This document shows positions 1 through 57,459 of a DNA stretch of 57,459 bases, piece by piece (positions within the stretch are counted from its first letter, which is position 1; every line of letters begins with the position of its first letter). The notes under the pieces are model-generated. The model was not told the DNA's origin. It saw only the letters and a list, made by a program, of their open reading frames with translations, and did no database searches. This DNA comes from an uncultured Planctomycetales bacterium (GTDB lineage Bacteria; Omnitrophota; Gorgyraeia; Zapsychrales; Fredricksoniimonadaceae): positions 1 through 57,459 of the forward strand of contig CAZKUL010000001.1 of the NCBI GenBank assembly GCA_964555945.1, read 5' to 3'. A program made the translations under genes and the position numbers.

Positions 1-302
1 AATCTTTTATACCAGAATTATCTACGGCTGTCGAGTAGCTTCTCTTAATATCTATCGATGCGCTTACCATTATAATTAAAAACATATTCATTTTGAGGGT
101 TCCTTAGGGTGTTTATTAAGACAGTTTTAACCTGCTCATTTATAGGCAACTCTCTTTTTTCTCCATTCTTGGTTTCATGAAGGTATAGTATATTTCTCTT
201 AATATCCACATCCCGCCATTTTAAGCCTAAAATCTCTGCCTTCCTCATGCCTGTATTAAGAGCAACTATTACTATCCCTTGATGGCTTGAATTTTTATTT
301 GT
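1..302 (-). pseudogene. tyrosine recombinase (phage-type integrase) remnant, N-terminally truncated and frameshifted
   Basis: Minus-strand frame open 302..48 reads ..HQGIVIVALNTGMRKAEILGLKWRDVDIKRNILYLHETKNGEKRELP.., the box-I Arg region typical of tyrosine recombinases. An in-frame TAG at 303-305 leaves no N-terminal domain. After the TAA at 45-47 the family-like sequence continues in another frame (..IKRSYSTAVDNSGIKD) to the window edge. Confidence 0.6.
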
Positions 303-328
303 CTAATTTATTAGTTAGACAAATAAAA
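293..328. repeat. 14-bp perfect A/T-rich inverted repeat (293-306 / 315-328, 8-nt loop) at the integrase truncation point
   Basis: tttatttgtctaa-tttattag-ttagacaaataaa read directly. No flanking T-run, so it is not a canonical terminator. It contains the stop that truncates the integrase frame. Confidence 0.6.
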
Positions 329-371
329 TACTAAAAAGTTCCTAAAGATCTTTATTTTATTTAAAAAACAA

Positions 372-1151
372 CTATTTTTCTTTTGGCTCCCAAGTCCAAT
401 ACAAACCCAAATAAGAAACAGCATTATTTTGACCTGTAAAAGAATGTCCTACAGAGAATAGCAAACTAAAATCTGAAGTAAAATTATACGCCCCCCCAAC
501 GTTAAATAAAGTAAACCCTCTTTCCCCCACATCACTGGCCTCTTGGGCAAAAACTTCTCCACCTAAAGAAAGATGTTCACCAAATTCGCGTTGTACAAGC
601 AATCCTCCAAAGCCATAATTACGCGTACCAGGACTATCATTTAATGCATATCCGCCACCACCATCAACAGTCCAATCACCCCAGCTTTTTTGCAACCACA
701 CCGGGAGTTTATACCATGTCCTACCGTTACCTAGACCTCTGTCAGTATCTCCTGTAGGAAGTTCAAGGGCAGGAAAAATTGCAATCTGTGGACGATAATC
801 TGTTTCTGTAAGGAATCGGTACTTCGCCCCTACTTCCATGTCTCCGATACCGTAATGACTAAGATCATCTTGTGGTGGAGAATAGTATTCAAGAGGTGCT
901 ATTACGTGTAACTGTAAATTAGGCGATGCCCCATAATTATACTCTACAGCTGGTCCTTGGATAGTATTAGAGTCATTCGTTTTATCCACAGTGGAGAATA
1001 GGTATACTTCCTGATGTTTATAATCTACCGTCTCAGGGTCATCTGTTAAAAATGGTGACCCAGCCAATGCCGAAGTAGACAATAGCAGGTTAAATAGAAA
1101 CAGCACTAAAAAGGGGGAATATTTTTTAAAATAAATATTCTTCTTAGTCAT
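372..1151 (-). CDS. outer-membrane beta-barrel, MetA-pathway/phenol-degradation-type hydrophobic-compound transporter family
   Basis: 259-aa ORF with a signal peptide (..LLLSTSALA). Has GSPFLTDDPETV, GIGDMEVGAKYRF and LELPTGD..GLGNG motifs plus alternating beta-strand pattern and a C-terminal aromatic residue, as in this OMP family. Confidence 0.6.
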   Translation of the reverse strand: MTKKNIYFKKYSPFLVLFLFNLLLSTSALAGSPFLTDDPETVDYKHQEVYLFSTVDKTNDSNTIQGPAVEYNYGASPNLQLHVIAPLEYYSPPQDDLSHYGIGDMEVGAKYRFLTETDYRPQIAIFPALELPTGDTDRGLGNGRTWYKLPVWLQKSWGDWTVDGGGGYALNDSPGTRNYGFGGLLVQREFGEHLSLGGEVFAQEASDVGERGFTLFNVGGAYNFTSDFSLLFSVGHSFTGQNNAVSYLGLYWTWEPKEK

Positions 1152-1237
1152 GGCAATGATAATACCATAATCTAAAATCTTGTCGATAAGTTGTAATACT
1201 CTGGGAATGCCTTAATGGTTCTTGCTGCAGAAAACGA

Positions 1238-1555
1238 CTATTGCTTTACCGTTACACCTTTAAAATCTTCAACTTTACCTATCTGTTTTAAATACTCAGC
1301 TATTTTACTAATGTCGTTTTTGGTAGGAACATCCGCTACCCCAGCGTCATTAATCGCTTTCTTTACTGTTTGGCCATAAGCATTCCAAGGGTGATGCCAT
1401 GGGTAAACAGCCATATGGCAATTTATGCATTTAAGTTGCGCTTCAGGATAATCTTTTTTATAAGCTTTCATCACGATTGAATCTGCGTGTGCCATGTTAC
1501 TTAAACCGAAACCTAATAATATCTCCAATGAAAACACTAAACTTTTAATTGTCAT
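1238..1555 (-). CDS. small periplasmic monohaem c-type cytochrome
   Basis: 105-aa ORF with a signal peptide and a single CxxCH haem-binding motif (CINCH). Confidence 0.6.
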   Translation of the reverse strand: MTIKSLVFSLEILLGFGLSNMAHADSIVMKAYKKDYPEAQLKCINCHMAVYPWHHPWNAYGQTVKKAINDAGVADVPTKNDISKIAEYLKQIGKVEDFKGVTVKQ

Positions 1556-1575
1556 ATCTTATCCTTTCCAATTTT

Positions 1576-2334
1576 TTATTTCCTTTTTAACTGCATTAAA
1601 TTTTCTTTTGTAAAAAATGAATCAGGAATATCCATTCTTTGTATTTCCTTGTAATCCATCACTGAGCATTGATCATTAATAACTCCATCTTTTATAACTA
1701 AGCGAGAAGGTCGCATTTCGCCTGCCAATGCTTTATAGTCCTTATAAAAACAAACTGTTAAGAATCGTCCGCTAACCGCATAAAATTCTGCTTTCAAAGG
1801 CCAAAAATTATCAAAGGCAACCCATAATAAAATCCTGCCATAGGTGGCATTTTTATTTTTAGGGGTTAATTCCAGCTCCTCATATTCCTTGCCATCTATC
1901 TTCTCATGACGAACAATATTTGCATTGTAATCATAAGAAAAACATGTTCTTGCAATATCGCCATTAGCAACATCTCCTGTCATTCTTTCTTGTAACGACA
2001 AGTGTATCGGTTTTGAAACCTGTGGAAAGAACGCCATAAAATCCTGACCGTGCATTAAAAGACATATTCCGTGCTCCCTTTTTGGCTCTAGAGTCCTAAC
2101 AACAGTGTTCTCACGTCCCTTAATAAAAAGCTCATAAGTACTCGTATGTATAGGGCGATTTGGTTTATAGGAAGTAACAGATACTACTAACCGATAATCA
2201 AAATCAGGACTTCTAATATCATCAACTTTTCGAAGGATTTCATTGGCCGTTAGTTCTGTCTGTGCCCAGCTTTTTCCTAATAATAAAATAAGACATCCTA
2301 CTAAAAATAAACCTGCGATGCTTTTTTCTAACAT
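1576..2334 (-). CDS. LolA-like outer-membrane lipoprotein-sorting protein family
   Basis: 252-aa secreted protein (signal peptide ..GKSWA). Its length and its position directly downstream of an FtsX-type ABC permease/ATPase pair are typical of LolA-like partners. GGAG Shine-Dalgarno upstream. Confidence 0.55.
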   Translation of the reverse strand: MLEKSIAGLFLVGCLILLLGKSWAQTELTANEILRKVDDIRSPDFDYRLVVSVTSYKPNRPIHTSTYELFIKGRENTVVRTLEPKREHGICLLMHGQDFMAFFPQVSKPIHLSLQERMTGDVANGDIARTCFSYDYNANIVRHEKIDGKEYEELELTPKNKNATYGRILLWVAFDNFWPLKAEFYAVSGRFLTVCFYKDYKALAGEMRPSRLVIKDGVINDQCSVMDYKEIQRMDIPDSFFTKENLMQLKRK

Positions 2335-2346
2335 AAATACTCCGAC

Positions 2347-3615
2347 CTATCGATTCCTCAACGCTTCTGTAATTACTAATCGTGATGCCCTATATGCAGG
2401 ATAAAAAGCAGATAGCCCTCCTATGAGTATTGAAAAAATAAACGTGGAAAATAAAATTCTGGGGACAATCATAGGGTGAGACAACCATCCGACATTTCCT
2501 CCTGGCGGCGGGGGCATAGTAATGCCAATACAGGACACTATACGCACGATTGCACACCCTAAAATAACACCCAGAACGCCTCCTATAAACCCTAATCCAA
2601 TGCCCTCATAAAGAAATAGGACAACAACCCCTTTACTTCTGCTCCCCATAGCCATGATCGTTCCAATCTCACTGATCCTTTCCATCACTGACATACTCAT
2701 GGTGTTAAAAATACTCAAAACAACTACAATAAATATGATCACTTTCATGATCAAATAGAATTTCTTAAACAAATTAACAGTTTGTGTATAGAATTCCGTC
2801 AGTTCATCCCATGTCTTCATTTCTAAATCAAAATGCTTTTCTTGGAAAAGGGATTTTAATTTATTCTTAACTTCTTGTGTGTCGTCAGTATGATGCAGCT
2901 TTATCAACAAAGATTGAACAGATTCGGTATTAAGAAATTTTTGTGCTGTTTCCAAAGGCATTCTTAAAAAAAATTCATCAAAGTCTTTAGAAGATGTATA
3001 AAACACACCCCTGATCTTCATATCCAACGCTGTGGGAGAACCATCAACAGTATTCGTTAATAACGTAACAGTCGAATGAGCCTTAGCATCTATGCCAGCA
3101 GCAAGCCCTGCGCCTAAAATAACCCCATACTCATCATTACTATCAAGGCCTCGACCAGTCTTTAAAGTGGTCACCCCCTGCTTGACTCCTTCTTTATATG
3201 CTTTTCTCAAATCTGCTACTGCTTCTTTCGACAAAGTCCTTTCATAGCGAGGGTCCACCCCTTGTCCAATAAAAGAGACTGTATTGTTCCCCGTACTTAA
3301 AAGGCCGGAAAATTGAATGCGCGGCGTCACATAATTAACTTCCGGCAATTGACGTATTACCGATATTACTTCACCACTATTCTCAATTAAGTAATTAAAA
3401 GGGTCCGTCCTCCCTTTTTGATTGAATCCTATTTTATAAACTTGAATATGCCCGGTTTGCGCTTCAATAAAACCTTCTCTTAATTGTAAAAAGACATCTT
3501 CAAAAAAACCTCCTATAAAAATAATAGCCACACAACCAAAAACAATCGTCGAGATGGTTATTAAAGATCTCGTTCTATGACGGAAAATATTGCGGACGGC
3601 TAATTTCAAAATCAT
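2347..3615 (-). CDS. ABC transporter permease, FtsX/MacB-type with large periplasmic domain
   Basis: N-terminal TM, roughly 250-aa periplasmic domain, then 3 C-terminal TMs (FtsX fold). Start moved to MILKLAVRNIF (ATG 3615), which overlaps the ATPase stop as TAATG. Confidence 0.8.
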   Translation of the reverse strand: MILKLAVRNIFRHRTRSLITISTIVFGCVAIIFIGGFFEDVFLQLREGFIEAQTGHIQVYKIGFNQKGRTDPFNYLIENSGEVISVIRQLPEVNYVTPRIQFSGLLSTGNNTVSFIGQGVDPRYERTLSKEAVADLRKAYKEGVKQGVTTLKTGRGLDSNDEYGVILGAGLAAGIDAKAHSTVTLLTNTVDGSPTALDMKIRGVFYTSSKDFDEFFLRMPLETAQKFLNTESVQSLLIKLHHTDDTQEVKNKLKSLFQEKHFDLEMKTWDELTEFYTQTVNLFKKFYLIMKVIIFIVVVLSIFNTMSMSVMERISEIGTIMAMGSRSKGVVVLFLYEGIGLGFIGGVLGVILGCAIVRIVSCIGITMPPPPGGNVGWLSHPMIVPRILFSTFIFSILIGGLSAFYPAYRASRLVITEALRNR

Positions 3616-4283
3616 TATTTTATTTCCCCATCCCAAATCTTGACGACACGGTCTGCCTGATCTATTATCTTTTGATCGTGCGTTGAGAAAATGAACGTGG
3701 TTTTATTTTCCCGATTCCTCTTTTTCATCAATGCAATGATCTCCTCACCTGTCTTATGGTCAAGGTTAGCTGTCGGCTCATCAGCCAATATAAATAAAGG
3801 GTCACGAACAATAGCTCTTGCGACAGCTACCCGTTGTTGCTGCCCCCCGCTTAATTCCAGGGGCTTATGTTTTGCAAAATCTGACAACCCAACCATAGAC
3901 AAAGCTTCTTCGGCCTTTCTTCTTTTTTCTATCAGAGACATTGGTTTGAATAAAAGAGAATATTCAACATTTTCAATAGCGGTCAGCACAGGGAAAAGAT
4001 TGAAATTCTGAAAAACAAAACCGATCTTCTGGGCCCGGACATCGGCAAGTTCATTAGGGGTCATGTTTATAATCTGTTGCCCGTCAACAAACACTTCCCC
4101 TGAACTCGGTTTATCAATACATCCCACGATATTAAGAAGAGTTGTTTTGCCGCTGCCTGAAGGGCCAGCTATAACCAAAAACTCTCCCTTATTGATTTTG
4201 AGATTGACTCCCTTTAATACTTCAACAGATATTTCATTCAAAGAGTAATCCTTAAATAAATTATTTACTTCAATAAGATGCAT
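3615..4283 (-). CDS. ABC transporter ATP-binding protein (LolD/MacB-like)
   Basis: Walker A GPSGSGKTT, ABC signature LSGGQQQRVAVARA, Walker B FILADEPT. Confidence 0.9.
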   Translation of the reverse strand: MHLIEVNNLFKDYSLNEISVEVLKGVNLKINKGEFLVIAGPSGSGKTTLLNIVGCIDKPSSGEVFVDGQQIINMTPNELADVRAQKIGFVFQNFNLFPVLTAIENVEYSLLFKPMSLIEKRRKAEEALSMVGLSDFAKHKPLELSGGQQQRVAVARAIVRDPLFILADEPTANLDHKTGEEIIALMKKRNRENKTTFIFSTHDQKIIDQADRVVKIWDGEIK

Positions 4284-4312
4284 TTGTTTTCCTAATGGCT
4301 GATATAAAAGGT

Positions 4313-5671
4313 CTATACTATCGTCCGGGTAACCACTCCCAGAGCTTCACTCCATAATGTATCTGAAGTATGGATCATGTCTGTTACTTCGGTCATTGAC
4401 TTAACAAAATAATCGAGCTGGTCAGACGTCGTGACCAAAGGCGGGACGACCTTAAGGACCATAAAATCATTGCCGCAGATCTGAGTTAAAATTCCCTTCT
4501 CTCGAAAAAGCTGCATAACCAAAATCTGGCCGAAAATTGCAGGATGAATATGTTTGATAGTTTCAAAAGATATCTTACGGCGCAATTGCTTTGGTGCCTG
4601 CCACTCGATCCCGGTGAACATCCCTATCCCACGAACGGTCTTAAACATCTCATATGGGGCCAGAGCCGTACTCAGACGTTCCCGCATATTTGCTGCTAAA
4701 GCGGCACTTCTTGAGCCCCATCCTTCAGTCTCCAACACATCGAGCGTGGCAAGTACCGCACGCATGGATAGGACATTTTCACTAAAAGTCGAAGCATGAA
4801 TATTGGCTCTTTTTAAAGAACTGTAAACTGCATCTGAAATCTTTTCTGACATCAAAACTGCCCCAACTGGCACAAAACCTCCACTCAAGGCCTTAGCTAA
4901 GACAACCATATCCGGCTGGACATTATAATGATGAGCAGCCAAAAACGGTCCTGTTCGCCAAACGCCTGTCTGTACTTCATCAAGTACGAAAAATGTCCCA
5001 TAGCGATGACATAATCGTTGAACTTCTTGTAGATAATTCCCCTCCGGCAAAAGAATTCCGGCTTCAGACTGCATAGGTTCAAGGATAAAGGCAGCAAATT
5101 TTTTGGTCTTCAATTTCTCTTCTAAGGCCTTTAGATCATTAAAAGGAATTGCTTCTGTATCCGGCAACAAAGGGCCAAAACCTTCCCGCCACAAAGGATC
5201 ACCCATCAATGACAGAGCACCACAAGTCAATCCATGAAAAGCACCATGGCAATAAAGCAATCCAGCTCGCTTGGTATACGCCCTTGAGAATTTGATCACA
5301 ATCTCAACACCTTCACTGCCGGAATTGCAAAATACGACGCGCTTCAACTGCCCGCCAGACAACGCACATAGACGTTGAGCGGCCATCCCAGCCAATTCCG
5401 GCACATGGCTCTGTAGCATGACCGGACCTTTCCGATCCAGCTCATTTTTTAAGGCAGCAATAATCGATGGATGGTTGTGACCTGCATTGTACACACAAAA
5501 ACCTGACAAGAAATCCAGGATACGACGAGCATCAGAAGTAAATAACTCCGTTCCTTCGCAACGCTCATACTGAACGTTCATCTGCAAAAGATCTAAAAGA
5601 CGCACCCACTGTGGATTGATATGCGAAGCATATGCACCCGCTTTTGATCTCTCCGATACAGCTTGTTCCAT
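4313..5671 (-). CDS. class-III PLP-dependent aminotransferase (acetylornithine/putrescine aminotransferase-like)
   Basis: 452 aa with SGSEG, DEVQTG and PLP-lysine context VLAKALSGG. AGGGAG Shine-Dalgarno upstream. Confidence 0.85.
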   Translation of the reverse strand: MEQAVSERSKAGAYASHINPQWVRLLDLLQMNVQYERCEGTELFTSDARRILDFLSGFCVYNAGHNHPSIIAALKNELDRKGPVMLQSHVPELAGMAAQRLCALSGGQLKRVVFCNSGSEGVEIVIKFSRAYTKRAGLLYCHGAFHGLTCGALSLMGDPLWREGFGPLLPDTEAIPFNDLKALEEKLKTKKFAAFILEPMQSEAGILLPEGNYLQEVQRLCHRYGTFFVLDEVQTGVWRTGPFLAAHHYNVQPDMVVLAKALSGGFVPVGAVLMSEKISDAVYSSLKRANIHASTFSENVLSMRAVLATLDVLETEGWGSRSAALAANMRERLSTALAPYEMFKTVRGIGMFTGIEWQAPKQLRRKISFETIKHIHPAIFGQILVMQLFREKGILTQICGNDFMVLKVVPPLVTTSDQLDYFVKSMTEVTDMIHTSDTLWSEALGVVTRTIV

Positions 5672-5692
5672 TCCATTGTCTCCCTTTGCAAC

Positions 5693-6256
5693 TCAACTAT
5701 TCATAAATCCAATGTTATACTGCACAGCAACTTCATCACTCACATGAATAAGCCCCAAAATACTAGGGGGCTTGAGTCCATAGTCTTTTAAATGAATAAG
5801 CATTTGCCCCTCACACATAAGGGTATCCCCCTCCATATGACCTTTTGATATCAGTGTTACAGGATGAGAAATGTTATGCATGGTCATAATGCCTGTGAAT
5901 TTAATCTCCCCGACTTGATTTTCAATAATTTTCGTAATATCCGTATCATTAAAAACGAAATGAATCTGTGGATATAGAGACGCATTAAACATCTGATACA
6001 TATTTTTATCACGCCCAGGTTCATCTGTTGTAAAACTAGCAACATCTACATCGACAAAACCTTTCGCTAAATTTAGTTTTTTCTCAAGAATTCCAGATAA
6101 TTTTCGTGCCGATCCATTAAAATCATGCAAGGTTGATTTACACATAAAACCGAGCCTACTTTTTTCTGACACAACATGCCATTGTCCAGATGCTTGAACA
6201 TATCCGCCACCAAACACAAATAATATAAATAAAAAAATCTTAAGAAATCTCGACAT
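5693..6256 (-). CDS. YceI-family periplasmic lipid/polyisoprenoid-binding protein
   Basis: 187 aa with a signal peptide and a YceI-like pattern (SRLGF..KSTLHDFNGS..., TDEPGRDKNM, HNISHPVTL). First gene after motif copy 1. Confidence 0.7.
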   Translation of the reverse strand: MSRFLKIFLFILFVFGGGYVQASGQWHVVSEKSRLGFMCKSTLHDFNGSARKLSGILEKKLNLAKGFVDVDVASFTTDEPGRDKNMYQMFNASLYPQIHFVFNDTDITKIIENQVGEIKFTGIMTMHNISHPVTLISKGHMEGDTLMCEGQMLIHLKDYGLKPPSILGLIHVSDEVAVQYNIGFMNS

Positions 6257-6349
6257 AAAAATTCTCCTTATAAGTTAACTTATTACAGCTTATCAATTGA
6301 TGGATATTTGATGTAGAGAAAAGCTATTGTGGAAGCACAAATGAAGGAA

Positions 6350-6393
6350 GAAAATTGCAGTTATGGACTTAAACCCTGCAAAATTTTTCAGGG
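6350..6393 (-). promoter_or_regulatory. triple-TGCA promoter/operator module, copy 1 (upstream of the YceI-ABC-OMP operon)
   Basis: Minus strand reads CCCTGAAAAATTTTGCAGGG-N13-CTGCAATTTTC. It shares core sequence and 10/21-bp spacing with copies at 14220, 17996 and 20412. Confidence 0.6.
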
Positions 6394-6412
6394 ATGGGGC
6401 TTGTTTAAAATT

Positions 6413-7153
6413 TTAAGGTTTTGATATATAAAAAGATGCTAGTATTCTTCTATAGAAAGGATTAACGACCTTGATATAAATATCCTTTCGTCGTCTTTCA
6501 GAGGGACGCTCAATACTCACATGTGTCAAAAAGTGTTTACTAAATCGCAAGTCAGGCATGTTTATTTTATTTTGTAAATCAATCCATTCTTGCGAAGACA
6601 AGGCAGCCAAAATTGATTTAAGATATTCTTCCTTCATCGTTCTATTGTAATTGATACCAAGGATATTTACACAAATGGCGTTCATGAATTTTGAATGTCT
6701 GACTAGATCCCTGATGATGATTGCCCCATCGATCTTCACAACGCGTTTTATTTCAGAAAGCATCTCTTCAGGCTGAGGCAAGTGATGGAGCATATTTTGA
6801 CAAAAAACAGCGTCAAACGTTCTATCATCAAAGGGCAGCCCTTTCGCATCTCCTTTAATAAAATTAATTTTGTTCGAAACCCCCTCCCTAGATGCATTGC
6901 GGGATGCAAATTTAAGCATCTCATCTGAAAGGTCAATAGCAGTAACCTGAACATTGGAGGTGTTCTTGGCGACCAATATAGCATCCCAACCCGTACCTGT
7001 ACCGATTTCAAGAAACTTCCCTTCAGAAGGACTAAGATTTATCACAGTTTCTGCAAAGCCTGCATGAACTATATTCAAATATCTACCTACAACCAGATCA
7101 TAGGCAACCACTTCTTCTGTAGAAGTCATGACTTCTTTTTTAAAAATTCTCAT
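6413..7153 (-). CDS. class I SAM-dependent methyltransferase
   Basis: 246 aa with SAM motif I LEIGTGTG and post-I acidic residue. Last gene of the T3PKS operon. Confidence 0.8.
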   Translation of the reverse strand: MRIFKKEVMTSTEEVVAYDLVVGRYLNIVHAGFAETVINLSPSEGKFLEIGTGTGWDAILVAKNTSNVQVTAIDLSDEMLKFASRNASREGVSNKINFIKGDAKGLPFDDRTFDAVFCQNMLHHLPQPEEMLSEIKRVVKIDGAIIIRDLVRHSKFMNAICVNILGINYNRTMKEEYLKSILAALSSQEWIDLQNKINMPDLRFSKHFLTHVSIERPSERRRKDIYIKVVNPFYRRILASFYISKP

Positions 7154-7179
7154 ATAGTTACATTTTTAATTTAAAATAA

Positions 7180-9636
7180 TCATGTTTTTTGAAAATTCAT
7201 CCGCGACTGCCATATAAAGCAAATTGTTAAATACAAAAAAGATGCAATTAACAACAAGGAAGAAAAACCAATAAACCTACTTAAAAAAATACTCATAGCG
7301 CTACCGACAATGGTCATATAGCCATTAAACCCCCAAGCCCAGGGGATTAAGTTTCTTTCGTAAACACCAAGACTTTTTAATCCTTCCGGAAAAAACATTC
7401 CTAGAAAGAATCCAATTGGTAAAATTAACACCAAGGATATCATCAATTTAAAAGGTAAATGCATCGACAAACAGTGCTGAATTAGCCAATGATTGAAGAA
7501 AAAATATAAATTTAAAATAGAAAATACAATTAAAGATACTCTCTTGATATTTAGATAACCTTGACTAAATAAATAATCTGAACACAAACTACCGATAGCA
7601 GTCGATATCAGCAAGCTCATTAAAACCACAGAAAAAGAATATATAGGATTACCCAATAAAAGTGTCAATGCTTGCATAATGGCTATTTCAGTAAATACAA
7701 AACCAAGACCAATAGTAGAAAAATAGACCAAGAACCGAGAAAGATTTTCTCCAGCAGAAGTTTTTATATTAAATATTAATGGATAAATAATAAGCACAAG
7801 ACCTATGACCAGCAACCCAATGGTAAAAAGCAGCACAGATAAATTAAACACAACCTGCCTAGTCGAATCATTCCAGTTTCCGAATATGACTTTCTTCCAT
7901 AGGTCTTTACTAAAGATACTCTGTATAAGAAATCCATTATCAATAAAGGGAGCATTATCCGTAGGTATCGATAAATCTTCATTGTATTGGTAGCTGGCAT
8001 CTTTAAGAAAATGATTCAGATTCTTGCTTTTTAATATATTCTCAAATAATTTGAAATCTTTATAGGTATAAAAAGGATTATAAATACTCATCCATCCCAT
8101 ACGAGATACATTTCTCTCAACTATAGAAACTTCATCTCTGGAAAAATCAGTATTTTTAATCAATAAGAATAAAGCATCTGTGCCGAAAAACATCTTCTTT
8201 TGAGTTATGCCATCTTTCACATCCTCCTGGGGGGCTATAACAATTACCTTATTAGCAACATGATCATATCCTAGCTCCTCCAAAGCCGCACGAGCCAGAG
8301 CTGTAATCTTTAGCTTTCTGCCGTAGGCAACACCTATTGTTCCACCTGGATTTAAATGCTTAAAATAGCTCTTGAAAGCCTCTTTTGTATATAGATATTG
8401 AGTTGTAGCACCGGAAACCCCTAGGTATTGGGAAGCTGAAGCCCCTCCGTATGAAAGAATGATGGAATCGAATTTTTTATCTATTGACTCAACATAACTA
8501 CGCCCTTCCTGCACAATCAAATGAACATTTTTCTTAGCAAAGAAATCAGTTAAATGATATCCTTCAACATCTTTTGCCATCTTGACTACAATTGGATTTA
8601 ACTCAACCCCCGTAATATCCGATATGCCTTTGGAATAACTATAGGCCTCTACCATATCCTTCCCTGCTCCAGCCATTAAAATTAGGATGTCCTGAGGATT
8701 TTTTAATAAAAAACCTAATGTTGTGGGCTGAAAATAACTAAACAATTTTAAATAAAAAGGATCTTCTTTCATAAATGGGTAAATATATCCTTCCCCATTG
8801 ATGATAGAAAACGCATAAATATTATGATTACTCTTTGTTGTGCTATCGACAAACAATGAAGCTCTTGAATATGCATTCCATTGATGCCATGATTCCTTAA
8901 AATCCATACCTTTTATTTTAGTGACATCAGCGATTTTCATTTTAACTTCAAGAAAATCTGTTTTAATATTAATGAGCAAAATAGTTACACAAGTTAACAA
9001 GAAAAATACAGCCGTTATTTTTCTCCATTTATCTTCATAAGTTGCCAATAATAAAATTATTAAAAAAGAAAAAATGGCCAATAAGATTAAAACCGAACTC
9101 AACTGAAAATAATTTAAACTAAAAGTACCAAAAATGCACCCGATTGAAGCCCCTAATAAATCAAAGAAATATATCCTGGAGGTATCTTTTGAATAAAATT
9201 TATAAATAAGAGAATAAAGTACACCAAGACAAAAAAAGATAATGGTAGAAATTAAACCAACCGTGAGTGAACTGCTCATTGTTTTTATTAAAAGTCGGTT
9301 CCAATAAACATCTCCCATTTTCAACGAATTTATGCCCCCAAATTCTAATCGCGCATTTACGCAATGAAAATTACTTATTGCCATGGTAAAAATAAGTAAT
9401 AAAACTCCTAAAAGGCAAAGATATTCAAAAGCCTTTGATTGAAGCCCTTCAACTGATTCTTTAAAATAAAATATGGACACAAATATCCCTGCTAAACTTA
9501 AACCCAAGAATGCGAAAGATATGGCAAAAAATGGAGAAAAGAAGAGTGCGGATAGCAAAACAGCTAATAACAATTCTAAAGATAAAAAAATAAAACTTAG
9601 AGAGAATGTCAGTAAATAAACTGAATTTGAACTCAT
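7180..9636 (-). CDS. polytopic membrane protein with embedded spermidine-synthase-like (SAM/dcSAM Rossmann) domain
   Basis: 818 aa. About 7 N-terminal and about 6 C-terminal TM helices flank a soluble domain with ILILMAGAGKDMVEA...GVELNPIVV, resembling fused MFS/spermidine-synthase architectures. Confidence 0.6.
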   Translation of the reverse strand: MSSNSVYLLTFSLSFIFLSLELLLAVLLSALFFSPFFAISFAFLGLSLAGIFVSIFYFKESVEGLQSKAFEYLCLLGVLLLIFTMAISNFHCVNARLEFGGINSLKMGDVYWNRLLIKTMSSSLTVGLISTIIFFCLGVLYSLIYKFYSKDTSRIYFFDLLGASIGCIFGTFSLNYFQLSSVLILLAIFSFLIILLLATYEDKWRKITAVFFLLTCVTILLINIKTDFLEVKMKIADVTKIKGMDFKESWHQWNAYSRASLFVDSTTKSNHNIYAFSIINGEGYIYPFMKEDPFYLKLFSYFQPTTLGFLLKNPQDILILMAGAGKDMVEAYSYSKGISDITGVELNPIVVKMAKDVEGYHLTDFFAKKNVHLIVQEGRSYVESIDKKFDSIILSYGGASASQYLGVSGATTQYLYTKEAFKSYFKHLNPGGTIGVAYGRKLKITALARAALEELGYDHVANKVIVIAPQEDVKDGITQKKMFFGTDALFLLIKNTDFSRDEVSIVERNVSRMGWMSIYNPFYTYKDFKLFENILKSKNLNHFLKDASYQYNEDLSIPTDNAPFIDNGFLIQSIFSKDLWKKVIFGNWNDSTRQVVFNLSVLLFTIGLLVIGLVLIIYPLIFNIKTSAGENLSRFLVYFSTIGLGFVFTEIAIMQALTLLLGNPIYSFSVVLMSLLISTAIGSLCSDYLFSQGYLNIKRVSLIVFSILNLYFFFNHWLIQHCLSMHLPFKLMISLVLILPIGFFLGMFFPEGLKSLGVYERNLIPWAWGFNGYMTIVGSAMSIFLSRFIGFSSLLLIASFLYLTICFIWQSRMNFQKT

Positions 9637-10289
9637 AAAGATGCCAACTTGTGAGTCCGTTCGTTTAAATACTCGTATACAGTTGCTAAATCAAATAACT
9701 CAATACAGGCAAGATTATGTTTCTTAAAATATTCTAAAAGGGTATCTTTAGCGAAAACAATATCCGCCTCCTTGGCAGCACAAATGTCCGATCTGCCATC
9801 ACCTATATAAACGATTGGGTTCTGCTTTGAATGGGTATCATCCATAAAATGCACTTTCTTACAATGTGCACAAAATGAACAATTAGGATTTTGATGAGGA
9901 AAAGATGGAAAAACTCTGTCCTTATAAAACTTTAAATGATTAGCATGAATTTTAAAATCTTTAATGCCATTATTCTCTAAAATTATATCAATGACGGGTC
10001 CAAAATTATCACTAACAATACAGGACTCTATTTCTCTGCTTCGCAAAAAACTAATTAACATTGAGAAATAAGGATCGATTTTAACCGTTTTTAAATATTT
10101 AATAAGCTCCTGTCTAGAAATTCTCACCCCCTTCATCTGTCCCCTCAGACACTCTTTGGTACTAATCTCACCTAATTGCCAGTCTTTTTCCAAAACCATC
10201 CAGTCATCACTAATTGAATAACGCTCAATCATTTCATTTAGAACATCACCCTTAGTCACAGTATTGTCAAAATCAATGAAAACACGCAT
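9633..10289 (-). CDS. HAD-IB family phosphatase (MtnX-like)
   Basis: DxDxT motif at the N-terminus (FIDFDNTVT), GDGRSD motif, Cys-rich insert CSFCAHCKK. ATGA overlap with the downstream gene. Confidence 0.7.
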   Translation of the reverse strand: MRVFIDFDNTVTKGDVLNEMIERYSISDDWMVLEKDWQLGEISTKECLRGQMKGVRISRQELIKYLKTVKIDPYFSMLISFLRSREIESCIVSDNFGPVIDIILENNGIKDFKIHANHLKFYKDRVFPSFPHQNPNCSFCAHCKKVHFMDDTHSKQNPIVYIGDGRSDICAAKEADIVFAKDTLLEYFKKHNLACIELFDLATVYEYLNERTHKLASL

Positions 10290-10299
10290 ATGATTTATC

Positions 10300-11079
10300 C
10301 TATCTAGCTTCTTGCATGAAATGCACTAAAGGCAAAATAATGCATTGTGGAAGAAAACGTACATTTATTGCCATTAACCTATTTAAAAAACCATGAACGG
10401 CAACAGTTTGTCCTTGTAACATCACCTTATACCCATAATGAGCAACCTCCTTAGGATCAGGAAGTGTTTGACCGTTTGTTAAACGAATTTCTTGGGGGAA
10501 GGTCGATATTTGAAAATTAGTTGCTGTTGGTCCGGGACATAAACATGTGACACTTACTCCAGTACCCTTTAATTCCTCAGAGATTGCTGATGAAAATGAC
10601 AGAATATATGCTTTTGTGGCATAATAAACAGACATTAAAGGACCAGGCTGAAAAGCCGCCGTTGAAGCCACATTCAATATTTTCCCTTTTCGGCGTTTGA
10701 CCATTCCAGGCAAAAAGAGTCGTGCTAAATTCGTCAAAGCAACAATATTTAGTTGTAACATTCGACCTTGCTTTTCCAAGTTTGAATCAACAAATTGCCC
10801 CCAGTCTCCTATTCCGGCATTATTTATGAGAACATCTACTTCTAAATTATTCCTTTTGATCTGTTCATAGACATACCCACAAGCCCCAGACTTCGATAAA
10901 TCACAAGCAATGACGTACACTTGGACTTTGTAAGTTAAGTATAAATAATCCCTAATTTCATCCAATTTAGATTTAGTGCGGGCTATAAGAATAAGATCGT
11001 ATTTATTCTCAGCTAATATTTTGGCGAATTCAAACCCTATACCATTGGAAGCCCCTGTGACAAGAGCTATTTTACTCAT
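10300..11079 (-). CDS. short-chain dehydrogenase/reductase (SDR)
   Basis: TGASNGIG cofactor motif, NNAG, catalytic YATKAY (YxxxK). Start moved to MSKIALVTGAS, which overlaps the stop of the upstream small ORF (ATGAGTAA). Confidence 0.85.
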   Translation of the reverse strand: MSKIALVTGASNGIGFEFAKILAENKYDLILIARTKSKLDEIRDYLYLTYKVQVYVIACDLSKSGACGYVYEQIKRNNLEVDVLINNAGIGDWGQFVDSNLEKQGRMLQLNIVALTNLARLFLPGMVKRRKGKILNVASTAAFQPGPLMSVYYATKAYILSFSSAISEELKGTGVSVTCLCPGPTATNFQISTFPQEIRLTNGQTLPDPKEVAHYGYKVMLQGQTVAVHGFLNRLMAINVRFLPQCIILPLVHFMQEAR

Positions 11080-11197
11080 TCGTATCGCCTGCATTGAGAG
11101 TTTCTTGACCATAAATACCCATCACAGACGCTAAAACAAGAACAAATATTGAAAATATAAAAATGATACCTGCTATAGATATGATTGCTAATTTCAT
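11072..11197 (-). CDS. 41-aa single-TM peptide (unannotated small ORF)
   Basis: AAAAGGAGACGAT-ATG Shine-Dalgarno. Product MKLAIISIAGIIFIFSIFVLVLASVMGIYGQETLNAGDTNE. Sits between two operon genes with its stop overlapping the SDR start. Confidence 0.45.
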   Translation of the reverse strand: MKLAIISIAGIIFIFSIFVLVLASVMGIYGQETLNAGDTNE

Positions 11198-11210
11198 ATC
11201 GTCTCCTTTT

Positions 11211-11963
11211 TTATTTCTTACCAATTTGTTGGGCAACCCCGCCTAACATATAATGCCTGTCATAAATATTTTTAAAACCTTCCCTAAACATCATTTGCAT
11301 AATTTCTTTGGAATCTGAGAAATATCTATTGGATATGCTTAAATAAGCAAAGGAATTATATTCATTACGATGAAAAAAAACCTTTCCCAGCCATGGCATT
11401 AATCTTTCATAATAAATTTGATAAAGAATTTTCTGCCATTTGCCTTCCGGCTTTCCTAAATCTAACGTGGTAAATATCCCGCCTGGTTTTAGTACCCGAT
11501 GCATTTCTTTAAGACCCAACGAAATATCCTTTAAATTACGAAGGCCAAAACACATCATAATGGCATCAAAGGTGTTGTCCTCAAATGGCAATTCCAAAGC
11601 GCTGGCCTCGTAAAAACTGATATTATTTAATTCCAGCTGATTGACCTTATTCTTGGCTAACGATAACATCTCTTCTGCAACATCTACCGCATCAATATGC
11701 AACCCCTTGCATCGCTGACTCATATAAATGGCCATATCCCCGCTTCCGGTACAGACATCCAACACCCTCATGCCCCGCTTTAAATTTAAACTACTAATAG
11801 AGGCATCTCTGTACTCTTGCTGCTGGCCTAAAGAAATAACATCATTAAGTTGATCGTATTTAGGAGCTAATTGATTAAAAAATAATTTGTTAGCTTCTTC
11901 CCAGGAATCTGTATGAAAATACTTATCAAAACCAACCTGTTTCATTATTTCCATATCTTTCAT
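11211..11963 (-). CDS. UbiE/MenG-type SAM-dependent methyltransferase
   Basis: LDVCTGSGD motif I and a UbiE-like N-terminus (FDKYFHT..). Start placed at MKDMEIMKQV after the AAAGGGA Shine-Dalgarno, 13 nt past the PKS stop. Confidence 0.75.
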   Translation of the reverse strand: MKDMEIMKQVGFDKYFHTDSWEEANKLFFNQLAPKYDQLNDVISLGQQQEYRDASISSLNLKRGMRVLDVCTGSGDMAIYMSQRCKGLHIDAVDVAEEMLSLAKNKVNQLELNNISFYEASALELPFEDNTFDAIMMCFGLRNLKDISLGLKEMHRVLKPGGIFTTLDLGKPEGKWQKILYQIYYERLMPWLGKVFFHRNEYNSFAYLSISNRYFSDSKEIMQMMFREGFKNIYDRHYMLGGVAQQIGKK

Positions 11964-11976
11964 AGCAATCCCTTTC

Positions 11977-13011
11977 CTATTCTGACCAGCGTAAACAGGC
12001 CGCATTTACACTAACCCCTGCCCCATAACTAACCATTAACGCAGGTGTTCCATCTATAAATTTTGTCGTATCCATCCATCGTTTTAGGATAAATAAAACA
12101 CAGGGGGACGACATGTTTCCATATTCAGAAAGAACATAACGGCTTGCCATTAGAGATGTAGAGTTTATATTTAATTCCTGTTGTAAGGTATCTAAAATCA
12201 ACCGCCCACCAGGATGAAAAACTAAAATATCAGGCAATTGAGTTATTTGCATCCGTGCCAAAAGTTCTTTAACACCTTGGGCTACAATTTGAGGGACATC
12301 CTTTCCTAAAACATTGTTCAATCTGGAATTGACAGTCTTGAATCTCAATTGTTCTCTGTGTTCTGGCACCAGCAAACATCCATGCCGTTCTAATTGCCAA
12401 CCTGGTTTTTTACAATTAGTAACTATGCAAGCGGCTGCCCCATCCCCAAAAATGGAATTTGATAGTATTAAATCAATAGCTTCCCCATGAACAAAAGTTG
12501 CAGACGACACTTCAACCGCAATAAATAAAACATTTGCATTTTTCTTCGTTAATAAAAATTGATCGGCAATACGTAATCCTGGCACCGCTGCACCACATCC
12601 GTGACCAACAACATCCAGTATGAATATGTCTGGACTGATGCCCAATACTTCCCCTACATGCGATGTTAATCCAGGGCACAAATAGCCGGTGCACGTTGTA
12701 ATAATTAGTCCATCAATTTGCCCAATCCCAAGGCCTACGGCTTTAAGGCATTTTTGAGCAGCTTGGACAGCCAACTCAGTTGCCATTTTTTCAAATCGAA
12801 AGACAGATTCATCGCAATTCTCAGTGGCTAACACCTCCATACTATCTAAAGCAAATGTCCGGGAACGAACTCCATCGTCAGAAAGGAAGCGATTATAGAA
12901 TTTCTTACTTCGCTCAGAGTAGTTTTGGAACCTCATTAATTCGATTAACTCTTTTTGATCCTTGCGTAATGAAGGATTTGCCGTTTCTACACAGGTAATT
13001 CTAGACTTCAC
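11977..13011 (-). CDS. type III polyketide synthase (chalcone-synthase superfamily)
   Basis: 344 aa with Cys-His-Asn triad contexts VGHGCGAAVPG, VFHPGGRLILD and YGNMSSPCVLFIL. Confidence 0.9.
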   Translation of the reverse strand: MKSRITCVETANPSLRKDQKELIELMRFQNYSERSKKFYNRFLSDDGVRSRTFALDSMEVLATENCDESVFRFEKMATELAVQAAQKCLKAVGLGIGQIDGLIITTCTGYLCPGLTSHVGEVLGISPDIFILDVVGHGCGAAVPGLRIADQFLLTKKNANVLFIAVEVSSATFVHGEAIDLILSNSIFGDGAAACIVTNCKKPGWQLERHGCLLVPEHREQLRFKTVNSRLNNVLGKDVPQIVAQGVKELLARMQITQLPDILVFHPGGRLILDTLQQELNINSTSLMASRYVLSEYGNMSSPCVLFILKRWMDTTKFIDGTPALMVSYGAGVSVNAACLRWSE

Positions 13012-14149
13012 TTAATACCCCCTTCGCATATACAATCTTGTTTTTTGTAACCCTTGGGCGAGAATAGCTCATCGCTGTTCGCCTAAACATCTTATTGATA
13101 TCTAAAAAACGAATTATCGCATCTGCAACCCAAGGAAAATGTGCAACACGACCAAATAAATCAGCCAGACGTCGTTGTTCCCCGAAATGCTTCTGATATT
13201 CATCAGTGTATGCCTTAAGCCTTTCGGCGTCATGGTTATATGTCGTTATTGACTGAGCTAATAATTGACCGCTTTGTAAAGCCACACTGATTCCGACACC
13301 CATCACGGTATCAATAAACGCAGACGAATTACCGACACGCCATATACCATTTTCATAATGAACAATTGAATGTCGTACCTGAATTTGAATAGCCTTCCAA
13401 GGAGATACCCTTGTGGCCCCAATCATTACATTCTGCAAATGTGAGCTCTCCTTGATCCAACCCATCAGCACCTTTTCAGGATCTTGCCCTTTAGCTTTAA
13501 AATATTTAGAGTCTACTACATAACAGACATTGACTTGGTTCTTTTCAAATGGATTGATACCAACATGCCCGCCCTCACAGCAATGAAGCATCACCCGTTT
13601 AAATGATTGAGGAATCCCCTGATAGATGGCGCAAATACCAAATTGAATTTTTGTTAATTTTACCGATGGAGAATGCTGGCCACTAGCATCAATAAGATGG
13701 CGAGTTCGCAAATTAAATTCTTTATTATTTCCATAATGGTCAACCGTTACTTCAAATCCGTTGCCATTGTTGTATATATTCCGAGCCTGAGCCCCCTCAT
13801 ACACCTCAATGCCCATTGCCTTAACACGATCTAACAATAGCGAATCAAATACCTTTCTACTTACCCCTAATGCTTCACCTTCTATCGGTATGACTGTACT
13901 TGCCCCCTTAGAGGATGTAAGTAACGACTCCTCAATAACGCGAGCCCCTTCTTCCAAAAGTTTTGACCAAATCCCTAAATCAAATAACATTGCTTTATTT
14001 TCAGGACCAATAAAACCACCGCATGTCTTGTGCCGAGGGAATGCCGATTTATCAATAATAACAACCTTCCATCCACGCTTCGCTAAACCTAAAGCACAGG
14101 ATGTCCCAGCTGGTCCTGCGCCAATAATTAATGCTTCAACTGTTGTCAT
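13001..14149 (-). CDS. FAD-dependent oxidoreductase/hydroxylase (geranylgeranyl-reductase-like fold)
   Basis: N-terminal dinucleotide fold IIGAGPAGTSCA...VVIIDK. 382 aa. First gene after motif copy 2. Confidence 0.8.
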   Translation of the reverse strand: MTTVEALIIGAGPAGTSCALGLAKRGWKVVIIDKSAFPRHKTCGGFIGPENKAMLFDLGIWSKLLEEGARVIEESLLTSSKGASTVIPIEGEALGVSRKVFDSLLLDRVKAMGIEVYEGAQARNIYNNGNGFEVTVDHYGNNKEFNLRTRHLIDASGQHSPSVKLTKIQFGICAIYQGIPQSFKRVMLHCCEGGHVGINPFEKNQVNVCYVVDSKYFKAKGQDPEKVLMGWIKESSHLQNVMIGATRVSPWKAIQIQVRHSIVHYENGIWRVGNSSAFIDTVMGVGISVALQSGQLLAQSITTYNHDAERLKAYTDEYQKHFGEQRRLADLFGRVAHFPWVADAIIRFLDINKMFRRTAMSYSRPRVTKNKIVYAKGVLSEV

Positions 14150-14219
14150 GAAAACAGTTTATCAAGAGGCCAAGCACTTCAGATAGATGAAAATCATGAT
14201 AAAGACAAAAATTAGGGAA

Positions 14220-14263
14220 GAAAATTGCAGATTCAAACAAAAACTATGCAAAATCTTGCAGGG
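14220..14263 (-). promoter_or_regulatory. triple-TGCA promoter/operator module, copy 2 (upstream of the T3PKS operon)
   Basis: Minus strand reads CCCTGCAAGATTTTGCATAG-N13-CTGCAATTTTC, with TGCA cores starting 10 and 21 bp apart. Lies 70 nt upstream of ATG 14149. Confidence 0.6.
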
Positions 14264-14303
14264 TGTAATTAAACCATATTTTTTCAGCTTATACGAAAGA
14301 AAA

Positions 14304-16244
14304 TTAAAAGCCAAACATATGATCTAGACTGAAAGATTTATCACCTTTGATTAGTCCATGATAGCCGAACAATCGGCAAGTTGTGTCACGTATAATAATA
14401 TACGAGTCTCGACCGGCACGGATGCGCTCTTCTTGGGAAAACATTTCGTTGTAACGCCAAAGCAAGGAACCGCTGCAGGCAATATTCACCGTCTTTTTAA
14501 TAATTTCATTTCCCTTTGCATCTGACAAGATCAAATCAGTTTCAGACTGGGTATGCCATGTGGTTGAGGCTGGATAAATCAAATGACATAACGTGTCTAT
14601 GCCTTCATCACGGCCCAGACGCAAGAAAAGACGCGTACTTAAACCTGGCGGACGACCCGCATAAGACTGTGGTTCATTTTTGTAGACCAATACTGTATTA
14701 AAAATATGCGAGCCGAAGCTGGTTTCGGAATTATGCCCGCTTTTAGTATCTTCGTAACGCATCAAAGCATGCAACCAACCATCGCCCTCACCACCTTGAG
14801 AAAAATCATAAACCAACTCCAAATGACCAAAACCTCCGGGGAATTCTTTTTCAGAACGCTTTCCCAATAAGTTATTGATATTAAAATCTTTGATATTACT
14901 GCGGTTTAATATGCCAAGAGAGTATTTCCCTGCTTGCTGTCCTTTACTGTTATAAACGATTAGAGTCAACGGAAAATTCTCCTGGCAGGTTGACATTGGT
15001 GTGGGCAGCATGATGTTTTTAAATCGGCCAATGGGTAGGATGGGAGCCGGTAATATATAACCCTTACCCATTACTTTAACTAAGTCGGGAATGCCAGGAT
15101 CAGACTTCAAATCAGTACGTTCGACATTGGTGTGCGCAATCAGGCGTTTGCCTTTAGCATCGATAACTTCATAACGTGGCCGCACAAAATGCCGCCCAGC
15201 ATGGACTTCAAACTGCTGCGGCCACCTGGCCTTTGGAAATAAAATAGCCACATCTATCGCACAAGTCGCAAAAGCAGCAATTGGTTTATCGAAAGCAACA
15301 ACATCGTCAGAACCTATTAAGTTCAAACCAATACCAGATGCAGGGATCAGACAGGGATGGCTATTTTGGACCCAAAGTAAAACCTGCTCCCCCTCACGAG
15401 GAGCAGGAAGGCCTGCGTAAAGATCAGCGGGCCAGGAATTGGCATCATGAGTGCAGGAAAGGACAGAGTCATCGTTGCCATAGGTATCTAACGCATATTT
15501 GACGATATCATGACCGGCGATTCCCGTAAAATGTACAAATAAATTTCCAGTAAAACTTTTCAATTTAAAGCGTTGGCTTATCTCAATACTATCCAGGATG
15601 ATAGTATGAACGCATTTTTCAAGCTTTTCATTCCATTGTGCCAATACGCGGCCATCTTTGTCAAACAAACTGCACCATAGCCCAACATTTTTAGGACTGT
15701 ATCCTGCCCAATAATTGGCAGTGACTAAGCGTGTATGATGCCCCAATTCTTCCCGAAAAAAAACAAAATTGGTAGCGAAATTCAAACTGTCAAGATAGTT
15801 TCGGGAATTTGTAAGAAATTCATCCGGCAAACGCGCATCGTCAAAAGAAAAAACCTTTATCCCTTTTGGCAATAGATGCTGAATTTGAGCAATCAAACGC
15901 GTGGAATCAAAAGCTGTAATAAAAATAACATCCGCATCCATATTTTTAAAATCAGTAATAGGCTCTGTATTTCGACCTAGGAGCTGTTTGCCGATATCAG
16001 TGACGTTCTGGACAAAAACACTCATAATTTTTAACTGTGAAATATCATAAAGAGCTTCAAATTCCGCAGCCTGCCCCATCGGGTCATAGACAGCAACTCT
16101 GCCAAAAGACGACAAGAAATTGATCAGATTGAGCATTTTGAAGGAAGTTAAAGGATGTCCCAGCGCCTTAAAAAGGACTGAACCTCCTGCGGCATTGCTG
16201 AATGTTTTGACCTTAAGAAGTTTTTCTTGAGATAATGTCTGCAT
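14304..16244 (-). CDS. conserved-looking 647-aa soluble protein of unknown function
   Basis: Long uninterrupted ORF. True start is taken as MQTLSQEKLL (ATG 16244, AAGG 8 nt upstream, 7 nt after the ELM1-frame stop). The first 41 codons in the ORF track overlap the ELM1 reading frame. Confidence 0.7.
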   Translation of the reverse strand: MQTLSQEKLLKVKTFSNAAGGSVLFKALGHPLTSFKMLNLINFLSSFGRVAVYDPMGQAAEFEALYDISQLKIMSVFVQNVTDIGKQLLGRNTEPITDFKNMDADVIFITAFDSTRLIAQIQHLLPKGIKVFSFDDARLPDEFLTNSRNYLDSLNFATNFVFFREELGHHTRLVTANYWAGYSPKNVGLWCSLFDKDGRVLAQWNEKLEKCVHTIILDSIEISQRFKLKSFTGNLFVHFTGIAGHDIVKYALDTYGNDDSVLSCTHDANSWPADLYAGLPAPREGEQVLLWVQNSHPCLIPASGIGLNLIGSDDVVAFDKPIAAFATCAIDVAILFPKARWPQQFEVHAGRHFVRPRYEVIDAKGKRLIAHTNVERTDLKSDPGIPDLVKVMGKGYILPAPILPIGRFKNIMLPTPMSTCQENFPLTLIVYNSKGQQAGKYSLGILNRSNIKDFNINNLLGKRSEKEFPGGFGHLELVYDFSQGGEGDGWLHALMRYEDTKSGHNSETSFGSHIFNTVLVYKNEPQSYAGRPPGLSTRLFLRLGRDEGIDTLCHLIYPASTTWHTQSETDLILSDAKGNEIIKKTVNIACSGSLLWRYNEMFSQEERIRAGRDSYIIIRDTTCRLFGYHGLIKGDKSFSLDHMFGF

Positions 16245-16251
16245 ATTGATT

Positions 16252-17199
16252 TTACCTTTCTTTCTCTTGAAAGCATTCATAAACAAAATTTGCCGCCTTG
16301 CTTGTCTCATCCAGCGGAATGTTCTTCCAGATTTCAATTTCACCTGAAAAAAAACGCGCTTTACCATTTTGTATTAAACCTTTACAAAATTGTTTATCAC
16401 GATTTCCGCCATTAGGCAGTTCATATATATAAACCGGCTTACCAGTCGATCAAGCTTCCGAAATCATGGAGATGGAATCACTTGTAACAACAATAACATC
16501 CGCAAGGGCCAACAAACCAAAATATGGATTTTCTCCTTTGCCATCCCAAATGTAAGAAGCAATCCCAGCGAGGTCTGGTCTCAATATGGCCTCATTTTCC
16601 TTCCCTGTCCGTCACGAAAATGAAATGGCAAGTCCGCCTCCTGTAATTGCTACTGAAGCCAGAAGTTTTTTTGCAAAATCATGGGCTAATACATCAGAAA
16701 AACCCTGATGCTTGTTTTTACCTCCGACCAACACACAAATCAAAGGACGCGGTAATGACGACAGCAAAGGACGGAAATGCATGGAAGCGCCGTTGAGCCT
16801 TTCAGTGCTGACATGATGAATAGCTCCTTGGGTAACAAAGACATTTTTCCCGCGCATTTTGTCGTGCGTAGGAACAATCACAACGTCAAACTGTTTGGGA
16901 TCTATAAAAAGGTCTTGAATATGGACAGTGAAGGTTTTATTTTTACTTGCACGACGAATAGCCACTGAAACAGGACCGCTTTGACGTCCGCAAGAAATTA
17001 GCATATCCGGCCATGGAGCAATAAGGCCACGCTCAACTGGTGAAAATAAATGCAGGAGACCCTTAGGTCTTTTAATCTCCTTTAAAATATATGGAAGTCT
17101 TAATGCTTGAGCCAGACCAATGGCCTGGTTCTGAAGGCCGACTAAGTCTTCAGTCACGATCCAACATGATGATACCTGCAAATCAGATTTAATGACCAT
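16252..17199 (-). pseudogene. ELM1/GtrOC1-family putative glycosyltransferase interrupted by two in-frame TGA codons
   Basis: A single 315-codon frame runs from 17199 to the TAA at 16252-16254. TGA at 16612-16614 falls at the first R of the family motif SRRT (..AISFS*RTGKE..). TGA at 16450-16452 falls at the conserved C of SEACxTGKPV (..MISEA*STGKPVYIY..). There are no frameshifts. Confidence 0.7.
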
Positions 17200-17211
17200 T
17201 TTTACCGCTTT

Positions 17212-17874
17212 TTAATAGGATGAAAACATTTTGAAAATGGCGGACCATCGGTGCCGATTTTGCTCATGATCGACGAATTTCTGATGAGTCACCCAGTTCA
17301 TCTGAATGACCTTACGTGTGCCTTCAAAAGGCAGATGGCCATGATAAGAATGATCGCTTCGCCTGAAAATAAGCAGGGTACCCACATTAGGAGATAACTC
17401 GGTTTTGATATCCTCAATATTATTACTGTTAAGTAGACGAAGACGGCCTGCGGCCTGATTTTCCCAGGAAGGGTTCATGTAGAGAAGCACAGTAATAATC
17501 TTGCTTTCCGAATCTGTATGTACTTGACCGTCCTTGAGCCTGCATTTGCCGCGGACCGTGAACATTGTCGGTTTACCCTCAAGATCCAGCAAAAATTTTT
17601 TTTCTATGGCGTGCCGGAAAGCATCCGAGTTTAATTCATTAATCAATTGCATAAATTCGCTGCTGCAAGACACAGAGGATAAAGGAAAACTTCCGGCAGC
17701 CTTGACTTTCGGATAAGCGTCTATCAACTTTTCTTTCCAATCCTGTAGGATAAAATCCAAAACGACCACATATTCATAGGGTGATGTTTCCAATTTCGAG
17801 TTATAAATCTTATTAACGTCAATGATAGACAAGTTCGACTTGCTTTCTACTTGTGTTTTGATTGGCTGGTTCAT
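17212..17874 (-). CDS. 2OG-Fe(II) oxygenase superfamily protein
   Basis: HxD...H iron triad context (QVHTDSE ... SYHGH) and RxS-like 2OG site. Start set at MNQPIK after the GAGGAA Shine-Dalgarno; the ORF track start 17922 is also possible. Confidence 0.6.
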   Translation of the reverse strand: MNQPIKTQVESKSNLSIIDVNKIYNSKLETSPYEYVVVLDFILQDWKEKLIDAYPKVKAAGSFPLSSVSCSSEFMQLINELNSDAFRHAIEKKFLLDLEGKPTMFTVRGKCRLKDGQVHTDSESKIITVLLYMNPSWENQAAGRLRLLNSNNIEDIKTELSPNVGTLLIFRRSDHSYHGHLPFEGTRKVIQMNWVTHQKFVDHEQNRHRWSAIFKMFSSY

Positions 17875-17995
17875 ATGTCCATTCCTCATAAAGGTATAGT
17901 CTCGGCTTTTAAAAAATGCCATTAAACTATTTTTTTAATATAACTAATTTTTTTAGATCAATTAATACTAAATTCTAGTTAGAGAGAAAATTAAT

Positions 17996-18041
17996 GAAAA
18001 AAATTGCAGATGTGGTCAAAAAGAGTGCAAATTCTTGCAGG
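17996..18041 (-). promoter_or_regulatory. triple-TGCA promoter/operator module, copy 3 (upstream of the oxygenase/ELM1/647-aa operon)
   Basis: Minus strand reads CCTGCAAGAATTTGCAC-N16-CTGCAATTTTTTTC with 10/21-bp core spacing. Starts 6 nt after the regulator gene stop. Confidence 0.6.
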
Positions 18042-18046
18042 AACAA

Positions 18047-18586
18047 TTAAATGCCATATTTCTTAAGCTTATACCAGAGATTACGTTCGGAAATTCCTAA
18101 TAAACGTGCAGCTTCTGCTTTCACACCATGAGCGGCATTGAGGGCTTTTTGGATAGCTTCTTTTTCTTTTAAACCTACTTGAGATTGTAGATCAAAATCA
18201 TTCGCTGAAGACTCCTTTTTGTTCGACACTTTCTCCATTGCTTTTTTGACAGATTGAACAAGCTCATCGACGCTAAAAGGTTTTCGTATATAATCACAAG
18301 CGCCATGTTTTAAAGTTTTAACAGCGGTATCAACATCCGCATGAGCAGTAGTCACAACAATAGGTAATTTGATTCCCAAACGTTCCATTTCATAAATAAG
18401 CTCTACCCCATCCATGACAGGCATCCGTATATCGGTCACAACAACATCAATCTTTTTATCAAATAAAAATTTCAATGCTTCCTGCCCATTGGATGCCGTC
18501 AAAACATTAAAACCATGCTCAGGCAATCCTAACCTCAAGACGCGCAGCAGGCGAGGTTCATCATCAACTATTAACATTTCAAACAT
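18047..18586 (-). CDS. response regulator, REC + Fis-type HTH (NtrC-like but lacking the AAA+ sigma54-activation domain)
   Basis: REC domain (LIVDDEP..., VVTDIRMP, KPF) joined directly to a C-terminal HTH_8-like segment (EKEAIQKALNAAHGVKAEAARLLGISERNLWYKLKKYGI). Start at MFEMLIVDD, 1 nt after the kinase stop. Confidence 0.85.
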   Translation of the reverse strand: MFEMLIVDDEPRLLRVLRLGLPEHGFNVLTASNGQEALKFLFDKKIDVVVTDIRMPVMDGVELIYEMERLGIKLPIVVTTAHADVDTAVKTLKHGACDYIRKPFSVDELVQSVKKAMEKVSNKKESSANDFDLQSQVGLKEKEAIQKALNAAHGVKAEAARLLGISERNLWYKLKKYGI

Positions 18587-18587
18587 A

Positions 18588-19901
18588 TTATTTTCCCATA
18601 GGTAGATGTATTGTAAAAGCTGTTCCATGAGGAGGAGGATTGCTAACCTCAATTCTTCCTCCGTGATCCTCAATAATGCGTTTGACCACAGTTAATCCTA
18701 TCCCGAAACCATACGGTTTAGTCGTGTACATCAAATCAAAAATCTTTTGCTTTTCTTTGGGATCTAATCCGCTTCCATAATCCCGTACCTGCAACATAAA
18801 CTCTTGTCCTACGACCATCATAGCGATTTCAATGGTATTATTTTTACTAGAGGCTTCAATAGCGTTAAGCAATAAATTCATTAATACCTGTTTGATTGCT
18901 TCAGGATGACAAGGCAAAAGTACTCCAGTCGCTTTATTATAAACGTCTAGCCTTAAATCTGCCGCACGTATTTTTGAAGCAAACAATTCAGTTACCCTTA
19001 AAACCAATGCTGATACATCTGTTGAAACCTTGGGTTTATTATCCCCACGGCGTAGATGCAATAAATCAGTCAGTAATCCATCAACCCGTTCGACTTCTGA
19101 AGATATATCTTCAGCTAAAGTAAGAACCTCTCCTGTCGAGCGTTTGGCAATCACACTGGCAGCACTTTTAACTATCCCCAAAGGATTACGGATTTCATGG
19201 GCAAGCTGCTGAACCAAGGTCACGGAAGCTATTTGTCGTTCTTGCTCCATTAACTGCTTTGTTTGTCTTTGCAATACCTTAATACTATAGGTACTTATTC
19301 CAAGTAAAAGTAAAGTAACTATTGCAATAAAATATACCCCTCCACTCTCCACTTTATATCGAGCTTTTTTAGCTTTGCCTAAAGAAACCTTAATACTATC
19401 AAAATAAAATTGACGTAATGGTTGGCTTGCTTCCTGTAATTGATCTAATGAATAAATTAATGAGGAAGTCGTTTTAGGTGTGGGCTTGGGGTGTAGAGTA
19501 GCAATCGTTTTAGTCAAATCAAGAAAAGCCTGACGTGCGGGGACAAGCAAATGTGCTTCTTGTTGCTCATGGCTGAGTAAATCTACTATTTTCTCTTCTT
19601 CTTGCTCATTTCGGGACCACGATGATAATATGTGGATTAACTCATTAGATTTTAATTTTAATTGGGTGACAGGTAGCATCCCTGCCTGCCAAGCACTGAT
19701 ATCCGTTGATATTTCTTTAAGGACATCCTCGGCAATAACCATGCGTTGGTATTCTTCCCATTCGTCCTCAAATTGAAGTTGATAAAGACGAATTCCATCA
19801 AGATAATGCAGTCCGATTCCGCCTGCAATGGCAATAGCAAGTCCAAGTATCACAAAAGCTGATGTTATTTTATTGGTTAATTTTAGGTAATATGATTTCA
19901 A
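18588..19901 (-). CDS. sensor histidine kinase
   Basis: Two TM segments flank a periplasmic/coiled region. H-box LAHEIRNPL and HATPase N/G boxes (LLLNAIEAS, DYGSGL, GFGIGL). Confidence 0.85.
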   Translation of the reverse strand: MKSYYLKLTNKITSAFVILGLAIAIAGGIGLHYLDGIRLYQLQFEDEWEEYQRMVIAEDVLKEISTDISAWQAGMLPVTQLKLKSNELIHILSSWSRNEQEEEKIVDLLSHEQQEAHLLVPARQAFLDLTKTIATLHPKPTPKTTSSLIYSLDQLQEASQPLRQFYFDSIKVSLGKAKKARYKVESGGVYFIAIVTLLLLGISTYSIKVLQRQTKQLMEQERQIASVTLVQQLAHEIRNPLGIVKSAASVIAKRSTGEVLTLAEDISSEVERVDGLLTDLLHLRRGDNKPKVSTDVSALVLRVTELFASKIRAADLRLDVYNKATGVLLPCHPEAIKQVLMNLLLNAIEASSKNNTIEIAMMVVGQEFMLQVRDYGSGLDPKEKQKIFDLMYTTKPYGFGIGLTVVKRIIEDHGGRIEVSNPPPHGTAFTIHLPMGK

Positions 19902-20266
19902 AATTTATTCACCTGTCTTCTAATAAAAACTACCATAAACAATGACTCTGCAATCATTGCCGCAACGCCAAGTGGTTCGAACCAAGCATCAGGCTCAGCT
20001 GGAATAAAAGGTAATCCTACGGTTCTACTGGCTATATAGCCACCCAATGAACCTACTGCAATCATAAGCCCAAGATTCCATCCCCAAACCTTCTTTTGAT
20101 AAATACCATACGCCGCAATTACAGCGGAAACTCCATTAGCGTAAAAAAGCCAACCTTTATAAACTGCATCACTAAAGCTATCCTTTGCATCAATTACGTG
20201 AATAAGGCCGATAATCAAAATCAATACAATCCCAGACCATAAAAGAAATTTTGATAGTTTAGTCAT
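19898..20266 (-). CDS. small 4-TM membrane protein, unknown function
   Basis: 122 aa with four hydrophobic helices. ATGA overlap with the kinase gene. First gene after motif copy 4. Confidence 0.6.
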   Translation of the reverse strand: MTKLSKFLLWSGIVLILIIGLIHVIDAKDSFSDAVYKGWLFYANGVSAVIAAYGIYQKKVWGWNLGLMIAVGSLGGYIASRTVGLPFIPAEPDAWFEPLGVAAMIAESLFMVVFIRRQVNKF

Positions 20267-20411
20267 GAAACACGCTTTCTTATGAATAAAATACTTTGGT
20301 TTATACCCTAACTAAAGAGATTAAAACACTTCATAGATTGAATAATGTACTATTATTTTACCATAAATAAAAAAGACTACGATAAAACCAATATATCTGA
20401 TAACAAACAAA

Positions 20412-20459
20412 GAAAAAAATTGCAGAAATTAATGATACACCATGCAATTTTATGCAGGG
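20412..20459 (-). promoter_or_regulatory. triple-TGCA promoter/operator module, copy 4 (upstream of the membrane protein-HK-RR operon)
   Basis: Minus strand reads CCCTGCATAAAATTGCATGG-N14-CTGCAATTTTTTTC with core spacing 10/22 bp. Confidence 0.55.
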
Positions 20460-20504
20460 TAAGGAATTAGTGGACACAGAAAATAATATTAATCAAAAGA
20501 TTAA

Positions 20505-20663
20505 TTAAATTTCAATCAAGTTGATTACAGGTATTTCAATCATGAACACTAACCATGAATGGCATACCAAACCAGATAAAACCGAAAATAGTGCTATTTC
20601 GGACCAAAGCAACGAACGATTTTCTTCGCTTAACTTTGCACCTTTTTTAATGAGTTGAATCAT
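20505..20663 (-). CDS. 52-aa small ORF with strong Shine-Dalgarno (hypothetical membrane peptide)
   Basis: AAATGGAGGTGAGGT-ATG. Product MIQLIKKGAKLSEENRSLLWSEIALFSVLSGLVCHSWLVFMIEIPVINLIEI. Below the ORF-track size cutoff. Confidence 0.4.
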   Translation of the reverse strand: MIQLIKKGAKLSEENRSLLWSEIALFSVLSGLVCHSWLVFMIEIPVINLIEI

Positions 20664-20780
20664 ACCTCACCTCCATTTATGTATGCCCTCTTTCGGAATA
20701 ATGACGCGGTCTTAAAATTTTTGGTGTCCAAATTCGATCTACATTAGGTTACTGGTAGTTAAAAAATCTTAAAAGATGTT

Positions 20781-20813
20781 AAAACAAAAAAGCTCCGTTT
20801 ATCGACGGAGTTT
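20781..20813 (-). terminator. intrinsic terminator following tRNA-like half A
   Basis: Minus strand reads CTCCGT-CGATAA-ACGGAG followed by CTTTTTTGTTTT. Confidence 0.7.
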
Positions 20814-20858
20814 CTTGATTTCTTTAAAAATAAAGGAAATAGGAAATTGGCCGGATTG

Positions 20859-20899
20859 CATTGCGAACGACGCGCTCTCCCAAACCAAGCTACCGACCC
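20859..20899 (-). repeat. tRNA-like 5' half, copy A (acceptor 5' strand, D arm, anticodon stem-loop only)
   Basis: Minus strand reads GGGTCGGTAGCTTGGTTTGGGAGAGCGCGTCGTTCGCAATG, identical at 38 of 41 positions to 34263..34223. There is no T arm or 3' acceptor strand downstream. Confidence 0.7.
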
Positions 20900-21018
20900 T
20901 TTATAACTCTTTTATTATTAATTACTTGCGACAATAAAAATTTTTTCTATTTTCTAATTTAGAGTTGGTGTCCAAATTGTGTCCGTTACGCCCTACAAAA
21001 TTAAAAGGTTCTTTAAAA

Positions 21019-21056
21019 CGTTATTAACGATGCGCTCTCCACTAAGTTAAACACAC
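21019..21056 (-). repeat. degenerate third tRNA-like 5' half
   Basis: Minus strand reads GTGTGTTTAACTTAGTGGAGAGCGCATCGTTAATAACG and aligns with the D-arm/anticodon-arm part of copies A and B. It is followed by an AATTTGGACACCAA box at 20965-20978. Confidence 0.45.
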
Positions 21057-21182
21057 TATAAATCGATTTATTGATTAGAAATTATACAACAAATCACCCT
21101 ATTGTGTATTAATTTCTCATTCGCTATTAACTAGCAAGGGATAGAACGAGTAATCATTATCTACCTATCTCATTCTTGGAAT

Positions 21183-22538
21183 TTACGCAGGAATATTGCC
21201 TACTTTGTAATCTAAAACCGCACGCTGGATCAAGTATTCATAATCAGCGTTAGCTTCGGTGATCGCAGCCTGAGTATCAGCAAGCTGGGCTTCGTTTAAA
21301 TCAACGATGGAACTTCTTCCGAGTTGGTAGCGTGTTTGTGTTAATTGTAATGATTCGTGGGTACTTTTAAGCAGCTGCCTTGTGACTTCAATATTCTTAT
21401 AAGCTGTCTGCACATTATCAAAAGCAATGCGAACGTCTCTCTGCAATTCGTTCATCTTTGCTATCAAATCTTGTTTTGCTGCCAAGGCTTTGTACTCTGC
21501 CTCTTTTTCTTCTGCCGTAATTTTACCTCCCGTAAAAAAAGGTATGCTGACAAGAATACCTGCTGCCTCGTAATGGTGAGCGATAGATTGATTATCCACG
21601 CGGTAAGGAGAAGCACCCGCATAACCAACGACGCTAATTGTCGGATATTTTGCATCACGCGCCGCTGCCTCATTTTTTAACTGAACGTTACTTTCTGCCT
21701 TCAATTCGGAAATTTCTGGATTCTGCTCAAGCGCCGTACTTATCAAAGGGCCTATGGAACCTGATGGCGGTACAATACTAACCTTATCTACCTGTTCAAA
21801 ATTTCTTGGCTCACTTAATCCAAGGGCCTCGGACAATGTCGCTTGTGCGTCATCCACCGAACTTCTAGCCTTCAATAGCAGAAGATTAGCATCAGCTACA
21901 GCTGATTCCCCTATACTTACATCTAGATCCGATTTCATCTTTGCCTTGCGCAATTCTGAAACTTGCTTAAACAATGTGCTTCGTGTTTTCAGAGCATCCT
22001 CTGACACCCGTAGTAGTGATTGCGAACGCAAAAGATCGTAATAAGCAGATATCACATTAAGTAATACTGTATCGCGTATAAAATTAGTACGATCCTTATG
22101 GGATTCTAATTCTAGTCTAGAGGAAGCAACTAAATTGCTCGTTCTGCCAAAGTCCGTAATAAGCTGGCTTAAACCTAAACCAACCGAACCACGTTCAATG
22201 ACTGAGGAACTGGTCAACCCACCGGATGCAGCTATTACGGTACCGCGATCATCAAAAGTACGCACTGCATCTCCAGTAATTTGTGGAAGGTACGCTGAAC
22301 GCGCATCATCCACATTTTCTGCTGCCGCTTTCGTAGTATATTCTGCTGAAAGTACCTGAGGATGATACTCCAAAGCGATCTTACAAGCTTCTTTCAAGGT
22401 TAATTTTTGTGGAATGCTGTCAGCATTATCAGCGAGAGCGATTCTGCTGTAAAATATGGCGAAAACCACTGTAATAAGAATGTAACGTCTCAAAAGGCCC
22501 AACACCCTAGTCATCGTATCTTTATATTTTTTTATCAT
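21183..22538 (-). CDS. TolC-family outer-membrane efflux protein
   Basis: 451 aa with a signal peptide and two internally repeated coiled-coil/beta-barrel halves typical of OMFs. The start shares 1 nt with the RND gene stop. Confidence 0.85.
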   Translation of the reverse strand: MIKKYKDTMTRVLGLLRRYILITVVFAIFYSRIALADNADSIPQKLTLKEACKIALEYHPQVLSAEYTTKAAAENVDDARSAYLPQITGDAVRTFDDRGTVIAASGGLTSSSVIERGSVGLGLSQLITDFGRTSNLVASSRLELESHKDRTNFIRDTVLLNVISAYYDLLRSQSLLRVSEDALKTRSTLFKQVSELRKAKMKSDLDVSIGESAVADANLLLLKARSSVDDAQATLSEALGLSEPRNFEQVDKVSIVPPSGSIGPLISTALEQNPEISELKAESNVQLKNEAAARDAKYPTISVVGYAGASPYRVDNQSIAHHYEAAGILVSIPFFTGGKITAEEKEAEYKALAAKQDLIAKMNELQRDVRIAFDNVQTAYKNIEVTRQLLKSTHESLQLTQTRYQLGRSSIVDLNEAQLADTQAAITEANADYEYLIQRAVLDYKVGNIPA

Positions 22539-25500
22539 TACACCTCTCCCATATTGGGTAGGATTTTATGATTATTTGAACCTTCCTTACCATAAATCAA
22601 TAGATAGGCCATCGGTACGATAAATATAGTGAGCAAAACAGAAAGAGTAAGACCCCCAATAATTACACGGGCAAGAGACGCATAAGCTTCGCTGCCAGCA
22701 CCAAGCGCTAATGACATTGGTATTAAACCAATGATGGTTGCCAATGACGTCATCAAGACTGGACGCAACCGAACGCGGCATGCAACAGAAACGGCTTTTT
22801 TAATATCAGGTTCTCTTTCTCTTAAGCGATGAGTAAACTCTACGATCAGAATGCTGTTAGATGAGGCAATTCCCATTAACATGACTATTCCCATTAGCGA
22901 CATAACATTAAGGGTTGTATTGGTGAGAAGTAGGGTAATCGGCACACCTGCCAAACCAGGTAATATGGCCAATAATATAATAAAAGGATCAATGAAAGAT
23001 TGAAACTGCGCAACCAGCACAAGATAAACTAACAGTATTGACAACAATAGCCCAAGGCCAAAAACCTTGAGCGATGTCTGCATGGCCAAAACTGACCCGT
23101 GAAGATGAATGCGCACATCCGGGGGTAATTTTTCGTCGTGTATGATATTTTCTACTTTCGAGGCTACCCTGCTCAAATCTTCACTCTTAGGTGCCACATA
23201 GATATCAATAACCCGACGCAGTTGATAATGATCCACAACTTTCGGGGCCTCCATGTGTGTTATCTTGGCCACCATACCAAGCCTTGTCGGGTTTTTTATA
23301 TTTGTACCGCGAATAGGGATAGACGCAAGGTCATCAATGGACTTTATATTATTTTCCGGGTACTGTACGGTCAGCATATAATCAAATCCAGTTTTAGGGT
23401 CCACCCAATAACTTGGTGCGATCATTTCATTGGAAGCAAGTGCCGTAATGACATTGTCCATAACTTCCTTTTGAGTGATTCCCATCTCGTTGGCATGAAT
23501 ACGGTCAATGTCAAGTTTAAGTGAAGGGGTATTGATGTCCTGAGGGATGTAGACGTCACTGACTTCTTTAAGTCCGCGGATTTTAATGGCCAGATCTTTT
23601 GCAATATTATGGTCTTTCTCTAAATCTGTCCCTTCAATCTGCACATCTATCGGTGCTGGCAAGCCAAGATTCAATACGGCATCGACCAATCCCCCTGTTT
23701 GGAAATATGTCACAAGCTCAGGCAATTCTGTCTGAACGGCCCTGCGGACCCGCGTCATATATTCATAACTTCCAATTTTATGACCTTCTTTTAAACTCAC
23801 CTGAACATAAGCGCTGTGACTTCCAGTATTAGTGGTATAAATAGCAGACAAACCTGAAACATTACCGATGTTGGAAATAATCTGGTCAAGATCACCTTTA
23901 GAAATAATACGGCGGATAATGCCTTCGACTTCTGCCACTTCTTGAGTGGTTATCTCAACACGTGTGCCTGTCGGGGCCTTAATCATAATGACAAACTGTC
24001 CCGGGTCGGTTCGTGGAAAATAGGAAAACCCTATGAAAGAAAATAGAAAAGGACTCAAGAGAAAGGCAACAAGAAATGCCGCCAGGTTAAAACGCGGACG
24101 TGCAATGGCAACGGCTACCCAATGGTCATAAGTAAGAAGCATTCTTTCAAACTTATGATTGAACCAATGGTTGAAACGGGTGCCCCAGTTTTCCTTTGCT
24201 GGATGATATTCATGCTTGTGTAAAAACTTGGCGCAAAATAAAGGCACGACAGTCATGGCAATGACATATGAAGCAAAAAGTGAAATGACCACCGAAAGCG
24301 CCAATGCTGAAAATAAAAACTTACTGACACCGTAAAGAAAGGTAACGGGAATAAATACGATAGCCGTTGTAATGGTTGATGCCAAAACCGGCAATTCAAC
24401 CTCCTGCCCTCCTTTTTCGGCAGCCTCCTGAGGCGATTCTCCTCTCTCTAAATGGCGATAAATGTTCTCCAGAACAACCACTGAATTATCAATGACTCTT
24501 GAAAATGCGAGGGCCAGCCCTCCTAAGATCATGGCGTTGACCGAATTTCCCATCCAGGACAAAATTAAAAAGACAGCACATATAGAAAGAGGTATGGAGA
24601 AAAAAACCGCCGCTGTTGCACGTAAGTTACCCAAAAACACCAAAATCATTATTCCTGTCAGAAGAAGCCCAATGATCCCTTCATGGATCAGGTTTTCGAT
24701 AGCGTTCTTCACAAAAACAGACTGATCAAAAACTACCTTGGCAACGAGGTTTTTCGGTACATCAACCAAATTGGCAATCGCTTTTTTAACACCATCAACA
24801 ATGGCTATGGTATTGGAATCACCTCCCTGCCTTAAGACTGGCAGATAGACTGAGGGTTGGCCGTCAATACGCACCACGTTGGTCTGGATGGATGCGGCAT
24901 CCGCAGCATGACCAATATCAGCAATGGTGACCGAGGAATTACCGACCGTCTTAAGCGGAACCTGGTTTAACTCACTCATTGTATCGACTTGGCTGTTGCT
25001 AAAAATGTTGTAATTATACGGCCCGATCTTAACGTCACCTGTGGGTATAATTAAATTGGAATTATTCACTCCCCGCACCACATCCATAACACTTAGTTGG
25101 TGGGCTTCAAGCTTAAGTGGGTCTACATAAACCATGATTTGACGGTATTTTCCGCCAAAGGGCGGTGGTACCGAAGCTCCCGGGACACCCGCCACTTGAT
25201 TGCGAATGTTATATTGACCAAGATCGCGCAGTTGGGCTTCATTGAGCCCATTGGCTTTCAATGTGATAAGACAAACAGGGAGGCTGGATGCATCAAATTT
25301 TAATACGACAGGAGGCAGGGTGCCCTGGGGCAAATGACGAAGGTTGGCCATGGCCAAATTGGAGATCATGCTCACATCTGTATCAGGATCACTGCCTGGT
25401 TGGAAAAAAATTTTAATCAGACTGACACTCGGCAAGGATCGCGATTCGATATGGTCAATACCACTGGCGAGCGTAAAAAAACGCTCAAAACGACTGGTAA

Positions 25501-25681
25501 TAGACGTTTCAATATCTTGGGCTGGCATGCCGGAATAAAAGGTCGCGACCACAACCACCGGGATACGAATGGACGGGAACAAATCAACCGGCATACGCAC
25601 AAGACTCGTTATACCGAGTACGCAAGTAATCAGACAACATACAATGATGAAATAGGGATATAAAATAGAAAAACGCGGCAT
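22538..25681 (-). CDS. RND efflux permease (AcrB/CzcA superfamily)
   Basis: 1047 aa with 12-TM topology and two large periplasmic loops. N-terminus MPRFSILYPYFIIV..DLFPSI and TM4 motif VIDNSVVVLEN. Confidence 0.9.
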   Translation of the reverse strand: MPRFSILYPYFIIVCCLITCVLGITSLVRMPVDLFPSIRIPVVVVATFYSGMPAQDIETSITSRFERFFTLASGIDHIESRSLPSVSLIKIFFQPGSDPDTDVSMISNLAMANLRHLPQGTLPPVVLKFDASSLPVCLITLKANGLNEAQLRDLGQYNIRNQVAGVPGASVPPPFGGKYRQIMVYVDPLKLEAHQLSVMDVVRGVNNSNLIIPTGDVKIGPYNYNIFSNSQVDTMSELNQVPLKTVGNSSVTIADIGHAADAASIQTNVVRIDGQPSVYLPVLRQGGDSNTIAIVDGVKKAIANLVDVPKNLVAKVVFDQSVFVKNAIENLIHEGIIGLLLTGIMILVFLGNLRATAAVFFSIPLSICAVFLILSWMGNSVNAMILGGLALAFSRVIDNSVVVLENIYRHLERGESPQEAAEKGGQEVELPVLASTITTAIVFIPVTFLYGVSKFLFSALALSVVISLFASYVIAMTVVPLFCAKFLHKHEYHPAKENWGTRFNHWFNHKFERMLLTYDHWVAVAIARPRFNLAAFLVAFLLSPFLFSFIGFSYFPRTDPGQFVIMIKAPTGTRVEITTQEVAEVEGIIRRIISKGDLDQIISNIGNVSGLSAIYTTNTGSHSAYVQVSLKEGHKIGSYEYMTRVRRAVQTELPELVTYFQTGGLVDAVLNLGLPAPIDVQIEGTDLEKDHNIAKDLAIKIRGLKEVSDVYIPQDINTPSLKLDIDRIHANEMGITQKEVMDNVITALASNEMIAPSYWVDPKTGFDYMLTVQYPENNIKSIDDLASIPIRGTNIKNPTRLGMVAKITHMEAPKVVDHYQLRRVIDIYVAPKSEDLSRVASKVENIIHDEKLPPDVRIHLHGSVLAMQTSLKVFGLGLLLSILLVYLVLVAQFQSFIDPFIILLAILPGLAGVPITLLLTNTTLNVMSLMGIVMLMGIASSNSILIVEFTHRLREREPDIKKAVSVACRVRLRPVLMTSLATIIGLIPMSLALGAGSEAYASLARVIIGGLTLSVLLTIFIVPMAYLLIYGKEGSNNHKILPNMGEV

Positions 25682-25694
25682 ATGGGAAAAGATC

Positions 25695-26858
25695 CTATTC
25701 TTTCAATGTCGTAATGAGTTTAGGCATGACCTTCATCCCTATATTGACCATTTCTCGACTACCATAGACTACCTGGTCTCCTTCTTTTAAACCGCTCAGA
25801 ATTTCAATTTTATCAGCAGTTTGTAACCCGACTGTAACCGGTTGTTCTTCAATTTCATTCTTATCATTGATCTTCCAAACATTGGGATTTCCGTTTAAAG
25901 AAACCGCCTGGATCGGAAGAGTCGTCACATTCTTTTTATTTTCAAGACCCAAATTCACATAAGCATACATGCCGGGTGTAAGACGTAAATCATGATTATC
26001 AACATCCACTTCCGTTTCCATGGTGCGGGTATCAGGATCGACCATGTCTGTGGTACGTGCCACCTTACCCACAATTTTCTGCCCTGTAGCACTAATCGTT
26101 ACTTCCATTGGCATACCCACTTTAATAAAAGGGACATCAGGTTCAGGTACTGGGAAGTCAAGACGCAACTTATCATTCTCGGCAATATGTACGACAGGCA
26201 TTGTTTGCCTGTCATTACTGCCGCTTGCCTGGATCATTGCGCCTGGATCGGCATAACGCTTAGTAACAACTCCATCAAATGGCACCGTGATAGTCGAATA
26301 ATCCATAAAAGTTTTTGCCCGCTCCATGTTAGCTTTAGCTATGGCGTAAGCGGCCTGTGCATTGTCTACATCCTGCTGGGCCAATAGTCCGGGTTGTTTT
26401 TCTATGACTTGATTAAGACGGTCATAATTAAGTTTGGCATCGTTATATGCGGCAGTGGCATTATCAAAATCAGCTTTCAGTTCCTCCGTATCTATTTTGG
26501 CGATGACCTCTCCGGCCTTGACTTGGTCGCCAATATCAACAGTGAGATACTTAAGATAACCCGCCACCTTAGCATGGAGATCAATTTCTTGGTATGGTTT
26601 CAACTCACCGCTGATTGTGACAAACCGCGCTAAATCTCCGCGCGTGACTTTTGCGGTGGCAACGAATTTAGCATTATCATTTGGTCTTGCAGTGTGCAGA
26701 CCTGAGAACCACAACACCACACCAACAACAATTAATAATGAAAACAGGCCCAAAACAATCTTGGTACGTCTATCCATACCTTTCGATTCTTTCTTAATCC
26801 CTATCGGTCGTTCGTTATCCAACTCTGAATCTTTTAATAAATTATTAATGTCCCTCAT
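25695..26858 (-). CDS. RND periplasmic adaptor (membrane fusion protein, HlyD_D23-type)
   Basis: 387 aa with an N-terminal TM anchor, lipoyl/coiled-coil/beta-barrel order, and the motif ..GDQVKAGEVIAKID... An internal start at MDRRTK is possible. Confidence 0.85.
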   Translation of the reverse strand: MRDINNLLKDSELDNERPIGIKKESKGMDRRTKIVLGLFSLLIVVGVVLWFSGLHTARPNDNAKFVATAKVTRGDLARFVTISGELKPYQEIDLHAKVAGYLKYLTVDIGDQVKAGEVIAKIDTEELKADFDNATAAYNDAKLNYDRLNQVIEKQPGLLAQQDVDNAQAAYAIAKANMERAKTFMDYSTITVPFDGVVTKRYADPGAMIQASGSNDRQTMPVVHIAENDKLRLDFPVPEPDVPFIKVGMPMEVTISATGQKIVGKVARTTDMVDPDTRTMETEVDVDNHDLRLTPGMYAYVNLGLENKKNVTTLPIQAVSLNGNPNVWKINDKNEIEEQPVTVGLQTADKIEILSGLKEGDQVVYGSREMVNIGMKVMPKLITTLKE

Positions 26859-26872
26859 TTAATCTGCACCTT

Positions 26873-27262
26873 TTATCCTCCCATCATATGAACTTCTGTC
26901 ATTTTGCCTGGCTCTAAAATGGCACCAATGATTTCATTCTTATACTGACGACTCCCAAGTGGAACAATCACATATTTTCCAGGTGATAAAGTAAACGTAT
27001 TGGGAGTATTATCATTCCTAACCGATTCTATTAACTTTCCATTATCTGAAAAAATATTGTAGCGTAGGCCTCTAACCCACAAATAACCTCCATCATTAAC
27101 CTCTTCTTCTTTTGTGTAGACCTTTAAATACGCTTCTTTGGCTGGTTTTGGCACCGTCGGCCCCACTTCCTGCTTAATATCCTGCCAAGTATACCGTTGA
27201 CCAGCGCTGGCACAACTTGCCATAAGCACCCCAAGAATTAAGACTAATACTATGCGCACCAT
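26873..27262 (-). CDS. small secreted lipoprotein, paralog 1 (unknown family, beta-sandwich-like)
   Basis: 129 aa with lipobox-like LMASC. The mature part begins YTWQDIKQEVGPTVPKP and ends ..GAILEPGKMTEVHMMGG. GGGGGGA Shine-Dalgarno upstream. Confidence 0.65.
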   Translation of the reverse strand: MVRIVLVLILGVLMASCASAGQRYTWQDIKQEVGPTVPKPAKEAYLKVYTKEEEVNDGGYLWVRGLRYNIFSDNGKLIESVRNDNTPNTFTLSPGKYVIVPLGSRQYKNEIIGAILEPGKMTEVHMMGG

Positions 27263-27271
27263 GCATCCCCC

Positions 27272-27412
27272 CTAATTATGTGCCGTTGGTCCTACTACTT
27301 CGTTAACATCATTCCATGTATACGTCCGGCCACCACTTGCACAACTTGTCAAACTCATCAAACAAGCAATAACGATAAATTTTCCAAAAGTCTTAAAAAT
27401 CAAGCGGAGCAT
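27272..27412 (-). pseudogene. truncated third paralog of the small lipoprotein (46 codons)
   Basis: MLRLIFKTFGKFIVIACLMSLTSCASGGRTYTWNDVNEVVGPTAHN*. It keeps the signal peptide, the LTSC lipobox and the first ~20 mature residues of the family, then stops just before the next gene's RBS. Confidence 0.5.
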
Positions 27413-27803
27413 ACTTAGGATCTTCTCCCTTCATATGGACCTCGGTAAGTTGACCTGGTTCTAAAATTGCACCAAAGATTTCAGTCTTAGTAATATTTGT
27501 TTCTGGGACAATTACATATTTACCAGGTGGCAACGTTATTAACTTTGGATCTTCATCATTAAAAGCGATCCATCTTAATTTCTTTCCATCTGATGAATAA
27601 ATAGTGTACGGTACACGAGACACCTTTGGTATATCCCCATCGCTATAAACACGGGCTTCTGAATAGACCTTTAAATATGCTTCCGGTTTGGGCACTTTAG
27701 GCCCTACCTCTTGCTTAGTATCATGCCAGGTATAAGCATTGGCATAGCTTGCCATGCTCACCAAACAAACAATCGTGATCACTTTTCCGATGATGTAGCG
27801 CAT
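27393..27803 (-). CDS. small secreted protein, paralog 2 of 26873..27262
   Basis: Start set at MRYIIGKV (AAGGAGA Shine-Dalgarno 7 nt upstream). The mature part begins YTWHDTKQEVGPKVPKP and ends ..GAILEPGQLTEVHMKGE... The track start at 27860 is a TTG with no support. Confidence 0.65.
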   Translation of the reverse strand: MRYIIGKVITIVCLVSMASYANAYTWHDTKQEVGPKVPKPEAYLKVYSEARVYSDGDIPKVSRVPYTIYSSDGKKLRWIAFNDEDPKLITLPPGKYVIVPETNITKTEIFGAILEPGQLTEVHMKGEDPKYAPLDF

Positions 27804-27948
27804 AATATTTCTCCTTTTCATAGATGTTATCCCGTTAATAATTTCTAAATCTTCCAGCAATTAATGTGCCCACCACAATAAAAATACCCAAAATAAAAGA
27901 GAATACCTTTTCATCCATAATTTGATATCCTCTTACAAAAGGGATCTA

Positions 27949-28401
27949 TCAAACTACCGCAGGCCCACCTGAAAGGGAGCCAATTATCCCTAAAAGTACG
28001 TTTTTACCATCAGATTTATCAAAATAAGCATCCGCACCTTCAATTCTTTCTTTTTGCTCATCAATGGAAAAAACACTAGAAATAACAACTTTGACATTCT
28101 TATGAAAGGTACGTATTAATCCATAAAGCACTGATCCATCTACTTCAGCCATCTTAATATCTAGAAGGACAATATCAAATCTACTCTGTACCAATAGTTC
28201 CTTGGCTTGTGTGGCATTCGATGCTGTAAGCACTTCAAAACCATAATGCCAAAATAAACGACGATATGCGTCTCTAATATGCGCCTCATCATCAATTACT
28301 AATATCCGTTGGGCAGATATTTGATTTATCTCATCCCATAGCAAATCTTTATTTTTCTGTTGATAATATTCCGGTAATCTGCCCACATGTGTTTGATTCA
28401 T
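27949..28401 (-). CDS. stand-alone receiver (CheY-like) response regulator
   Basis: REC motifs ILVIDDE, VLLDIKMAEVDG, and a K in ..DKSDG. Start set at MNQTHVG after the AAGGGGGTGAAA Shine-Dalgarno. Confidence 0.75.
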   Translation of the reverse strand: MNQTHVGRLPEYYQQKNKDLLWDEINQISAQRILVIDDEAHIRDAYRRLFWHYGFEVLTASNATQAKELLVQSRFDIVLLDIKMAEVDGSVLYGLIRTFHKNVKVVISSVFSIDEQKERIEGADAYFDKSDGKNVLLGIIGSLSGGPAVV

Positions 28402-28433
28402 TTTCACCCCCTTGGCTCGATCCATCTGAACAA

Positions 28434-28490
28434 AGTATACCCAGTGACGTATTAAAGGGACGTTAGAATAGAATAAGAATTTTATTATTA
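28434..28490 (-). promoter_or_regulatory. activator-type promoter cassette, copy R1
   Basis: Minus strand reads AATAATAAAATTCTTATTCTATTCTAACGTCCC-N17-TGGG-TATACT, homologous to the two cassettes at 31614-31742. The -10-like TATACT is at 28434-28439. Confidence 0.5.
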
Positions 28491-28551
28491 TTTATTTTTA
28501 AGACAAGCTTTTGATGGGAGCTTCAATGCGGAATGGTAATGGGAATAAAAT

Positions 28552-29298
28552 TTATCCACCCATACCAAGAGACTCCATTAAACGTTGAACGAACCTTGGA
28601 TTTACATCTACTCCTAGTTCATCCGCTTTGTGTACATCTGCCCAAGCTTTGTTGTAATGACTTAAATGATAATAAACAACTGCTCGGTTACTGTAGGCGT
28701 TGCCATATTTAGGGTCTATTGCAATGGCCCTGTCTAAATCAGCCATAGCTTGTGTGAAATCGTTTTGCTTAGCATACGCAATACCACGGTTAACATAGGC
28801 TGTTACATGATTAGGGTCTAATTCAATGGCTTTGTTTAAATCGGCAAGAGCTTGAGTAAAATTATGTTCTTTAGAGTAATCAAAACCACGATTGTTATAT
28901 GCATCCGGATCGTTAGGACTTAATTGAATGGCTTTATTATAATCAAGAATGGCTTTGTCCAACATCTCCTGCGCGTCGAAAGCATTACCACGGTTGTTAT
29001 AGGTAAGCGCATCGTTAGGTTTTATTTCAATAGCCTTTGTGTAGTCAGAAATGGCTTGATCATAATTCCCTTGGGCGTAGTAGGCCAAGCCGCGATTATA
29101 ATAAACATTGGGAAAGTCAGGATCTATTTCAATAGCTTTAGTAAAATCAGTTATAGCTTGAGTAATATTTCCTTGTTTTGCATCGGTCAGACCTTGATTA
29201 AAATACTCTTCTGTCGTTAACGCATAACAATTTAAAGTAAGTATCCAATTTCCGATTAAAATCAAAAATGCTATTGAAATAATTTTAATTTTTCTCAT
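28552..29298 (-). CDS. secreted tetratricopeptide-repeat protein
   Basis: Signal peptide followed by about six consecutive 34-aa TPR units (..A..Y.KAIE.DP....AY.NRG...). Confidence 0.85.
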   Translation of the reverse strand: MRKIKIISIAFLILIGNWILTLNCYALTTEEYFNQGLTDAKQGNITQAITDFTKAIEIDPDFPNVYYNRGLAYYAQGNYDQAISDYTKAIEIKPNDALTYNNRGNAFDAQEMLDKAILDYNKAIQLSPNDPDAYNNRGFDYSKEHNFTQALADLNKAIELDPNHVTAYVNRGIAYAKQNDFTQAMADLDRAIAIDPKYGNAYSNRAVVYYHLSHYNKAWADVHKADELGVDVNPRFVQRLMESLGMGG

Positions 29299-29316
29299 AA
29301 ATTTTTCTCCGATTCT

Positions 29317-29988
29317 TTATTCATCTTTAAATATATAACCAACTCCCCGCATAGAATGGATCAGTTGTTTCGTGTGGCCATAATCAATTTTCTTTTTGAG
29401 ATAATTGACGTAAACATTAATAACATTAGAAAACGCTTCGAAATCACCGTCCCAAACGTGTTCAGAAATCATAGTCCGGGTTATTACCTCCCCAACATTA
29501 CTCATAAAATATTCTAATAATGAGTATTCCTTGGGAGTAAGTTCAATCTCTTTGCCTGCACGATAAGCTTTACGCGTTAATTGATTAAGTTCCAAATCAG
29601 CAATTCTAAGTTGAGGTGTTTTTTCAGTATTTTTACGCCTAAGCAGAGCACGCACGCGGGCCAAAAATTCAGGATACGAAAATGGTTTGGTAATATAATC
29701 ATCCGCTCCCGAATCCAGTCCTGTAATCTTATCTTCTTCCTCATCCCGGGCTGTTAGCATAAGAATGGGCACATCGTTTTGCTTCTTTCTTAAATTCCGG
29801 CAAATAGAAATTCCATCCTTACCAGGAAGCATGATATCAAGAATGATCAGATCATAAGGATTCGACTCAGCTATAAATATTACTTCGTCGCCATTATCAG
29901 CAACGTCAACGGCATAATTGGACTCTTTCAGACTTCTTTTAATGATAGCTGATAGCTTTCTTTCGTCTTCAACAAGCAGTATTCGCAT
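29317..29988 (-). CDS. OmpR/PhoB-family response regulator, heavy-metal (CusR/CzcR)-like, orphan paralog
   Basis: 223 aa; REC plus winged helix. LTARDEEEDKITGLDSGADDYITKPFSYPEFLARVRALLRR. Collinear and highly similar over its full length to 33278..33949. Confidence 0.85.
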   Translation of the reverse strand: MRILLVEDERKLSAIIKRSLKESNYAVDVADNGDEVIFIAESNPYDLIILDIMLPGKDGISICRNLRKKQNDVPILMLTARDEEEDKITGLDSGADDYITKPFSYPEFLARVRALLRRKNTEKTPQLRIADLELNQLTRKAYRAGKEIELTPKEYSLLEYFMSNVGEVITRTMISEHVWDGDFEAFSNVINVYVNYLKKKIDYGHTKQLIHSMRGVGYIFKDE

Positions 29989-30010
29989 AATTTATTTCAT
30001 AATTCTTTAA

Positions 30011-30061
30011 AGGGTGCTATCAAATGTAGGAAGCTATATAATTCAAGTTTGATAGCACCCT
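30011..30061 (-). terminator. 14-bp perfect inverted repeat with 23-nt loop downstream of the porin gene
   Basis: AGGGTGCTATCAAA (30011-30024) pairs with TTTGATAGCACCCT (30048-30061). On the minus strand it is followed by TTTAAAG. The loop is unusually large for a terminator. Confidence 0.45.
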
Positions 30062-30093
30062 AATTGATCCAACATCTGCATTATTCATGCTCA

Positions 30094-31578
30094 TTAAAAT
30101 TTCATATTCATGTCTACTTGAAAGAGATATTCTCGAGCCTTGGCATTCGTTATCTGAGAATTTCCCCCATATTCACCCAAGGCGTTGTTAACAAAGGGCT
30201 TATACATATGAAAACTAAAAAAGTTAAAATCCATCCAAACATTTTTAGCTAAACCAAGATCAAGTTCGGTACGGACACCTGCAACGTTAGTGTCGCCTGT
30301 GTATTGATCAAAGTCAGGAAAGATGTCCATCTCCGCGTCTTTTTCAAGAACTCTGTAATCCGCACTAGCTTGCCAAGTTCCCCAACCATTAAGAGCAGGG
30401 TTCCCTATATATCCACCCATTTCCCATCCTTTATTTTGATCAGAAGGTATGTGTGAATCTGGGTTTTGTATATATTCTCCACGTACACCTATTTGAGGAA
30501 TATAAATGAAGGAAGGTAACATCTCTCCGAAGGGATCATTTAATCCAAAATCTGCTGCTGCTACAAGAGCGTTATAGCTATATGCATAGCAGTTTGTAAT
30601 ACTATTTAACGTTGTACCGTAGCCAGGAGCGCATTTAGCCGAGGTAGCACTTGAACCAGTTTGAACTAATGTTGTATTAGTCAAATCACTGGATCTTTGC
30701 CCTCCAATTTGATGTTTTGGATTGCTAATGTCTTGCCATGTCCCTGCCACTTTGTAATAGGCTTTATCCGTTAAATTACCTTTAAGACCTACCTGGTTGT
30801 CATACATCCAAGTGTCCAAAACAGAATGGCCTGTATCATCTAGGACAAAAACAGTATCTGTTGTAAAAGCTGTAATATAATCATTGAGTTTCTTCTCATA
30901 CTGAACAGAACCACCTTCAGGAGTAATATTTGGGTCCCAAAGGAATTTCTCTCCTGAAACAGATGATGGTTCCCAAATTGGATTGTCCAGCTTACCAACA
31001 GCTATTCTCCAATCCGCATTAGGTTTGTATTCTCCATAGGCCTTATTAACAACAATAAAATCTTTAGCAAAATTACCTGTAGGCTGACTTGTTGTATTAG
31101 CTCCATTACCGCCAAATGAATAATTGTTAGAACGACTAAAATTATACATTTGTACACCGCTTCCATTATTACCACCGGTACCATCTGTACCAACCCCAAA
31201 AATAAACTTAATCTTATCGTTTACCTGATCTTCAATGTTTAAGCGGGCACGAACGCGTCCACGGTCATGATCCCAATTACCTACATTGGTACCACTAAAA
31301 TTATGAACATCTCTCAACTGTTGTTGATAACGTAAACGCATATCTCCAGTAAGTTTGATCCCACTAACCCAATCAGGGAGCATGCTTTTAAATGTTTTTT
31401 GCTCGGAGTCTTGTTCTTTGGTAGAAGCCTTATCTTTAAGTTGTGAAGCTTCTTGATGATTCAAAATGCCTTTGTCTTCCAATTTTTGAATTAATTCATC
31501 AACGGAACTATCGGCGAAACTAAATCCCTGCCAGGCGAATAAAATCACAATCATTAACGGTAAGACATTTCTTTTCAT
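30094..31578 (-). CDS. outer-membrane porin-like beta-barrel with N-terminal helical region
   Basis: 494 aa with a signal peptide, the N-terminal motif DELIQKLEDKGILNHQEASQLKD, Gly/Asn/Tyr-rich alternating strands and a C-terminal ..NMKF. Confidence 0.65.
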   Translation of the reverse strand: MKRNVLPLMIVILFAWQGFSFADSSVDELIQKLEDKGILNHQEASQLKDKASTKEQDSEQKTFKSMLPDWVSGIKLTGDMRLRYQQQLRDVHNFSGTNVGNWDHDRGRVRARLNIEDQVNDKIKFIFGVGTDGTGGNNGSGVQMYNFSRSNNYSFGGNGANTTSQPTGNFAKDFIVVNKAYGEYKPNADWRIAVGKLDNPIWEPSSVSGEKFLWDPNITPEGGSVQYEKKLNDYITAFTTDTVFVLDDTGHSVLDTWMYDNQVGLKGNLTDKAYYKVAGTWQDISNPKHQIGGQRSSDLTNTTLVQTGSSATSAKCAPGYGTTLNSITNCYAYSYNALVAAADFGLNDPFGEMLPSFIYIPQIGVRGEYIQNPDSHIPSDQNKGWEMGGYIGNPALNGWGTWQASADYRVLEKDAEMDIFPDFDQYTGDTNVAGVRTELDLGLAKNVWMDFNFFSFHMYKPFVNNALGEYGGNSQITNAKAREYLFQVDMNMKF

Positions 31579-31613
31579 GACTCCTCCTATGTTTTAGTTT
31601 TGGATTGTTGCGT

Positions 31614-31661
31614 CATTTTTACCAAAACAAACATAAGAGGAACGTTAAAATAAAATAAGAG
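31614..31661 (-). promoter_or_regulatory. activator-type promoter cassette, proximal tandem copy
   Basis: Plus-strand unit taccaaaacaaacataagaggaacgttaaaataaaataagag. On the minus strand it ends ..TTTTGG-TAAAAA (extended -10-like), about 35 nt upstream of ATG 31578. Confidence 0.5.
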
Positions 31662-31694
31662 TTCTCTTATTCGTATAGAACCCCCATTATTGTC

Positions 31695-31742
31695 AAATGA
31701 TACCAAAACGTAGATAAGAGGAACGTTAAAATAAAATAAGAA
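31695..31742 (-). promoter_or_regulatory. activator-type promoter cassette, distal tandem copy (81-nt period)
   Basis: taccaaaacgtagataagaggaacgttaaaataaaataagaa matches the proximal unit at 38 of 42 positions. On the minus strand it ends ..TTTTGG-TATCAT. Confidence 0.5.
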
Positions 31743-31784
31743 TTTTATTATTTTTCTGTTAAGAAATGATTAAGATTGTGCGGA

Positions 31785-33281
31785 TTACAGCTTGTGAAAC
31801 GGCAGGATGACCGTAAATGTAGAACCTTTATTCAATTCACTTTCAAAAACAATATCACCGCCATGGCTTCTGGCGACAACTCTAGCCATACTTAAACCCA
31901 GGCCACTGCCGCCGATATCTTCCTGATCCATTCGGCGAACACGGTAAAACTTCTCAAATATCCGCTCCTGATCAGCGGTCGCAATACCAATACCCGTATC
32001 TTTAATTGAGATAAAAATTTGTTCTCCCCGAACTTCAGCAAGAATTTTAATATCCCCCTGCTCCTTGGTGAATTTGACCGCATTATGAAGTATATTGAAA
32101 AAAATCCTTCGCAAATGTGTCGTATCCCCTTGCAACAAAACCGAATAATCAGGGATTACCAATTCAAGACTGATATTCTTTTGATCCGCCAACACTTTAG
32201 CATGCTGATAAATTTCCTTAAGAAATTTGATAATATCCACTTCTTCCATCTTAAAAATGTTGAGCTTATACTCAAACTTTGCCAGGAGAAGTAAGTCTTT
32301 AATAGTTTTTATAAGCCTATCAATTTCTCCAAGAGCGACATTCATGACTCGTTTGTCATCCTCATTTGAATTTTCACCAACCAAGCCTAACTCCAGCTCA
32401 CTTTTGATGATGGCCAAAGGTGTTTTTAATTCATGTGCAACATGAGAGCTAAATTCATTAACATGGGCAAATGATTTCTCCAAACGTTCAATCATACGAT
32501 TGAATGATCCAACCAACTCTTCCATCTCATGATCTAGTTTCTGCTGCGGAATCCTCATATGCAGATTCGTTTGAGAAATATTATTAGCTGCCAGGGTCAC
32601 GTCTGTCACCGGCTTAAGGATTCTTCGAGTAAAAAACGATCCCATAAAGAGCGTCATTAATAGAATAACCACAATACCGATAATAATAAAAATTAAAAGA
32701 TGGGAAAGGATTCGCTGTATAGACGTCAGCGGTGTGGCCAGTTGTAAAACAAAAGAATTACGGTCAGAAAATCTAAAAGGATAACTTATCCCATAAAATG
32801 CTGCTTTGTTTAATTTCAAATTAGTAAAAAGAATTGTATCGGAATGAGGTGGAAATTGAGAATTAAAATCCACTTCAATCTCATTTGTCAGGTTATCTGA
32901 TCGTAAACGAACCCTCCCTCTTGGACTCAAAATTCGAAAAAAATCATTTCCCAAGCCTAATGATTTACTATCTTTTGTCCATAATTGATCAATAATCCCC
33001 TTACCAGAGATGACTTCCTTGCCAGGAACGTTCTCGTCACTGGTAGATAAGAATTTATTCATCAACGAGGTGGCATACGTATAATTCTGGGGAGAAATTG
33101 ATGCATAGGCATCAAGAAACGCGTCAATTTGTCCAGCCTTGACTTTCAAATCTTGCTTTGCTTCTTCATATAGTGTCGCTCGAACTGTGTCAAATAAATA
33201 TATACTGAAACAGGTAAGGATCAGACATAAAATGCTCGAATATAAAACGCTCGTTTTAAAACGTATTGAACGGGTTTTCAT
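31785..33281 (-). CDS. sensor histidine kinase, heavy-metal (CusS/CzcS)-like
   Basis: 498 aa with 2 TMs, a periplasmic domain, HAMP, H-box SSHVAHELKTPL and HATPase boxes (NILHNAVKFT, DTGIGI, GSGLGLS). ATGA overlap with the regulator gene. Confidence 0.85.
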   Translation of the reverse strand: MKTRSIRFKTSVLYSSILCLILTCFSIYLFDTVRATLYEEAKQDLKVKAGQIDAFLDAYASISPQNYTYATSLMNKFLSTSDENVPGKEVISGKGIIDQLWTKDSKSLGLGNDFFRILSPRGRVRLRSDNLTNEIEVDFNSQFPPHSDTILFTNLKLNKAAFYGISYPFRFSDRNSFVLQLATPLTSIQRILSHLLIFIIIGIVVILLMTLFMGSFFTRRILKPVTDVTLAANNISQTNLHMRIPQQKLDHEMEELVGSFNRMIERLEKSFAHVNEFSSHVAHELKTPLAIIKSELELGLVGENSNEDDKRVMNVALGEIDRLIKTIKDLLLLAKFEYKLNIFKMEEVDIIKFLKEIYQHAKVLADQKNISLELVIPDYSVLLQGDTTHLRRIFFNILHNAVKFTKEQGDIKILAEVRGEQIFISIKDTGIGIATADQERIFEKFYRVRRMDQEDIGGSGLGLSMARVVARSHGGDIVFESELNKGSTFTVILPFHKL

Positions 33282-33949
33282 TCTTCCTTAAGGGTATAAC
33301 CAACCCCCCGCAAAGTATGGATCAACTGTTTTTTATGATCGTTATCAATTTTCTTTTTAAGATAATTGATATACACATTAATTACATTGGAAAAGGATTC
33401 GAAATCATCATTCCAAACGTGTTCAGAAATCATTGTCCGGGTTACTACCTGCCCGACATTGAGCATTAAATACTCCAAAAGAGAATATTCCGTTGGTGTG
33501 AGTTCAATCTCTTTGCCCGCACGAGACACTTTTCTCGTTCGTTGATCAAGTACTAAATCTACGACTTTAAGACTGGTTGATTTTTCAGTATTCTTACGTC
33601 TAAGTAAGGCACGTACACGGGCTAGAAATTCAGGAAAAGAAAATGGCTTAGTTAGATAATCATCAGCTCCTGCATCAAGGCCCGAAATCTTATCCTCTAC
33701 ATCATCACGAGCTGTAAGCATGAGAATGGGCGTATCGTTCTTTTTCTTTCTTAAATTTCGGCAAATTGAGATCCCATCTTTCCCAGGTATCATGATATCA
33801 AGGATGATCAGATCATAAGAGTTCGTTTCAGCCAAAAAGAGAGCATCATCGCCATTATCAGCAAGATCAACAGCGTAATGAACTTCTTTAAGACCTCTTT
33901 TGATAACGGCCGATAACTTCCTTTCGTCCTCAACAAGTAAAATCCTCAT
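33278..33949 (-). CDS. OmpR/PhoB-family response regulator, heavy-metal (CusR/CzcR)-like
   Basis: MRILLVEDERKLS..., LTARDDVEDKISGLDAGADDYLTKPFSFPEFLARVRALLRR, and a winged-helix C-terminus ..LRGVGYTLKEE. Confidence 0.9.
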   Translation of the reverse strand: MRILLVEDERKLSAVIKRGLKEVHYAVDLADNGDDALFLAETNSYDLIILDIMIPGKDGISICRNLRKKKNDTPILMLTARDDVEDKISGLDAGADDYLTKPFSFPEFLARVRALLRRKNTEKSTSLKVVDLVLDQRTRKVSRAGKEIELTPTEYSLLEYLMLNVGQVVTRTMISEHVWNDDFESFSNVINVYINYLKKKIDNDHKKQLIHTLRGVGYTLKEE

Positions 33950-33995
33950 AAACGCATTACTCCTTGTTACTCTATAACTTTGATTTACAATCTGG

Positions 33996-34024
33996 ATGAT
34001 ACATCAAAAAAATAAAGCAGTCAA
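33996..34024 (-). promoter_or_regulatory. sigma70-type promoter for the RR-HK operon
   Basis: Minus strand reads TTGACT (34024..34019), a 17-nt spacer, then TATCAT (34001..33996). AAGGAG Shine-Dalgarno before ATG 33949. Confidence 0.55.
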
Positions 34025-34143
34025 TTTCATAGGGCTTATTGTCTTAGTCGGGGTCGTTATTGTACTATTGCTCACACTTAATTTTGGTGTCTAAATTGTG
34101 GCTGTTCGCAATCGAAACAACCAATAAAATCCACAAGTATCCT

Positions 34144-34177
34144 AAAACAAAAAAACTCCATTTCTCGATGATGGAGT
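34144..34177 (-). terminator. intrinsic terminator following tRNA-like half B
   Basis: Minus strand reads ACTCCAT-CATCGAGAA-ATGGAGT followed by TTTTTTTGTTTT. Relative to copy A the stem carries a compensatory G:C to A:T change. Confidence 0.7.
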
Positions 34178-34222
34178 CTAATATCACTGTAATTTCAAAG
34201 GGTTAGAAAAAGGGCTGGGGGT

Positions 34223-34263
34223 CATTGTGAACGACGCGCTCTCCCAAACTGAGCTACCGACCC
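34223..34263 (-). repeat. tRNA-like 5' half, copy B
   Basis: Minus strand reads GGGTCGGTAGCTCAGTTTGGGAGAGCGCGTCGTTCACAATG: acceptor 5' strand, D arm AGCTCAGTTTGGGAGAGC, and an anticodon-loop-like TTCACAA. Nothing downstream can pair with GGGTCGG. Confidence 0.7.
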
Positions 34264-34520
34264 GAAATTTATTTCAATTTCTATTTCAAAAAATTAGACT
34301 CGACCTGCGTTATCATTATTTTTCTTAGAACATTTCCAGATTAATTTGGACGCTGTGACCTTTCTTTAACTTTTTCTAAAGAATTAGAACGCCCCCCGAT
34401 ATTCGAAATCGGTTTATACAATAAATCTCTTGGTTGTATATCGATTTTTTAGACAACTTCCCCCTAATTTAAATCCTTATAGTTGAGGGACTCCATAATT
34501 TCATTTAATAAAGAGATATT

Positions 34521-34548
34521 TTGAAAATCGGCGTATGGTGTATACAAT
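34521..34548 (+). promoter_or_regulatory. sigma70-type promoter for 34589..36322
   Basis: TTGAAA (34521-34526), a 16-nt spacer, then TACAAT (34543-34548). AGGAG Shine-Dalgarno 7 nt before the GTG at 34589. Confidence 0.45.
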
Positions 34549-34588
34549 AAGTGAGATTTCGGAAAAAAGAAGGTAGCAGGAGCCAACC

Positions 34589-36322
34589 GTGTTATTCATA
34601 GATTACTTCAAGAAAAGAGGCGCAAGTTTAGTTTTTTGTCTCACTTTTCTGGTCTACAGCCCGATGTTGTTTAATAATTATGTTGGGGATGATTACCATG
34701 TTCTGGCAGGGAACACATTCTACCGTTCATGGCATAATATCCCAAGCGTATTTGGGAAAGAAAGCATTACGAACACGCGGGAAAGGATTTTTAGCGACAA
34801 ATCCCAAACTAATTACGGCACCGGAAGGGATTCTTACCGGCCCATTTCGAATCTAACCTATTTCCTTGATGGGTACTTATTTCCTGGCGAGCCCTGTGGC
34901 TCTCATCTTATCAATATATTGATCCATAGTTTCAATGCAGTTCTGATTTATTGGATGGTCACCCAAATCTTCTCTTCTTGGTCCTTGGGTATTCTCGCTG
35001 GGCTTCTCTTTGCTTTACATCCAATCCAGTCAGAAGCTGTAGCGGTCATTAGCTTTCGATCGGATATAGTGACCGGCATGTTTGTTTTGTGCTCATTTTG
35101 TTTGTGGATTAAATTTAGAAAAAGTAATTATGAAAGGCACCGCTATTACTGGGGCTCCTTAGCATCATGTTTTCTGGCGCTGCTGAGTAAGGAATCCGCC
35201 TTTACCTTGCCATTCTTATTCTTACTTTTCGACCAAATCTTGGATCCACCCGCGCTTCAAAAACAAAGAGAAATTTATTATTTTGGTTTTATCCTGGTTT
35301 TTATTCTTTACGTTTATCTTTATTTTGTCCTGTTCCCCAACATCTATCATCCATTTCACTGGTTAGGGGACTCTCCCACTAATCACTGTCTTGTCATTGG
35401 GTACATATGGTATGGCTGCTTAATCAATGTATTATTGCCTTGGACAGTAAAAATGATACCAGCACAACATTCCCCCCCTGTCCCCCTGGCAGTGAGTCTA
35501 CTGTCTATGGAAGCAGGAATTGCATTTATAATGTTTGCAACCAGCACCTATTTCATGTGGCATAAACATAAAAAATGTCTTTTTTTCTTAGGCTGGTATA
35601 TTATTTTTTATCTTCCCGTTTCAAATATGTTTCCAATCGTTAACCCTATGGCGCACCGTTATATGTATTTGCCTTCAATAGGATTATTGATTATCATAGC
35701 CTTCTGCTTATATCATGCCTGCAATAGTGCGTTCCTTAAGAAGCATCTACCCTATTTATCACGCATGCTGCCTGCTGCCATCATTGTGATCTGCCTGACT
35801 AAATCCCTATTTTTAGTTGGTGACTGGAAAAATAATTTTGATCTCGGTATCGCCTGGGTCAGGGATTATCCTAAGGATCACCAGGGATATGCTGTGGTGG
35901 GCGGAGAATACTTTGCCAAGGGAGATTTTAAAAAAGCCGAAGAATATCTCGGAAAGAGCATTCAATTGGGTGGACTTATGCCCAAAGAACTCATCCTATT
36001 GGCAACATGCTATCTGAAGCTTGGAGAAGATAGTGCCGCTGAATCACTACTTGAAAAGGAAATTTTATACTACCCTGACTATTACCTTCCTTATTTATAT
36101 TTGGGCGAAATATATTACAGACACCAGCACTACGTCCAAGCACAGACAATGTTGAAGAGCGCTTTGACTTTAAATCCCAGACAAAGAATGAACTATACAG
36201 TTTTGATGGAAGATTATTTAAAATTAAACCAACTAAAATCTGCAACGGATTTAATCATGAAAGCCCATCTATACCTGAATAAAAGAGATGTATTGGAACT
36301 TAATCAACTTTTAAAAACTTAA
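34589..36322 (+). CDS. polytopic membrane protein with C-terminal TPR domain (TMTC/PMT_2-like GT-C glycosyltransferase)
   Basis: 577 aa with a GTG start. N-terminal motif NNYVGDDYHVL, about 11 TMs, the motif NPMAHRYMYLPSIG, and C-terminal TPR repeats. Confidence 0.65.
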   Translation: MLFIDYFKKRGASLVFCLTFLVYSPMLFNNYVGDDYHVLAGNTFYRSWHNIPSVFGKESITNTRERIFSDKSQTNYGTGRDSYRPISNLTYFLDGYLFPGEPCGSHLINILIHSFNAVLIYWMVTQIFSSWSLGILAGLLFALHPIQSEAVAVISFRSDIVTGMFVLCSFCLWIKFRKSNYERHRYYWGSLASCFLALLSKESAFTLPFLFLLFDQILDPPALQKQREIYYFGFILVFILYVYLYFVLFPNIYHPFHWLGDSPTNHCLVIGYIWYGCLINVLLPWTVKMIPAQHSPPVPLAVSLLSMEAGIAFIMFATSTYFMWHKHKKCLFFLGWYIIFYLPVSNMFPIVNPMAHRYMYLPSIGLLIIIAFCLYHACNSAFLKKHLPYLSRMLPAAIIVICLTKSLFLVGDWKNNFDLGIAWVRDYPKDHQGYAVVGGEYFAKGDFKKAEEYLGKSIQLGGLMPKELILLATCYLKLGEDSAAESLLEKEILYYPDYYLPYLYLGEIYYRHQHYVQAQTMLKSALTLNPRQRMNYTVLMEDYLKLNQLKSATDLIMKAHLYLNKRDVLELNQLLKT

Positions 36323-36373
36323 AGGTAAAGACTTTATTCATAAGCATAAGTCAACTTCTCAAGTTTCTAATGC

Positions 36374-38446
36374 CTAAGAAGTGATGGCTATCGTATCAAT
36401 ACCTAAAACGGTTGTAGGGGATGAGTTCTTGTTGCGTCCAACAACCCTAATCAATATCACATTGTCCCCCTTCTCAAAAAAAACACCCTTAAATACAATC
36501 TTTTTGACAAAAATGCCACGGCTAAAAAGATCAATCGGGGCACTCGTAAGACTAACACTGTTGAACCAAATCTCAACTGCACCAGCCACTGAATCGGTTG
36601 TAACATTAAGGACCATATTCCCTTTAAGGGATTTGGGAAATCTGAGCCTGAAGGCAATACCCGCCCCCTGAAAATAAGGTTTAAACAGTACCTGGTCATC
36701 GTTTTCCCAAAATGGACCATAACGGGCCATATCTTGCTCCCAAAAGATCTCTCCTTGGTGAGAATCTACATTACCCAGCGTTAAGTTTATCAACGAAGGC
36801 TTATCGCTAGGAATAAGGTCTCCCTTTTTCCACAAGGTGTTGTCCTTAAGGTCTTTATCTTTAACTGTCAAAAGCTTATAGATCCAGTGTGCGTCATTAA
36901 GGTAGTATTTTTTAAAATGGTATTTTTGCTTGTCAGGAAGTTTTGATAGGAAATCAGTAAAGGGTTCTCCGGTGGAACATAAAAATAAATCCTTATTTTT
37001 TAGGTAAGCTTGTTCAATTGATTGCTCAAATGCTTTTCTATCAGCGCCCCAATTGGGCAACCCAAAGGAATTGACCAACATAACATTTATGTCTGGCCTT
37101 CGATGATAGGCTTCCTGGTAGTATGCCTTTAGCTGAAAATAAAAGCGCGAATCACTGTCCCAGTATTGGGCATTTGACGGGAGCTTTCGAAGGATCAAGT
37201 TACAAAACTCGGCGATGTCATGATAGTTTCGCTTATTTGGATTGGCTAAATATTCGTTAGACCGAAAACAATTATAGCTGTACGCGTTGTTATAGCGCAG
37301 GCACCAGAAACTATTGGGATCGTTCCCCCACCGGCTTATATGTGCATAAAAATAAACGGTCCATCCGAGACTCAGCGCCGCGGCAAGAGCCAAAAGCCAA
37401 CGTATAATTGCGGATCGAATAACAATAGGGTGGTGAATGGTCTTATAGACCACAAATGAGGCCCAGAAAGCCAGAATAATAAAGGTCGAAAGATATTGGG
37501 CAAAAAGGGCCCAGGTGTTAAGGCCTATCTCGAAGACAATGATAGGGATAAAAGTAAAAATTAGGCCTAGAGTGCTTTCCGTCCACCTCCAGGATCTCAC
37601 AAAATAAAATACTCCGATGGCAGCCGGAAACAAATAAGGGGAAGGGAATTGCATGAATACTAGAAATAAGTATTCCCTAAACCCGCTCCACAGTGATCGT
37701 TTAAAAAATAATGTCTTAAATTGGCCCCCCATGGCCCCAGACAGTGGTTGGACGATGCTATGATAGAAATTGACTTCATAAATGAAGGTCAGAAGCCATG
37801 GCGTAAAACCGATAAAGAAATAGAGGGCAGATTTCCCCAGGATACGCCAGGGATTGTCTTTGCGCCTTCCCATTCTCCATAACAGGGCCGCCAGAGATCC
37901 TATCAATAAACATCCAAGCAAAGCGTGTTGGAAGACACCCAAACCAGATAAGAAAAAAAGGGCATACAAATATTTGAGATCACCGGTACGTTGCAATCGC
38001 CCATATAAATAGATGGCCGTTGCCATAAAAACAGCGTTGACCGCGTATTCTGCCAGGACGGTACTATGCCACCACATGGAATGCGAAACCATCAGAAAAA
38101 GTGAACTAACAAGCGCTGTCAGCCAGCATCGATGAATGGCATACAGAGCGACATAAAATATACCGATGGCAAGCGCCCCTGCCAATACACAAGACAAATT
38201 CCCACGGTAGGCCTGATCCCCAAGGGGTAAATGCTCTATCAACCAGCCCCACAAGACCGTAATATTATGATTATTGACCCAGGTCGAAATTCCGAGATGT
38301 CCAATACGATGGATAAATAAAGCTGAGTCTCCCATCCCGATGGATGGCAGGCAGAAGTACCCATAAAATAGGAACGGAATAGGAAAGAATAAAAAAATAA
38401 ACAACTTCTGGGAAAGACGGGGAGGAATCATAGCGGTGAATACCAA
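36374..38446 (-). CDS. polytopic membrane protein, DUF2723-like GT-C fold plus C-terminal soluble domain
   Basis: 690 aa. N-terminal ..GMGDSALFIHRIGHLGIS...LGDQAYRGNLSCVL pattern, about 11 TMs, and a roughly 300-aa C-terminal periplasmic domain. Confidence 0.5.
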   Translation of the reverse strand: MVFTAMIPPRLSQKLFIFLFFPIPFLFYGYFCLPSIGMGDSALFIHRIGHLGISTWVNNHNITVLWGWLIEHLPLGDQAYRGNLSCVLAGALAIGIFYVALYAIHRCWLTALVSSLFLMVSHSMWWHSTVLAEYAVNAVFMATAIYLYGRLQRTGDLKYLYALFFLSGLGVFQHALLGCLLIGSLAALLWRMGRRKDNPWRILGKSALYFFIGFTPWLLTFIYEVNFYHSIVQPLSGAMGGQFKTLFFKRSLWSGFREYLFLVFMQFPSPYLFPAAIGVFYFVRSWRWTESTLGLIFTFIPIIVFEIGLNTWALFAQYLSTFIILAFWASFVVYKTIHHPIVIRSAIIRWLLALAAALSLGWTVYFYAHISRWGNDPNSFWCLRYNNAYSYNCFRSNEYLANPNKRNYHDIAEFCNLILRKLPSNAQYWDSDSRFYFQLKAYYQEAYHRRPDINVMLVNSFGLPNWGADRKAFEQSIEQAYLKNKDLFLCSTGEPFTDFLSKLPDKQKYHFKKYYLNDAHWIYKLLTVKDKDLKDNTLWKKGDLIPSDKPSLINLTLGNVDSHQGEIFWEQDMARYGPFWENDDQVLFKPYFQGAGIAFRLRFPKSLKGNMVLNVTTDSVAGAVEIWFNSVSLTSAPIDLFSRGIFVKKIVFKGVFFEKGDNVILIRVVGRNKNSSPTTVLGIDTIAITS

Positions 38447-38472
38447 GACGTAATAATCATCCTTCGCATACT

Positions 38473-39618
38473 TTAAAAGGCCGATAAGGTCCTTGCTAAA
38501 GTTCCTATGACGGCTTCCTGCTGAATGTCAGTCAAACCAACCCACAAGGGAAGGCGAATCAATCTCTCAGAAACAGAGTCGGTAATTGCAAGATCTCCAT
38601 TCGCTCGACCGTATCGTTGTCCTGCCGGCGAAGAATGCAGCGGCACATAATGAAACACGGCTCCAATATTATCACGTCTTAACTCCTCAAGGACCATTTG
38701 ACGGTCGATACCCTCCGCAAGCAAAATATAATACATATGGGCGTCATGTTGACATTCTTTGGGAACGATTGGACGCCGTAACATCCCGGCGCTTTCCAAG
38801 AAACCAAGTGAATCGTGATACCTTTGCCAAATACCCAAACGTATTTTAGTAATAGCCTCTGCTTCTTGCATCTGCGCCCATAAAAATGCAGCTATGATCT
38901 CACCCGGCAAATAGGATGAACCAATATCAATCCAGGAATATTTGTCAGTCTGACCCTCAAAGAACTGGCTTCGATTGGTCCCTTTTTCACGAATAATATC
39001 GGCACGGTCAGCAAAAATCGTGTCATTAACTAACAGCGCACCGCCTTCCCCTGCCATGATATTCTTAGTTTCATGAAACGAAAACGTACCTAGTTGTCCG
39101 ATGGACCCCAGAGGCCGACCCTTATAAAAAGACATAATTGCGTGTGCGGCATCTTCAATGACCAATAACTGATGCCGCTGTGCGACGCCCATCATGACAT
39201 CCATCTCGCAAGCGACGCCGGCATAATGAACCGGTACAATCGCTTTAGTACGTGGCGTGATGGCCTCTTCAATCAATCTTTCGTCCATATTCAGCGTGTC
39301 AGGACGGATGTCCACAAATACCGGAACAGCGCCGCGCAAGACAAAGGCATTGGCCGTAGAGACAAAGGTATAGGATGGCATGATAACTTCATCTCCCTGC
39401 TTGATGTCAGCAAGGATGGCTGCCATTTCCAAAGCTGCCGTACAAGAATGTGTCAGCAATGCTTTTCGCACGCCGATTTTATTTTCTAACCAGATTTGAC
39501 ATTTCTTAGTGAAGACGCCATTACCGGAGAGATGGCCATTGGCATGGGCTTGTGCTATACAATCAAGTTCGCGGCCGGTCATGTAGGGTTTATTAAAGAG
39601 TATCCATCCATCATCCAT
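38473..39618 (-). CDS. wecE: dTDP-4-amino-4,6-dideoxygalactose transaminase (DegT/WecE family)
   Basis: Collinear with E. coli WecE as I recall it: FNKPYMTGRELDCI, GNGVFTKKCQIWLE, EVIMPSYTFVSTANAFVLRGA, VPVHYAGVACEMD, FSFHETKN, IREKGTNRSQFF, VFHYVPLHSSPAG, SERLIRLPLW. Confidence 0.85.
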   Translation of the reverse strand: MDDGWILFNKPYMTGRELDCIAQAHANGHLSGNGVFTKKCQIWLENKIGVRKALLTHSCTAALEMAAILADIKQGDEVIMPSYTFVSTANAFVLRGAVPVFVDIRPDTLNMDERLIEEAITPRTKAIVPVHYAGVACEMDVMMGVAQRHQLLVIEDAAHAIMSFYKGRPLGSIGQLGTFSFHETKNIMAGEGGALLVNDTIFADRADIIREKGTNRSQFFEGQTDKYSWIDIGSSYLPGEIIAAFLWAQMQEAEAITKIRLGIWQRYHDSLGFLESAGMLRRPIVPKECQHDAHMYYILLAEGIDRQMVLEELRRDNIGAVFHYVPLHSSPAGQRYGRANGDLAITDSVSERLIRLPLWVGLTDIQQEAVIGTLARTLSAF

Positions 39619-40394
39619 TACATATTAGCCTTTTTAATAGCAATTGATTTATACGCAACCACAAATCTGGAGCCTCCGGCAGGCAATGAAACACCGCAAC
39701 GAATTAAAACCAATTCAACACGTAAAAACCATTCAAAAATTTTATTAAGTACAGGATTGATAGAAAGCTCAGCCTTTGCGTCAAATTTCAAGTCTTTCTT
39801 ATTGTTTTGCCATATTCTCGATAAGCACATGATAGGCAACAGCGTGCTGACAAAAGAAGTGCTCCGAATAATTTCGAAACCTGCCCTGCCAATCTTTTGA
39901 TGCAATTCCCTAGCGCTGTATCTTCTGACATGGCAAGCTGTTTCATCAACCTTACTAAAGAGCCAGGGATGCTGTGGAACGCTAAGAAACGCAATACCCC
40001 CGGGTCTAAGGGCCTTATACATTTGTTTCAACACTAGCTCATCCTCTTCAATATGCTCTAATACATCAAAAGCGCCAATAACATCCCAGTCAGATTCGTA
40101 AGGAATAGCGCGGGCATCCATTTGCACAAATTCGGCGTCCGGTACACGCACTCTAGCATAGACCAACCCTTCTTCAAAATACTCGACTCCCAAAAGCCTC
40201 AGACCGGAAAATTCCTTCGAGATACCTGCAAGAACAAACCCTGTTCCACATCCGATTTCTAGGTAAGATTTTAGTTTCGCCGCATACTTATGAAGCGCCC
40301 AAATAATAAGTTTATTCCTAACACGAAACCAAAAGTGGCCCGCCTCTAATTCAGCCAATTCTTTGAAATAATGGGCTTTGAATCCGCTATTCAT
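39618..40394 (-). CDS. class I SAM-dependent methyltransferase
   Basis: LEIGCGTGF motif I and a DVLEHI motif. Start set at MNSGFKAHYF, which overlaps the upstream stop as TAATG. Confidence 0.75.
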   Translation of the reverse strand: MNSGFKAHYFKELAELEAGHFWFRVRNKLIIWALHKYAAKLKSYLEIGCGTGFVLAGISKEFSGLRLLGVEYFEEGLVYARVRVPDAEFVQMDARAIPYESDWDVIGAFDVLEHIEEDELVLKQMYKALRPGGIAFLSVPQHPWLFSKVDETACHVRRYSARELHQKIGRAGFEIIRSTSFVSTLLPIMCLSRIWQNNKKDLKFDAKAELSINPVLNKIFEWFLRVELVLIRCGVSLPAGGSRFVVAYKSIAIKKANM

Positions 40395-41779
40395 TAACTG
40401 ATGTGACCGTATTTGTACATATCCTTCATCTCCACAGGTATTCCCCAATCATTGGCTCCAACATTGTCGTGGAGCCTGGAGAACTCATTTCTGTAGTGAC
40501 TTTCGACATCCTCCAGAAGCCTATTTTTAGATGGATTAAAGTCATGCTGGTATAGCGCATTAATGGTGTGCTTGACATACTTATCGATGGCTTCTTCTCT
40601 CGAATATAGCCGGGTAAGTTTACGTTCAGGACTATAAAGATTCATGTCAATGGTAGATGTTCCCGATATGACAAGGTCGCAGAGATATTCCGCTATCACA
40701 GGCGAACAGTGCAGACCATCCCTCTTGGTGCCCGTTGCCACAATAAGACCTTCGAGTGAAGTGGGACCAATGAGTGGAAGTGTATCTGAACTGGTAGGAC
40801 GCCAGCCCACATTCACTCTGAGGAGGTGACTTCTGTAATAGTCTGTGTTGATTTGTTCCATGACGCCTTTGAGCAGGCTGTACACAGAAGTTAGCCTAGG
40901 CGAATACTCCGGCACCGGGCTTATAAAATTACTTGCACCAATGACCACCTCCGTTTTAGTTTGGGGGGCTGAGTAAAGTCCACAGGACAGGCCTCGATTA
41001 GGCGTACGAATGCAGTTTTCGGTAGCGCTTTCTTCACACCCAATGACGATCGTGCAGCCGACGCCATAAAAAACCCTTTGAAAATTGCTTTCCATCCCAG
41101 AACGTTTGATCAGGTTAGTAAATTCGGCACCATTACACAAAAGGACCTTCTGAGATTCTATTTCCACTCCACTTTCAAGTTTGACTGATTTAACCCTTCC
41201 ATTTTCCGCATGAATGCGCTCACAGTGATCGTCCACCAATTCAACATTGGTACAATTTGACAGTATCTGCTCAAGAGCGTTAATCAGATGTATGGGATTG
41301 ACCCATCCCTCGTTCTTGATAAAAATAGCCTTAGACAAGCGCTTGGCAGCGCTGGGCTTATAATTCTTTATTTCACGGGCTTGGACCTCCCAATGGGGCT
41401 CTCCAAACTCGACCAATGCCTTTGCTATCGCGTCATAATTCCTGTCTTCAAGTTCGTCCGTAGCCGCATTTTTTATCAAAAAAGTCCCAAAACCATACTG
41501 GAGCGGTAATTTACTTTCCTGTTTTATTTTTTCAAGAAGTCCAGGCCAGAGACTGTTGGACTTTTTATTAAAAAGAAACCGTCCGTGTTCGATTTTATTC
41601 GAAAGGGTTCCTTCCTCAATCTCACAAAAAGAATTGAACATGGCCGCTGCCGCCAATGATGCACAGCCAATCCTGCTACGTTTTCCGATGAGTTTGATCT
41701 TTAAATCCGGGGCGCGTTCTGAAAGGACATAAGCCGTCATCATGCCTATGATGCCGTTTCCAATTATACAAATTGACAT
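40394..41779 (-). CDS. FAD-dependent oxidoreductase (DAO/glycine-oxidase-like)
   Basis: N-terminal ICIIGNGIIGMMTA dinucleotide fold. 461 aa. Confidence 0.7.
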   Translation of the reverse strand: MSICIIGNGIIGMMTAYVLSERAPDLKIKLIGKRSRIGCASLAAAAMFNSFCEIEEGTLSNKIEHGRFLFNKKSNSLWPGLLEKIKQESKLPLQYGFGTFLIKNAATDELEDRNYDAIAKALVEFGEPHWEVQAREIKNYKPSAAKRLSKAIFIKNEGWVNPIHLINALEQILSNCTNVELVDDHCERIHAENGRVKSVKLESGVEIESQKVLLCNGAEFTNLIKRSGMESNFQRVFYGVGCTIVIGCEESATENCIRTPNRGLSCGLYSAPQTKTEVVIGASNFISPVPEYSPRLTSVYSLLKGVMEQINTDYYRSHLLRVNVGWRPTSSDTLPLIGPTSLEGLIVATGTKRDGLHCSPVIAEYLCDLVISGTSTIDMNLYSPERKLTRLYSREEAIDKYVKHTINALYQHDFNPSKNRLLEDVESHYRNEFSRLHDNVGANDWGIPVEMKDMYKYGHIS

Positions 41780-41782
41780 GGT

Positions 41783-42547
41783 TTACCCTTTAATGAAGTA
41801 GCAGAGACCTGGGTATGTAGCACATCTATGGATTGTATGGGAGTATTTATTAATGATTTTCTCCGAATAGACGCTACCTTCCGCCGATATGCCTTTTCGG
41901 GTCAATTGCCAGAATGCCATCACGCCTGCGGGTATCGTGCGTTTGTATATGGCATCAAAAGCTTCGAGTGTTGGTTCATAAGAATTGACATCAAAGAAGG
42001 CCAGCGCCACAAATTCATTTCTTTGGTTATTAAAAAAATCAGGTATGGTTTTTCTGCAGTCACCAGAAATGACAGAATGTTTGCCGAAATTATGCCCCAT
42101 GGCATTATTTCTTTCATGGAGTTCCAACAGCTTACGTAAATACCTCGCGTAACTCTCTCCCACTTTATAAGTGCCATTACGATGAATTTTTGTCGGCTCA
42201 TCATTTTCTCCGAAACCCTTATACCCCGTGAAGGTATCAAAACAGACGATCCGGCGGTTTAAATGTAAGGGTTCGTAAATCGCTCTTAAATTCTCGCAAA
42301 GTACCGCGGTTTGTCCGCGCCACGTGCCTATATCCATGATGATGCCAGGCTTTTCTACAATGAGTTTGTATACATCTGCGATGGCCAAAAACCTGGCCAA
42401 CAGCGATCCCCGGACAAAGAGTCCAAGCGATCTTTCTCTTTCATCTGTTGTAGCAGAATATTCTATGAGCAATTTAAATAGGGCCTCCCTGGCACGAAGG
42501 CTTTCTTTCGAGGAATAAGTCATCGCTGCGGATTCGTGTTTAGTCAT
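41783..42547 (-). CDS. TylF/MycF-like sugar O-methyltransferase
   Basis: GIIMDIGTWRGQTAV ... IVCFDTFTGYKGF ... GDCRKTIP ... FFDVNSYEPT pattern, typical of the macrocin-O-methyltransferase family. Confidence 0.55.
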   Translation of the reverse strand: MTKHESAAMTYSSKESLRAREALFKLLIEYSATTDERERSLGLFVRGSLLARFLAIADVYKLIVEKPGIIMDIGTWRGQTAVLCENLRAIYEPLHLNRRIVCFDTFTGYKGFGENDEPTKIHRNGTYKVGESYARYLRKLLELHERNNAMGHNFGKHSVISGDCRKTIPDFFNNQRNEFVALAFFDVNSYEPTLEAFDAIYKRTIPAGVMAFWQLTRKGISAEGSVYSEKIINKYSHTIHRCATYPGLCYFIKG

Positions 42548-42655
42548 TTCTATATCCCATTAAAATTAATTTTATATAAACTTATTGAAGTCTCAGTTAA
42601 GTTTATCATTCCCACCGGTATTTTCAAATGTAATCGTAGATTGTTAAGAATTTCA

Positions 42656-43369
42656 TCAATGAACATACTTCATGAAACGGGGCGCAGATTTACCGCAGTT
42701 AAACAACAAATCAAGAATGGTAACGCCATGGATAAATTTACCCCAGAGTTGAGGATATTCAGGATAACTTGAGTAATCAAACCAAGTTAGCTTGATGCCT
42801 TTCTCCGTGAACGCATTCTCTTCAATATAATCCTTGGCTGCAGGACCTGAGAGGTATTCCCTGCCTCCTGCCTGAACACATAACTCGACCAAACGTTCCG
42901 TCTTACCTTCAAGAAGGACATATTCCCATGAATGGCGAATGACTGTCTTTATTCCCAAGTAATCACATGCCGCCCTGATTAACTTACGATTAAGCTCTGA
43001 AAGGTGGGTGTATTTCTCAGCAAGATACAAGGGCTCAAGCCATTGCGCAATTTCTTCAAAATGTGGCGCACGGCAATAGTTGTGCGTCAGCGTATTCCAG
43101 TGGATCTTGGCCCAGTCCGATCCCTCAATCATGGTATCCCGTATGGTCTGATGGTACTTTCCTTTTGCTTGCACTGGGACCGTCAGCCACTGTTCTCCTC
43201 GAGGGGTCTTGATTTTATTGCGGTTGCGCCAATCTCGCCTCGTATATTGCATGTCATCATAGAGGATAAACTCATCCACCGCGGCAATCACGTCGAAATA
43301 ACCTTTCCAGGGGATGTAATTCGATTGAAGGATGGCAACTTTCTTCATTCTTCTCATTGCCTCCATCAT
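42656..43369 (-). CDS. WbqC-family protein
   Basis: [54 protein letters not shown], a characteristic WbqC N-terminus. ATGA overlap with the upstream GT2 gene. Confidence 0.75.
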
Positions 43370-44307
43370 GTGACCTTGTTGATAATATATAATGGGCGTT
43401 TTTTACTTTCACTAAAGGTCTTGCCGAGATAAATGCCGATAATGCCAAGGAAAGCGATGATAATACCACCAATGAAATACATAGAAACGATTATACTGCT
43501 CCAACCCAAGACTGAAACTCCATATACCTTGGCTCTTATCAAAAAATACAAGCCCATACAGAAAGCAAAAGATGCCATGAGGAAACCGAATTGGATGGCA
43601 AACCGTAATGGTTTGTCAGAATAGGCGATTAAACCCTCAAAACCCAACTTTAAAAGCTTGGCCAGACTGTAGCTGGACTTGCCTTTGGGACGTTGCGCGT
43701 GTTCGATCTCTACGCTGGCGGTTGGAAAGCCCATCCAATGAAGTAATCCCCCGAAAACCCGCAAATGTTCACGCATAAGGCAAAAGTTAACTACCACCTT
43801 TCTCGATATAATGCACATGCTGCTGTTTCCGCCATCTTTGTCCATATCCGTCAAATAACTGAATAATCTGTAAAATAGGCGTGAGGCCACTCTTTTAAGA
43901 AATGGATGCCGCCGTTTGGAACATCTCGCTAATATCACGTCATAACCTTCCTGGGCTTTAGCATACAGGCGTGGGATTTCTTCGGGACGTTCTTGCAAAT
44001 CGCAATCCATCACCACGACCCAATCGCCATGGGAATGATCTAAACCTGCAGTAATGCCATAATGCTGGCCAAAGTTACGGCTGAACTGGATGCCATGGAC
44101 ACGCGAATCTTCACGGGCAAGCTTCTCAATAATTTTCCATGAGTTATCCCCGCCACAGTCTTCAACAAGAATTATTTCAAAATTAGATGAAATACTCTCC
44201 AGAGCGGCCATAAGGCGCTTATATAACTCATCAAGACACTCCTCCGCCCTATAAACCGGAATAACTACAGAAATATGGGGAGTTGAAGGTATTGGGCCAT
44301 CTGTCAT
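43366..44307 (-). CDS. GT2 polyprenyl-phosphate glycosyltransferase (ArnC/GtrB/DPM1-like)
   Basis: [35 protein letters not shown], and two C-terminal TM helices. Confidence 0.8.
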
Positions 44308-44352
44308 AGAGAGTACCTGTCTGGAGATTTATTTGAATATATCACAAAATTA

Positions 44353-46230
44353 TTATTTAACAACGCTCAAAGTTTTATTAATTGGATTATTCGAAATAAT
44401 GAGATAATTCTCATTGGCAGCATAATTCCGATAGTTTAGACTGTTGATTATATCCAAATATTCCAGGATTTCTACCCTGGGCACAACAATATAATAACCT
44501 TTCTTCAACTGATTATTCAAAAAATGAGCATAATCCTTCCAGAAAATCCAGCTGGCCATATAACAATGATAATCTTGAGGCAGGGAATATTTCCCAAAAT
44601 AGCAGAAAAAGAAATCCTTCTCGCTCAGGAAAATGACATTGGGACTGTTAAGGGACAGAGCTCTCAAAGTTGAAAAATCGAAAAACGCGACATTTGAACA
44701 CGGGGAGTAAAAAAAACGGTGGGCCTTGAAATTTGAAAACTGTGCGCTTAGTAAATAAACCGCTCGGCCGGCATATTGGAAACTGACCACAAGGACCACC
44801 ATAGACGCAGCCACAGGAACAACAAATCGGATAAATTTGGAATGAGAATACTTGAATTCAATAGAAAATAAGTCCAATAATAAAAAAAAAGCCACGAAGA
44901 ACCCTGCGGCGATATTGACAATGTTATTCTCATGGCTCCGGTAAAAAAAATAAGCCGAATTGCCAATGTCCAGCGCCAATATAAAAATTCCAGTTTCAAA
45001 ATATTGGGGAGACAGCAAAGGCCTGTTCTTCCATAACAATAAAAATATGGATGCAAATAAAATCGGCATGTACCAATAAAACGAGTGACGACTGATCGCT
45101 ATAAATCCATACCCAGCTTTTAGGAAAAGACTAGTTGGATTCACGGACGGCTGTAGAAAAAATTTATAAAGTAAAAACCCTGCAAATATATAAATAAAGT
45201 TCTTACGACATAGGGAAAAGAATTTAGAAAGAAGATCAACATATGAATTTTTTCTACTGGTTCCCTCAAGAATGATTAACATAAGTACGAGAAGAAAATA
45301 AGACATCGAGTAGATAAAGCCGAATGAATGGTGAAAAATAATAAGGAATCCGAGAGTAACACCAATGGTCCAATGATATATGGTTTTCCAATAGGCCAGT
45401 GCCAGCAACACAAGCCACCAGTCTAAACGCAAGGGCGTGACTTGATAGGCTTGATCCATCTGCCCTAAATTACCGTACATTTCAGTAATGACAATACTTA
45501 GAAGCAGATAGACTGCTAACTGTTTATTGTCAAAAAATTTTCTTGCAAATAAATAGCACCCAAAAAAAAGAGCGAAGAAAGATAGCCTTCCCAATAAAGG
45601 AATTGTGTCTAAGGGAAATATCCTCATCCATAACGCTGATATCATGGACATAAAATAATCATAAAGACAGAAGGACTTATTTAAAGGTATCCCTTGTAAA
45701 AACCTCCATGCAGGACTCAATATGAAGCTCCAATCGAGTTCATTGATGGGGGATGCCGTAACCAGGCATAGTTCTAGCAAAACTGCAAATATTAAAATTG
45801 GCAGCCAGGGTGCTTTATAATTGGTGGAAAGGAACATAGTAACCAAAAGCACTATGCTTACAAAAATAATCCCGGACAGTGACCTCGTTGGAAAAGCCAT
45901 AGGAAGATAAAATCCTACGCTTATAAATAAAACAGATGACATCCCCATAAAGAGAATTAAAAAAATGTTTCTTATGACTGTTTTTCTTAAATTCAAGAAA
46001 AAACCATGCAAAATCAAAGAAAGCACCGGGCTCAAAAACACAATTAAACACAGGACATATACCTGAATCCCGCTATGTTCATTGATCATCGCACGTTTCG
46101 GCGGAAAGTATTCATTGATCGGGTAAGGCTCACTTAATGACCAGATGACGGGAGAAAAATAATAAAATAGCCAATATAAACAAGAGGTCACGCTGCTTGC
46201 TATTAGAATAATGAGAGGAATAGAAGGCAT
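44353..46230 (-). CDS. large polytopic membrane protein, unknown (GT-C or polymerase-like)
   Basis: 625 aa with more than 12 predicted TM helices and no soluble catalytic motif that I recognise. Sits between the two ArnC-like GT2 genes. Confidence 0.55.
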   Translation of the reverse strand: MPSIPLIILIASSVTSCLYWLFYYFSPVIWSLSEPYPINEYFPPKRAMINEHSGIQVYVLCLIVFLSPVLSLILHGFFLNLRKTVIRNIFLILFMGMSSVLFISVGFYLPMAFPTRSLSGIIFVSIVLLVTMFLSTNYKAPWLPILIFAVLLELCLVTASPINELDWSFILSPAWRFLQGIPLNKSFCLYDYFMSMISALWMRIFPLDTIPLLGRLSFFALFFGCYLFARKFFDNKQLAVYLLLSIVITEMYGNLGQMDQAYQVTPLRLDWWLVLLALAYWKTIYHWTIGVTLGFLIIFHHSFGFIYSMSYFLLVLMLIILEGTSRKNSYVDLLSKFFSLCRKNFIYIFAGFLLYKFFLQPSVNPTSLFLKAGYGFIAISRHSFYWYMPILFASIFLLLWKNRPLLSPQYFETGIFILALDIGNSAYFFYRSHENNIVNIAAGFFVAFFLLLDLFSIEFKYSHSKFIRFVVPVAASMVVLVVSFQYAGRAVYLLSAQFSNFKAHRFFYSPCSNVAFFDFSTLRALSLNSPNVIFLSEKDFFFCYFGKYSLPQDYHCYMASWIFWKDYAHFLNNQLKKGYYIVVPRVEILEYLDIINSLNYRNYAANENYLIISNNPINKTLSVVK

Positions 46231-46242
46231 AAAATGAGGGTA

Positions 46243-47175
46243 CTAATCTTTATGGCGCACTATGCTTTTCACAATATATTTAGGGCGTGCTTTAACTTCT
46301 TCGAAAATTTTCCCTATATACTGCCCAAGTATGCTGATTCCTAACAGTTGGATAGCTCCCATAAAAAGGACCGCAATCAGGATAGTGCTATAGCCACGAG
46401 GCGTGGCGGGATCAATAAAACGCAAGATCAGTTGGGCGACAATGCCGAGCAATGCTACAAAAAAAATAGCCAGAGAGAACAATGTCATGATTTCCAAGGG
46501 AATGTATGAAAATGAAAAAATCCCTTTGGTCGCCCAATTAAAATTCCTAAAGAAATTATTTGTCGTTTGGCCAAACATCCTTTCCGGGCGGACATAAGAA
46601 ACACCTGTTTGTTTAAAGCCCGTCCAGGCACGTAAACCCCGCAGAAACCTGTCCCGCTCAGGAAATGCTTTCATGATCTCCACGACCCTCCTGTCCATCA
46701 AGGAGAAATCACCGGCATTTAAAGGGATTTTGATATAGGAAAGTTTATGAAAAATACGATAAAACAATTTATAGGCCATTTGCATGAGTAAGGGGGCTTC
46801 ACGCTTGGCCCTCACCCCGTAAACGACATCAAATCCCTCCATCCATTTCTTATAAAATTCCTCTATTATCTCCGGAGGGTCCTGGAGGTCGCCATCCAAT
46901 AGAACAACAGCATCTCCCGTGGCAATATCCATGCCGCTGGTGAAGGCCATTTGGGAAGAGAAATTGCGGGAATGGTTAACTGCAATGACATGGGGATCTT
47001 GACCCGCCAGCCCTTGCAAAATCATTTCCGTGTTATCAGGACTGCCATCATTGACAAAAATGATTTCATAATCGACACCGATCTTCAGAAACGTCTGAGT
47101 AAGCCTTTCGCGCATGTAGGGAATGGCCTGCTCATCCTTGTAACAGGCGATCACGGCAGAAATCTTTTTTGCCAT
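46243..47175 (-). CDS. GT2 polyprenyl-phosphate glycosyltransferase (ArnC/GtrB-like), second copy
   Basis: SAVIACYKDEQAI, FVNDGSPDNT, LLDGDLQDPPEII, and two C-terminal TM helices. Confidence 0.8.
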   Translation of the reverse strand: MAKKISAVIACYKDEQAIPYMRERLTQTFLKIGVDYEIIFVNDGSPDNTEMILQGLAGQDPHVIAVNHSRNFSSQMAFTSGMDIATGDAVVLLDGDLQDPPEIIEEFYKKWMEGFDVVYGVRAKREAPLLMQMAYKLFYRIFHKLSYIKIPLNAGDFSLMDRRVVEIMKAFPERDRFLRGLRAWTGFKQTGVSYVRPERMFGQTTNNFFRNFNWATKGIFSFSYIPLEIMTLFSLAIFFVALLGIVAQLILRFIDPATPRGYSTILIAVLFMGAIQLLGISILGQYIGKIFEEVKARPKYIVKSIVRHKD

Positions 47176-47184
47176 ATGTATCTC

Positions 47185-47688
47185 CTACTTTCTTAAATTC
47201 AAATAAAATGGGACGGGGCGGGAAAGCATTTCTTCTATCATTAACGGCAATTGCGCCACGTCATCAGGCCAGAAAGATTCAACCTTATTTAAAATCCTGA
47301 GTATGGCCCTGTCTTCCTCAGCCCAATGAGAGAAGCCATCATGGACGTAGTCCTTCCCGCGACCGGAAGCAACCAGCTTGACGGGGATCTGCTCATGGTT
47401 TATGTAATTGCGTAATGTTTCAAAAGGTCTGTACAGTAAAAATGGCGTAATGGAGTATACAATCGGGACCTTACCTTCAAGAGCCAATCCTACCGCCATA
47501 CCCATCATGGCCTGTTCTGAGGCCCCCACATTGATAAAACGCTTAGGGTAGTCATCACGGATCATGTCCCACATTTTATAACCCAGATCAGCAGTGAGGA
47601 CCCAAATGTCTTTATTGCGCGCCATATGCTGGTATAAAATATCCGCAAAACACCTGCGCATGCGAGGCGGTTGAGAAGCCTGATTCAT
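47185..47688 (-). CDS. transketolase-family protein, pyrimidine-binding (C-terminal-section) subunit, short form
   Basis: ..VLTADLGYKMWDMIRDDYPKRFINVGASEQAMMGMAVGLALEGKVPIVYSITPFLLYRPFE... At only 167 aa it lacks the usual C-terminal domain. ATGA overlap with the N-subunit gene. Confidence 0.7.
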   Translation of the reverse strand: MNQASQPPRMRRCFADILYQHMARNKDIWVLTADLGYKMWDMIRDDYPKRFINVGASEQAMMGMAVGLALEGKVPIVYSITPFLLYRPFETLRNYINHEQIPVKLVASGRGKDYVHDGFSHWAEEDRAILRILNKVESFWPDDVAQLPLMIEEMLSRPVPFYLNLRK

Positions 47689-48407
47689 TTTAATGCCTCC
47701 ATGGCCATCGTATAATCCTCTGCATTCATCACATAGTAATGGGCATCCAGGCCTTTAAGGAAAGGGAATTGTTCAACGTCTGTTCTGGCAAATAGGATAG
47801 ATTCCCCTCCTTCACCCTCCAAGAGCGCTTTATCCAGATCAGCTAATGAATGTCCGTCAATTTCAATGGCCCTCGCACCAAAACCCTCAAACTGCGCCTT
47901 TAGTCTTTGTGGCATAACCGGCATATAGGCGGCCCACCCATTAACATTAACAATCAGTTTAAGATTCCTGATTTTTTGTTCAACCAGAATCCGCAATGAT
48001 TCCCAAATGCTTCCCTCAGCGCATTCTCCATCTGAGATCATACAAAAGATATTCCGTTGCGGATCTGCCAGGGCCATCCCTAACGCAATAGGAAGACCTT
48101 GCCCAAGACTACCTGTCGAAACCCAAAGTCCTTTCTCAAGCGAACGATCGGGATGGATATGTAAGCCCTCCAAAGAAGCCAGGTCCAACAAGCCTTCTTG
48201 TTCGAGAACTACATATAAAGCCAGTCCTGCTTGCCCATTGGATAGAACAAATTTATCACCAGGGCCTTTGATTTGGTAAATGGCTATCATGACATCCAGA
48301 GCGCTAAGACAAGACCCTAAATGGGACAATTTCTCCCGGTAGGACACCTCCAGCAATCGGCGTCTTAATTGTTTCTGTATGGGGGAAAAGCCCTGTAAGT
48401 TAAACAT
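47685..48407 (-). CDS. transketolase N-terminal (ThDP-binding) subunit
   Basis: HLGSCLSALDVM, STGSLGQGLPIALGMA, and ISDGECAEGSIWES (GDG-type ThDP/Mg motif). Confidence 0.8.
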   Translation of the reverse strand: MFNLQGFSPIQKQLRRRLLEVSYREKLSHLGSCLSALDVMIAIYQIKGPGDKFVLSNGQAGLALYVVLEQEGLLDLASLEGLHIHPDRSLEKGLWVSTGSLGQGLPIALGMALADPQRNIFCMISDGECAEGSIWESLRILVEQKIRNLKLIVNVNGWAAYMPVMPQRLKAQFEGFGARAIEIDGHSLADLDKALLEGEGGESILFARTDVEQFPFLKGLDAHYYVMNAEDYTMAMEALK

Positions 48408-48433
48408 GATTCCATCCTAAGAGTCTGTGCGGC

Positions 48434-49318
48434 CTACTGCCTAACCGGCAATGCTTTGCTCTTTTCATTGGGTACACAAAAAATATTGGTCGTGATTTTT
48501 TGTTGATGATAGAGATCACTTTCCCTGACTTTATCAAGTATCATAAACATACCACTAGGATAATCGTAAGTAAAGAAACTATAGCTCAATTTCTTAAAAA
48601 AAGCTTCAATGGATTCCATTAATTTAGGGTTATATTCAATCATGATATGGGGCCGTTGACTCTCAATGGTTTTGCGCAGTCCCAGTATGACCTCAAAATC
48701 AAAGCCTTCCGAATCAATTTTGATAATATCAGGTTGTAAGCCTAGTTCATCCAAGGGGACAATATCAACACTGCACTCAAAAATCACGATGTTTTTATCA
48801 TGATCCGCAGGTAGATGCTGCTCCAGCATGGTCATATCGACATAATCTTTGATTAATGAGGCAGCTGTATAAATGGGGACTCCATTGTAGGTTGGCACAT
48901 AGAGTATCTTTTGGCATCTAGTACTTCCTGCTCCGATCATTTTAAAATCGAAACGTTTTAATTTCTTTTTTAATTTTCGTAAAGACCTCTCATGACAAAG
49001 ATTTGGTTCAATGGATAAAATGCTGTAATCGCTATGAATATGCCTGAATCCAATGGCCGAGATACCATCATTAGCCCCCACATCTAAAAAAAGACCATCA
49101 CCTTTATGGACCAGGTGGGCAAACCCAAAGTAACTTTTATCATGAGGCAACAGAAAAGGGAAATAGCGGAACATCTGGCGGCCGATAAACCCCGTATAGG
49201 GATTGTAACGCAAAAGCCTGGGGATGGCGATATTGATGCGCCAAAGGCGGATGATGAACTTACGCGCTTGGCGAAAGGTATCCTTAAACTTTCGTAATGG
49301 CATTACGATCAATCCCAT
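48434..49318 (-). CDS. FkbM-family methyltransferase
   Basis: FLDVGANDGISAIGF and IIKIDSEGFDFEVILG motifs. The exact start is uncertain because it overlaps the upstream gene. Confidence 0.7.
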   Translation of the reverse strand: MGLIVMPLRKFKDTFRQARKFIIRLWRINIAIPRLLRYNPYTGFIGRQMFRYFPFLLPHDKSYFGFAHLVHKGDGLFLDVGANDGISAIGFRHIHSDYSILSIEPNLCHERSLRKLKKKLKRFDFKMIGAGSTRCQKILYVPTYNGVPIYTAASLIKDYVDMTMLEQHLPADHDKNIVIFECSVDIVPLDELGLQPDIIKIDSEGFDFEVILGLRKTIESQRPHIMIEYNPKLMESIEAFFKKLSYSFFTYDYPSGMFMILDKVRESDLYHQQKITTNIFCVPNEKSKALPVRQ

Positions 49319-50228
49319 TCAGACTGGCTATGACGCCCATGTTCCCAAGACCTAACTCCAAAGGCAAATTGCCAATGGCTGACCTTTGCAGGAAATCTAA
49401 CAGTAGATTTTTAAAACTCAAAGGCAACGGTACTAATTGCAGCCAATATCTTAAGGGATACCGGTTCATCACATTAAATTCCTTTTGAATGGTATAGCCA
49501 TTGGATTCGAGCATTTTGACGATGGTCAGAGGATTGTAAAGAAAGGGGTGCTCAATATCGAGCATCGGACAAAGAGGCCCGAGGATCCTCGCGGGTAAGG
49601 ACTTAATATTATGCATTATTAAGAATAAACTCCCCTGAGGTTTTAAATATTCCCGGCAATCCTTTAAGAACTGCCTGGGGTCTGAGAGATGGTCAAACAT
49701 TTGAAACCCGCAAATCACATCAAAACAGGCTTTAGGATAGATGCCGCTGCCAAACATGCCATTATAAATCAAGCCTTTCATCTCTCCGGATTGCTCTATG
49801 GCCTCGCAACTTGGCTCTACCCCTTGCACCTGGCTGCAACCTTGCTTCAGCAAAACCTTTAAAAAAAAACCTGGACCGCAACCGATTTCCAACACCCTTC
49901 CCTGCTCATGGAAGGAAGAAAAATTTTTATGAAAATATTGCCCATAAGTCTCAGCCGCAGCCTGAGATAATTGGGGTTGATGGCCATGGCTTTTAGCGTA
50001 AAGGGCACTTAAAGCACTGGGGCTTAAAACAGGGTTAGCGCGCATCAATCCGCATTGATGGCAGAGGACCATCCGGTAATGCAAACGGTCCGGAAGACGA
50101 CGGGCGGAAAAAACTTCAGGGTTTAAATCCTCACAACGAAAGTTTGCGCCATATACCTCGCGATCATGGGCATCAGTCGGACAAATGGCGCATGTGGTCT
50201 TTATGAGTTCATCAGCGAAAGAATTCAT
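49284..50228 (-). CDS. class I SAM-dependent methyltransferase with N-terminal Cys4 zinc-ribbon-like segment
   Basis: CAICPTD...CHQCG, then LEIGCGPGFF. Start set at MNSFADE, an ATGA overlap with the epimerase stop. Confidence 0.7.
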   Translation of the reverse strand: MNSFADELIKTTCAICPTDAHDREVYGANFRCEDLNPEVFSARRLPDRLHYRMVLCHQCGLMRANPVLSPSALSALYAKSHGHQPQLSQAAAETYGQYFHKNFSSFHEQGRVLEIGCGPGFFLKVLLKQGCSQVQGVEPSCEAIEQSGEMKGLIYNGMFGSGIYPKACFDVICGFQMFDHLSDPRQFLKDCREYLKPQGSLFLIMHNIKSLPARILGPLCPMLDIEHPFLYNPLTIVKMLESNGYTIQKEFNVMNRYPLRYWLQLVPLPLSFKNLLLDFLQRSAIGNLPLELGLGNMGVIASLNGIDRNAITKV

Positions 50229-51157
50229 CTTTGATTTAACCACTCCATGGTCAACCTCAATCCTTCTTTCAGGGGCGTTGCCGCATGCCAGTTTAACAGT
50301 TCTTTGGCCTTGCGGACTTCACCCACCCAAATCGACGTATCCCAAATGCGGGCCTGCATCGCATTCCAATGGACATCAGCCTTAGAGCCTGTCAAAACCA
50401 AAATAACGGCCACAATCTCTTTTAAAGACACCTGCTGGCCTCTGCCTATGTTGATGATTTGATCGCCGCAAACTAAAAGACGCTCAACACTTAAATAAGC
50501 ATCCACCACATCCTCCACATAGATAAAGTCTCTCGCAGTTTCCGGGGACACCATTTCTAAGTCCTTCCCTTGTAAAGATCGACTAATAATGGTTGGCACC
50601 AAGCGGCTGGGTTCTTCATACGGACCATATACGGAAAACAGTCGAAAAGTCACAATGGGCTTCTTCTGGGACCTGGCAGTATATTGACTAAGCATCGTTT
50701 GGGCCGCCTTGGCCACCGCGTAATAACTGTTGGGTTCCAGGAGGTCATTTTCCTGCATTGGCTTTTGCTTAAAGCCATATTCAGAAGAGCTTCCGGTATT
50801 AACAAATAATTTATAAGGCACATGCTCTAAAGCGGCAAGAAGATTGAATGTCCCCAGGACATTGGTCATCAAAATACGTTTAGCATCATGCTGAATAGAA
50901 TAAGCCCCATGGGTGGCCAGATGATAGATAATACTTGGATTGATATGGCCCACCAGATGACGCACGAAAGATTCATCCGCTATGTCCCCGCGATGCAAAG
51001 TGAGCGAAGACAATAAGTCTTCAATACGCCAAAGGTCACCCTGGGGAGATACCAAGACGTGCACCTTAAACCCCATCTTAACCAAACGACGGGTCAACAT
51101 CGAGCCTACAAATCCAGCGGCTCCGGTGACTAAAAAACATTCTTTCTTCAAATCCAC
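50225..51157 (-). CDS. NAD-dependent nucleotide-sugar epimerase/dehydratase (extended SDR)
   Basis: VTGAAGFVGS cofactor motif, a GSSSEYG serine, and catalytic YAVAK. Confidence 0.85.
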   Translation of the reverse strand: MDLKKECFLVTGAAGFVGSMLTRRLVKMGFKVHVLVSPQGDLWRIEDLLSSLTLHRGDIADESFVRHLVGHINPSIIYHLATHGAYSIQHDAKRILMTNVLGTFNLLAALEHVPYKLFVNTGSSSEYGFKQKPMQENDLLEPNSYYAVAKAAQTMLSQYTARSQKKPIVTFRLFSVYGPYEEPSRLVPTIISRSLQGKDLEMVSPETARDFIYVEDVVDAYLSVERLLVCGDQIINIGRGQQVSLKEIVAVILVLTGSKADVHWNAMQARIWDTSIWVGEVRKAKELLNWHAATPLKEGLRLTMEWLNQR

Positions 51158-51314
51158 GGTTTTTTCTAGAGATTCATAGATATGATTGGGTTTTAGAAAA
51201 TTCTGTGTGATTATTTTACGGATTTAATTGTAGGTGACAATATTGTGACTAGCAAACAATTTCTATTTTTTAAGAGGAAATTAATCTAGTTGGCTGATAT
51301 TATAAAATTAGACT

Positions 51315-53399
51315 ATGCCTTCCCCTCTTCCCAAACGTTTATTGTGCTTGTGCCTGCTCCTGCCTTATATCCTTTGGCTTTTTATCTTTAACCAATCTGT
51401 CCTGGGACATAAGGCCCTACTCCATGACACCTTTGTGGATTATTGCGTCTTTAAATATTTTTTCAACAATTTATTTAACGGCGTCATCCCGCTTTGGGAA
51501 CCATTTATTTTCTTAGGCAGGCCCCATCACTACACATTAGTGTCAGGGGTCCTTAATCCCGTGGCGTTATTTATTTTTTCATTTCATTTCCTGGGCCTTA
51601 ACTATTTAAAGCTATACCTCATTTACCTGGTGCTCTATTTTTTATTGGGTCTGGTTGGATTTTTCCTTTTATGCCGGCAAATTTTCAAACATGATGCCTA
51701 TGCGCTCGTGGCCACCTGGTTCCTCACATTTTCAGGTTTGGGAGGCACGCTTTTCTTCCAGATCAATGAGGTGATGCTTTTTGTAACGGGCGTTTGGTTT
51801 TTCGTGTTCTTATTGCGGTTTTTCGATGAGTTCAACGTTGCGGATTTCTGGGGAATAATTTTCTGCCTGATGCTCAGTATGTTTTGCTGTTACCCCTTTT
51901 ATCTCATTTGCCTGCTCTGTGCCTTTTCTTTGGCGTACGCCACCCTTTTTTATAAGTCAATTATCCAACAAATTAAAAATTTATTTGCTTTCATGAAGTC
52001 TCATCCATTCTTGCTGGCTGGCGCCCTGGCATGCCTCTTGATAGCATCGATGCCAATACTTTTATTCAACGTCTTAAATTCAAGCGGAGAAATTGTCTCG
52101 TTGGATAGACATCACACCAGCCTCCAGGATTTTAAGGAAGGTACCGGCTCAAACGCGCAATTAACTTATAAAGATGTGTCCAATTGGGACTCGTTGTCGG
52201 ACATTTACGGCGGATGGGACTGGTTTGCCACTTTTGGCTTTTTCAACGGTGATGATTTTTCATTTCTCCCGCTGTTTTGCTTTACCATATTATTTATGGC
52301 CCTTTGGACCGTTCCGGAACGTGGTACTGTCGTTGTTTTTATGACGGCATTCCTGATTTATTTGATCGGCATGGGCGGAGCCACACCGGTTTATTATTTT
52401 CTCTTTCACCACATCTTCTTTTTTAAATTTTTTAGAAACCTCTATTTTTTTACGATCTATTTAATGCCTTTAATAATTCTATTTGCCGTATTCCAGCTAA
52501 AGGCCATTCTTCAGTCATGGGTCTCGACTCAACATAAAGCGGCGCCCCTTATTTTTATCTCTTTGGGGCATCTGGCCTTCTATTTTCTATTAAAAAATGA
52601 CGGTTGCCTTTATTTTGCGTCCTATTTGACCTTAATATTAAGTTTTCTGTTCTTTGTGGCCTTGGTATTAGGCGCATTTAAACACCACTGGTATTTGCTG
52701 CTGGGCTGTCTTTTCTGTTTGATTGTCATGGAGCCCTGGCACCTCTTTAACTACTATCAAAAGAACCTGCCTAATTTTACCGATTTCCCGGTACCGTATT
52801 CCCATGATATAGCCAGGTTTAATTATACGAGACCCCGGCATGATCAGTTGACCGAACCATATGGCCCGTCATTTTATTGCCTATTTCCAATGTTGGCCTC
52901 ACTTAAAGACGCAGCCGGAAGCATTGAGTTTGAACCGGATCTCCTCCAAAAATATGTCCTGTCCTTTGGTCAAAGGTTTCCTTCAAACCAGCAACCAGAA
53001 TACGTCCGTCATAAAATTGTTCTTTATGACCGGATGCCTAATGCTGCAAAGCAAGGTCCTTCTCCCCAGTATGTCTTAAATGATTCTAAAACTTTTAAGA
53101 TTTTACATTTTGACGTTAACTCACTTGCCTTTGAAAGCAACTTTCCCATAAATAAATTCCTTGTTTACAATGATGCTTATTCCAAATTCTGGAGGGTTGT
53201 GATAAATGGGCGAAAAGAGAAAATCTTCCTCGCTAATGAGGCCTTTAAAGGGATATTTCTACCTGCAGGCAGGAATTTAGTGCAATTGCGCTATTGCCCA
53301 TACGGTGGTGAGTGGGTTTATATCATTGTACTTATCACTAATTGTCTTAGCTTTATCTATCTCCTGTTTTTAAATTTTAACTTTAAAGGCCGACGATAA
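51315..53399 (+). CDS. YfhO-like polytopic membrane protein (GT-C-type)
   Basis: 694 aa with more than 12 TMs. The C-terminal segment ..YNDAYSKFWRVVINGRKEKIFLANEAFKGIFLPAGRNLVQLRYCP.. plus a terminal TM resembles the YfhO family. Confidence 0.5.
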   Translation: MPSPLPKRLLCLCLLLPYILWLFIFNQSVLGHKALLHDTFVDYCVFKYFFNNLFNGVIPLWEPFIFLGRPHHYTLVSGVLNPVALFIFSFHFLGLNYLKLYLIYLVLYFLLGLVGFFLLCRQIFKHDAYALVATWFLTFSGLGGTLFFQINEVMLFVTGVWFFVFLLRFFDEFNVADFWGIIFCLMLSMFCCYPFYLICLLCAFSLAYATLFYKSIIQQIKNLFAFMKSHPFLLAGALACLLIASMPILLFNVLNSSGEIVSLDRHHTSLQDFKEGTGSNAQLTYKDVSNWDSLSDIYGGWDWFATFGFFNGDDFSFLPLFCFTILFMALWTVPERGTVVVFMTAFLIYLIGMGGATPVYYFLFHHIFFFKFFRNLYFFTIYLMPLIILFAVFQLKAILQSWVSTQHKAAPLIFISLGHLAFYFLLKNDGCLYFASYLTLILSFLFFVALVLGAFKHHWYLLLGCLFCLIVMEPWHLFNYYQKNLPNFTDFPVPYSHDIARFNYTRPRHDQLTEPYGPSFYCLFPMLASLKDAAGSIEFEPDLLQKYVLSFGQRFPSNQQPEYVRHKIVLYDRMPNAAKQGPSPQYVLNDSKTFKILHFDVNSLAFESNFPINKFLVYNDAYSKFWRVVINGRKEKIFLANEAFKGIFLPAGRNLVQLRYCPYGGEWVYIIVLITNCLSFIYLLFLNFNFKGRR

Positions 53400-53403
53400 G
53401 AAA

Positions 53404-53805
53404 ATGATCCTTCAACGGACGTATATGCTTTATCTTCTAGCCGCTCTCCTTTTACTGAACATAACGAACTTTGATTATGTCCATAAGCGACGTTTAAATA
53501 AACTCAAATCGGAAAATTATTCTTTGGCGGGGAATAATGCCAACGTGGCCATCAATGTCTGGAATTACCGCAGACGCCTTGAACCTGGGAATATTACAGT
53601 TTTAAAATCCCTGGGTAAATATTATTTATTAGCGAGTGACAGCATTGATGCCAAGGAGACCCTTAATGGCCTTTTATGCATAGACCCTCCCCATGATAAA
53701 GACCGTCCTGAATTCTTAAGGGCCTACAGCTTGCTGGCAGGAAGTGATAAGATCCATTGTAAGGATAAAGTCATTTATGATCTGCTTTTCAAGTATTTTA
53801 TATAG
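53404..53805 (+). CDS. hypothetical membrane-anchored protein
   Basis: 133-aa ORF starting 5 nt after the YfhO-like gene, with one N-terminal TM and no recognisable motif. Confidence 0.4.
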   Translation: MILQRTYMLYLLAALLLLNITNFDYVHKRRLNKLKSENYSLAGNNANVAINVWNYRRRLEPGNITVLKSLGKYYLLASDSIDAKETLNGLLCIDPPHDKDRPEFLRAYSLLAGSDKIHCKDKVIYDLLFKYFI

Positions 53806-53823
53806 GAGAACTGTGACTTCGAT

Positions 53824-55614
53824 TCATTTCTTTTGGCGCATCAAAATAGTGGCTTGAATAATGCTTGAGGTAAATCTGGAATCCGACGGATCAATAACCA
53901 ACCCTCTTTTCCAAAAATCAATGCTTTCTGCGTAATGATCGTCATTGCCCAGGATGACCCCGATTAATAAATAAGGTTCCTTATAACGAGGGTAAAGGTC
54001 TATACAATGCTCAAGAAGGTTGATTGCCGCCTTATCAGCCCCTGATTTATAAAAAGAATAGCCCAACTTCATAAAGACATAGGGGACTTTGTTGGGTCCA
54101 ATGATACCGTTGATAAGCTCTCCACATCTAGCATGGGGGCCAGCCTTGCACTGGTATGCGGCCAACTGATAAGATAATTCTTCTCTTTGGGCGGCAGAGA
54201 TTTTACCCATGGCAATCCTCTTGATTAGTTCAGAAGTCTCGGGAACATTGTCTTTAATGTAATCATAGACCTGGTTTAACAAATCGGGAACAAGATCAGA
54301 GGGAATTGGAATATCTTGATGATTAAAATAATAAGAGGTGACGATATTGGTGGCGATCGAGTTACCTGGGAATTTCCTCAGCCAATTCTCGGCATAACTT
54401 CTCTCGGTCCTTGACATTATGTTGAGATTTAATGTGGAGGTGAAATAGAATAAGAATATGGCTGACAACAGACCCAGGAATAAGAATTTGCTAAGATATT
54501 TCCTTAACCTTAAAAGCAAGAGGACAAAAAGCAAATAAAATCCCATGGAAGAAAAATAAAGCCAATAGGGCTCAAATACCACCCCCATGGCGGGACGGGT
54601 CTGAGATGCTGGAAAGGCAAAAATAAAACCTGTCAAGAATAAGACAAGGGCGAAGCTCTCCAGCGATATTTTGAATGCATAGATGGTTGCAGCGCATCCT
54701 GCCAGAAAACCGTAAAAAAGAACATTCCATATCCAAATCGAGTCATTTAATGGCGGTAAATTACACATAAATACAATGTTCCGGGGGACCATCAGGTTAC
54801 TTAAATACCAAAAGAATACATGAGAAAAATTGGCGGTTAAGATCCAGAAGAACCTGGGATGGAATGTTTTAACATTCTCTAAATGCAGGACTGGATTGGC
54901 CATCAGCATCCATAAAACAGCCAATAACAGACTTAATAAAACATAGGGTACCATCAGCCGGATAATTCTTGGCACCGGGGTGTCCGTCAAAAAGAATAGA
55001 AGGGCTGCCGCATAGAGGGGGAACAAGAAAGTCGTTTCCTGGCAGAATAACGCTAAAAACATCATCAGGAGGCTGAAATAATAGGACAAAACAGTACTCT
55101 TTTTCTCAGCGTATAGATAGAGAAAAATGAGACCTGCCTGCAAAAAAATGGTTTGAGTTAGAATAATGTTAAAGGTGATATGCTGAAGTATGTCACCCGT
55201 CATCGGATGAACACAAAATAAAACGGCTGCGCATGAAGCTGTCAGGAGATCTCGGGCAAGGAGATAGACCAGTACAAAGAAAAGGCCCACATTAATATAA
55301 AAAAGCAGAAGGTTGACCAAATACAGCGGAAATGGCGTCTGGAATAAACGGAACAACCCTACATTGAGCACATAATTAAAAGGGACATAATGGTGCCCCG
55401 AGGGTTTTGTGAAATAGTCCGCCCAATGTTGATATTTAGTAAATACCGTCGAAGAAGGGTCAAGATAAATGCGCTCCTGCGCGTAACTGGACTTCACGTA
55501 GATACGCTCATCGATCATGAACTTGTGCGACAGGATATCGCCATAGGTCATCACGCAGAGTAATAACAGCAGAAAACCTGAAACGCATACAGAGATTTTT
55601 TTAACTTTGAACAT
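53824..55614 (-). CDS. polytopic membrane protein with C-terminal TPR domain (TMTC/PMT_2-like GT-C)
   Basis: 596 aa with about 11 TMs, the motif ..VFEPYWLYFSSMGFYL.., and C-terminal TPR repeats. Tandem paralog of 55601..57459. Confidence 0.6.
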   Translation of the reverse strand: MFKVKKISVCVSGFLLLLLCVMTYGDILSHKFMIDERIYVKSSYAQERIYLDPSSTVFTKYQHWADYFTKPSGHHYVPFNYVLNVGLFRLFQTPFPLYLVNLLLFYINVGLFFVLVYLLARDLLTASCAAVLFCVHPMTGDILQHITFNIILTQTIFLQAGLIFLYLYAEKKSTVLSYYFSLLMMFLALFCQETTFLFPLYAAALLFFLTDTPVPRIIRLMVPYVLLSLLLAVLWMLMANPVLHLENVKTFHPRFFWILTANFSHVFFWYLSNLMVPRNIVFMCNLPPLNDSIWIWNVLFYGFLAGCAATIYAFKISLESFALVLFLTGFIFAFPASQTRPAMGVVFEPYWLYFSSMGFYLLFVLLLLRLRKYLSKFLFLGLLSAIFLFYFTSTLNLNIMSRTERSYAENWLRKFPGNSIATNIVTSYYFNHQDIPIPSDLVPDLLNQVYDYIKDNVPETSELIKRIAMGKISAAQREELSYQLAAYQCKAGPHARCGELINGIIGPNKVPYVFMKLGYSFYKSGADKAAINLLEHCIDLYPRYKEPYLLIGVILGNDDHYAESIDFWKRGLVIDPSDSRFTSSIIQATILMRQKK

Positions 55615-57459
55615 GGCTTTTGTTCATCTTGATAGCCCGGTTGACATCACTTCGTAACCGCTGATCAGCCGGGTCTATGGTCAAACCTATCTTCCAGATA
55701 TGTATAGCTTCGTCATATTTACCTAAATTGGCGAATAATGTTCCTGTAGCCACGTAACCATCCTTATAATCCGGGGCTATGCGCATGACCTTCGAAAAAG
55801 AATCCAAGGCCAGGTCAGGAATGTTTTGTTGTGCCAATACTATGCCCAGAACCGTCAATGCCTTAGGATCTGACCCAGCATTTATGAATATTTTCGCGTA
55901 TTTCCTTAGATTTAAGAAATCCTTCTGTCTTAAACAAATATCCATAAGCAATGATAGGCTTTGAGGATCGTCCTTGGTAATGCTGAGATTGAATTGACAT
56001 AATTGGTTGGCTTCTTGGTATTGACCATGATTAAAATAAATTGTAGCCAGCCCCACCCTCGCGTCCAGCATCAGCGGATTATAGGCTAGGGCAAGGTGAA
56101 AAAGCGCCTTCGCTTTCTCCCATTGCCCTTCTTCAAGATATATCTCAGCCAAATTATTATACGCGAATGAGGAACGGGGGTTGCTTTCCAGCGCCCTGTA
56201 GTCATCCGATTCAGCGGCCTTGAAGTTATGCTCACCATCCTCGATGACCCCCATACACAAATAAAGCTCTGCGTCCGAAGGATATCCGGAAAGCCCTCTC
56301 TTTAAATATCTCATGGATTCTTTTAGTTTTCCTTCATCATAGTAAGCGGATGCGATGTAATAATTAATCCATTTGATGGAGGGAACCTCTCGAGACCAAT
56401 AAAGAGAATATGTTTTTTGATCGGCCCATAATTGATTATTGGCATGGGAAATGGTGCCCCATGTACAAGTCAGGATAAATAAAAGCATCAAACCAAAACC
56501 TTTCTTTTTATCAAGAAAAACCCACAAAAGATAGGCCATTAAAATAAAAAATCCAATGGAAGAAAAAATGAACCAATGGGGTTCAATTTGAACTCCGTTC
56601 TCGGGTTTCCTGAAGGCGGCCACACAGACAGGCATAAAACCTACTATCATCCACAGGAATGCCAACTGACACTCTTTAGCTAATCGTACATATAATATTG
56701 AAACTAATATTAGCAACAAACTTGACTCCCAAAGATAACCGGCCATATGGTCATGAATGAGGGGCGCCGCCCAAGCCATGACAATACCTTGGGGATATAT
56801 CAACCGTGACAGATACCAAATGAACCCATGACATAAATTGGCCCAATACATCCCCCCATTCACATGCCAAAGAACAAGGGGCTTTAGAATTAGCTCATTG
56901 ATGCTGATAAAGTAAAACCTGAAGACAATGTAAGCAAAGACAATCAGATAGTACGGAAAAAGATATAATACCTTTTGCTTCACGGACTCTTTGCGAAATA
57001 CGATAGTGTATGCTGAAACATAAAAAGGAATCATGATTCCGCTTTCGTTCCAGAACAAGGACAAGAAAGTACATACCAAGCTTAAAAAGTAAAACACTCG
57101 ATTACTTTCTTTATCCAGAGACTCTTCCAGCAATAAGATGGCCCCCAACATAAAAATGACTTGGAAGGCAAAAACACACGCTGAAGCATAGTTGACCACG
57201 ATCCCGTTGATGGGATGGATGAGATAAAAAAAACCTGTCAAAAAAGCCAATATAGTCTTTCCCGTTAGCCTTTGGATAAACAGATAAATTAATAAAGAAG
57301 CGAAGATAAATAGGAAGATATTCAAAAGATGGTAGCGCCAGAAATGATGCGCAAAAACAGCATACAACAAATCGTAGACCATATGGGCCATGGGACGGTA
57401 ATAGCCGAGATTTTGCTGGCTGTCCATCAGGCAGGCCGACACGCGTTTGCGCTCGGAGA
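55601..57459 (-). CDS. polytopic membrane protein with C-terminal TPR domain (TMTC/PMT_2-like GT-C), 5' end outside the window
   Basis: The frame stays open to the window edge (..SERKRVSACLMDSQQNLGYYRPMAH..). About 10 TMs, the motif ..IEPHWFIFSSIGFFIL.., and at least 6 TPR units. Confidence 0.6.
   Translation of the reverse strand, partial: SERKRVSACLMDSQQNLGYYRPMAHMVYDLLYAVFAHHFWRYHLLNIFLFIFASLLIYLFIQRLTGKTILAFLTGFFYLIHPINGIVVNYASACVFAFQVIFMLGAILLLEESLDKESNRVFYFLSLVCTFLSLFWNESGIMIPFYVSAYTIVFRKESVKQKVLYLFPYYLIVFAYIVFRFYFISINELILKPLVLWHVNGGMYWANLCHGFIWYLSRLIYPQGIVMAWAAPLIHDHMAGYLWESSLLLILVSILYVRLAKECQLAFLWMIVGFMPVCVAAFRKPENGVQIEPHWFIFSSIGFFILMAYLLWVFLDKKKGFGLMLLFILTCTWGTISHANNQLWADQKTYSLYWSREVPSIKWINYYIASAYYDEGKLKESMRYLKRGLSGYPSDAELYLCMGVIEDGEHNFKAAESDDYRALESNPRSSFAYNNLAEIYLEEGQWEKAKALFHLALAYNPLMLDARVGLATIYFNHGQYQEANQLCQFNLSITKDDPQSLSLLMDICLRQKDFLNLRKYAKIFINAGSDPKALTVLGIVLAQQNIPDLALDSFSKVMRIAPDYKDGYVATGTLFANLGKYDEAIHIWKIGLTIDPADQRLRSDVNRAIKMNKSHVQS

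Follow-up and report, generated by a model that had tools for sequence, protein, structure and literature searches.

The heterocyst-glycolipid exporter of Anabaena, DevBCA-HgdD, joins a MacB/FtsX-type ABC exporter for a polyketide/fatty-acid-synthase-derived envelope lipid to the membrane-fusion protein DevB and a TolC-like duct. In the LolCDE-LolA-LolB pathway, an ATPase and a MacB_PCD/FtsX permease act without a membrane-fusion protein: the cargo is extracted from the inner membrane and handed over to the soluble periplasmic carrier LolA, with the lipoprotein LolB as acceptor. Aryl-polyene clusters carry the transport genes ApeL (LolA-like), ApeM and ApeN (PMC8253772), and in the AmeABCD system of Castellaniella defragrans an RND pump is accompanied by one DUF1302 protein and one member of the LolA superfamily (PMC6394551). 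The outer-membrane channels of the COG4313 family pass hydrophobic molecules, including the amino-lipid sphingosine, and the characterised members TcpY and SphA are uptake channels, not exporters (PMC4493636). On the biosynthetic side, the type III polyketide synthase (PKS) operons srsABC, pkqABC and hidABC lead from alkylresorcinol to alkylquinone (PMC9927152, PMC10896814), and the type III PKS operon of 'Saltatorellus ferox' includes a gene for a lipid/isoprenoid-binding protein (PMC10896814).

In an uncultured Omnitrophota bacterium, seven genes adjoin an operon for the synthesis of a polyketide, either phenolic lipid or quinone (Table 1; the window is the whole stretch of 57,459 nt that was analysed). 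An earlier note had proposed that these genes export the PKS product across the envelope. The seven open reading frames that it had placed at 372-6256 are all present at those coordinates on the minus strand, and its family calls hold above the Pfam gathering scores, except that of the 105-aa "cytochrome c"; the type III PKS of the upstream operon is likewise recovered (Pfam, NCBIfam). The seven genes are spaced by 21, 29, -1, 12, 20 and 86 nt, with no convincing internal terminator within the unit. A sigma-70-like site is found at 1186-1159, and the 86-nt gap preceding the barrel gene may hold an internal promoter. An integrase remnant is detected by Pfam search at 45-248.

Table 1. Features of the seven-gene unit and its surroundings in the window.
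Feature	Coordinates	Strand	Evidence
YceI-family periplasmic lipid/isoprenoid-binding protein	5693..6256	-	Pfam YceI
Class-III (PLP) aminotransferase, PigE type, cytoplasmic	4313..5671	-	Pfam Aminotran_3, NCBIfam PigE
ABC ATPase, LolD/DevA/MacB type	3615..4283	-	Pfam ABC_tran, NCBIfam
Type VII ABC permease	2347..3615	-	Pfam MacB_PCD + FtsX
Soluble periplasmic LolA-superfamily protein, TP_0789-like	1576..2334	-	Pfam PF17131
105-aa secreted CxxCH protein, probable small c-type cytochrome	1238..1555	-	Signal peptide + motif
Outer-membrane beta-barrel, COG4313 / Phenol_MetA_deg family	372..1151	-	Pfam PF13557
Biosynthetic operon, context (FAD oxidoreductase, type III PKS, UbiE-type methyltransferase, SDR, HAD-IB phosphatase, 818-aa membrane protein, methyltransferase)	6413..14149	-	Pfam + NCBIfam
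Operator/promoter module heading the seven-gene unit	6346..6393	-	CCCTGAA-N5-TTTTGCA-N16-CTGCAATTTTCTTCC
Further module copies	14216-14263, 17995-18032, 20408-20459		
Histidine kinase + REC-Fis-HTH response regulator without AAA+ domain	18047..19901	-	Pfam

The ATPase (Pfam ABC_tran, 121.4 bits) has a Walker A GPSGSGKT, a signature LSGGQ and a Walker B ILADEP, and its best NCBIfam models, LolD (229 bits) and DevA (222 bits), both score under their cut-offs. The permease (MacB_PCD, 65.3 bits; FtsX, 51.7 bits) consists of TM1, a MacB-like periplasmic core domain and three FtsX transmembrane helices. Permease start and ATPase stop share 1 nt; the start is most likely ATG 3615 (422 aa), matching the gene calls in relatives, rather than TTG 3636. 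Being encoded by one gene, the permease presumably forms a homodimer. It reaches 112 bits against NCBIfam lolCE (cut-off 362), and contig C52 of the same genome holds a stronger LolCE candidate (337 bits). The LolA-like protein (PF17131, 127.5 bits) has a signal peptide ending at SWA|Q and no conserved lipobox cysteine; its family profile matches PDB 3BUU (NE2245, 'uncharacterized LolA superfamily protein') with an E value of 8e-95. No gene for a membrane-fusion protein was found in the operon by Pfam search, so the architecture is Lol-like rather than MacAB-TolC-like.

The YceI protein (68.9 bits, cut-off 23.7; signal peptide ending at VQA|S) weakly matches the sequences of E. coli YceI (1Y0G) and TT1927b (1WUB); solved structures of this family are isoprenoid or quinone binders. 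The barrel (35.1 bits, cut-off 22) has a signal peptide ending at ALA|G. The aminotransferase (Aminotran_3, 289.6 bits) finds its top NCBIfam match in the PigE aminotransferase domain (382 bits, E 5e-114), and in the upstream operon the UbiE-family C-methyltransferase scores 205.9 bits against the TIGR01934 cut-off of 158.

The 105-aa protein had been called a monohaem cytochrome c. It does have a Sec signal and an invariant CxxCH, a single motif reading CINCH, and no Pfam, NCBIfam, PDB-sequence or fold match backs the name. Among 5.8 billion proteins, only 18 homologues were found, none under 62% identity, with C43, C46, H47 and a motif PW.HPWN.YG invariant; in 4/4 loci examined, the gene lies within this PKS cluster. 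The genome encodes two ResB/CcsA haem-attachment loci (System II cytochrome c maturation genes), and the protein is probably a small c-type cytochrome. The gene had been set aside as unexplained; judged by its distribution, the family is specific to this type of PKS cluster.

We compared the unit with related loci. In eight of them these genes occur mixed into the PKS operon or joined to it, and for each of the seven there are at least three loci besides this one in which it is fused to, or lies inside, the orthologous PKS operon, in varying combinations. Most complete is L191, where 13 genes form one operon, FADmo-T3PKS-UbiE-SDR-HAD-MT-YceI-AT3-ABC-permease-LolA-CxxCH-OMP, with gaps of -11 to 29 nt (including 18 nt) plus one of 86 nt. 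L190 reads HK-RR-FADmo-T3PKS-UbiE-SDR-MT-YceI-AT3-ABC-permease-CxxCH, YceI following the methyltransferase within a single operon as in L191. L189 ends AT3-MT-841aa-CxxCH-OMP and G001 HAD-AT3-OMP; in G010, AT3 sits between HAD and the 818-aa gene; in G009, the OMP gene adjoins HK-RR-FADmo-T3PKS. In the distant Omnitrophota loci L030 and L031 (HK-RR-YceI-FADmo-T3PKS), yceI lies directly ahead of FADmo-T3PKS. The fully syntenic loci all come from close relatives (70-94% identity) and thus reflect few independent events; in a set of 80 more remote type III PKS loci, the transport genes are absent throughout. Within that scope, the comparison shows that the seven genes and the PKS genes have been passed on and rearranged together.

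The barrel is more constantly linked to the biosynthetic genes than any other partner, even where the ABC genes are missing (G001, L189). In G001, L189 and L191 its orthologues (80-85% identity) come immediately after PKS or aminotransferase genes, and G009 has a 41% homologue at the flank of the cluster; L009 lacks the gene. Orthologues of the aminotransferase (81-94% identity) lie within the PKS operon in G010, G001, L189, L190 and L191. This enzyme too had been left without a role. Given its shuffling into the PKS operon and the shared operator described below, it is, by gene context, a PigE-like tailoring enzyme of the PKS pathway.

The expected co-occurrence with type III PKS operons thus holds for all seven genes in relatives, except that the ABC/LolA-like pair is absent from the PKS-bearing congeners G001, G009 and G010 (G009 is 94% complete), and the LolA-like gene from L190. 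The pair is therefore an optional add-on. Elsewhere it is part of a cassette whose usual form is ABC, TP_0789/LolA-like protein and DUF1302 barrel. Among 80 cassette loci, the ATPase is present in 63, the permease in 54 and a DUF1302-type barrel in 72; neighbours include FeeM N-acyl amino acid synthases (10), ThiF-nitroreductase genes (14) and MsbA with LpxB (7). The cassette generally accompanies lipid-making genes and an outer-membrane barrel. Although this set of Lol-like pump, carrier and barrel is widespread, we found no experimental study of it in the literature. This genome has three copies and 40 relatives have none. The PKS-linked LolA-like copies form one clade (SH-aLRT 100) nested among Omnitrophota cassette copies; as judged from this tree, the ABC and LolA-like part is one recent recruitment from a widespread generic lipid-export cassette. 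The earlier note would have been contradicted by a transporter operon occurring widely without a PKS and regulated independently: the cassette at large is indeed PKS-free (79/80 loci), whereas the clade of this unit is PKS-linked in 4/4 loci and shares the PKS operator.

A common operator precedes the seven-gene unit, the PKS operon, the local two-component regulator operon and a third operon. The module had been described as a triple TGCA shared by both operons; it is common to both, but in the copy ahead of yceI (6346-6393) just two of the boxes match TGCA exactly, and the first reads TGAA. TTGCA-N16-CTGCAATTTTnTTC occurs three times in the whole 2.88-Mb genome, all within this 12-kb stretch (3 in the window versus 0 in shuffles), and the fourth copy (20408-20459) has a spacer of 17 nt. 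The module is kept ahead of the orthologous operons in L008, L009 and G010, and in G010, G009, L190, L030 and L031 the histidine kinase/REC-Fis pair is found immediately upstream of FADmo-T3PKS. This pair probably regulates the four operator-bearing operons. An independent transporter operon was rejected, because its genes are reshuffled with the PKS genes and the operator is common to both; functional coupling of the seven genes to the type III PKS operon is strongly supported by these comparisons.

What the coupling serves can be read in several ways. It is unlikely, in our view, that the cluster makes a polyketide quinone acting as an electron carrier, with YceI and the CxxCH protein as periplasmic quinone-binding or electron-transfer partners, and with the ABC, LolA-like and barrel proteins putting the quinone in the outer membrane or releasing it as a shuttle for electrons, instead of forming a lipid layer with a structural or protective role. 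The type III PKS, UbiE-family C-methyltransferase and FAD oxidoreductase fit the alkylquinone logic of pkqABC/srsABC (PMC9927152, PMC10896814). Rieske and cytochrome b genes follow within 3-5 kb of the cluster in L191 and L189, three more small CxxCH proteins and ResB/CcsA also follow it in L191, and the quinone binding of solved YceI proteins points the same way; homologues of these downstream redox genes lie on contigs C182, C16 and C50 of G000. The Rieske/cytochrome b adjacency, however, is confined to close relatives of one genus and may be plain inherited synteny. Moreover, an inner-membrane respiratory quinone needs no exporter, known polyketide-quinone pathways lack an aminotransferase and a HAD phosphatase, and the genome encodes three UbiA-family prenyltransferases and a second UbiE homologue, which makes an isoprenoid quinone possible.

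We consider it quite improbable that the genes serve self-protection or uptake without targeted delivery to the outer membrane, the ABC/LolA-like device clearing a membrane-toxic phenolic lipid from the inner membrane, or the barrel and YceI importing hydrophobic precursors (fatty or aromatic starters). MacB-type pumps often function in resistance, and the patchy presence of the ABC/LolA-like genes across cluster variants would suit an accessory, fitness-tuning role; yet the cassette nearly always has its own barrel, often beside lipid-synthesis genes (80 loci), which fits delivery better than detoxification. As for import, type VII ABC transporters are, to our knowledge, extractors or exporters rather than importers, and the linkage of barrel to biosynthesis even without ABC genes would be odd for a channel importing precursors into an acyl-CoA-fed pathway, even though characterised COG4313 members are uptake channels (PMC4493636). 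Mere coincidence, a paralogous Lol or general envelope operon landed beside the PKS on a mobile island, is very improbable and already largely refuted by synteny. Its appeal lies in LolCE and LolD being the top models of permease and ATPase, in canonical LolA (PF03548) being undetected in the genome and in the integrase remnant. Against this stand Lol scores far under the equivalog cut-offs (112 vs 362), the much stronger candidate on C52, the three cassette copies here against none in 40 relatives, and genes that elsewhere interleave with PKS genes under a common operator.

The reading we favour, and hold to be somewhat probable, is that one type III PKS lipid cluster includes the seven genes as a distal arm with its own promoter, and that this arm finishes and exports the lipid. 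In the inner membrane, the upstream operon would produce a phenolic lipid of alkylresorcinol or alkylquinone type, and the cytoplasmic PigE-like aminotransferase would convert a carbonyl of the lipid or its precursor to an amine. The ABC transporter of type VII, which pairs a LolD-like ATPase with a single LolC/E-like permease, would take the amphiphile out of the inner membrane's outer leaflet and pass it to the LolA-fold carrier, a soluble protein; a second periplasmic binder may be YceI, which is lipocalin-like and binds isoprenoids or quinones, and the small CxxCH protein probably controls or senses, in the periplasm, the redox state of the cargo (quinol or quinone). The COG4313 barrel, whose family is thought to pass hydrophobic molecules via a lateral opening, would let the lipid into or through the outer membrane. 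In this scheme the ABC/LolA-like pair would serve as an optional booster: it is absent in three congeners, the LolA-like gene in L190 and the barrel in L009, so the route is not an obligatory unit.

Such an arrangement would resemble LolCDE-LolA-LolB in its pump without membrane-fusion protein, its carrier encoded beside the pump and its extraction followed by hand-over. It differs in Lol scores far under the equivalog cut-offs, a PF17131 (TP_0789/NE2245-like) carrier instead of PF03548, a beta-barrel acceptor (COG4313 here, DUF1302 elsewhere) instead of LolB, and its embedding in a small-molecule lipid cluster where congeners dispense with it. With DevBCA-HgdD it would share the exporter type and the kind of cargo, DevA being the second-best NCBIfam match of the ATPase, whereas DevB and the duct are replaced by a LolA-fold carrier and a small barrel. 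Ape clusters, which make an outer-membrane lipid, likewise encode a LolA-like chaperone and an inner-membrane transporter of their own, proposed to bring the product to the outer membrane (PMC8253772), but with an RND motor, a LolB-like partner and a type II FAS-like polyene in place of ABC, barrel and type III PKS phenolic lipid. AmeABCD and the generic cassettes also combine inner-membrane pump, LolA-superfamily protein and dedicated barrel for hydrophobic cargo; Ame has an RND pump and a DUF1329 protein, whereas the LolA-like protein here descends from the generic ABC-DUF1302 cassettes, with COG4313 replacing the DUF1302 barrel and YceI, CxxCH protein and aminotransferase added. The srsABC/pkqABC/hidABC operons share the PKS, methyltransferase and FAD oxidoreductase core of the neighbouring operon, and that of 'Saltatorellus ferox' the YceI-type gene, but those described lack aminotransferase, type VII ABC, LolA-like carrier, CxxCH protein and barrel.

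All together, the seven genes most likely complete the polyketide lipid and move it through the periplasm, which would amount to envelope-spanning export to the outer membrane. What is new with respect to the generic cassette is the link to a type III PKS cargo, the COG4313 barrel and the dedicated CxxCH protein.

In the 2.88-Mb genome (281 contigs, about 94% complete), of which the window is contig C1, ORF calling confirmed seven ORFs on the minus strand between 6256 and 372. They follow one another at intervals of 21, 29, -1, 12, 20 and 86 nt, and no convincing terminator was found inside the unit; a possible internal promoter, a sigma-70-like site, lies within the 86-nt gap ahead of the barrel gene. 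The earlier note had recognized in these genes a YceI-type periplasmic binder, a MacB/FtsX-type ABC permease with its ATPase, a LolA-like cargo chaperone and an outer-membrane barrel of the MetA/phenol-degradation family, and all four assignments were confirmed. Pfam score and secretion signal place the first product in the YceI family. The transporter is of type VII (MacB/LolCDE/FtsEX superfamily), a class with a separate or fused ATPase and a permease in which a large periplasmic core domain lies between TM1 and three C-terminal FtsX helices; ABC_tran, MacB_PCD and FtsX were all matched. The chaperone candidate belongs to the LolA superfamily by its PF17131 score and by the match of the family profile to a solved LolA-fold structure, PDB 3BUU (NE2245, a structural-genomics entry labelled 'LolA superfamily', E 8e-95). 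An LVGC in its signal peptide was considered as a lipobox and discarded, because it is part of the hydrophobic core and the family consensus does not retain it; TP0789 itself turned up in the literature only in a proteome list. The last product is a predicted COG4313 channel, having the above-cut-off Pfam score, the signal peptide and the mature length (about 230-320 aa) by which we defined such channels, and a sequence search against PDB chains returned no match for it. The aminotransferase is PigE-like by its profile match and not PigE, the score falling short of the cut-off of 850 bits and covering only profile positions 377-729.

Features of the window and of related loci. FADmo, FAD oxidoreductase; T3PKS, type III PKS; MT, methyltransferase; AT3, aminotransferase; OMP, COG4313 barrel; HK-RR, histidine kinase and REC-Fis regulator. 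G and L numbers are other genomes and loci; C numbers are contigs of the genome studied here.
Feature	Position	Strand	Content
End of window	1-371		beyond the barrel gene: AT-rich hairpin (about 290-330), then 67-aa phage-type integrase fragment (45-248) with both ends missing; contig end
Seven-gene unit	372-6256	minus	the seven genes listed next
YceI (PF04264)		minus	first gene; Pfam 68.9 bits (cut-off 23.7); N-terminal signal peptide readable in translation
Class-III aminotransferase		minus	class-III PLP fold by Pfam; top NCBIfam match the aminotransferase part of PigE, 382 bits
ABC ATPase, LolD/DevA-like		minus	Pfam ABC_tran above cut-off; NCBIfam
Permease		minus	Pfam MacB_PCD and FtsX above cut-offs; four hydrophobic segments in translation; best match lolCE, 112 bits
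TP_0789/LolA_like protein (PF17131)		minus	Pfam 127.5 bits (cut-off 30)
105-aa secreted protein		minus	CINCH motif; no family match
COG4313/MetA barrel (PF13557)		minus	last gene; Pfam 35.1 bits (cut-off 22); 259 aa; ALA|G signal peptide
PKS operon	6413-14149	minus	FAD oxidoreductase, type III PKS, UbiE-family methyltransferase, SDR, HAD-IB phosphatase, 818-aa membrane protein, second methyltransferase
Fourth operator copy	20408-20459	minus	precedes the two-component operon
L191 (T3PKS 93% identical)			FADmo-T3PKS-UbiE-SDR-HAD-MT-YceI-AT3-ABC-permease-LolA-CxxCH-OMP in one string; methyltransferase-yceI gap just 18 nt
L190			HK-RR-FADmo-T3PKS-UbiE-SDR-MT-YceI-AT3-ABC-permease-CxxCH, then a 367-aa protein; no LolA-like gene
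L190, end of cluster	10431-11534		LolA-like and COG4313 genes missing; 367-aa protein after the CxxCH gene, no Pfam match
L189			T3PKS-UbiE-[IS]-SDR-HAD-AT3-MT-841aa-CxxCH-OMP; no YceI, ABC or LolA-like genes
L189, insertion	2161-3138		IS (DDE transposase) between UbiE and SDR genes
G010			HK-RR-FADmo-T3PKS-UbiE-SDR-HAD-AT3-818aa, cut by contig end
G001			T3PKS-UbiE-SDR-HAD-AT3-OMP
G009			OMP (41%) beside HK-RR-FADmo-T3PKS
L009			operator-MT-AT3-ABC-permease-LolA, then mdoGH
L008			gene order like the window
L008, extra genes	1295-2682		PMT_2-like (GT39/83-type) 392-aa membrane glycosyltransferase and 87-aa ORF between HAD and 825-aa protein
L030, L031 (two more distant Omnitrophota; T3PKS 40-42%)			HK-RR-YceI-FADmo-T3PKS-UbiE
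L191 and L189, directly downstream of PKS/export cluster	L191:10982-19882; L189:15078-17250		small CxxCH proteins (98, 156, 190 aa), Rieske, cytochrome b
C6 region	11264-33209		second ATPase-permease-LolA-like trio (19070-21879) among at least 8 FeeM-domain (N-acyl amino acid synthase) paralogues of ~390 aa; ThiF-nitroreductase fusion, other nitroreductase-like proteins, SDR, DUF4442 thioesterase-like protein; at its end a DUF1302-type barrel adjoining a 440-aa protein that we take to be DUF1329-like
Third cassette	C169:461-4098; C139:2-433		DUF1302-like barrel (542 aa), ATPase, permease, LolA-like; LolA-like gene split over two contig ends

The earlier note had called for a test of co-occurrence with type III PKS operons. 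In orthologous clusters the seven genes are found among the PKS genes, in arrangements that vary from locus to locus; these gene orders were obtained from tblastn and gene calls, and the syntenic loci come from close relatives. Judged by gene order, the unit is tied to the PKS. It follows from the same comparison that the aminotransferase is a predicted biosynthetic gene of the PKS pathway, that the YceI, CxxCH and barrel genes are each PKS-linked independently of the ABC transporter, and that the two-operon layout of the window is most simply a split version of an operon that is single elsewhere. The aminotransferase and the cytochrome c, previously left without explanation, are thus placed, the former in the PKS pathway and the latter as a CxxCH protein tied to the PKS cluster. 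In L190, the 367-aa protein may be a replacement envelope component.

The operator argues in the same direction. Across the whole genome, the motif TTGCA-N16-CTGCAATTTTnTTC has just three occurrences (6347, 14217 and 17996), and shuffled sequence yields none. A further copy, with a 17-nt rather than 16-nt spacer between TTGCA and CTGCAA, precedes an operon for a 122-aa protein, a histidine kinase and a response regulator with REC and Fis-HTH domains (Pfam), which suggests autoregulation of this two-component system. The triple-TGCA module described earlier as common to both operons is indeed shared, but the copy before yceI is not an exact triple, its first box reading TGAA. Since the operator is conserved ahead of the orthologous operons in L008, L009 and G010, and FADmo-T3PKS is immediately preceded by the kinase-regulator pair in G010, G009, L190, L030 and L031, the simplest reading of the operator-bearing operons is a local regulon. 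A sigma-54 promoter was rejected: the spacing and sequence of TTGCA-N16-CTGCAA are unlike GG-N10-GC and the regulator has no AAA+ domain.

The origin of the ABC/LolA-like pair was examined next. A single-sequence search with the LolA-like protein found no relative; an alignment-based scan did recover relatives, and we collected 80 loci from many phyla. The ATPase is present in 63 of them, the permease in 54 and a DUF1302-type barrel in 72; FeeM-type N-acyl amino acid synthases occur in 10, ThiF-nitroreductase in 14 and an LpxB-MsbA-LolA-like-DUF1302 arrangement in 7. The earlier note had counted a transporter operon both common outside PKS surroundings and independently regulated as evidence against its proposal. 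For the cassette of ATPase, permease and LolA-like protein the first half of this is what we found, PKS-cluster genes being present at only one of the 80 loci (L109, identical to L009), whereas the clade to which the window's copy belongs is PKS-linked in all four members. Conversely, no permease, LolA-like, barrel or aminotransferase gene was found within 10 kb of 80 type III PKS loci of 33-46% identity. When 84 LolA-like proteins were placed on a tree, all four PKS-linked copies fell into one clade (SH-aLRT 100), nested in an Omnitrophota clade (99) with MsbA-linked and FeeM/DUF1302-linked copies. This nesting among cassette copies suggests that a generic cassette was recruited once and recently, a COG4313 barrel replacing its DUF1302 barrel. 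The congeners G001, G009 and G010 have the PKS cluster, but their permease is only 25-28% identical and presumably is that of the housekeeping Lol system; by gene content, the pair is optional in the PKS cluster.

Other copies of the cassette keep other company. Besides the trio on C1, the genome carries two more sets of ATPase, permease and LolA-like genes, on C6 and on C169/C139, three in all. The C6 region resembles a lipid cluster (N-acyl-amino-acid or oxazolone type) that brings its own exporter. In other Omnitrophota (L010, L011, L012 and L110-L118), a LolA-like protein of 51-55% identity belongs to a string of LpxB, GFO/IDH oxidoreductase, MsbA-type ABC, LolA-like and DUF1302 barrel genes, with rpsB and tsf adjoining. 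The LpxB/MsbA linkage of this branch suggests a lipid A or glycolipid-related cargo.

Among known systems, the unit resembles Lol in architecture, with an extractor and a soluble carrier and no membrane-fusion protein. However, the transporter is not LolCDE proper: it scores 112 against 362 bits for TIGR02212 (lolCE) and 229 against 308 bits for TIGR02211 (LolD), and a separate locus on C52 scores 337 bits for LolCE. Nor is the cassette the housekeeping Lol system, given this better candidate, the three copies in one genome and the lack of any TP_0789-like protein (E <= 1e-5) in 40 relatives of the same genus, family and order. Canonical LolA (PF03548) was not detected in the 94%-complete genome, where the LolCE candidate is near threshold; in this lineage the periplasmic lipoprotein chaperone may have diverged beyond detection or given way to something else. 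DevBCA is comparable in that a MacB-type pump exports a PKS-type lipid, as we propose for the unit studied here, but it has a membrane-fusion protein and a TolC-like duct and the seven-gene unit has neither. Pfam found no HlyD/MFP domain among the seven products and none was seen in orthologous loci, so a tripartite pump of the MacAB-TolC or DevBCA type was rejected for want of a cognate membrane-fusion protein. We found no characterizing paper or experimental study of the ABC, LolA-like and DUF1302 cassette in the literature; what appears new is the association with a type III PKS, the exchange of DUF1302 for COG4313, the cluster-specific CxxCH protein and the natural variants missing individual parts.

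We next considered the CxxCH protein, which had been called a monohaem cytochrome c. Its Sec signal, its conserved CxxCH and the haem-attachment genes of the genome support this name as a probable one. In searches for a known cytochrome family or fold, no Pfam, NCBIfam or PDB-sequence match was obtained, no cytochrome appeared among the PDB sequence results, and the AlphaFold2 model (pLDDT 70, below 50 in the haem-loop region) gave nothing with E below 3.8 in Foldseek against the PDB. A search of 5.8 billion proteins returned just 18 homologues, none below 62% identity. C43, C46 and H47 are invariant in 11/11 aligned homologues, as is the block P52-W53-H55-P56-W57-N58-Y60-G61. In all four loci examined the gene lies inside the PKS cluster, after the ABC or LolA-like gene or the gene for the 841-aa membrane protein and usually ahead of the barrel gene. 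Haem attachment is possible because the genome has two loci with ResB and CcsA.

The genes directly downstream of the cluster in L191 and L189 look like a bc-type quinol-oxidising module beside a putative polyketide-quinone cluster; in L191, three further small CxxCH proteins and ResB/CcsA also follow. Homologues of the L191 Rieske/cytochrome b cluster lie on contigs C182, C16 and C50, and probably belong just past the end of C1. A mobile-element insertion probably broke the assembly there, since L191 continues at this point into Rieske/cytochrome b genes, the window ends on an integrase remnant and the homologues are on those contigs. The UbiE-family methyltransferase of the PKS operon scores above the TIGR01934 cut-off. 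As to other quinones in the cell, a futalosine marker is absent from the genome, which has three UbiA-family genes. The Rieske/cytochrome b neighbours, the UbiE-type methyltransferase and the FAD oxidoreductase keep a polyketide-quinone (redox) reading of the cluster alive (PMC9927152).

All together, the locus comparison shows that the seven genes and the PKS genes form one co-inherited cluster with a shared operator. Its predicted parts comprise a cytoplasmic aminotransferase, an inner-membrane ABC transporter, three signal-peptide proteins and an outer-membrane barrel, with no membrane-fusion protein. The envelope-spanning export route of the earlier note is supported in part; transport itself we infer, and the optional ABC/LolA-like pair weighs against it. 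In such a route, the type VII ABC would pull the finished amphiphile out of the inner membrane, the LolA-like protein and/or YceI would keep it screened on its way through the periplasm, entry to the outer membrane would be by way of the COG4313 barrel, and the CxxCH protein would handle its redox state. The ApeLMN transport genes of aryl-polyene clusters (PMC8253772) and AmeABCD (PMC6394551) are precedents, and a lipid/isoprenoid-binding protein is present in a planctomycete-like type III PKS operon (PMC10896814). COG4313 channels pass hydrophobic molecules including sphingosine, and those characterized import rather than export (PMC4493636).

A wider proposal, which taken as a whole we consider improbable, is that a redox-active polyketide quinone or aminolipid is moved to the outer membrane or surface by a Lol-like conveyor as an electron conduit, and that the cassette is cargo-agnostic. 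The conveyor would run from the type VII ABC extractor through a LolA-fold or YceI carrier to the COG4313 barrel. Together with the neighbouring Rieske/cytochrome b complex and a mini-cytochrome c dedicated to the cluster, the lipid would serve as electron conduit or shuttle through the Omnitrophota envelope. The cassette would then be a 'small-lipid Lol pathway' with its substrate set by the attached biosynthetic genes. In the window that would be a type III PKS lipid; on C6, N-acyl amino acid lipids of the FeeM/Oxz type; and, where other Omnitrophota have MsbA/LpxB alongside, cargo related to lipid A.

Beyond Lol, Lpt and Mla, little is understood, to our knowledge, of how Gram-negative bacteria bring non-canonical lipids and small hydrophobic natural products across from the inner membrane to the outer. 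The type III PKS core in the window is of a kind known to make alkylresorcinols or alkylquinones. The locus described here joins a widespread pump-carrier-barrel cassette to a defined, heterologously expressible biosynthetic pathway and so lets a specific cargo be proposed for the cassette, while natural variants that have or lack each of the transport parts provide a comparative series for testing. For the little-known phylum Omnitrophota, it suggests a role for phenolic lipids or polyketide quinones in the envelope as well as in the cytoplasmic membrane.

Follow-up and report, generated by a model that had tools for sequence, protein, structure and literature searches.

The regulators RegA, PrrA and ActR combine a receiver (REC) domain with a Fis-type helix-turn-helix (HTH) in about 180 aa, depend on sigma-70 and act without an AAA+ domain. 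RegA sites are GC-rich and RegB kinases have six transmembrane (TM) segments. Fis binds near -71 and -102 to activate rrnB P1. In the AtoS/AtoC system of E. coli, two 20-bp boxes are located upstream of atoDAEB, and the verified AtoC boxes, GCTATGCAGAAATTTGCACA and GCTATGCAGAAAATTGCGCA, are of type TGCA-N6-TGC(A/G) (PMC3118216). Within K-12 DNA both are found directly 3' of atoC, and the atoD promoter displays GG-N10-GC clearly. The hidABC and planctomycetal alkylresorcinol clusters encode a methyltransferase, an FAD oxidoreductase and a type III polyketide synthase (PKS), and the 'S. ferox' cluster also carries a gene for a lipid/isoprenoid-binding protein (PMC10896814). The main text of that paper contains neither the word 'regulator' nor 'two-component', i.e., no regulator is reported there.

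Here, we analysed a 57-kb stretch of Omnitrophota DNA (57,459 nt, the window) that carries a two-component operon and three candidate target operons:

18047..20266, minus strand: two-component operon (p122 membrane protein, histidine kinase, response regulator)
19898..20266, minus strand: p122 membrane protein, 122 aa, first gene of the two-component operon
18588..19901, minus strand: histidine kinase, two TM segments flanking a periplasmic domain (Pfam, hydropathy)
18047..18586, minus strand: response regulator, 179 aa, REC and Fis-type HTH (Pfam)
372..17922, minus strand: span of the candidate target operons (Pfam and NCBIfam)
14304..17922, minus strand: accessory operon (2OG oxygenase, broken ELM1-like gene, 687-aa protein)
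6413..14149, minus strand: PKS operon (FAD oxidoreductase, type III PKS, UbiE-type methyltransferase, SDR, HAD, 818-aa membrane protein, methyltransferase)
372..6256, minus strand: export operon (YceI, class III aminotransferase, ABC ATPase, FtsX/MacB permease, LolA-like protein, CxxCH protein, MetA-type outer membrane protein (OMP))

The oxidoreductase, type III PKS and methyltransferase of the PKS operon are the same enzyme trio as in the hid/alkylresorcinol cluster type (PMC10896814), and the gene content suggests an alkylresorcinol- or hierridin-type phenolic lipid as the chemical product. The locus differs from the hidABC and planctomycetal clusters in gene order, in its extra SDR, HAD, aminotransferase and ABC/LolA-like export genes, and in the dedicated two-component system that is conserved beside the cluster.

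Within the regulator, Pfam matches only REC (PF00072) and HTH_8 (PF02954), joined by a linker of about 20 aa, and detects no sigma-54-interaction AAA+ domain in the 179 aa. This two-domain architecture, its length and the missing AAA+ domain are shared with RegA/PrrA/ActR, while AtoC comprises 461 aa and includes that domain. In NCBIfam, the regulator is best matched by the AtoC model and the kinase by the AtoS model (ZraS is also among the best for the latter), both with scores far under the equivalog cut-offs (e.g., 133 bits for AtoC against the regulator with a cut-off of 714). BLASTP against E. coli AtoC yields 44% identity in REC and 32% over 76 aa in the HTH region; the helix pattern IS-R-L-YKL--YG is common to both proteins and the recognition helix ISERNLWYKLKKYG is conserved. 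For the C-terminal 59 aa, NCBIfam ranks PrdR highest (40 bits), followed by AtoC (30 bits) and NtrC/ZraR/Fis (14-19 bits). All matches of the isolated DNA-binding tail within this library are to tails of sigma-54 enhancer-binding proteins (EBPs) and to PpsR, which may set it apart from RegA/PrrA/ActR; no RegA/ActR-type model is among its 21 matches, the presence of such a model in the library being unconfirmed. Judged by sequence, the DNA-binding domain is thus homologous to that of AtoC, at the level of homology as such and not of pinpointed specificity-determining residues. The kinase shows hydrophobic segments at residues 8-35 and 184-211 that flank a hydrophilic domain of about 150 aa, in contrast to the six-TM, redox-sensing RegB type. 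A PAS domain was not detected in it by Pfam, a further difference from the Ato system.

The module that connects these operons occurs in four copies in the window, all on the minus strand and each in a gap preceding a gene run. Every copy consists of two boxes:

20440..20459, minus strand: site 4 box 1, CCCTGCATAAAATTGCATGG, TGCA-N6-TGCA dyad, 28.5 bits, precedes the p122-kinase-regulator operon; candidate autoregulation site
20411..20425, minus strand: site 4 box 2, CTGCAATTTTTTTCT, half-decayed second box, 26.4 bits, 17-nt gap from box 1
18023..18042, minus strand: site 3 box 1, TCCTGCAAGAATTTGCACTC, begins 4 nt past the regulator stop codon
17995..18009, minus strand: site 3 box 2, CTGCAATTTTTTTCA, 23.7 bits
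14244..14263, minus strand: site 2 box 1, CCCTGCAAGATTTTGCATAG, 30.4 bits, precedes the FAD-oxidoreductase/type III PKS operon
14216..14230, minus strand: site 2 box 2, CTGCAATTTTCTTCC, 27.5 bits
6374..6393, minus strand: site 1 box 1, CCCTGAAAAATTTTGCAGGG, first core TGAA, 26.6 bits, precedes the YceI/aminotransferase/ABC/LolA-like/cytochrome/OMP operon
6346..6360, minus strand: site 1 box 2, CTGCAATTTTCTTCC, 27.4 bits

The consensus is yCCTGCA-N6-TGCAkrG-N13/14-CTGCAATTTTYTTC over roughly 47 bp, with no further such sites across the 57 kb. TTGCA-N16-CTGCAATTTT matches three times in the window where 0.02 matches are expected, and CTGCAATTTTYTTC has four exact matches. Using matrices that were derived only from orthologous sites outside the window, the four sites score 15.7-30.4 bits for box 1 and 23.7-27.5 bits for box 2, while the next-best window positions reach 5.7 and 15.6 bits, respectively (reverse-strand readings of the same palindromes excluded). 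The four copies of the original prediction are thus all present in their gaps, far above chance. Its core spacing also holds: the TGCA cores follow each other at start-to-start distances of 10 and 21 bp (22 bp in site 4), i.e., 31/32 bp from first to third core. So does the distance to the first start codon, given as about 70-150 nt and measured from the module end as 91, 68, 74 and 146 nt for sites 1, 2, 3 and 4. Three TGCA cores per copy are correct except for site 1, where the first core is TGAA. The claim that each copy occupies the only sizeable gap fails, since the window also has gaps of 244 nt (16368..16611, at the broken ELM1-like gene), 98 nt and 86 nt. Furthermore, the conserved unit is longer than predicted, namely about 125 bp including an extended -10 element downstream. 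The third TGCA, taken to be a half-site, is more accurately seen as the strong half of another AtoC-type box (TGCA-N6-TTCC), of which the upstream half alone is retained and which is a full dyad (CTGCCAGAAATTGCG) in some relatives. The centres of both boxes are 31-32 bp apart, i.e., three helical turns, such that they lie on the same DNA face.

The boxes resemble those of AtoC closely. The core of site 3 box 1 agrees with the AtoC box ATGCAGAAATTTGCAC of E. coli at 14/16 positions, and GCAATTTTCT of site 2 box 2 matches the second box there exactly. When the Omnitrophota-only matrix is applied to the E. coli ato region, AtoC boxes are found at ranks 1, 3 and 4 of 12,544 positions. Both systems share the order of kinase, regulator, boxes after the regulator stop and target operon, as well as paired dyad boxes of type TGCA-N6-TGC(A/G) on one DNA face. 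They differ in box spacing (centres 21 bp apart in E. coli), in the half decay of box 2 here and in their targets, i.e., polyketide lipid genes versus short-chain fatty acid catabolism. The RegA sites are more distant, as the boxes here are AT-rich TGCA dyads.

To what extent the module is tied to the two-component system can be read from other genomes (loci denoted by L and a number). Three data sets were covered, namely 272 kb of Omnitrophota loci, GTDB species genomes (one scan) and metagenome data (one scan), and in all of them the module occurs only beside orthologues of the kinase-regulator pair, where it precedes the pair or directly follows the regulator stop. The collection scans used strict two-box patterns, which would miss diverged or single-box sites located elsewhere in a genome. 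Within the 272 kb, strong box 1 scores are essentially confined to these positions of the kinase-regulator/PKS locus. Of the 106 GTDB matches, about 100 are single hits in unrelated taxa that arose by chance or fall in coding sequence; module-like matches are limited to genomes that have two each, both on the contig of the regulator orthologue. The metagenome scan gave roughly 20 true matches, all upstream of p122-kinase-regulator or directly after the regulator stop and before (YceI-)FAD-T3PKS. With respect to these strict patterns, the module is thus not a general promoter type.

Box 1 is found about 5-45 nt from the regulator stop in 8/8 orthologue loci (L001-L006, L161, L162), over which regulator identity falls from 91% to 57%. 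The module is kept in relatives down to 57-59% regulator identity. Sites orthologous to site 4 precede the kinase-regulator operon in ten loci (L001, L004, L114, L116, L119, L125, L139, L146, L148, L153), most of which have the 17-nt gap between the boxes. The site 2 orthologue is directly 3' of the regulator gene in L001, L004, L113, L119, L135, L146 and L148. L106 and L133 also carry the module immediately before YceI, and L161 and L162 have a degenerate version of it there. The operons that it heads differ by lineage (e.g., a secretin-like gene in L021).

Downstream of box 2, at +62..66, an extended -10 element TGnTAnnnT is present in 20/25 non-redundant sites, with less than 1% expected and a background of about 0.1% per position, where the statistics overstate independence since the sites share descent. 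The elements in the window are:

20355..20363, minus strand: predicted extended -10 of the p122-kinase-regulator operon, TGGTAAAAT, 62 bp after the box 2 start
17937..17942, minus strand: candidate -10 of the 2OG-oxygenase/ELM1-like/687-aa operon, TATATT without TG extension, 67 bp after the box 2 start; weakest of the four, at a position like the others
14156..14164, minus strand: predicted extended -10 of the FAD operon, TGATAAACT
6287..6295, minus strand: predicted extended -10 of the YceI operon, TGATAAGCT, 65 bp after the box 2 start and followed by a 5' UTR with AAGGAG

Orthologues of site 4 conserve TGGTAAAAT or TGATAAAAT at +62/63, and an identical TGATAAGCT precedes YceI in L106. The ATG of the FAD gene (14149) is only 6 nt past the -10 hexamer and has no Shine-Dalgarno (SD) sequence, an arrangement also seen in L001, L004, L119 and L146; the FAD mRNA therefore appears to be leaderless. 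Start codons without SD sequence at 6-7 nt after TGnTAnnnT in several loci make sense only if transcription starts there. Furthermore, L161 shows a canonical TTGCGT-N17-TGTATAAT promoter, so the extended -10 sigma-70 promoter type is in use in the phylum. No recognisable -35 element precedes the extended -10. GG-N10-GC, the signature of sigma-54 promoters of type TGGCAC-N5-TTGCW, was not found by eye between module and start codons of the window sites, L001, L004 and L006, in contrast to E. coli. Lacking both AAA+ domain and sigma-54 promoter, the system is thus an AtoC-like variant rather than an AtoC member. Given the conserved position of TGnTAnnnT, the module sits upstream of the core promoter and looks like an upstream activator site with box centres near -105 and -74, counted from the predicted start.

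This bears on the 'promoter' part of the original prediction, which is not supported, and on the reading that the module itself is the core promoter, used by sigma-70 or an alternative sigma factor with a TTGCA -35 and a TGCAAT/CAATTT or TAATTT -10. In that case, the regulator would repress or act as a class II factor; alternatively, the module would be a pure sigma promoter. We consider this improbable. The geometry of TTGCAN-N16/17-TGCAAT is indeed promoter-like, TAnnnT follows box 2 at +14..19 in roughly 15/25 sites, and the module and the conserved downstream block are always found together. Many of the sites 3' of the regulator gene also have a weaker TAATTT hexamer just past box 2, and a promoter overlapping box 2 in this way would turn the regulator into a repressor. 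However, TGCAAT lacks the essential A at -11, CAATTT requires a spacer of 18-19 nt and TAATTT has no conserved -35 before it; the module is poor as a sigma-70 promoter. Box 1 is a symmetric dyad, unlike a -35 element, no sigma factor gene is linked to the module, and in the scanned collections the motif does not behave as a general promoter type. The much better conserved TGnTAnnnT 62-66 bp downstream, in several loci right before an SD-less ATG, offers itself as promoter instead. For a sigma-54 variant, both GG and GG-N10-GC are missing, and the TGCA cores are 10 rather than 11 bp apart.

Somewhat less probable still is that another transcription factor binds the boxes and that the two-component system merely shares the cluster. 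The case for binding by the local regulator is comparative, the TGCA-N6-TGCA box type is short, and TGCA-type repeats also occur in unrelated phyla (L018, L030, L052, L109). Against this stand the site directly past the regulator stop in all eight orthologue loci despite differing downstream operons (type-B NmrA-like, secretin, YceI-led), the identity of the box type with that of AtoC, which is the closest characterised homologue of the regulator, and an autoregulatory position typical of two-component systems; moreover, the cluster has no further conserved DNA-binding protein. Least of all do we expect the dyad to be an RNA hairpin, i.e., an intrinsic terminator of the preceding operon, with only the rest of the module being regulatory. 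Three of the four window copies are located 4-40 nt past a stop codon with TTT after the dyad, and in L002, L003 and L005 the dyad folds into a GC-rich, perfectly paired hairpin followed by a U-tract (energies of -12 to -17 kcal/mol, z-scores of -3.4 to -4.6). The window hairpins reach only -3.6 to -8.8 kcal/mol, with 3/4 no better than shuffles, and the outer arm positions can pair in no more than 58-65% of the sites (35-42% unpaired), without compensatory changes. The dyad is therefore conserved as sequence and not as hairpin. In addition, its phasing with box 2 is fixed, and site 4 as well as the upstream site of L004 are well downstream of separate genuine terminators, for site 4 the following:

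20810..20793, minus strand: separate true terminator upstream of site 4

The module is thus probably an AtoC-type operator pair, serving as upstream activator site through which the response regulator 18047..18586 would activate its own operon as well as the PKS, export and accessory operons. This retains the operator part of the original prediction, i.e., a four-operon regulon of the local REC/Fis-HTH regulator with autoregulation, for which locus exclusivity, conservation, AtoC-box likeness and the AtoC/AtoS-like proteins provide good, if indirect, comparative support. We infer from the same comparisons that the regulator binds the boxes and that it would activate rather than repress. In such a mechanism, the kinase, possibly aided by the co-transcribed 122-aa membrane protein, would phosphorylate the regulator, whose dimers would occupy box 1 and, by cooperative binding, box 2. 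Bound at about -105 and -74, the dimers would activate a sigma-70-type promoter with extended -10 TGnTAnnnT and no recognisable -35. Activation from there by a regulator without AAA+ domain is plausible by analogy with Fis at rrnB P1, where a Fis-type HTH dimer acts on a sigma-70 promoter from similar upstream positions on one DNA face; in contrast, Fis is a nucleoid protein without receiver domain that uses degenerate sites, and the positions here depend on a predicted transcription start. The site 4 copy would provide positive autoregulation by driving the kinase-regulator operon, and the remaining copies would drive the phenolic-lipid PKS operon, the YceI/ABC/LolA-like/OMP export operon and the accessory operon. 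The regulator may derive from AtoC-type sigma-54 EBPs by loss of the AAA+ domain with DNA specificity kept.

A wider evolutionary reading is tentative and, in our view, rather doubtful as a whole. An AtoC-lineage EBP may have lost its ATPase domain, kept its operator specificity and become a class-I-like activator whose target promoters have an extended -10 but no -35 and are in some cases leaderless. The unit of boxes, spacer and -10 (about 125 bp) would then be a portable cassette, duplicated or relocated to recruit different envelope-related operons (phenolic-lipid PKS, YceI/ABC/LolA-like export, secretin-like gene, 2OG-oxygenase) per Omnitrophota lineage. If true, it would be an evolutionary case of a sigma-54 EBP that sheds its motor domain, retains DNA specificity and moves to sigma-70-type promoters; a new class of mechanism is not opened by this.

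Since Omnitrophota are without genetics, a defined operator, a candidate regulator, predicted starts and a predicted leaderless gene provide elements that are testable in vitro or in a heterologous host. The system would be the first regulatory handle on alkylresorcinol/hierridin-type PKS clusters, which are widespread in PVC bacteria and cyanobacteria and for which PMC10896814 reports no regulator. If the wider evolutionary reading is also true, the phenolic lipids of the outer membrane would be remodelled by a programme under sensor control in this uncultivated phylum.

The four-site module is real and non-random. It is present on the minus strand in each of the four gaps for which the original prediction had claimed it, and every site consists of two boxes.

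Boxes of the four module sites in the window
Site 1, minus strand: box 1 at 6393..6374 (sequence CCCTGAAAAATTTTGCAGGG), box 2 at 6360..6346
Site 2, minus strand: box 1 at 14263..14244 (sequence CCCTGCAAGATTTTGCATAG), box 2 at 14230..14216
Site 3, minus strand: box 1 at 18042..18023 (sequence TCCTGCAAGAATTTGCACTC), box 2 at 18009..17995
Site 4, minus strand: box 1 at 20459..20440 (sequence CCCTGCATAAAATTGCATGG), box 2 at 20425..20411

Perfect matches of CTGCAATTTTYTTC in the window are exactly these four sites, i.e., 13 nt after box 1 in sites 1-3 and 14 nt after it in site 4, and TTGCA-N16-CTGCAATTTT matches three times vs. 0.02 expected. Using position matrices built from orthologous sites of other contigs only, the window sites score 15.7-30.4 bits (box 1) and 23.7-27.5 bits (box 2). 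Runner-up positions within the 57 kb reach 5.7 and 15.6 bits, respectively, excluding reverse-strand readings of the same palindromes.

Measured offsets agree with the predicted core spacing, i.e., successive TGCA cores start 10 and 21 (22) bp apart, which places the third 31/32 bp after the first. Three TGCA cores had been claimed per site and are found, except that the first core of site 1 reads TGAA. The third core, taken for a half-site, is indeed a strong half but that of a second box, TGCA-N6-TTCC; the retrieved stretches L003 and L005 have both halves of this box, CTGCCAGAAATTGCG. From centre to centre, the two boxes are separated by 31-32 bp, i.e., three helical turns. TGCA cores are invariant across 26 distinct dyads. 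The conserved unit reaches much further downstream than predicted, namely to an extended -10 element. The module gaps are not the only sizeable ones, since other gaps of 86-244 nt occur within the gene runs.

Between 372 and 20266, every gene is encoded on the minus strand. The regulatory operon encodes a 122-aa membrane protein, a histidine kinase with two hydrophobic segments either side of a ~150-aa domain, and a 179-aa response regulator composed of REC and a Fis-type HTH_8 without an AAA+ domain.

Operons following sites 1-3
After site 1, minus strand: YceI, class III aminotransferase, ABC ATPase, FtsX/MacB permease, LolA-like protein, CxxCH protein, MetA-type outer-membrane protein
After site 2, minus strand: FAD oxidoreductase, type III PKS, UbiE-type methyltransferase, SDR, HAD, 818-aa membrane protein, second methyltransferase
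After site 3, minus strand: 2OG-Fe oxygenase, ELM1-like gene, 687-aa protein

The trio of oxidoreductase, type III PKS and methyltransferase is the same as in hid/alkylresorcinol clusters of Planctomycetota and cyanobacteria, where it is once accompanied by a gene for a lipid/isoprenoid-binding protein; neither 'regulator' nor 'two-component' appears in the main text of the study concerned (PMC10896814). Within the YceI/ABC/LolA-like export operon, the 105-aa protein at 1238..1555 (-), with a CxxCH motif (CINCH) and a signal-like N-terminus, is a candidate small c-type cytochrome. The ELM1-like gene (PF06258; 16254..17199, -) is a single 315-codon frame broken by two in-frame TGA codons (16614..16612 and 16452..16450), which accounts for the 244-nt 'gap'. 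A pseudogene or nonsense mutations appear likelier than recoding, because 12 of the 47 window genes use TGA as their ordinary stop codon. For the 687-aa ORF, Met42 (~16244) is the probable start.

An exact look-up of the window regulator protein returned no identical record, and its homologues come nearly all from Candidatus Omnitrophota MAGs. The record of contig CAZASA010000027.1 (L004/L039/L078) reads 'uncultured Planctomycetales bacterium', which may be a taxonomic mislabel, since the regulator and cluster of this contig fall among Omnitrophota MAG proteins.

We compared eight loci with regulator orthologues (91% to 57% identity). A TGCA-N6-TGC(A/G) dyad lies within ~5-45 nt of the regulator stop codon in all eight, and the closer loci show a second module copy upstream of the kinase-regulator operon. 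A scan of GTDB species genomes with the pattern CTGCA-N5-TTGCR-N16/17-CTGCAATWT returned 106 stretches, about 100 of which are single chance matches or one conserved coding sequence in unrelated taxa. Module-like matches are confined to CAZASA010000027 and JAJXTI010000042, two each, both on the contig of the regulator orthologue. A stricter pattern applied to metagenomes returned 46 stretches with ~20 true modules. Given tblastn with the window proteins, all of these are either upstream of the operon for the 122-aa protein, kinase and regulator or directly after the regulator gene, where they precede (YceI-)FAD-T3PKS-UbiE-SDR-HAD; one contig (L115, Ga0265338_10079866) matches the window at 100% identity. 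Most matches of both scans were discarded on inspection as chance or conserved coding sequence, e.g., CTGCATCAGCTTGCGGGTGACGTTGTCGAT. Strong box 1 scores in 272 kb of Omnitrophota loci occur essentially only at regulator-linked places, and no convincing site was found in this DNA away from the locus. A general promoter type is therefore ruled out, i.e., the strict scans place the module at this locus only, with the matrix scan concordant, and within these patterns and the available DNA it does not precede a large share of unrelated genes. Repeats of the form GACTTTTCTGCAAT...TTGCA...TTGACTTTTCTGCAATATT, common to unrelated genome-scan matches (L018 and L109, Cloacimonadota; L030 and L052, Chlamydiae/Parachlamydiales; L101), may represent another TGCA-type operator/promoter family of other phyla.

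The operon downstream of the module differs between lineages.

Operons headed by the module in other retrieved stretches
L002, L003, L005, L006: NmrA-like/344-aa/methyltransferase operon
L021: secretin-like gene
L106, L133, L161, L162: YceI-led PKS operon

No module separates the YceI export genes of L001 from the PKS operon that they follow. Window site 1 thus represents a 'module + promoter + YceI' unit whose placement is specific to the lineage, and the unit is also found in L106. JAJXTI010000042 shows the same cassette with different cargo: the module after its regulator gene heads a 533-aa secretin-like gene (L021, 5395-7138), with a 387-aa multi-TM protein gene further downstream, and a second one heads YceI-FAD-T3PKS (L106, 105-1363). 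In L161, the most distant lineage, the promoter of the kinase-regulator operon (4470-4505) has no box and thus no autoregulatory site; a degenerate module is retained after the regulator gene.

A reading of the window dyads as hairpins or terminators is rejected, given weak folds and uncompensated arm mismatches. Window hairpins reach -3.6 to -8.8 kcal/mol, three of four being no better than shuffles; across the 26 distinct dyads, the outer arm positions can pair in only 58-65% of sites, and compensatory changes are absent. Separate genuine terminators are found upstream of site 4 and of the upstream site of L004. Box 1 of L002, L003 and L005 also forms a perfect GC-rich hairpin with TTTTTT behind it (-12 to -17 kcal/mol; 10569-10590, 10561-10585 and 10565-10590, respectively) and may thereby terminate the kinase-regulator operon as well. 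Box 2 of these relatives is a complete second dyad (CTGCCAGAAATTGCG), and in L002 another box lies ~96 bp downstream (10665).

Promoters within the module fare no better. The alternative-sigma reading offered originally (-35 TTGCA, -10 CAATTT) as well as a sigma-70 promoter suffer from poor hexamers: TGCAAT has no A at -11, and CAATTT would require a spacer of 18-19 nt. A sigma-54 promoter at the dyad is rejected by cores 10 instead of 11 bp apart and a missing GG; downstream of the module there is no GG-N10-GC, and the regulator also lacks the AAA+ domain. A generic promoter scan of 5500..21500 was uninformative (50 sites vs. 53.8 in shuffled sequence, i.e., no excess). We aligned paralogous and orthologous regions and measured offsets for 25 non-redundant sites. 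Of these, 20 have TGnTAnnnT at +62 to +66, counted from the box 2 start (forms TGATAAACT, TGATAAGCT, TGCTAAACT, TGGTAAAAT and TGATATACT), given a background of ~0.1% per position; common descent links the sites, but the intervening sequence has diverged. Site 3 has TATATT at this place without the TG. The canonical TTGCGT-N17-TGTATAAT promoter ahead of the L161 kinase shows extended -10 promoters of sigma-70 type to be in use in this phylum.

Transcription is predicted to start ~77-81 bp after the start of box 2, such that the box centres would be near -74 and -105, i.e., an upstream activator position. In the window, this predicts starts near 14149 (the A of the FAD ATG), ~6280, ~20348 and ~17930. 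Fis sites at rrnB P1 are near -71 and -102, which recalls this arrangement by analogy only. No -35 element is recognisable upstream of the extended -10, which fits an activator-dependent promoter. Alternatively, many of the sites that follow the regulator gene have TAATTT just after box 2. This could be a -10 that box 2 overlaps, which would make the regulator a repressor.

The extended -10 ahead of the FAD-oxidoreductase gene is conserved as TGnTAAACT/TATACT. In the window (14149..14164, minus strand), L001, L004, L119 and L146, the ATG follows the hexamer by 6-7 nt without a Shine-Dalgarno sequence, and neighbouring genes have AAGGAG-type sites, which suggests this mRNA as a candidate leaderless transcript in Omnitrophota. 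L113 and L135 keep TGnTAnnnT despite a more distant start codon, which argues for a promoter element rather than a translation signal.

With regard to the binder, the best NCBIfam models are AtoC for the regulator (REC and HTH stretches) and AtoS for the kinase, both scoring far under the equivalog cut-offs. For the 59-aa DNA-binding tail alone, matches are confined to the tails of sigma-54 enhancer-binding proteins, along with PpsR and Fis (PrdR 40 bits, AtoC 30 bits; NtrC, ZraR and Fis 14-19 bits). BLASTP against E. coli AtoC shows 44% identity in REC and 32% over the last 76 residues. Helix ISERNLWYKLKKYG, the counterpart of ISRRALMYKLQEYG in AtoC, is invariant in orthologues of at least 78% identity and nearly so at 57-59%. 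Membership in the sigma-54 enhancer-binding family is ruled out, since the AAA+ domain and a sigma-54 promoter were both tested for and are absent; the RegA/PrrA/ActR family fits poorly by kinase type and site type. No directly relevant publication turned up in literature searches on Omnitrophota promoters and on AAA+-less NtrC-family regulators.

Experimentally verified AtoC sites are GCTATGCAGAAATTTGCACA and GCTATGCAGAAAATTGCGCA (PMC3118216). In E. coli K-12, the two are arranged head to head immediately behind the atoC stop codon and precede the sigma-54 promoter of atoD. AtoC and Omnitrophota boxes are of one type, TGCA-N6-TGC(A/G): window site 3 (CTGCAAGAATTTGCAC) and the AtoC box ATGCAGAAATTTGCAC are identical at 14 of 16 positions, and GCAATTTTCT is common to window box 2 and the second AtoC box. 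A 16-nt matrix from Omnitrophota only ranks the AtoC boxes 1st, 3rd and 4th among 12,544 positions of the 6.3-kb rcsC-atoS-atoC-atoD region, where the two best box 2 matches are also inside AtoC boxes. At the DNA-recognition step, the system appears to work like AtoC.

Regulator binding, the sign of regulation, where transcription starts, which signal is sensed and which compound is made are all inferred. The best explanation for the module is a pair of AtoC-type operator boxes to which the local regulator binds, itself best explained as an AtoC-lineage protein without AAA+ domain. The boxes would serve as upstream activator site for extended -10 promoters and would jointly define a small local regulon, i.e., the kinase-regulator operon together with the phenolic-lipid PKS, export and accessory operons.

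Follow-up and report, generated by a model that had tools for sequence, protein, structure and literature searches.

A two-component-linked type III polyketide synthase operon in an Omnitrophota-like bacterium, and its proposed quinone-type lipid product

Trios of genes for a type III polyketide synthase (PKS), a methyltransferase and a flavoprotein are common in bacteria, but what they do for the cell is mostly not understood; evidence that the products serve as alternative respiratory quinones comes from actinobacteria alone. The window considered here (the whole stretch of DNA that was analysed, 57,459 nt) contains such a trio within a longer run of genes. What do these genes make, and which of them belong together? 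We propose, with a probability of roughly 0.55, that 6413-14149 is the biosynthetic arm of a two-component-controlled regulon spanning approximately 372-20458, the core of which makes a lipid of the alkyl-methyl-benzoquinol/quinone type.

ORF calling, with Pfam and NCBIfam searches, places eight tightly packed ORFs at 6413-14149. A preliminary description of this DNA had presented them as one continuous operon, and the ORFs were confirmed at the stated coordinates, all on the minus strand:

13001..14149, minus strand: FAD flavoprotein of the geranylgeranyl (GG)-reductase / LodB-QhpG / halogenase-like group (FAD_binding_3); proposed ring hydroxylase
11977..13011, minus strand: type III PKS, 344 aa, triad C139/H266/N299 (Chal_sti_synt_N/C)
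11211..12005, minus strand: UbiE/MenG-family SAM methyltransferase (PF01209, TIGR01934); the ATG at 11963 is a possible start
11072..11197, minus strand: 41-aa single-helix membrane peptide (ribosome-binding site, homologous ORFs)
10300..11079, minus strand: classical SDR with a hydrophobic C-terminal tail, lipid-carbonyl reductase type (adh_short)
9633..10289, minus strand: MtnX-like HAD-IB phosphatase with a CxxCxxC insert (TIGR01489)
7180..9636, minus strand: 818-aa membrane protein with a spermidine-synthase-fold domain, a variable accessory gene (weak Spermine_synth match)
6413..7153, minus strand: second class I SAM methyltransferase, no specific family (Pfam/NCBIfam)

Intergenic gaps range from -29 to +26 nt—the flavoprotein and PKS ORFs overlap by 11 nt, those of the PKS and the UbiE-type methyltransferase by 29 nt—and are consistent with a single transcript for all eight genes. 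Since gene order of this type is found again in independent contigs (L003, L004 and L010), the arrangement is more than chance. No gene for an acyl-CoA ligase, ACP or FAS occurs within the window; the absence of starter-supply genes had been remarked on before. Comparison with relatives, a check the preliminary description had called for, redraws the limits of the unit. What is conserved is a histidine kinase (HK), a REC+Fis-HTH response regulator (RR), a YceI protein, the flavoprotein, PKS, UbiE-type methyltransferase and SDR, preceded by one bipartite DNA element and often with a PigE-like aminotransferase embedded. The order HK-RR-YceI-FAD-PKS-UbiE-SDR is kept down to 40% PKS identity. Only the closest clade has the HAD phosphatase, the 818-aa protein and the second methyltransferase. 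The run of genes at 6413-14149 stands as described, but the functional unit is larger: YceI, the aminotransferase and the HK/RR pair accompany the PKS in relatives and have the conserved operator in common with the operon; and while all five genes that extend the trio are present, only the SDR is a constant partner of the PKS.

The type III PKS was correctly recognized. Its scores for the N and C domains of the family exceed the cutoff of 27 (PF00195, 48.6 bits; PF02797, 65.1 bits), C139, H266 and N299 align with C164, H303 and N336 of chalcone synthase, and this Cys-His-Asn triad is invariant in 29 homologs. Aldol-cyclizing enzymes that yield resorcinols (ArsB, SrsA, HidC) carry a bulky aromatic residue at the position of ArsB W281. 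F224 of the window's PKS sits at the cavity position of chalcone synthase G256 and THNS Y224, which may or may not correspond to that of ArsB W281. From membership of the family we infer an alkylresorcinol-type product; a pyrone may be made instead.

The flavoprotein (13001-14149; 382 aa, FAD_binding_3 / geranylgeranyl-reductase-like) is harder to place. It scores best with the models of the GG-reductase superfamily (103.8 bits, below the cutoff) and of the halogenase CmlS, and its nearest solved structures are flavin halogenases and geranylgeranyl reductases. It might, on these grounds, reduce the side chain (MenJ/GG-reductase-like) or act as a halogenase; the alkylresorcinol or pyrone made would then be saturated or halogenated, and there would be no quinone. 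We regard this as improbable. The halogenase motif WxWxIP is absent from the sequence, read directly, which speaks against a flavin-dependent halogenase, and the models for QhpG and LodB, enzymes that turn aromatic rings into quinones by hydroxylation, reach scores similar to those above. SrsC-type enzymes in such cassettes, moreover, give alkylquinones. Nor does the protein belong to the UbiH family (43 bits; cutoff 225). A motif, PRHK(T/V)CG, is common to it and to the flavoproteins of other type III PKS loci.

Ring hydroxylation towards a quinol, the reading we prefer, is supported by a pattern of mutual exclusion. Among 169 type III PKS loci, the flavoprotein occurs in 79 and a U32-family gene in 24, and in none do both occur (Fisher p = 1e-7 for all 169 loci; 7e-7 for the 73 with full flanks). 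In L001, for example, a U32 gene lies directly upstream of YceI-PKS and there is no FAD gene. Judged from record titles, U32 loci belong mostly to anaerobic lineages and FAD loci mostly to aerobic ones. Assignment of these proteins to the U32 family is weak (31 bits in Pfam; PDB 5D88, E=2e-4), and they are very distant from UbiU/V and TrhP. In ubiquinone synthesis, UbiH/F/I are O2-dependent hydroxylases and UbiU/V are O2-independent ones; by analogy, the exclusivity seen here appears to mirror this aerobic/anaerobic pair, and it suggests an O2-independent route to polyketide quinols. It is hard to explain if the flavoprotein is a side-chain reductase or a halogenase.

The methyltransferase of 11211-12005 is a genuine member of the UbiE/MenG family. 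It matches Ubie_methyltran (PF01209) with 192 bits and exceeds the cutoff of the UbiE/MenG subfamily model TIGR01934 (205.9 bits; cutoff 158.35), but falls short of the bifunctional UbiE equivalog NF001244 (205.4 bits; cutoff 216); a quinol is its putative substrate. The first three chemistries—flavoprotein, type III PKS and UbiE-family methyltransferase in one operon—are of the srsABC type, as originally proposed. Further along, AAGGAG serves as ribosome-binding site of the 41-aa ORF, whose stop codon overlaps with the start codon of the SDR (ATGA); a homologous 52-aa ORF is present in L003 and L004, and absent in L010. The best model for the SDR is mycolate reductase (171 bits, below that model's cutoff), and the gene stays linked to the PKS in L001, L005, L013, L093, L170 and L171.

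The bipartite element upstream of the operon consists of a 16-nt palindrome, CCTGCA-N6-TGCA (14247-14262), followed by a box, CTGCAATTTTCTTCC (14216-14230). The window has four copies of it, where chance alone would give 0.29 of the box and 3.05 of the palindrome. The copies, and the further genes behind two of them, are:

14216..14262, minus strand: operator/promoter element upstream of the operon, conserved in relatives
6346..6392, minus strand: second copy, upstream of the YceI gene
20411-20458, minus strand: operator copy belonging to the m122/HK/RR unit (18047..20458)
17995-18041, minus strand: fourth copy, before the inserted three-gene module
19898-20266, minus strand: m122 membrane protein, part of the 18047..20458 unit
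18588-19901, minus strand: histidine kinase (best models AtoS and ZraS)
18047-18586, minus strand: REC+HTH_8 response regulator (domain architecture)
14304..18041, minus strand: inserted three-gene module, behind the fourth copy
17212-17922, minus strand: 2OG-Fe(II) oxygenase, inserted module
about 16330-17199, minus strand: ELM1-like pseudogene, inserted module
14304-16244, minus strand: 646-aa protein of unknown fold, inserted module

The element is specific to this clade. It is found at the equivalent place in L003, L004, L005, L010, L090-L092, L170 and L171, in degenerate form in L012 and L013, and in none of 165 other loci. The PKS cassette is immediately preceded by the HK-RR pair in L003, L004, L005, L010, L012, L013, L090-L093 and L170. 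Only adjacency and conservation link the regulator, the protein predicted to bind the element, to it, and this counts against the regulon model. The inserted module occurs independently of type III PKS genes in L173 and L174. A RegB/RegA (PrrB/PrrA) pair, characterized by a REC and Fis-type HTH regulator without an AAA+ domain and by a kinase that spans the membrane with six TM helices and has a site for quinone, is matched here by the regulator but not by the kinase: its translation, read directly, has two hydrophobic segments around a stretch of ~150 residues, taken as periplasmic.

Downstream of the operon lie further genes:

5693..6256, minus strand: YceI-like periplasmic lipid/polyisoprenoid-binding protein with a signal peptide (PF04264, 68.9 bits; cutoff 23.7)
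4313..5671, minus strand: class III omega-aminotransferase, PigE-like (PigE 382 bits; 4PPM 251 bits)
3615-4283, minus strand: ABC ATPase, possible handling/export set (372..4283)
2347-3636, minus strand: MacB/FtsX permease, same set
1576-2334, minus strand: LolA-like protein, same set
1238-1555, minus strand: 105-aa CxxCH cytochrome c, same set
372-1151, minus strand: MetA/phenol-type outer-membrane barrel, same set

In L005, L012, L013, L092, L170 and L171 the operon begins with YceI. The aminotransferase, which most resembles the catalytic domain of PigE and putrescine aminotransferase, is embedded at differing operon positions in L001, L005 and L010. The set at 372-4283 is partly conserved beside the operon in L003 and L004, and may be part of the system. 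Three relatives have respiratory genes next to the cassette, for Rieske/cytochrome b (L003), complex I (L170) and succinate dehydrogenase (L172). RND efflux, ABC/LolA-like and outer-membrane-barrel genes are its neighbours in the window, L005 and L171, and with these an exported product fits as well as a respiratory one. The lipid could then be a specialized metabolite of the hierridin/Srs kind—a methylated, hydroxylated alkylresorcinol exported, to the medium or the outer membrane, as a protective, antibiotic or membrane-stiffening phenolic lipid, with no role as an electron carrier. The signal peptide of YceI, the ABC/MacB, LolA-like and MetA-type barrel genes downstream, the RND pumps, the predicted conditional expression through the two-component system, and the alkylresorcinols and hierridins, of unknown or antibiotic function, made by homologous planctomycetal and cyanobacterial cassettes all fit such a product. 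We nevertheless think it unlikely, given the respiratory complexes just mentioned, the parallel between FAD/U32 exclusivity and quinone biosynthesis, and a methyltransferase of the UbiE/MenG type rather than the generic type of the sampled hid- and srs-order loci.

The clade-specific genes at the end of the operon pose a separate question. The HAD phosphatase scores 112.4 bits for TIGR01489 (cutoff 81.55) and carries the motifs DxDxT and GDGxSD as well as a CxxCxxC insert that is conserved; it is not the MtnX equivalog itself (80 bits versus 292). Its gene is present in L003, L004 and L010. The second methyltransferase is found only in the window, L003 and L004. The 818-aa protein comprises seven TM helices, a spermidine-synthase-fold domain (about residues 246-570) and six more TM helices (13 in total; predicted structure, pLDDT 86.8). 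Its best Foldseek matches in the PDB are all spermidine synthases (E=5e-8; target-normalized TM 0.52-0.63), and a profile of its family matches 1UIR at E=3e-14, although the single sequence scores only 20.8 bits for Spermine_synth in Pfam (cutoff 22.9). In spermidine synthases, the acidic residue of GxG(D/E)G selects decarboxylated SAM, and the catalytic Asp residues lie in the DxxDP loop (PMC10349129). Against 1UIR, GGGEG is aligned to MAGAG (Ala324) and IIDLTDP to ILSYGGA. Aminopropyl transfer is unlikely because the acidic residue and the catalytic Asp residues are missing, and SAM-dependent methyl transfer is predicted to be the more likely activity; of the aminopropyl/methyl-transferase-like domain first proposed, the fold has held up and the aminopropyl chemistry probably does not.

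Whether these genes act on the polyketide at all is debatable. In what we consider a substantial possibility, though not the favoured one, the polyketide pathway is FAD-PKS-UbiE-peptide-SDR (10300-14149) alone, and 6413-10289 is a separate module in the same transcript, acting on some other substrate, for example protein N-termini, a polyamine or the head group of a phospholipid. In one relative, identity is 98.96% as far as the HAD gene reaches and 78.8% beyond it, and the 818-aa gene is missing; the order in L010 differs, with no second methyltransferase; and G+C falls to 32-34% over 6-10 kb, compared with about 40% over the PKS. The 818-aa family is very large (6,608 representatives at E<=1e-30) and otherwise unlinked to PKS genes, homologs at 27-39% identity sit alone, and a fungal protein with seven TM helices and a spermidine-synthase-like domain methylates protein N-termini. 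Against this division stand the unbroken packing (gaps of -4 to +26 nt), the HAD gene's recurrence next to the same HK-RR pair in L171, and the aminotransferase directly before the 818-aa gene in L010, which would fit amination and then N-methylation of one lipid.

Under the regulon model that we favour, the PKS would extend a fatty-acyl starter from primary metabolism to a long-chain alkylresorcinol-type ring, the flavoprotein would hydroxylate the ring, and the UbiE-family enzyme would C-methylate the resulting quinol. This would give a membrane lipid of the alkyl-methyl-benzoquinol/quinone type, which can be compared with the polyketide quinones that actinobacteria make. The SDR, as constant partner, would reduce a carbonyl of the lipid or ring, and secreted YceI would bind the lipid in the periplasm. 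The REC+Fis-HTH regulator would turn on four transcription units through the conserved palindrome-plus-box. The aminotransferase, HAD phosphatase, 818-aa protein (probably a methyltransferase) and second methyltransferase, as clade-specific additions, would decorate the lipid (e.g. by amination and then N/O-methylation) or act on some other envelope substrate. For a simple quinone, the aminotransferase, the phosphatase and the two further transferases are not needed, and this counts against one.

A bolder version, which we think doubtful, makes the product a non-isoprenoid polyketide quinone that is a main respiratory electron carrier of Omnitrophota-type bacteria, with an O2-independent version of the cassette in which the flavoprotein gives way to a divergent U32-family hydroxylase. 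Canonical ubiquinone and menaquinone pathways are reported to be incomplete or absent in Omnitrophota (PMC10066038). If true, the choice of FAD or U32, seen at over 100 type III PKS loci, would mean widespread anaerobic synthesis of alkylquinones; confirmation would extend the UbiU/V principle beyond ubiquinone, and help explain respiring lineages without known quinone pathways. By joining the trio to a quinone-type C-methyltransferase, a periplasmic lipid-binding protein, a sensor/regulator and an operator, the locus offers a defined, testable regulon. It is also a rare functional context for membrane spermidine-synthase-fold proteins, a very large and uncharacterized family. The nearest known systems to the 818-aa protein are the fungal N-terminal histidine methyltransferase NHMT (AN4663), together with the spermidine-synthase-like domain of METTL13. 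By architecture and motif, NHMT resembles it in having seven N-terminal TM helices before the fold and a neutral residue at the acidic GxG(D/E)G position (Ile322 in NHMT, Ala324 here); the 818-aa protein differs in being bacterial and in its six further C-terminal TM helices.

In the literature searched we found no characterized cluster with the eight-gene set, which agrees with the earlier claim that it matches none described. The trio itself is a variant of the known srsABC/hidABC/pkqABC cassettes, the products of which are alkylresorcinols, their methyl ethers and alkylquinones. The version seen here has not been described before; it comes with a sensor-regulator of its own, operators, a lipid-binding protein and variable add-on genes. 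The cyanobacterial hierridin cassette (hidABC) and the planctomycetal methyltransferase-oxidoreductase-type III PKS operon contain the same three enzyme classes, and the hid-type flavoprotein is of the same broad family, with the PRHKxCG motif. Hid-order loci differ, however, in gene order, in PKS identity to the window (only 40-41%) and in having no linked SDR, YceI or HK-RR; a lipid/isoprenoid-binding protein gene has been reported only for the 'Saltatorellus ferox' variant. The methyltransferases sampled at four loci of hid or srs order are generic members of class I that do not pass the UbiE/MenG subfamily cutoff, among them those of hid-order L020 and L022. Window-type loci have no homolog of the L020, L022 or L062 methyltransferases near the PKS, and hid-order loci have no homolog of the UbiE-type enzyme. 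Judged by L020 and L022, the window's cassette is not of the hidABC type, as no generic methyltransferase lies upstream of its oxidoreductase and PKS. Both kinds can coexist: L021 (methyltransferase, FAD oxidoreductase, PKS) is in the same MAG as window-type L010. With the modification of the ubiquinone ring, the cassette shares a UbiE-subfamily methyltransferase and a choice of FAD or U32 like that between UbiH/F/I and UbiU/UbiV; unlike that route, it has no UbiA-type prenyltransferase or 4-hydroxybenzoate, the ring coming from a polyketide. Finally, srsABC (Streptomyces griseus) and pkqABC (Mycobacterium smegmatis / Streptomyces sp. MNU77) likewise combine type III PKS, methyltransferase and flavin oxidoreductase in an operon, in the order PKS-MT-oxidoreductase rather than FAD-PKS-MT. 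Loci of srs-like order (L049, L062) have 37-38% PKS identity and a generic methyltransferase. The window's version differs from srsABC/pkqABC in its UbiE/MenG-family methyltransferase, in its added SDR, YceI, HK/RR with operator and, often, aminotransferase, and in its host, an uncultured bacterium of a PVC/Omnitrophota-like lineage. The srsABC and pkqABC systems convert alkylresorcinols to alkylquinones ('polyketide quinones') and are conditionally expressed; likened by enzyme class, the product proposed here would belong to the same class.

The eight-ORF type III PKS (T3PKS) operon of the preliminary description is borne out in every particular: the reading frames, the family searches and the catalytic triad. 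The ORFs at 6413-14149 all lie on the minus strand, and overlap or are no more than 26 nt apart. In the order of transcription they are:

13001-14149, minus: FAD flavoprotein (FAD_binding_3; geranylgeranyl (GG)-reductase superfamily model 103.8 bits, under that model's cutoff)
11977-13011, minus: type III PKS (family search)
11211-12005, minus: UbiE/MenG-family methyltransferase (TIGR01934, 205.9 bits; cutoff 158.35)
11072-11197, minus: 41-aa ORF (AAGGAG site; stop overlapping the SDR start)
10300-11079, minus: classical SDR (family search)
9633-10289, minus: MtnX-like HAD-IB phosphatase (TIGR01489, 112.4 bits; cutoff 81.55)
7180-9636, minus: 818-aa protein (weak spermidine-synthase match)
6413-7153, minus: generic class I methyltransferase (family search)

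Small ORFs homologous to the 41-aa ORF occur in two relatives. In the PKS, C139, H266 and N299 align with the triad of chalcone synthase and are unchanged in 29 homologs. The closest named homologs are in Candidatus Omnitrophica/Omnitrophota MAGs; just one species representative is close (85% identity), under the label 'uncultured Planctomycetales'. By these names the source belongs to the PVC superphylum, and probably to Omnitrophota. A scan of JGI metagenome contigs found three close relatives only, all short. A halogenase reading of the flavoprotein was rejected, as the WxWxIP motif is absent. No Rfam family or tRNA turned up in scans of the whole window.

Neighbourhoods were compared by exact-protein look-ups and by tblastn of the window proteins against 170 fetched loci (numbered with the prefix 'L'; L003, L004 and L010 are the closest to the window). 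A core unit recurs, down to 40-42% PKS identity. It comprises a histidine kinase, a REC+HTH_8 response regulator (together 'HK-RR'), the periplasmic lipid-binding-type protein YceI, the flavoprotein, the PKS, the UbiE-type methyltransferase and the SDR. This unit is present in L005 (57% PKS identity), L170 (62%) and L171 (60%, with the kinase/regulator pair ~7 kb downstream of the cassette), and in three Omnitrophota-type loci at 40-42% (L012, L013 and L093); no SDR homolog lies in the 10 kb downstream in L012. YceI is the first gene in these loci; in the window it has shifted to a place downstream of the operon. A class III aminotransferase also accompanies the unit, within it or next to it. 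Its gene lies upstream in L001, separates the methyltransferase from the SDR in L005 and the HAD gene from the 818-aa gene in L010, and comes after YceI in L003, L004 and the window. That its position varies speaks for a functional link over simple synteny. Its best matches are the catalytic domain of PigE (382 bits; PDB 4PPM, 251 bits) and putrescine aminotransferase, from which it is predicted to be an aldehyde/primary-amine omega-transaminase.

The HAD, 818-aa and second methyltransferase genes are restricted to the closest clade, in which PKS identity is 78% or higher. Over 5,967 nt, running from the regulator gene through the whole HAD gene, L004 and L003 share 98.96% identity; past this point L004 has no 818-aa gene, and its identity to L003 falls to only 78.8%. 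Comparison of L003 (13463/13471) with L004 (5967/5987) places a sharp recombination breakpoint within the operon. On the recovered part of L010, which stops within the 818-aa gene, neither the second methyltransferase nor YceI has a homolog. Of the five 'unusual' genes, these three are, by their distribution, putatively dispensable, clade-specific additions, and the 818-aa gene in particular is best regarded as a variable accessory.

The AlphaFold model of the 818-aa protein is confident (50 homologs; pLDDT 86.8, pTM 0.88) and has seven TM helices, then a soluble domain, then six TM helices. The only PDB matches of the soluble domain are spermidine synthases. This architecture defines a very large uncharacterised family: 6,608 representatives reach E<=1e-30, almost all of them ~800 aa long, and 30,941 reach E<=0.001. 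Distant members, from Omnitrophota and Chloroflexi, are solitary and away from PKS genes. Among the conserved features are a TDDxPF motif and two residues of the predicted TM helix 149-176, Y156 and D159. A membrane-embedded 'aminopropyl/methyl-transferase-like' fusion had been proposed; the TM-flanked spermidine-synthase fold stands, but aminopropyl transfer is unlikely. In alignment with Thermus SpeE, Ala324 occupies the place of the acidic residue of GxG(D/E)G, and the DxxDP loop has Ser and Gly in place of its Asp residues. In the study of the fungal seven-TM methyltransferase NHMT, absence of this acidic residue was the criterion for 'methyltransferase, not spermidine synthase' (PMC10349129). 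The protein is probably a membrane-integral SAM-dependent transferase, with a putative role in the polyketide pathway.

L001 has no flavoprotein gene. A divergent peptidase-U32-family gene (8155-9384) lies there directly upstream of YceI-PKS, and in another 22 loci, distantly related, a U32 homolog lies a short way ahead of the PKS gene (e.g. L047, 8051-9232; L082, 8120-9301). Within 3.5 kb of the PKS, the flavoprotein occurs in 79 loci, U32 in 24, and both in none (Fisher p 1e-7, all loci). Among the 73 loci with complete flanks, 40 have the flavoprotein, 15 have U32, 18 have neither, and again none has both (p 7e-7). Judged from record titles, U32 loci belong mainly to Desulfobacterales, Sedimentisphaerales, Chitinivibrionales, Victivallales and similar MAGs, and flavoprotein loci mainly to Verrucomicrobiota, Burkholderiales and Nitrospira. 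The same pattern is familiar from ubiquinone synthesis, where UbiH/F/I are O2-dependent hydroxylases and UbiU/V are O2-independent ones. By this analogy, the exclusion supports ring hydroxylation as a step common to both kinds of cassette, and hence a quinol/quinone product. It also suggests that U32 could be an O2-independent alternative hydroxylase, the U32 assignment itself being weak. We found no paper tying U32 proteins to type III PKS genes.

We consider the product to be a hydroxylated, C-methylated, alkylresorcinol-derived membrane lipid, at a probability of about 0.55. For its role, a redox function and export are both candidates. A redox function is favoured by the UbiE-type enzyme; by genes for Rieske/cytochrome b (L003), complex I (L170) and succinate dehydrogenase (L172) adjoining the cassette; and by a published account in which Omnitrophota have incomplete canonical quinone pathways and one respiring class has none (PMC10066038). 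The stronger reading, that the lipid is the main respiratory quinone, is unlikely. Export is favoured by the secreted YceI; by downstream genes for ABC/MacB and LolA-like proteins, a small cytochrome c and a MetA-type barrel; and by RND pumps adjoining the cassette in three lineages. The window encodes no starter supply, as had been noted before. In L001 the SDR is directly followed by a FabF-type ketosynthase (552 bits, over its cutoff) and an ACP, and in L172 an AMP-binding enzyme is encoded upstream of the PKS. In the window organism, the starter would presumably be drawn from fatty-acid synthesis.

A bipartite element, (C)CCTGCA-N6-TGCA(GGG), then 16-17 nt, then CTGCAAT(T)TTTCTTC, precedes four transcription units in the window:

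20411-20458, minus: before the genes for m122 (a membrane protein) and HK-RR
17995-18041, minus: before the 2OG-oxygenase module
14216-14262, minus: before the PKS operon
6346-6392, minus: before the YceI-aminotransferase unit

The exact pattern occurs once in each of nine clade members and in none of 165 other loci; degenerate copies occur in L012 and L013. Eight of the nine fall between the regulator and the start of the cassette (that of L171 upstream of YceI); the ninth, in L010, is upstream of the m122-HK-RR genes there. Weak -10-like hexamers occur ~30 nt past the box. Since it is the sequence that is conserved and not the complementarity, and since the regulator combines REC with a Fis-type HTH and has no AAA+ module, the element probably serves the neighbouring REC+HTH_8 regulator as its operator, at activator-dependent promoters. 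Other readings of the palindrome fail. As a sigma-54 promoter, its GCA-to-GCA distance is 10 nt, not 11, its -24 GG is TG, and the regulator is without AAA+; as a terminator hairpin, its right arm is degenerate (TGCATAG) in the closest clade, sequence rather than complementarity being kept. Consensus scans for sigma-70 promoters and terminators gave chance-level results. A RegB-like quinone-sensing kinase was rejected on topology.

Some of the neighbouring genes recur with the cassette. RND efflux genes (membrane-fusion protein, pump and outer-membrane factor) lie by the HK-RR/PKS cassette in the window (21183-26858), L005 (1-3505) and L171 (12150-15242). In L003 and L004, as in the window, the operon is adjoined by genes for a secreted protein of 105 aa that has a CxxCH haem motif (window 1238-1555) and for a MetA/phenol-degradation-type outer-membrane barrel (window 372-1151). 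A 646-aa protein (14304-16244, minus; also L173, 9001-10920, and L174, 6001-7911) belongs to no Pfam family, has over 4,600 matches, and shares 55-60% identity with alphaproteobacterial proteins (Pelagibius, Kiloniellaceae). A fold search with its AlphaFold model, which is confident (pLDDT 86.4), returned only meaningless beta-sandwich matches in the PDB (TM ~0.1). In all three loci, 2OG-Fe(II) oxygenase and ELM1-like genes lie upstream of it. The window's ELM1-like gene (~16330-17199, minus) is one reading frame with two in-frame TGA codons (16612-16614, at an invariant Arg; 16450-16452). Recoding is ruled out because TGA is the stop in 11 of 50 window genes, and so the gene is a young pseudogene or contains two sequencing errors. 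A long polysaccharide/glycan run at 36374-51157 (TMEM260-like, DegT aminotransferase, WbqC, GT2 glycosyltransferases, methyltransferases, split transketolase) appears independent of the PKS operon.

The known T3PKS/methyltransferase/oxidoreductase cassettes srsABC, hidABC and pkqABC, and a planctomycetal operon, make alkylresorcinols, their methyl ethers and alkylquinones. Polyketide quinones of actinobacteria are alternative electron carriers. The window trio has the same chemistry. It differs in gene order, in the addition of the SDR, YceI and HK-RR, and in having a true UbiE-family methyltransferase, whereas those of four other T3PKS loci checked are generic. One MAG (CAZASA01) carries both a cassette in the hid order, methyltransferase-FAD-PKS (L021, 40% PKS identity), and a window-type cassette (L010, 85%), and so the two are distinct systems. 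The 'unusual tailoring set' of the preliminary description thus survives in part: the operon is not a characterised cluster, but three of its five extra genes are clade-specific, and it is best filed as a variant of the known trio, rather than as a categorically new pathway.

Follow-up and report, generated by a model that had tools for sequence, protein, structure and literature searches.

A stretch of 57,459 nt (the window) carries on its minus strand repeated segments that begin like a tRNA gene and then run into a poorly conserved stretch, a terminator hairpin and a short box. ARAGORN predicted 0 tRNA genes in the 57-kb window. What, then, are these segments, and how did they come to stand in tandem? 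A preliminary description of this DNA leaned towards paralogous small-RNA genes. Here, we compare the segments with tRNA genes, with metagenome loci and with a family of integrases, and weigh that reading against others.

Tandem tRNA-half modules and their relatives

The window holds two modules, A and B, and a degenerate third copy, C, with the following parts:

34405..34448, minus strand: promoter-like motif AAATCGATATACAAC..ATTTATTGTATAA, upstream of half B
34221..34263, minus strand: half B, tRNA-Ala(CGC) nt 1-43 with G35A (anticodon); a displaced 5' fragment, putatively the core side of an attL
34143..34220, minus strand: putative element-derived arm B, a variable stretch with hairpin 34177..34155 and T-run 34155..34143
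34084..34099, minus strand: box B, ACAATTTAGACACCAA, a candidate arm-type integrase site, in the same position in L019-L021
21081..21108, minus strand: sigma-70-like promoter TACACA-16-TATAAT, heading an element-type leader and conserved before the intact tRNA of L013
21019..21056, minus strand: degenerate half C, in which 21049..21019 corresponds to tRNA nt 8-44; conserved in L013 and L018
20965..20984, minus strand: box C, a tandem GGACACAATTT-GGACACCAA, homologous to the last codons of the integrase gene (..MDTIWTPS..) in L006 and L025
20859..20899, minus strand: half A, tRNA-Ala(CGC) nt 1-41 with C13T and A14G; a displaced 5' fragment
20780..20858, minus strand: putative element-derived arm A, a hypervariable stretch with hairpin 20810..20793 and T-run 20792..20780
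20721..20734, minus strand: box A, AATTTGGACACCAA, on the far arm; a candidate arm-type integrase site
20505..20663, minus strand: truncated left-end gene of 52 aa; in relatives a 130-140-aa membrane protein, M[LI]xLIKK...

Half A is identical to the tRNA-Ala(CGC) genes of Omnitrophota and 'Planctomycetales' MAGs at 39 of 41 nt, and half B to seven intact tRNA-Ala(CGC) genes at 42 of 43 nt (97.7%). Their 35-nt core, GGGTCGGTAGCTYRGTTTGGGAGAGCGCGTCGTTC, has two copies in the window (20899.. and 34263.., with 0 expected) and is absent elsewhere in it. Half C aligns locally to the tRNA with a score of 34, against a mean of 12.4 and a maximum of 20 for shuffles, and appears to be an older, decayed junction. 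In a search of one genome per species, 21 nt of the core matched nine contigs only, all from Omnitrophota or 'Planctomycetales' MAGs, and the match was tRNA-Ala(CGC) wherever the gene was complete on the contig. The parental tRNA, for which the preliminary description had offered the 41-nt core as a probe, is a tRNA-Ala(CGC) of the kind seen in these MAGs.

All of the pieces listed in that description (box, halves, terminator and degenerate copy) were recovered, and its statement that they are not tRNA genes agrees with our results: no T arm or 3' tRNA end was found anywhere in the window with up to three mismatches allowed. The tRNA homology ends at nt 41 in half A and at nt 43 in half B, within the 3' strand of the anticodon stem, so neither half has a complete anticodon stem-loop. 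Of the stem-loop described earlier, the 5' strand and the loop are tRNA-derived, and the stem is incomplete. Additionally, modules A and B align without gaps over ~185 nt, which bears out the recurring order of their parts. In both, the half is followed by the poorly conserved stretch, the terminator hairpin with its T-run TTTTTTGTTTTA, ~60 nt of further sequence and the box AATTTRGACACCAA, which lies 124/125 nt past CAATG, and so past the half, in both modules.

A pattern for the half that leaves out true tRNAs was run over metagenome contigs and found the same module at 10 loci, which have mosaic arm types, share the left-end gene and differ in cargo. The arms fall into two types, recombined into mosaics among the modules. 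Nine of the nine loci with a complete half are identical to the tRNA at all 18 nt that the pattern leaves unconstrained, and in an 11-way alignment the sequence conservation runs 60 nt beyond the terminator, up to the box. The segments were rightly judged not to be random debris: they form a conserved homologous module, and its ten additional copies exclude the earlier proviso that the copies might be unique to one strain. The left-end protein, encoded by the first gene past the box, is multi-pass, carries the motif ..GVKVHxxGLKW.. and occurs in L015, L017, L020 and L021; the copy in L013 is cut to 87 aa, and no Pfam family matched this membrane protein. The flank beyond half B gave only paralogue-level, differently oriented matches to L005.

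The most informative of these loci is L013, in which a half-module (9758) and an intact tRNA-Ala (1823..1749) lie on the same strand, 7.9 kb apart. The half is preceded by the native tRNA promoter CTTGTCAA..TAGGAT (TAnnAT type), as found before the intact tRNAs of L003, L004 and L009, which are unoccupied sites with the native promoter directly before the gene. The native promoter also precedes the displaced half in L014. The leader of the intact tRNA-Ala in L013 is foreign, being homologous to window 21125..20900 with its TACACA-16-TATAAT promoter, half C and box. The intact gene is followed by rsmE, a conserved neighbour that follows the intact tRNA-Ala in L001, L005-L009, L013 and L025, and at all complete loci. 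This layout indicates that the insert has nt 41 of the tRNA at either border, in the displaced half on one side and in the intact gene on the other, and that it supplied a new 5' half. The cargo of the insert comprises large unknown proteins and a toxin-antitoxin pair.

A dyad-bearing promoter-like motif (ACACAAC..N..TTGTTGTATAAT) is present at window 21081..21125 and 34405..34448 and in L005, L008, L013 and L017. It lies upstream of tRNA-Ala genes and of halves, and is unlike the CTTGTCAA-type promoter of L003, L004, L009 and L013. In particular, window 34405-34448 matches L008 556-599, upstream of an intact tRNA-Ala, at 84% by blastn, and the motif upstream of half B also precedes the half in L017.

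Some shorter similarities were also seen. The tRNA start has a further short copy (GGGTCGGG) ~45-55 nt upstream of the half in L019 and L020, and half B of the window has a similar one, GCAGGTCGAGTC. The sequence 'AGACCGCGTCATT' downstream of box A recurs in L017, L019 and L021; it was considered as a further tRNA remnant and rejected, its score being inside the shuffle range.

The integrase family and its candidate binding sites

The minus strand of the window ends in the remnant of an integrase gene, and relatives of this integrase adjoin several tRNA genes:

Window 2..281, minus strand: pseudogene of a tyrosine integrase that spans residues 214-306 alone, has one frameshift and is truncated by the window end
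L022-L024: an ICE with type IV secretion genes, SSB, an HTH_17 excisionase-like gene and MerR; tRNA-Lys(CTT) 23 nt past the integrase stop
L026-L028: a Prim-Pol element; tRNA-Ser(TGA) 22 nt past the integrase stop
L030: integrase, then tRNA-Thr(TGT) of a Thr-Tyr-Gly cluster, 25 nt past the stop
L029: a second ICE, with a truncated integrase and no tRNA after it

The called product of the pseudogene matches PF00589 and is 92% identical in amino acids to the L006 integrase; at the nucleotide level the identity to L006 and L025 is 87-88%. In L006, the integrase stop codon lies 17 nt before tRNA-Ala, which is followed by rsmE. L025 is arranged likewise, with an intact 388-aa integrase followed by tRNA-Ala, rsmE and recA. 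Homologues of the integrase number in the thousands (more than 6,500), and the named ones are mostly from Omnitrophota. Five family members were looked up besides those at tRNA-Ala; the related integrases are 61-73% identical and end before tRNA-Lys, -Ser and -Thr. Stop codons of the family lie 17-25 nt upstream of tRNA-Ala, -Lys, -Ser or -Thr genes, and the integrases of L025, L022, L026 and L030 are intact. Viral contigs yielded no match to the tRNA core or the integrase, and hence no sign of a phage.

In L026, a copy of nt 1-42 of the tRNA-Ser (1881-1922), 100% identical, stands 9.3 kb before the intact gene (11190), and an HTH_17 (excisionase-like) gene, MerR and the intact integrase lie at the tRNA-proximal end. 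Judged by its sequence, L026 is a complete, repeat-bounded element of the same integrase family. Two side observations concern these tRNA-Ser and tRNA-Thr sites. A second mobile element (DnaG-like zinc ribbon, AAA_25, large terminase and DNA methylase) occupies L026 11505..21167, immediately downstream of the tRNA-Ser at which the Prim-Pol element ends, and this tRNA appears to be used from both sides by two elements. Downstream of the L030 tRNA-Thr(TGT) gene, its last 18 nt are repeated at a distance of 129 nt (8662..8679), which looks like a small 3'-type att scar beside a 5'-type integrase site.

The box is shared between the modules and these elements. AATTTGGACACCAA occurs exactly at 20734..20721 and 20978..20965 and with one mismatch at 34097..34084; with up to two mismatches, the window contains four matches to the box against 0.9 expected. 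The shorter RGACACCAA has only three sites in the window, which are the three boxes. L026 (21 kb) also has only three, two of them in tandem ~115-135 nt past the displaced half and one in the 3' end of the integrase gene. In L006, the box lies 72 nt upstream of the intact tRNA-Ala, inside the last codons of the integrase gene (..RMDTIWTPSSKF..). RGACACCAA is therefore found on both element arms, and its tandem pairs have a period of 11-12 nt, one helical turn. The arrangement is common to the tRNA-Ala modules and the complete tRNA-Ser element, which have different tRNA targets. Box C is homologous to the integrase tail and is thus the remnant of the integrase-side arm. Collectively, the boxes have the arrangement of arm-type integrase-binding sites and are probably such sites.

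Other origins of the box were considered and rejected. An integrase-coding origin accounts for the integrase-side copy, but the far-arm copies are not in frame or, in the B type, include a stop, and such copies are found in the intact element L026 as well. A leftover tRNA 3' end (..CACCA) is not supported, as the box has no match to the acceptor strand CCGATCC. A sigma-54 element or a sigma-70 -35 element had no consistent, well-spaced partner by inspection, and the scan gave one weak match. Furthermore, GTCCAAATT, which corresponds to the first 9 nt of the box in reverse complement, was seen at 34343..34351 (minus strand), ~85 nt upstream of half B, and an inverted GGACACCAA ~250 nt past the half of L013; these may be chance occurrences or extra integrase sites.

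Islands and their proposed order of insertion

Two islands are delimited by the halves and the left end of the window:

20900..34220, minus strand: island 1, ~13.3 kb, between half B and half A, with no integrase left
1..20858, minus strand: island 2, at least 20.9 kb, which runs off the window and ends in the integrase pseudogene

Read on the minus strand, the array consists of the promoter motif, half B, its far arm, island 1, the element-type leader with half C and its box, half A, its far arm, the left-end gene, island 2 and the integrase pseudogene. By Pfam, island 1 encodes an OmpR-type regulator and a histidine kinase, a porin, further response regulators, a TPR protein and an RND efflux triad, and it is 89% identical to L018 over 8.6 kb. 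At 8575..11022, L018 has an extra 2.4 kb between the efflux outer-membrane gene and the C region, where the window has 42 nt (21181/21139); this extra cargo encodes a regulator-like protein, a small ORF, an outer-membrane-like protein and a small membrane protein. Island 2 carries a two-component system, a 2OG oxygenase, a type III PKS cluster, an ABC transporter and other genes (Pfam). At 11211..14149 (minus strand), the type III polyketide synthase lies beside a UbiE-type methyltransferase and an FAD monooxygenase, with an SDR, a phosphatase and another methyltransferase nearby, and the cluster resembles those of the alkylresorcinol/alkylpyrone type. The G+C content is 0.32-0.34 at 6000..11000 against 0.36-0.46 elsewhere in the window, which suggests a mosaic origin within island 2; an 818-aa ORF in this low-G+C part (7180..9636) had no Pfam match.

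Since the halves match the tRNA, L013 holds a bracketed insert, L026 is repeat-bounded and the window retains an integrase pseudogene, the modules are very likely attL junctions of islands integrated in the tRNA-Ala(CGC) of an Omnitrophota-like bacterium. Small-RNA genes are then not needed to account for them. The preliminary description had itself named simple leftovers of a rearranged tRNA gene as the outcome contrary to its proposal, and this is essentially what we found, because the pieces would be leftovers of a tRNA gene that is intact elsewhere. Both islands now seem to be immobilised, since island 2 has only a pseudogene of the integrase and island 1 has none.

The proposed mechanism is as follows. 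The tyrosine integrases of this family would recombine in the anticodon-loop region of the tRNA gene, and the element would carry, directly after its integrase gene, a replacement tRNA 5' half with its own leader and promoter. Because the element brings a 5' half, integration would fuse this half to the native 3' half, and the regenerated intact gene would remain beside rsmE. The native promoter with nt 1-41 or 1-43 would be displaced to the far end of the island and joined to the other arm of the element, made up of the intrinsic terminator, the tandem RGACACCAA boxes and the conserved membrane-protein gene. The terminator of this arm might block transcription from the orphaned tRNA promoter into the island. 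Repeated integration in the regenerated tRNA would give the tandem array of the window. C and A lie close together, with 40 nt between half C and its box and 65 nt between this box and half A; an intermediate element might have stood here and been almost wholly deleted.

The window itself contains no intact integrase, and the intact tRNA-Ala is outside the sequence. From the synteny of L006 and L025, an intact tRNA-Ala with rsmE is predicted just left of window position 1. Over ~400 nt on the minus strand, the predicted order is the rest of the pseudogene, a GGACACAATTTGGACACCAA box, tRNA-Ala(CGC) and rsmE.

Differences between near-identical sequences are concentrated in one patch. L012, a metagenome contig 99.3% identical to the window, differs from it at 20 positions over 2.75 kb, and 18 of these differences lie within 20792..20887, the ~100 nt that separate tRNA nt 13 and the terminator. 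Substitutions in this patch are not adenine-specific, and a diversity-generating retroelement was therefore rejected as the cause of the hypervariability. Gene conversion among modules appears to be the likeliest cause, and is favoured because the module arms are mosaics.

The order of decay also departs from a simple history. Half C, the nearest to the predicted tRNA side of island 1, is the most decayed, and the outermost halves are near-perfect, which is unlike simple accretion with neutral decay and suggests gene conversion, recent trans-mobilisation or selection. We consider it unlikely, though it has some chance, that something less ordinary is involved: that the module has been co-opted as an abundant tRNA-half sRNA with its middle under diversifying selection, that the well-kept att arms allow integrases of other elements to move integrase-less islands in trans, or that the Omnitrophota clade always takes the promoter-proximal half of the tRNA. 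If the last were true, the element would control the expression of the occupied tRNA.

With the modules read as attL junctions, odd tRNA-like fragments would be explained as ordinary mobile-element scars, and two fossil islands would be delimited, one of ~13 kb with efflux and signalling genes and one of at least 21 kb with a type III polyketide cluster. Moreover, a poorly studied phylum would have an integrase clade in which the rarer polarity, with replacement of the tRNA 5' half and its promoter, is the rule. The signature of tRNA nt 1-42 followed by RGACACCAA repeats, present on both arms, could be used to map islands in metagenome-assembled genomes.

Other readings and comparison with known systems

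The hairpin 20810..20793 with the T-run to 20780 was detected by the terminator scan, and the predicted hairpin and T-run fold in 11 of the 11 aligned modules. The stem variants include a compensatory G:C to A:U change in window module B and L019, and a U:A to U:G change in L018. With the hairpin, T-run and compensatory change all present, the structure is best taken as a predicted intrinsic terminator, and a terminated RNA of ~110-120 nt is probably made from each module.

Such an RNA would be the product if the modules were, or had become, sRNA genes, transcribed from the tRNA promoter and acting in trans or as a T-armless tRNA mimic. Each module is indeed flanked by a promoter-like site and the conserved terminator, the unconstrained positions of the half match the tRNA at nine loci even where the integrase is lost, and the middle is hypervariable between near-identical strains. 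Moreover, the stretch after the half pairs over 6-7 bp with the acceptor 5' strand in seven of the 11 modules, and the variants keep this pairing. However, att-site function explains every conserved part of the module. Conservation also runs through the 60 nt between the terminator and the box, for which an sRNA has no need. Against shuffles, the acceptor-like pairing does not reach significance (p 0.05-0.13), and it fails in the three B-type modules and L017; nor do the modules as a whole fold better than shuffles (z -1.5 and +0.8). A T-armless mini-tRNA was rejected on these grounds, although the pairing is present in both MFE folds. In Rfam 15, nothing in the window reached the gathering score, and the sub-threshold matches were driven by the terminator hairpin; the weak matches to BSnc120 and RsaE were dropped for this reason. 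Finally, the tRNA-Ser element of the same family in L026 has no terminator after its half. We therefore regard this reading as improbable. A function of its own for the module RNA is conceivable and gained no specific support from these results.

It is less probable still, and rather remote, that the modules are cis-regulatory leaders (attenuators) of the two-component-system operons downstream. Modules A and B do lie upstream of regulator and kinase genes on the same strand, with the terminator between the promoter and these genes. However, the same module stands ahead of unrelated cargo in relatives (in L013, the large unknown proteins and the toxin-antitoxin pair), a separate promoter-like site lies between B and its regulator gene, and no alternative antiterminator fold was seen.

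Split or trans-spliced tRNA genes of the Nanoarchaeum type, or local tRNA duplication and decay without a mobile element, would fit two to three 5' halves in a window without a tRNA, but can be dismissed almost entirely, given that the window has no 3' half, that relatives have an ordinary intact tRNA-Ala at the insert end, that an integrase is associated and a complete repeat-bounded element is known (L026), and that A14G in half A and the anticodon change G35A in half B are incompatible with tRNA function.

As attL junctions, the modules can be compared with several known systems. That displaced tRNA-gene fragments mark island ends, and that islands form tandem arrays and use anticodon-centred sites, is textbook knowledge. 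In lambda attP, the arm-type Int-binding sites are a repeated motif on both arms, bound by the N-terminal domain of the integrase. The boxes described here are similarly short direct repeats on both arms, ~110-130 bp from the putative crossover and distinct from the core, with tandem copies ~11 bp apart, and they would be bound by the integrase. Unlike in lambda, the sites of one arm lie inside the coding tail of the integrase gene (..MDTIWTPS..), so their conservation there could partly reflect protein coding. CIMEs, known from the ICESt1-type elements of Streptococcus, have att sites on both sides and no integrase, and can be mobilised in trans. Island 1 and L013 resemble them in having kept the att arms and lost the integrase; in contrast to CIMEs, trans-mobilisation is here a possible reason for the well-kept halves and arms. 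To our knowledge, neither Omnitrophota-like hosts nor the present integrase clade have been described for 5' tDNA polarity.

tRNA gene fragments left by mobile-element insertion are a recognised annotation nuisance (PMC9897764). The Islander survey lists 3760 islands with 3' tDNA fragments and 159 with 5' fragments, of 3919, and 2083 islands with anticodon-centred attP sites (Hudson, Lau & Williams 2015, PMC4383910). Its signature is a tDNA fragment that equals the end of an intact tDNA and has the same orientation, a 5' fragment lying upstream of the gene. This signature is seen in the relatives L013 and L026; for the window, the intact gene is the one predicted outside the sequence. In relatives, the target is regenerated with its native flank (rsmE) kept, and empty sites exist in L003, L004 and L009; an integrase within the island is represented by the pseudogene fragment 281..2 in island 2 and is missing from island 1. 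As in Islander islands with 5' fragments, a tyrosine integrase is involved and sequence brought by the element restores the split tRNA gene; the island ends are marked by the fragment and by the intact gene in the same orientation, tandem arrays occur, and the repeat ends in the anticodon arm. The present elements differ from the bulk of these islands in belonging to the minority polarity (159 of 3919), in which an element that supplies the tRNA 5' half must also bring a promoter, and in having an integrase stop codon only 17-25 nt from the tRNA 5' end.

Prochlorococcus tycheposons represent a similar build-up of islands at tRNA genes, with partial tRNAs and broken integrases (bioRxiv 10.1101/2020.12.28.424599). 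In both systems, older elements are displaced outward as new ones integrate at the same tRNA, the islands contain tRNA pieces and integrase fragments, and the integrase clades are split by tRNA target. The present islands differ in their host phylum and in their efflux, signalling and polyketide cargo. Collectively, these comparisons place the modules, read as attL junctions, in the known minority class of insertion scars with 5' fragments, with the host phylum and the apparent use of this polarity by a whole clade as slightly new aspects.
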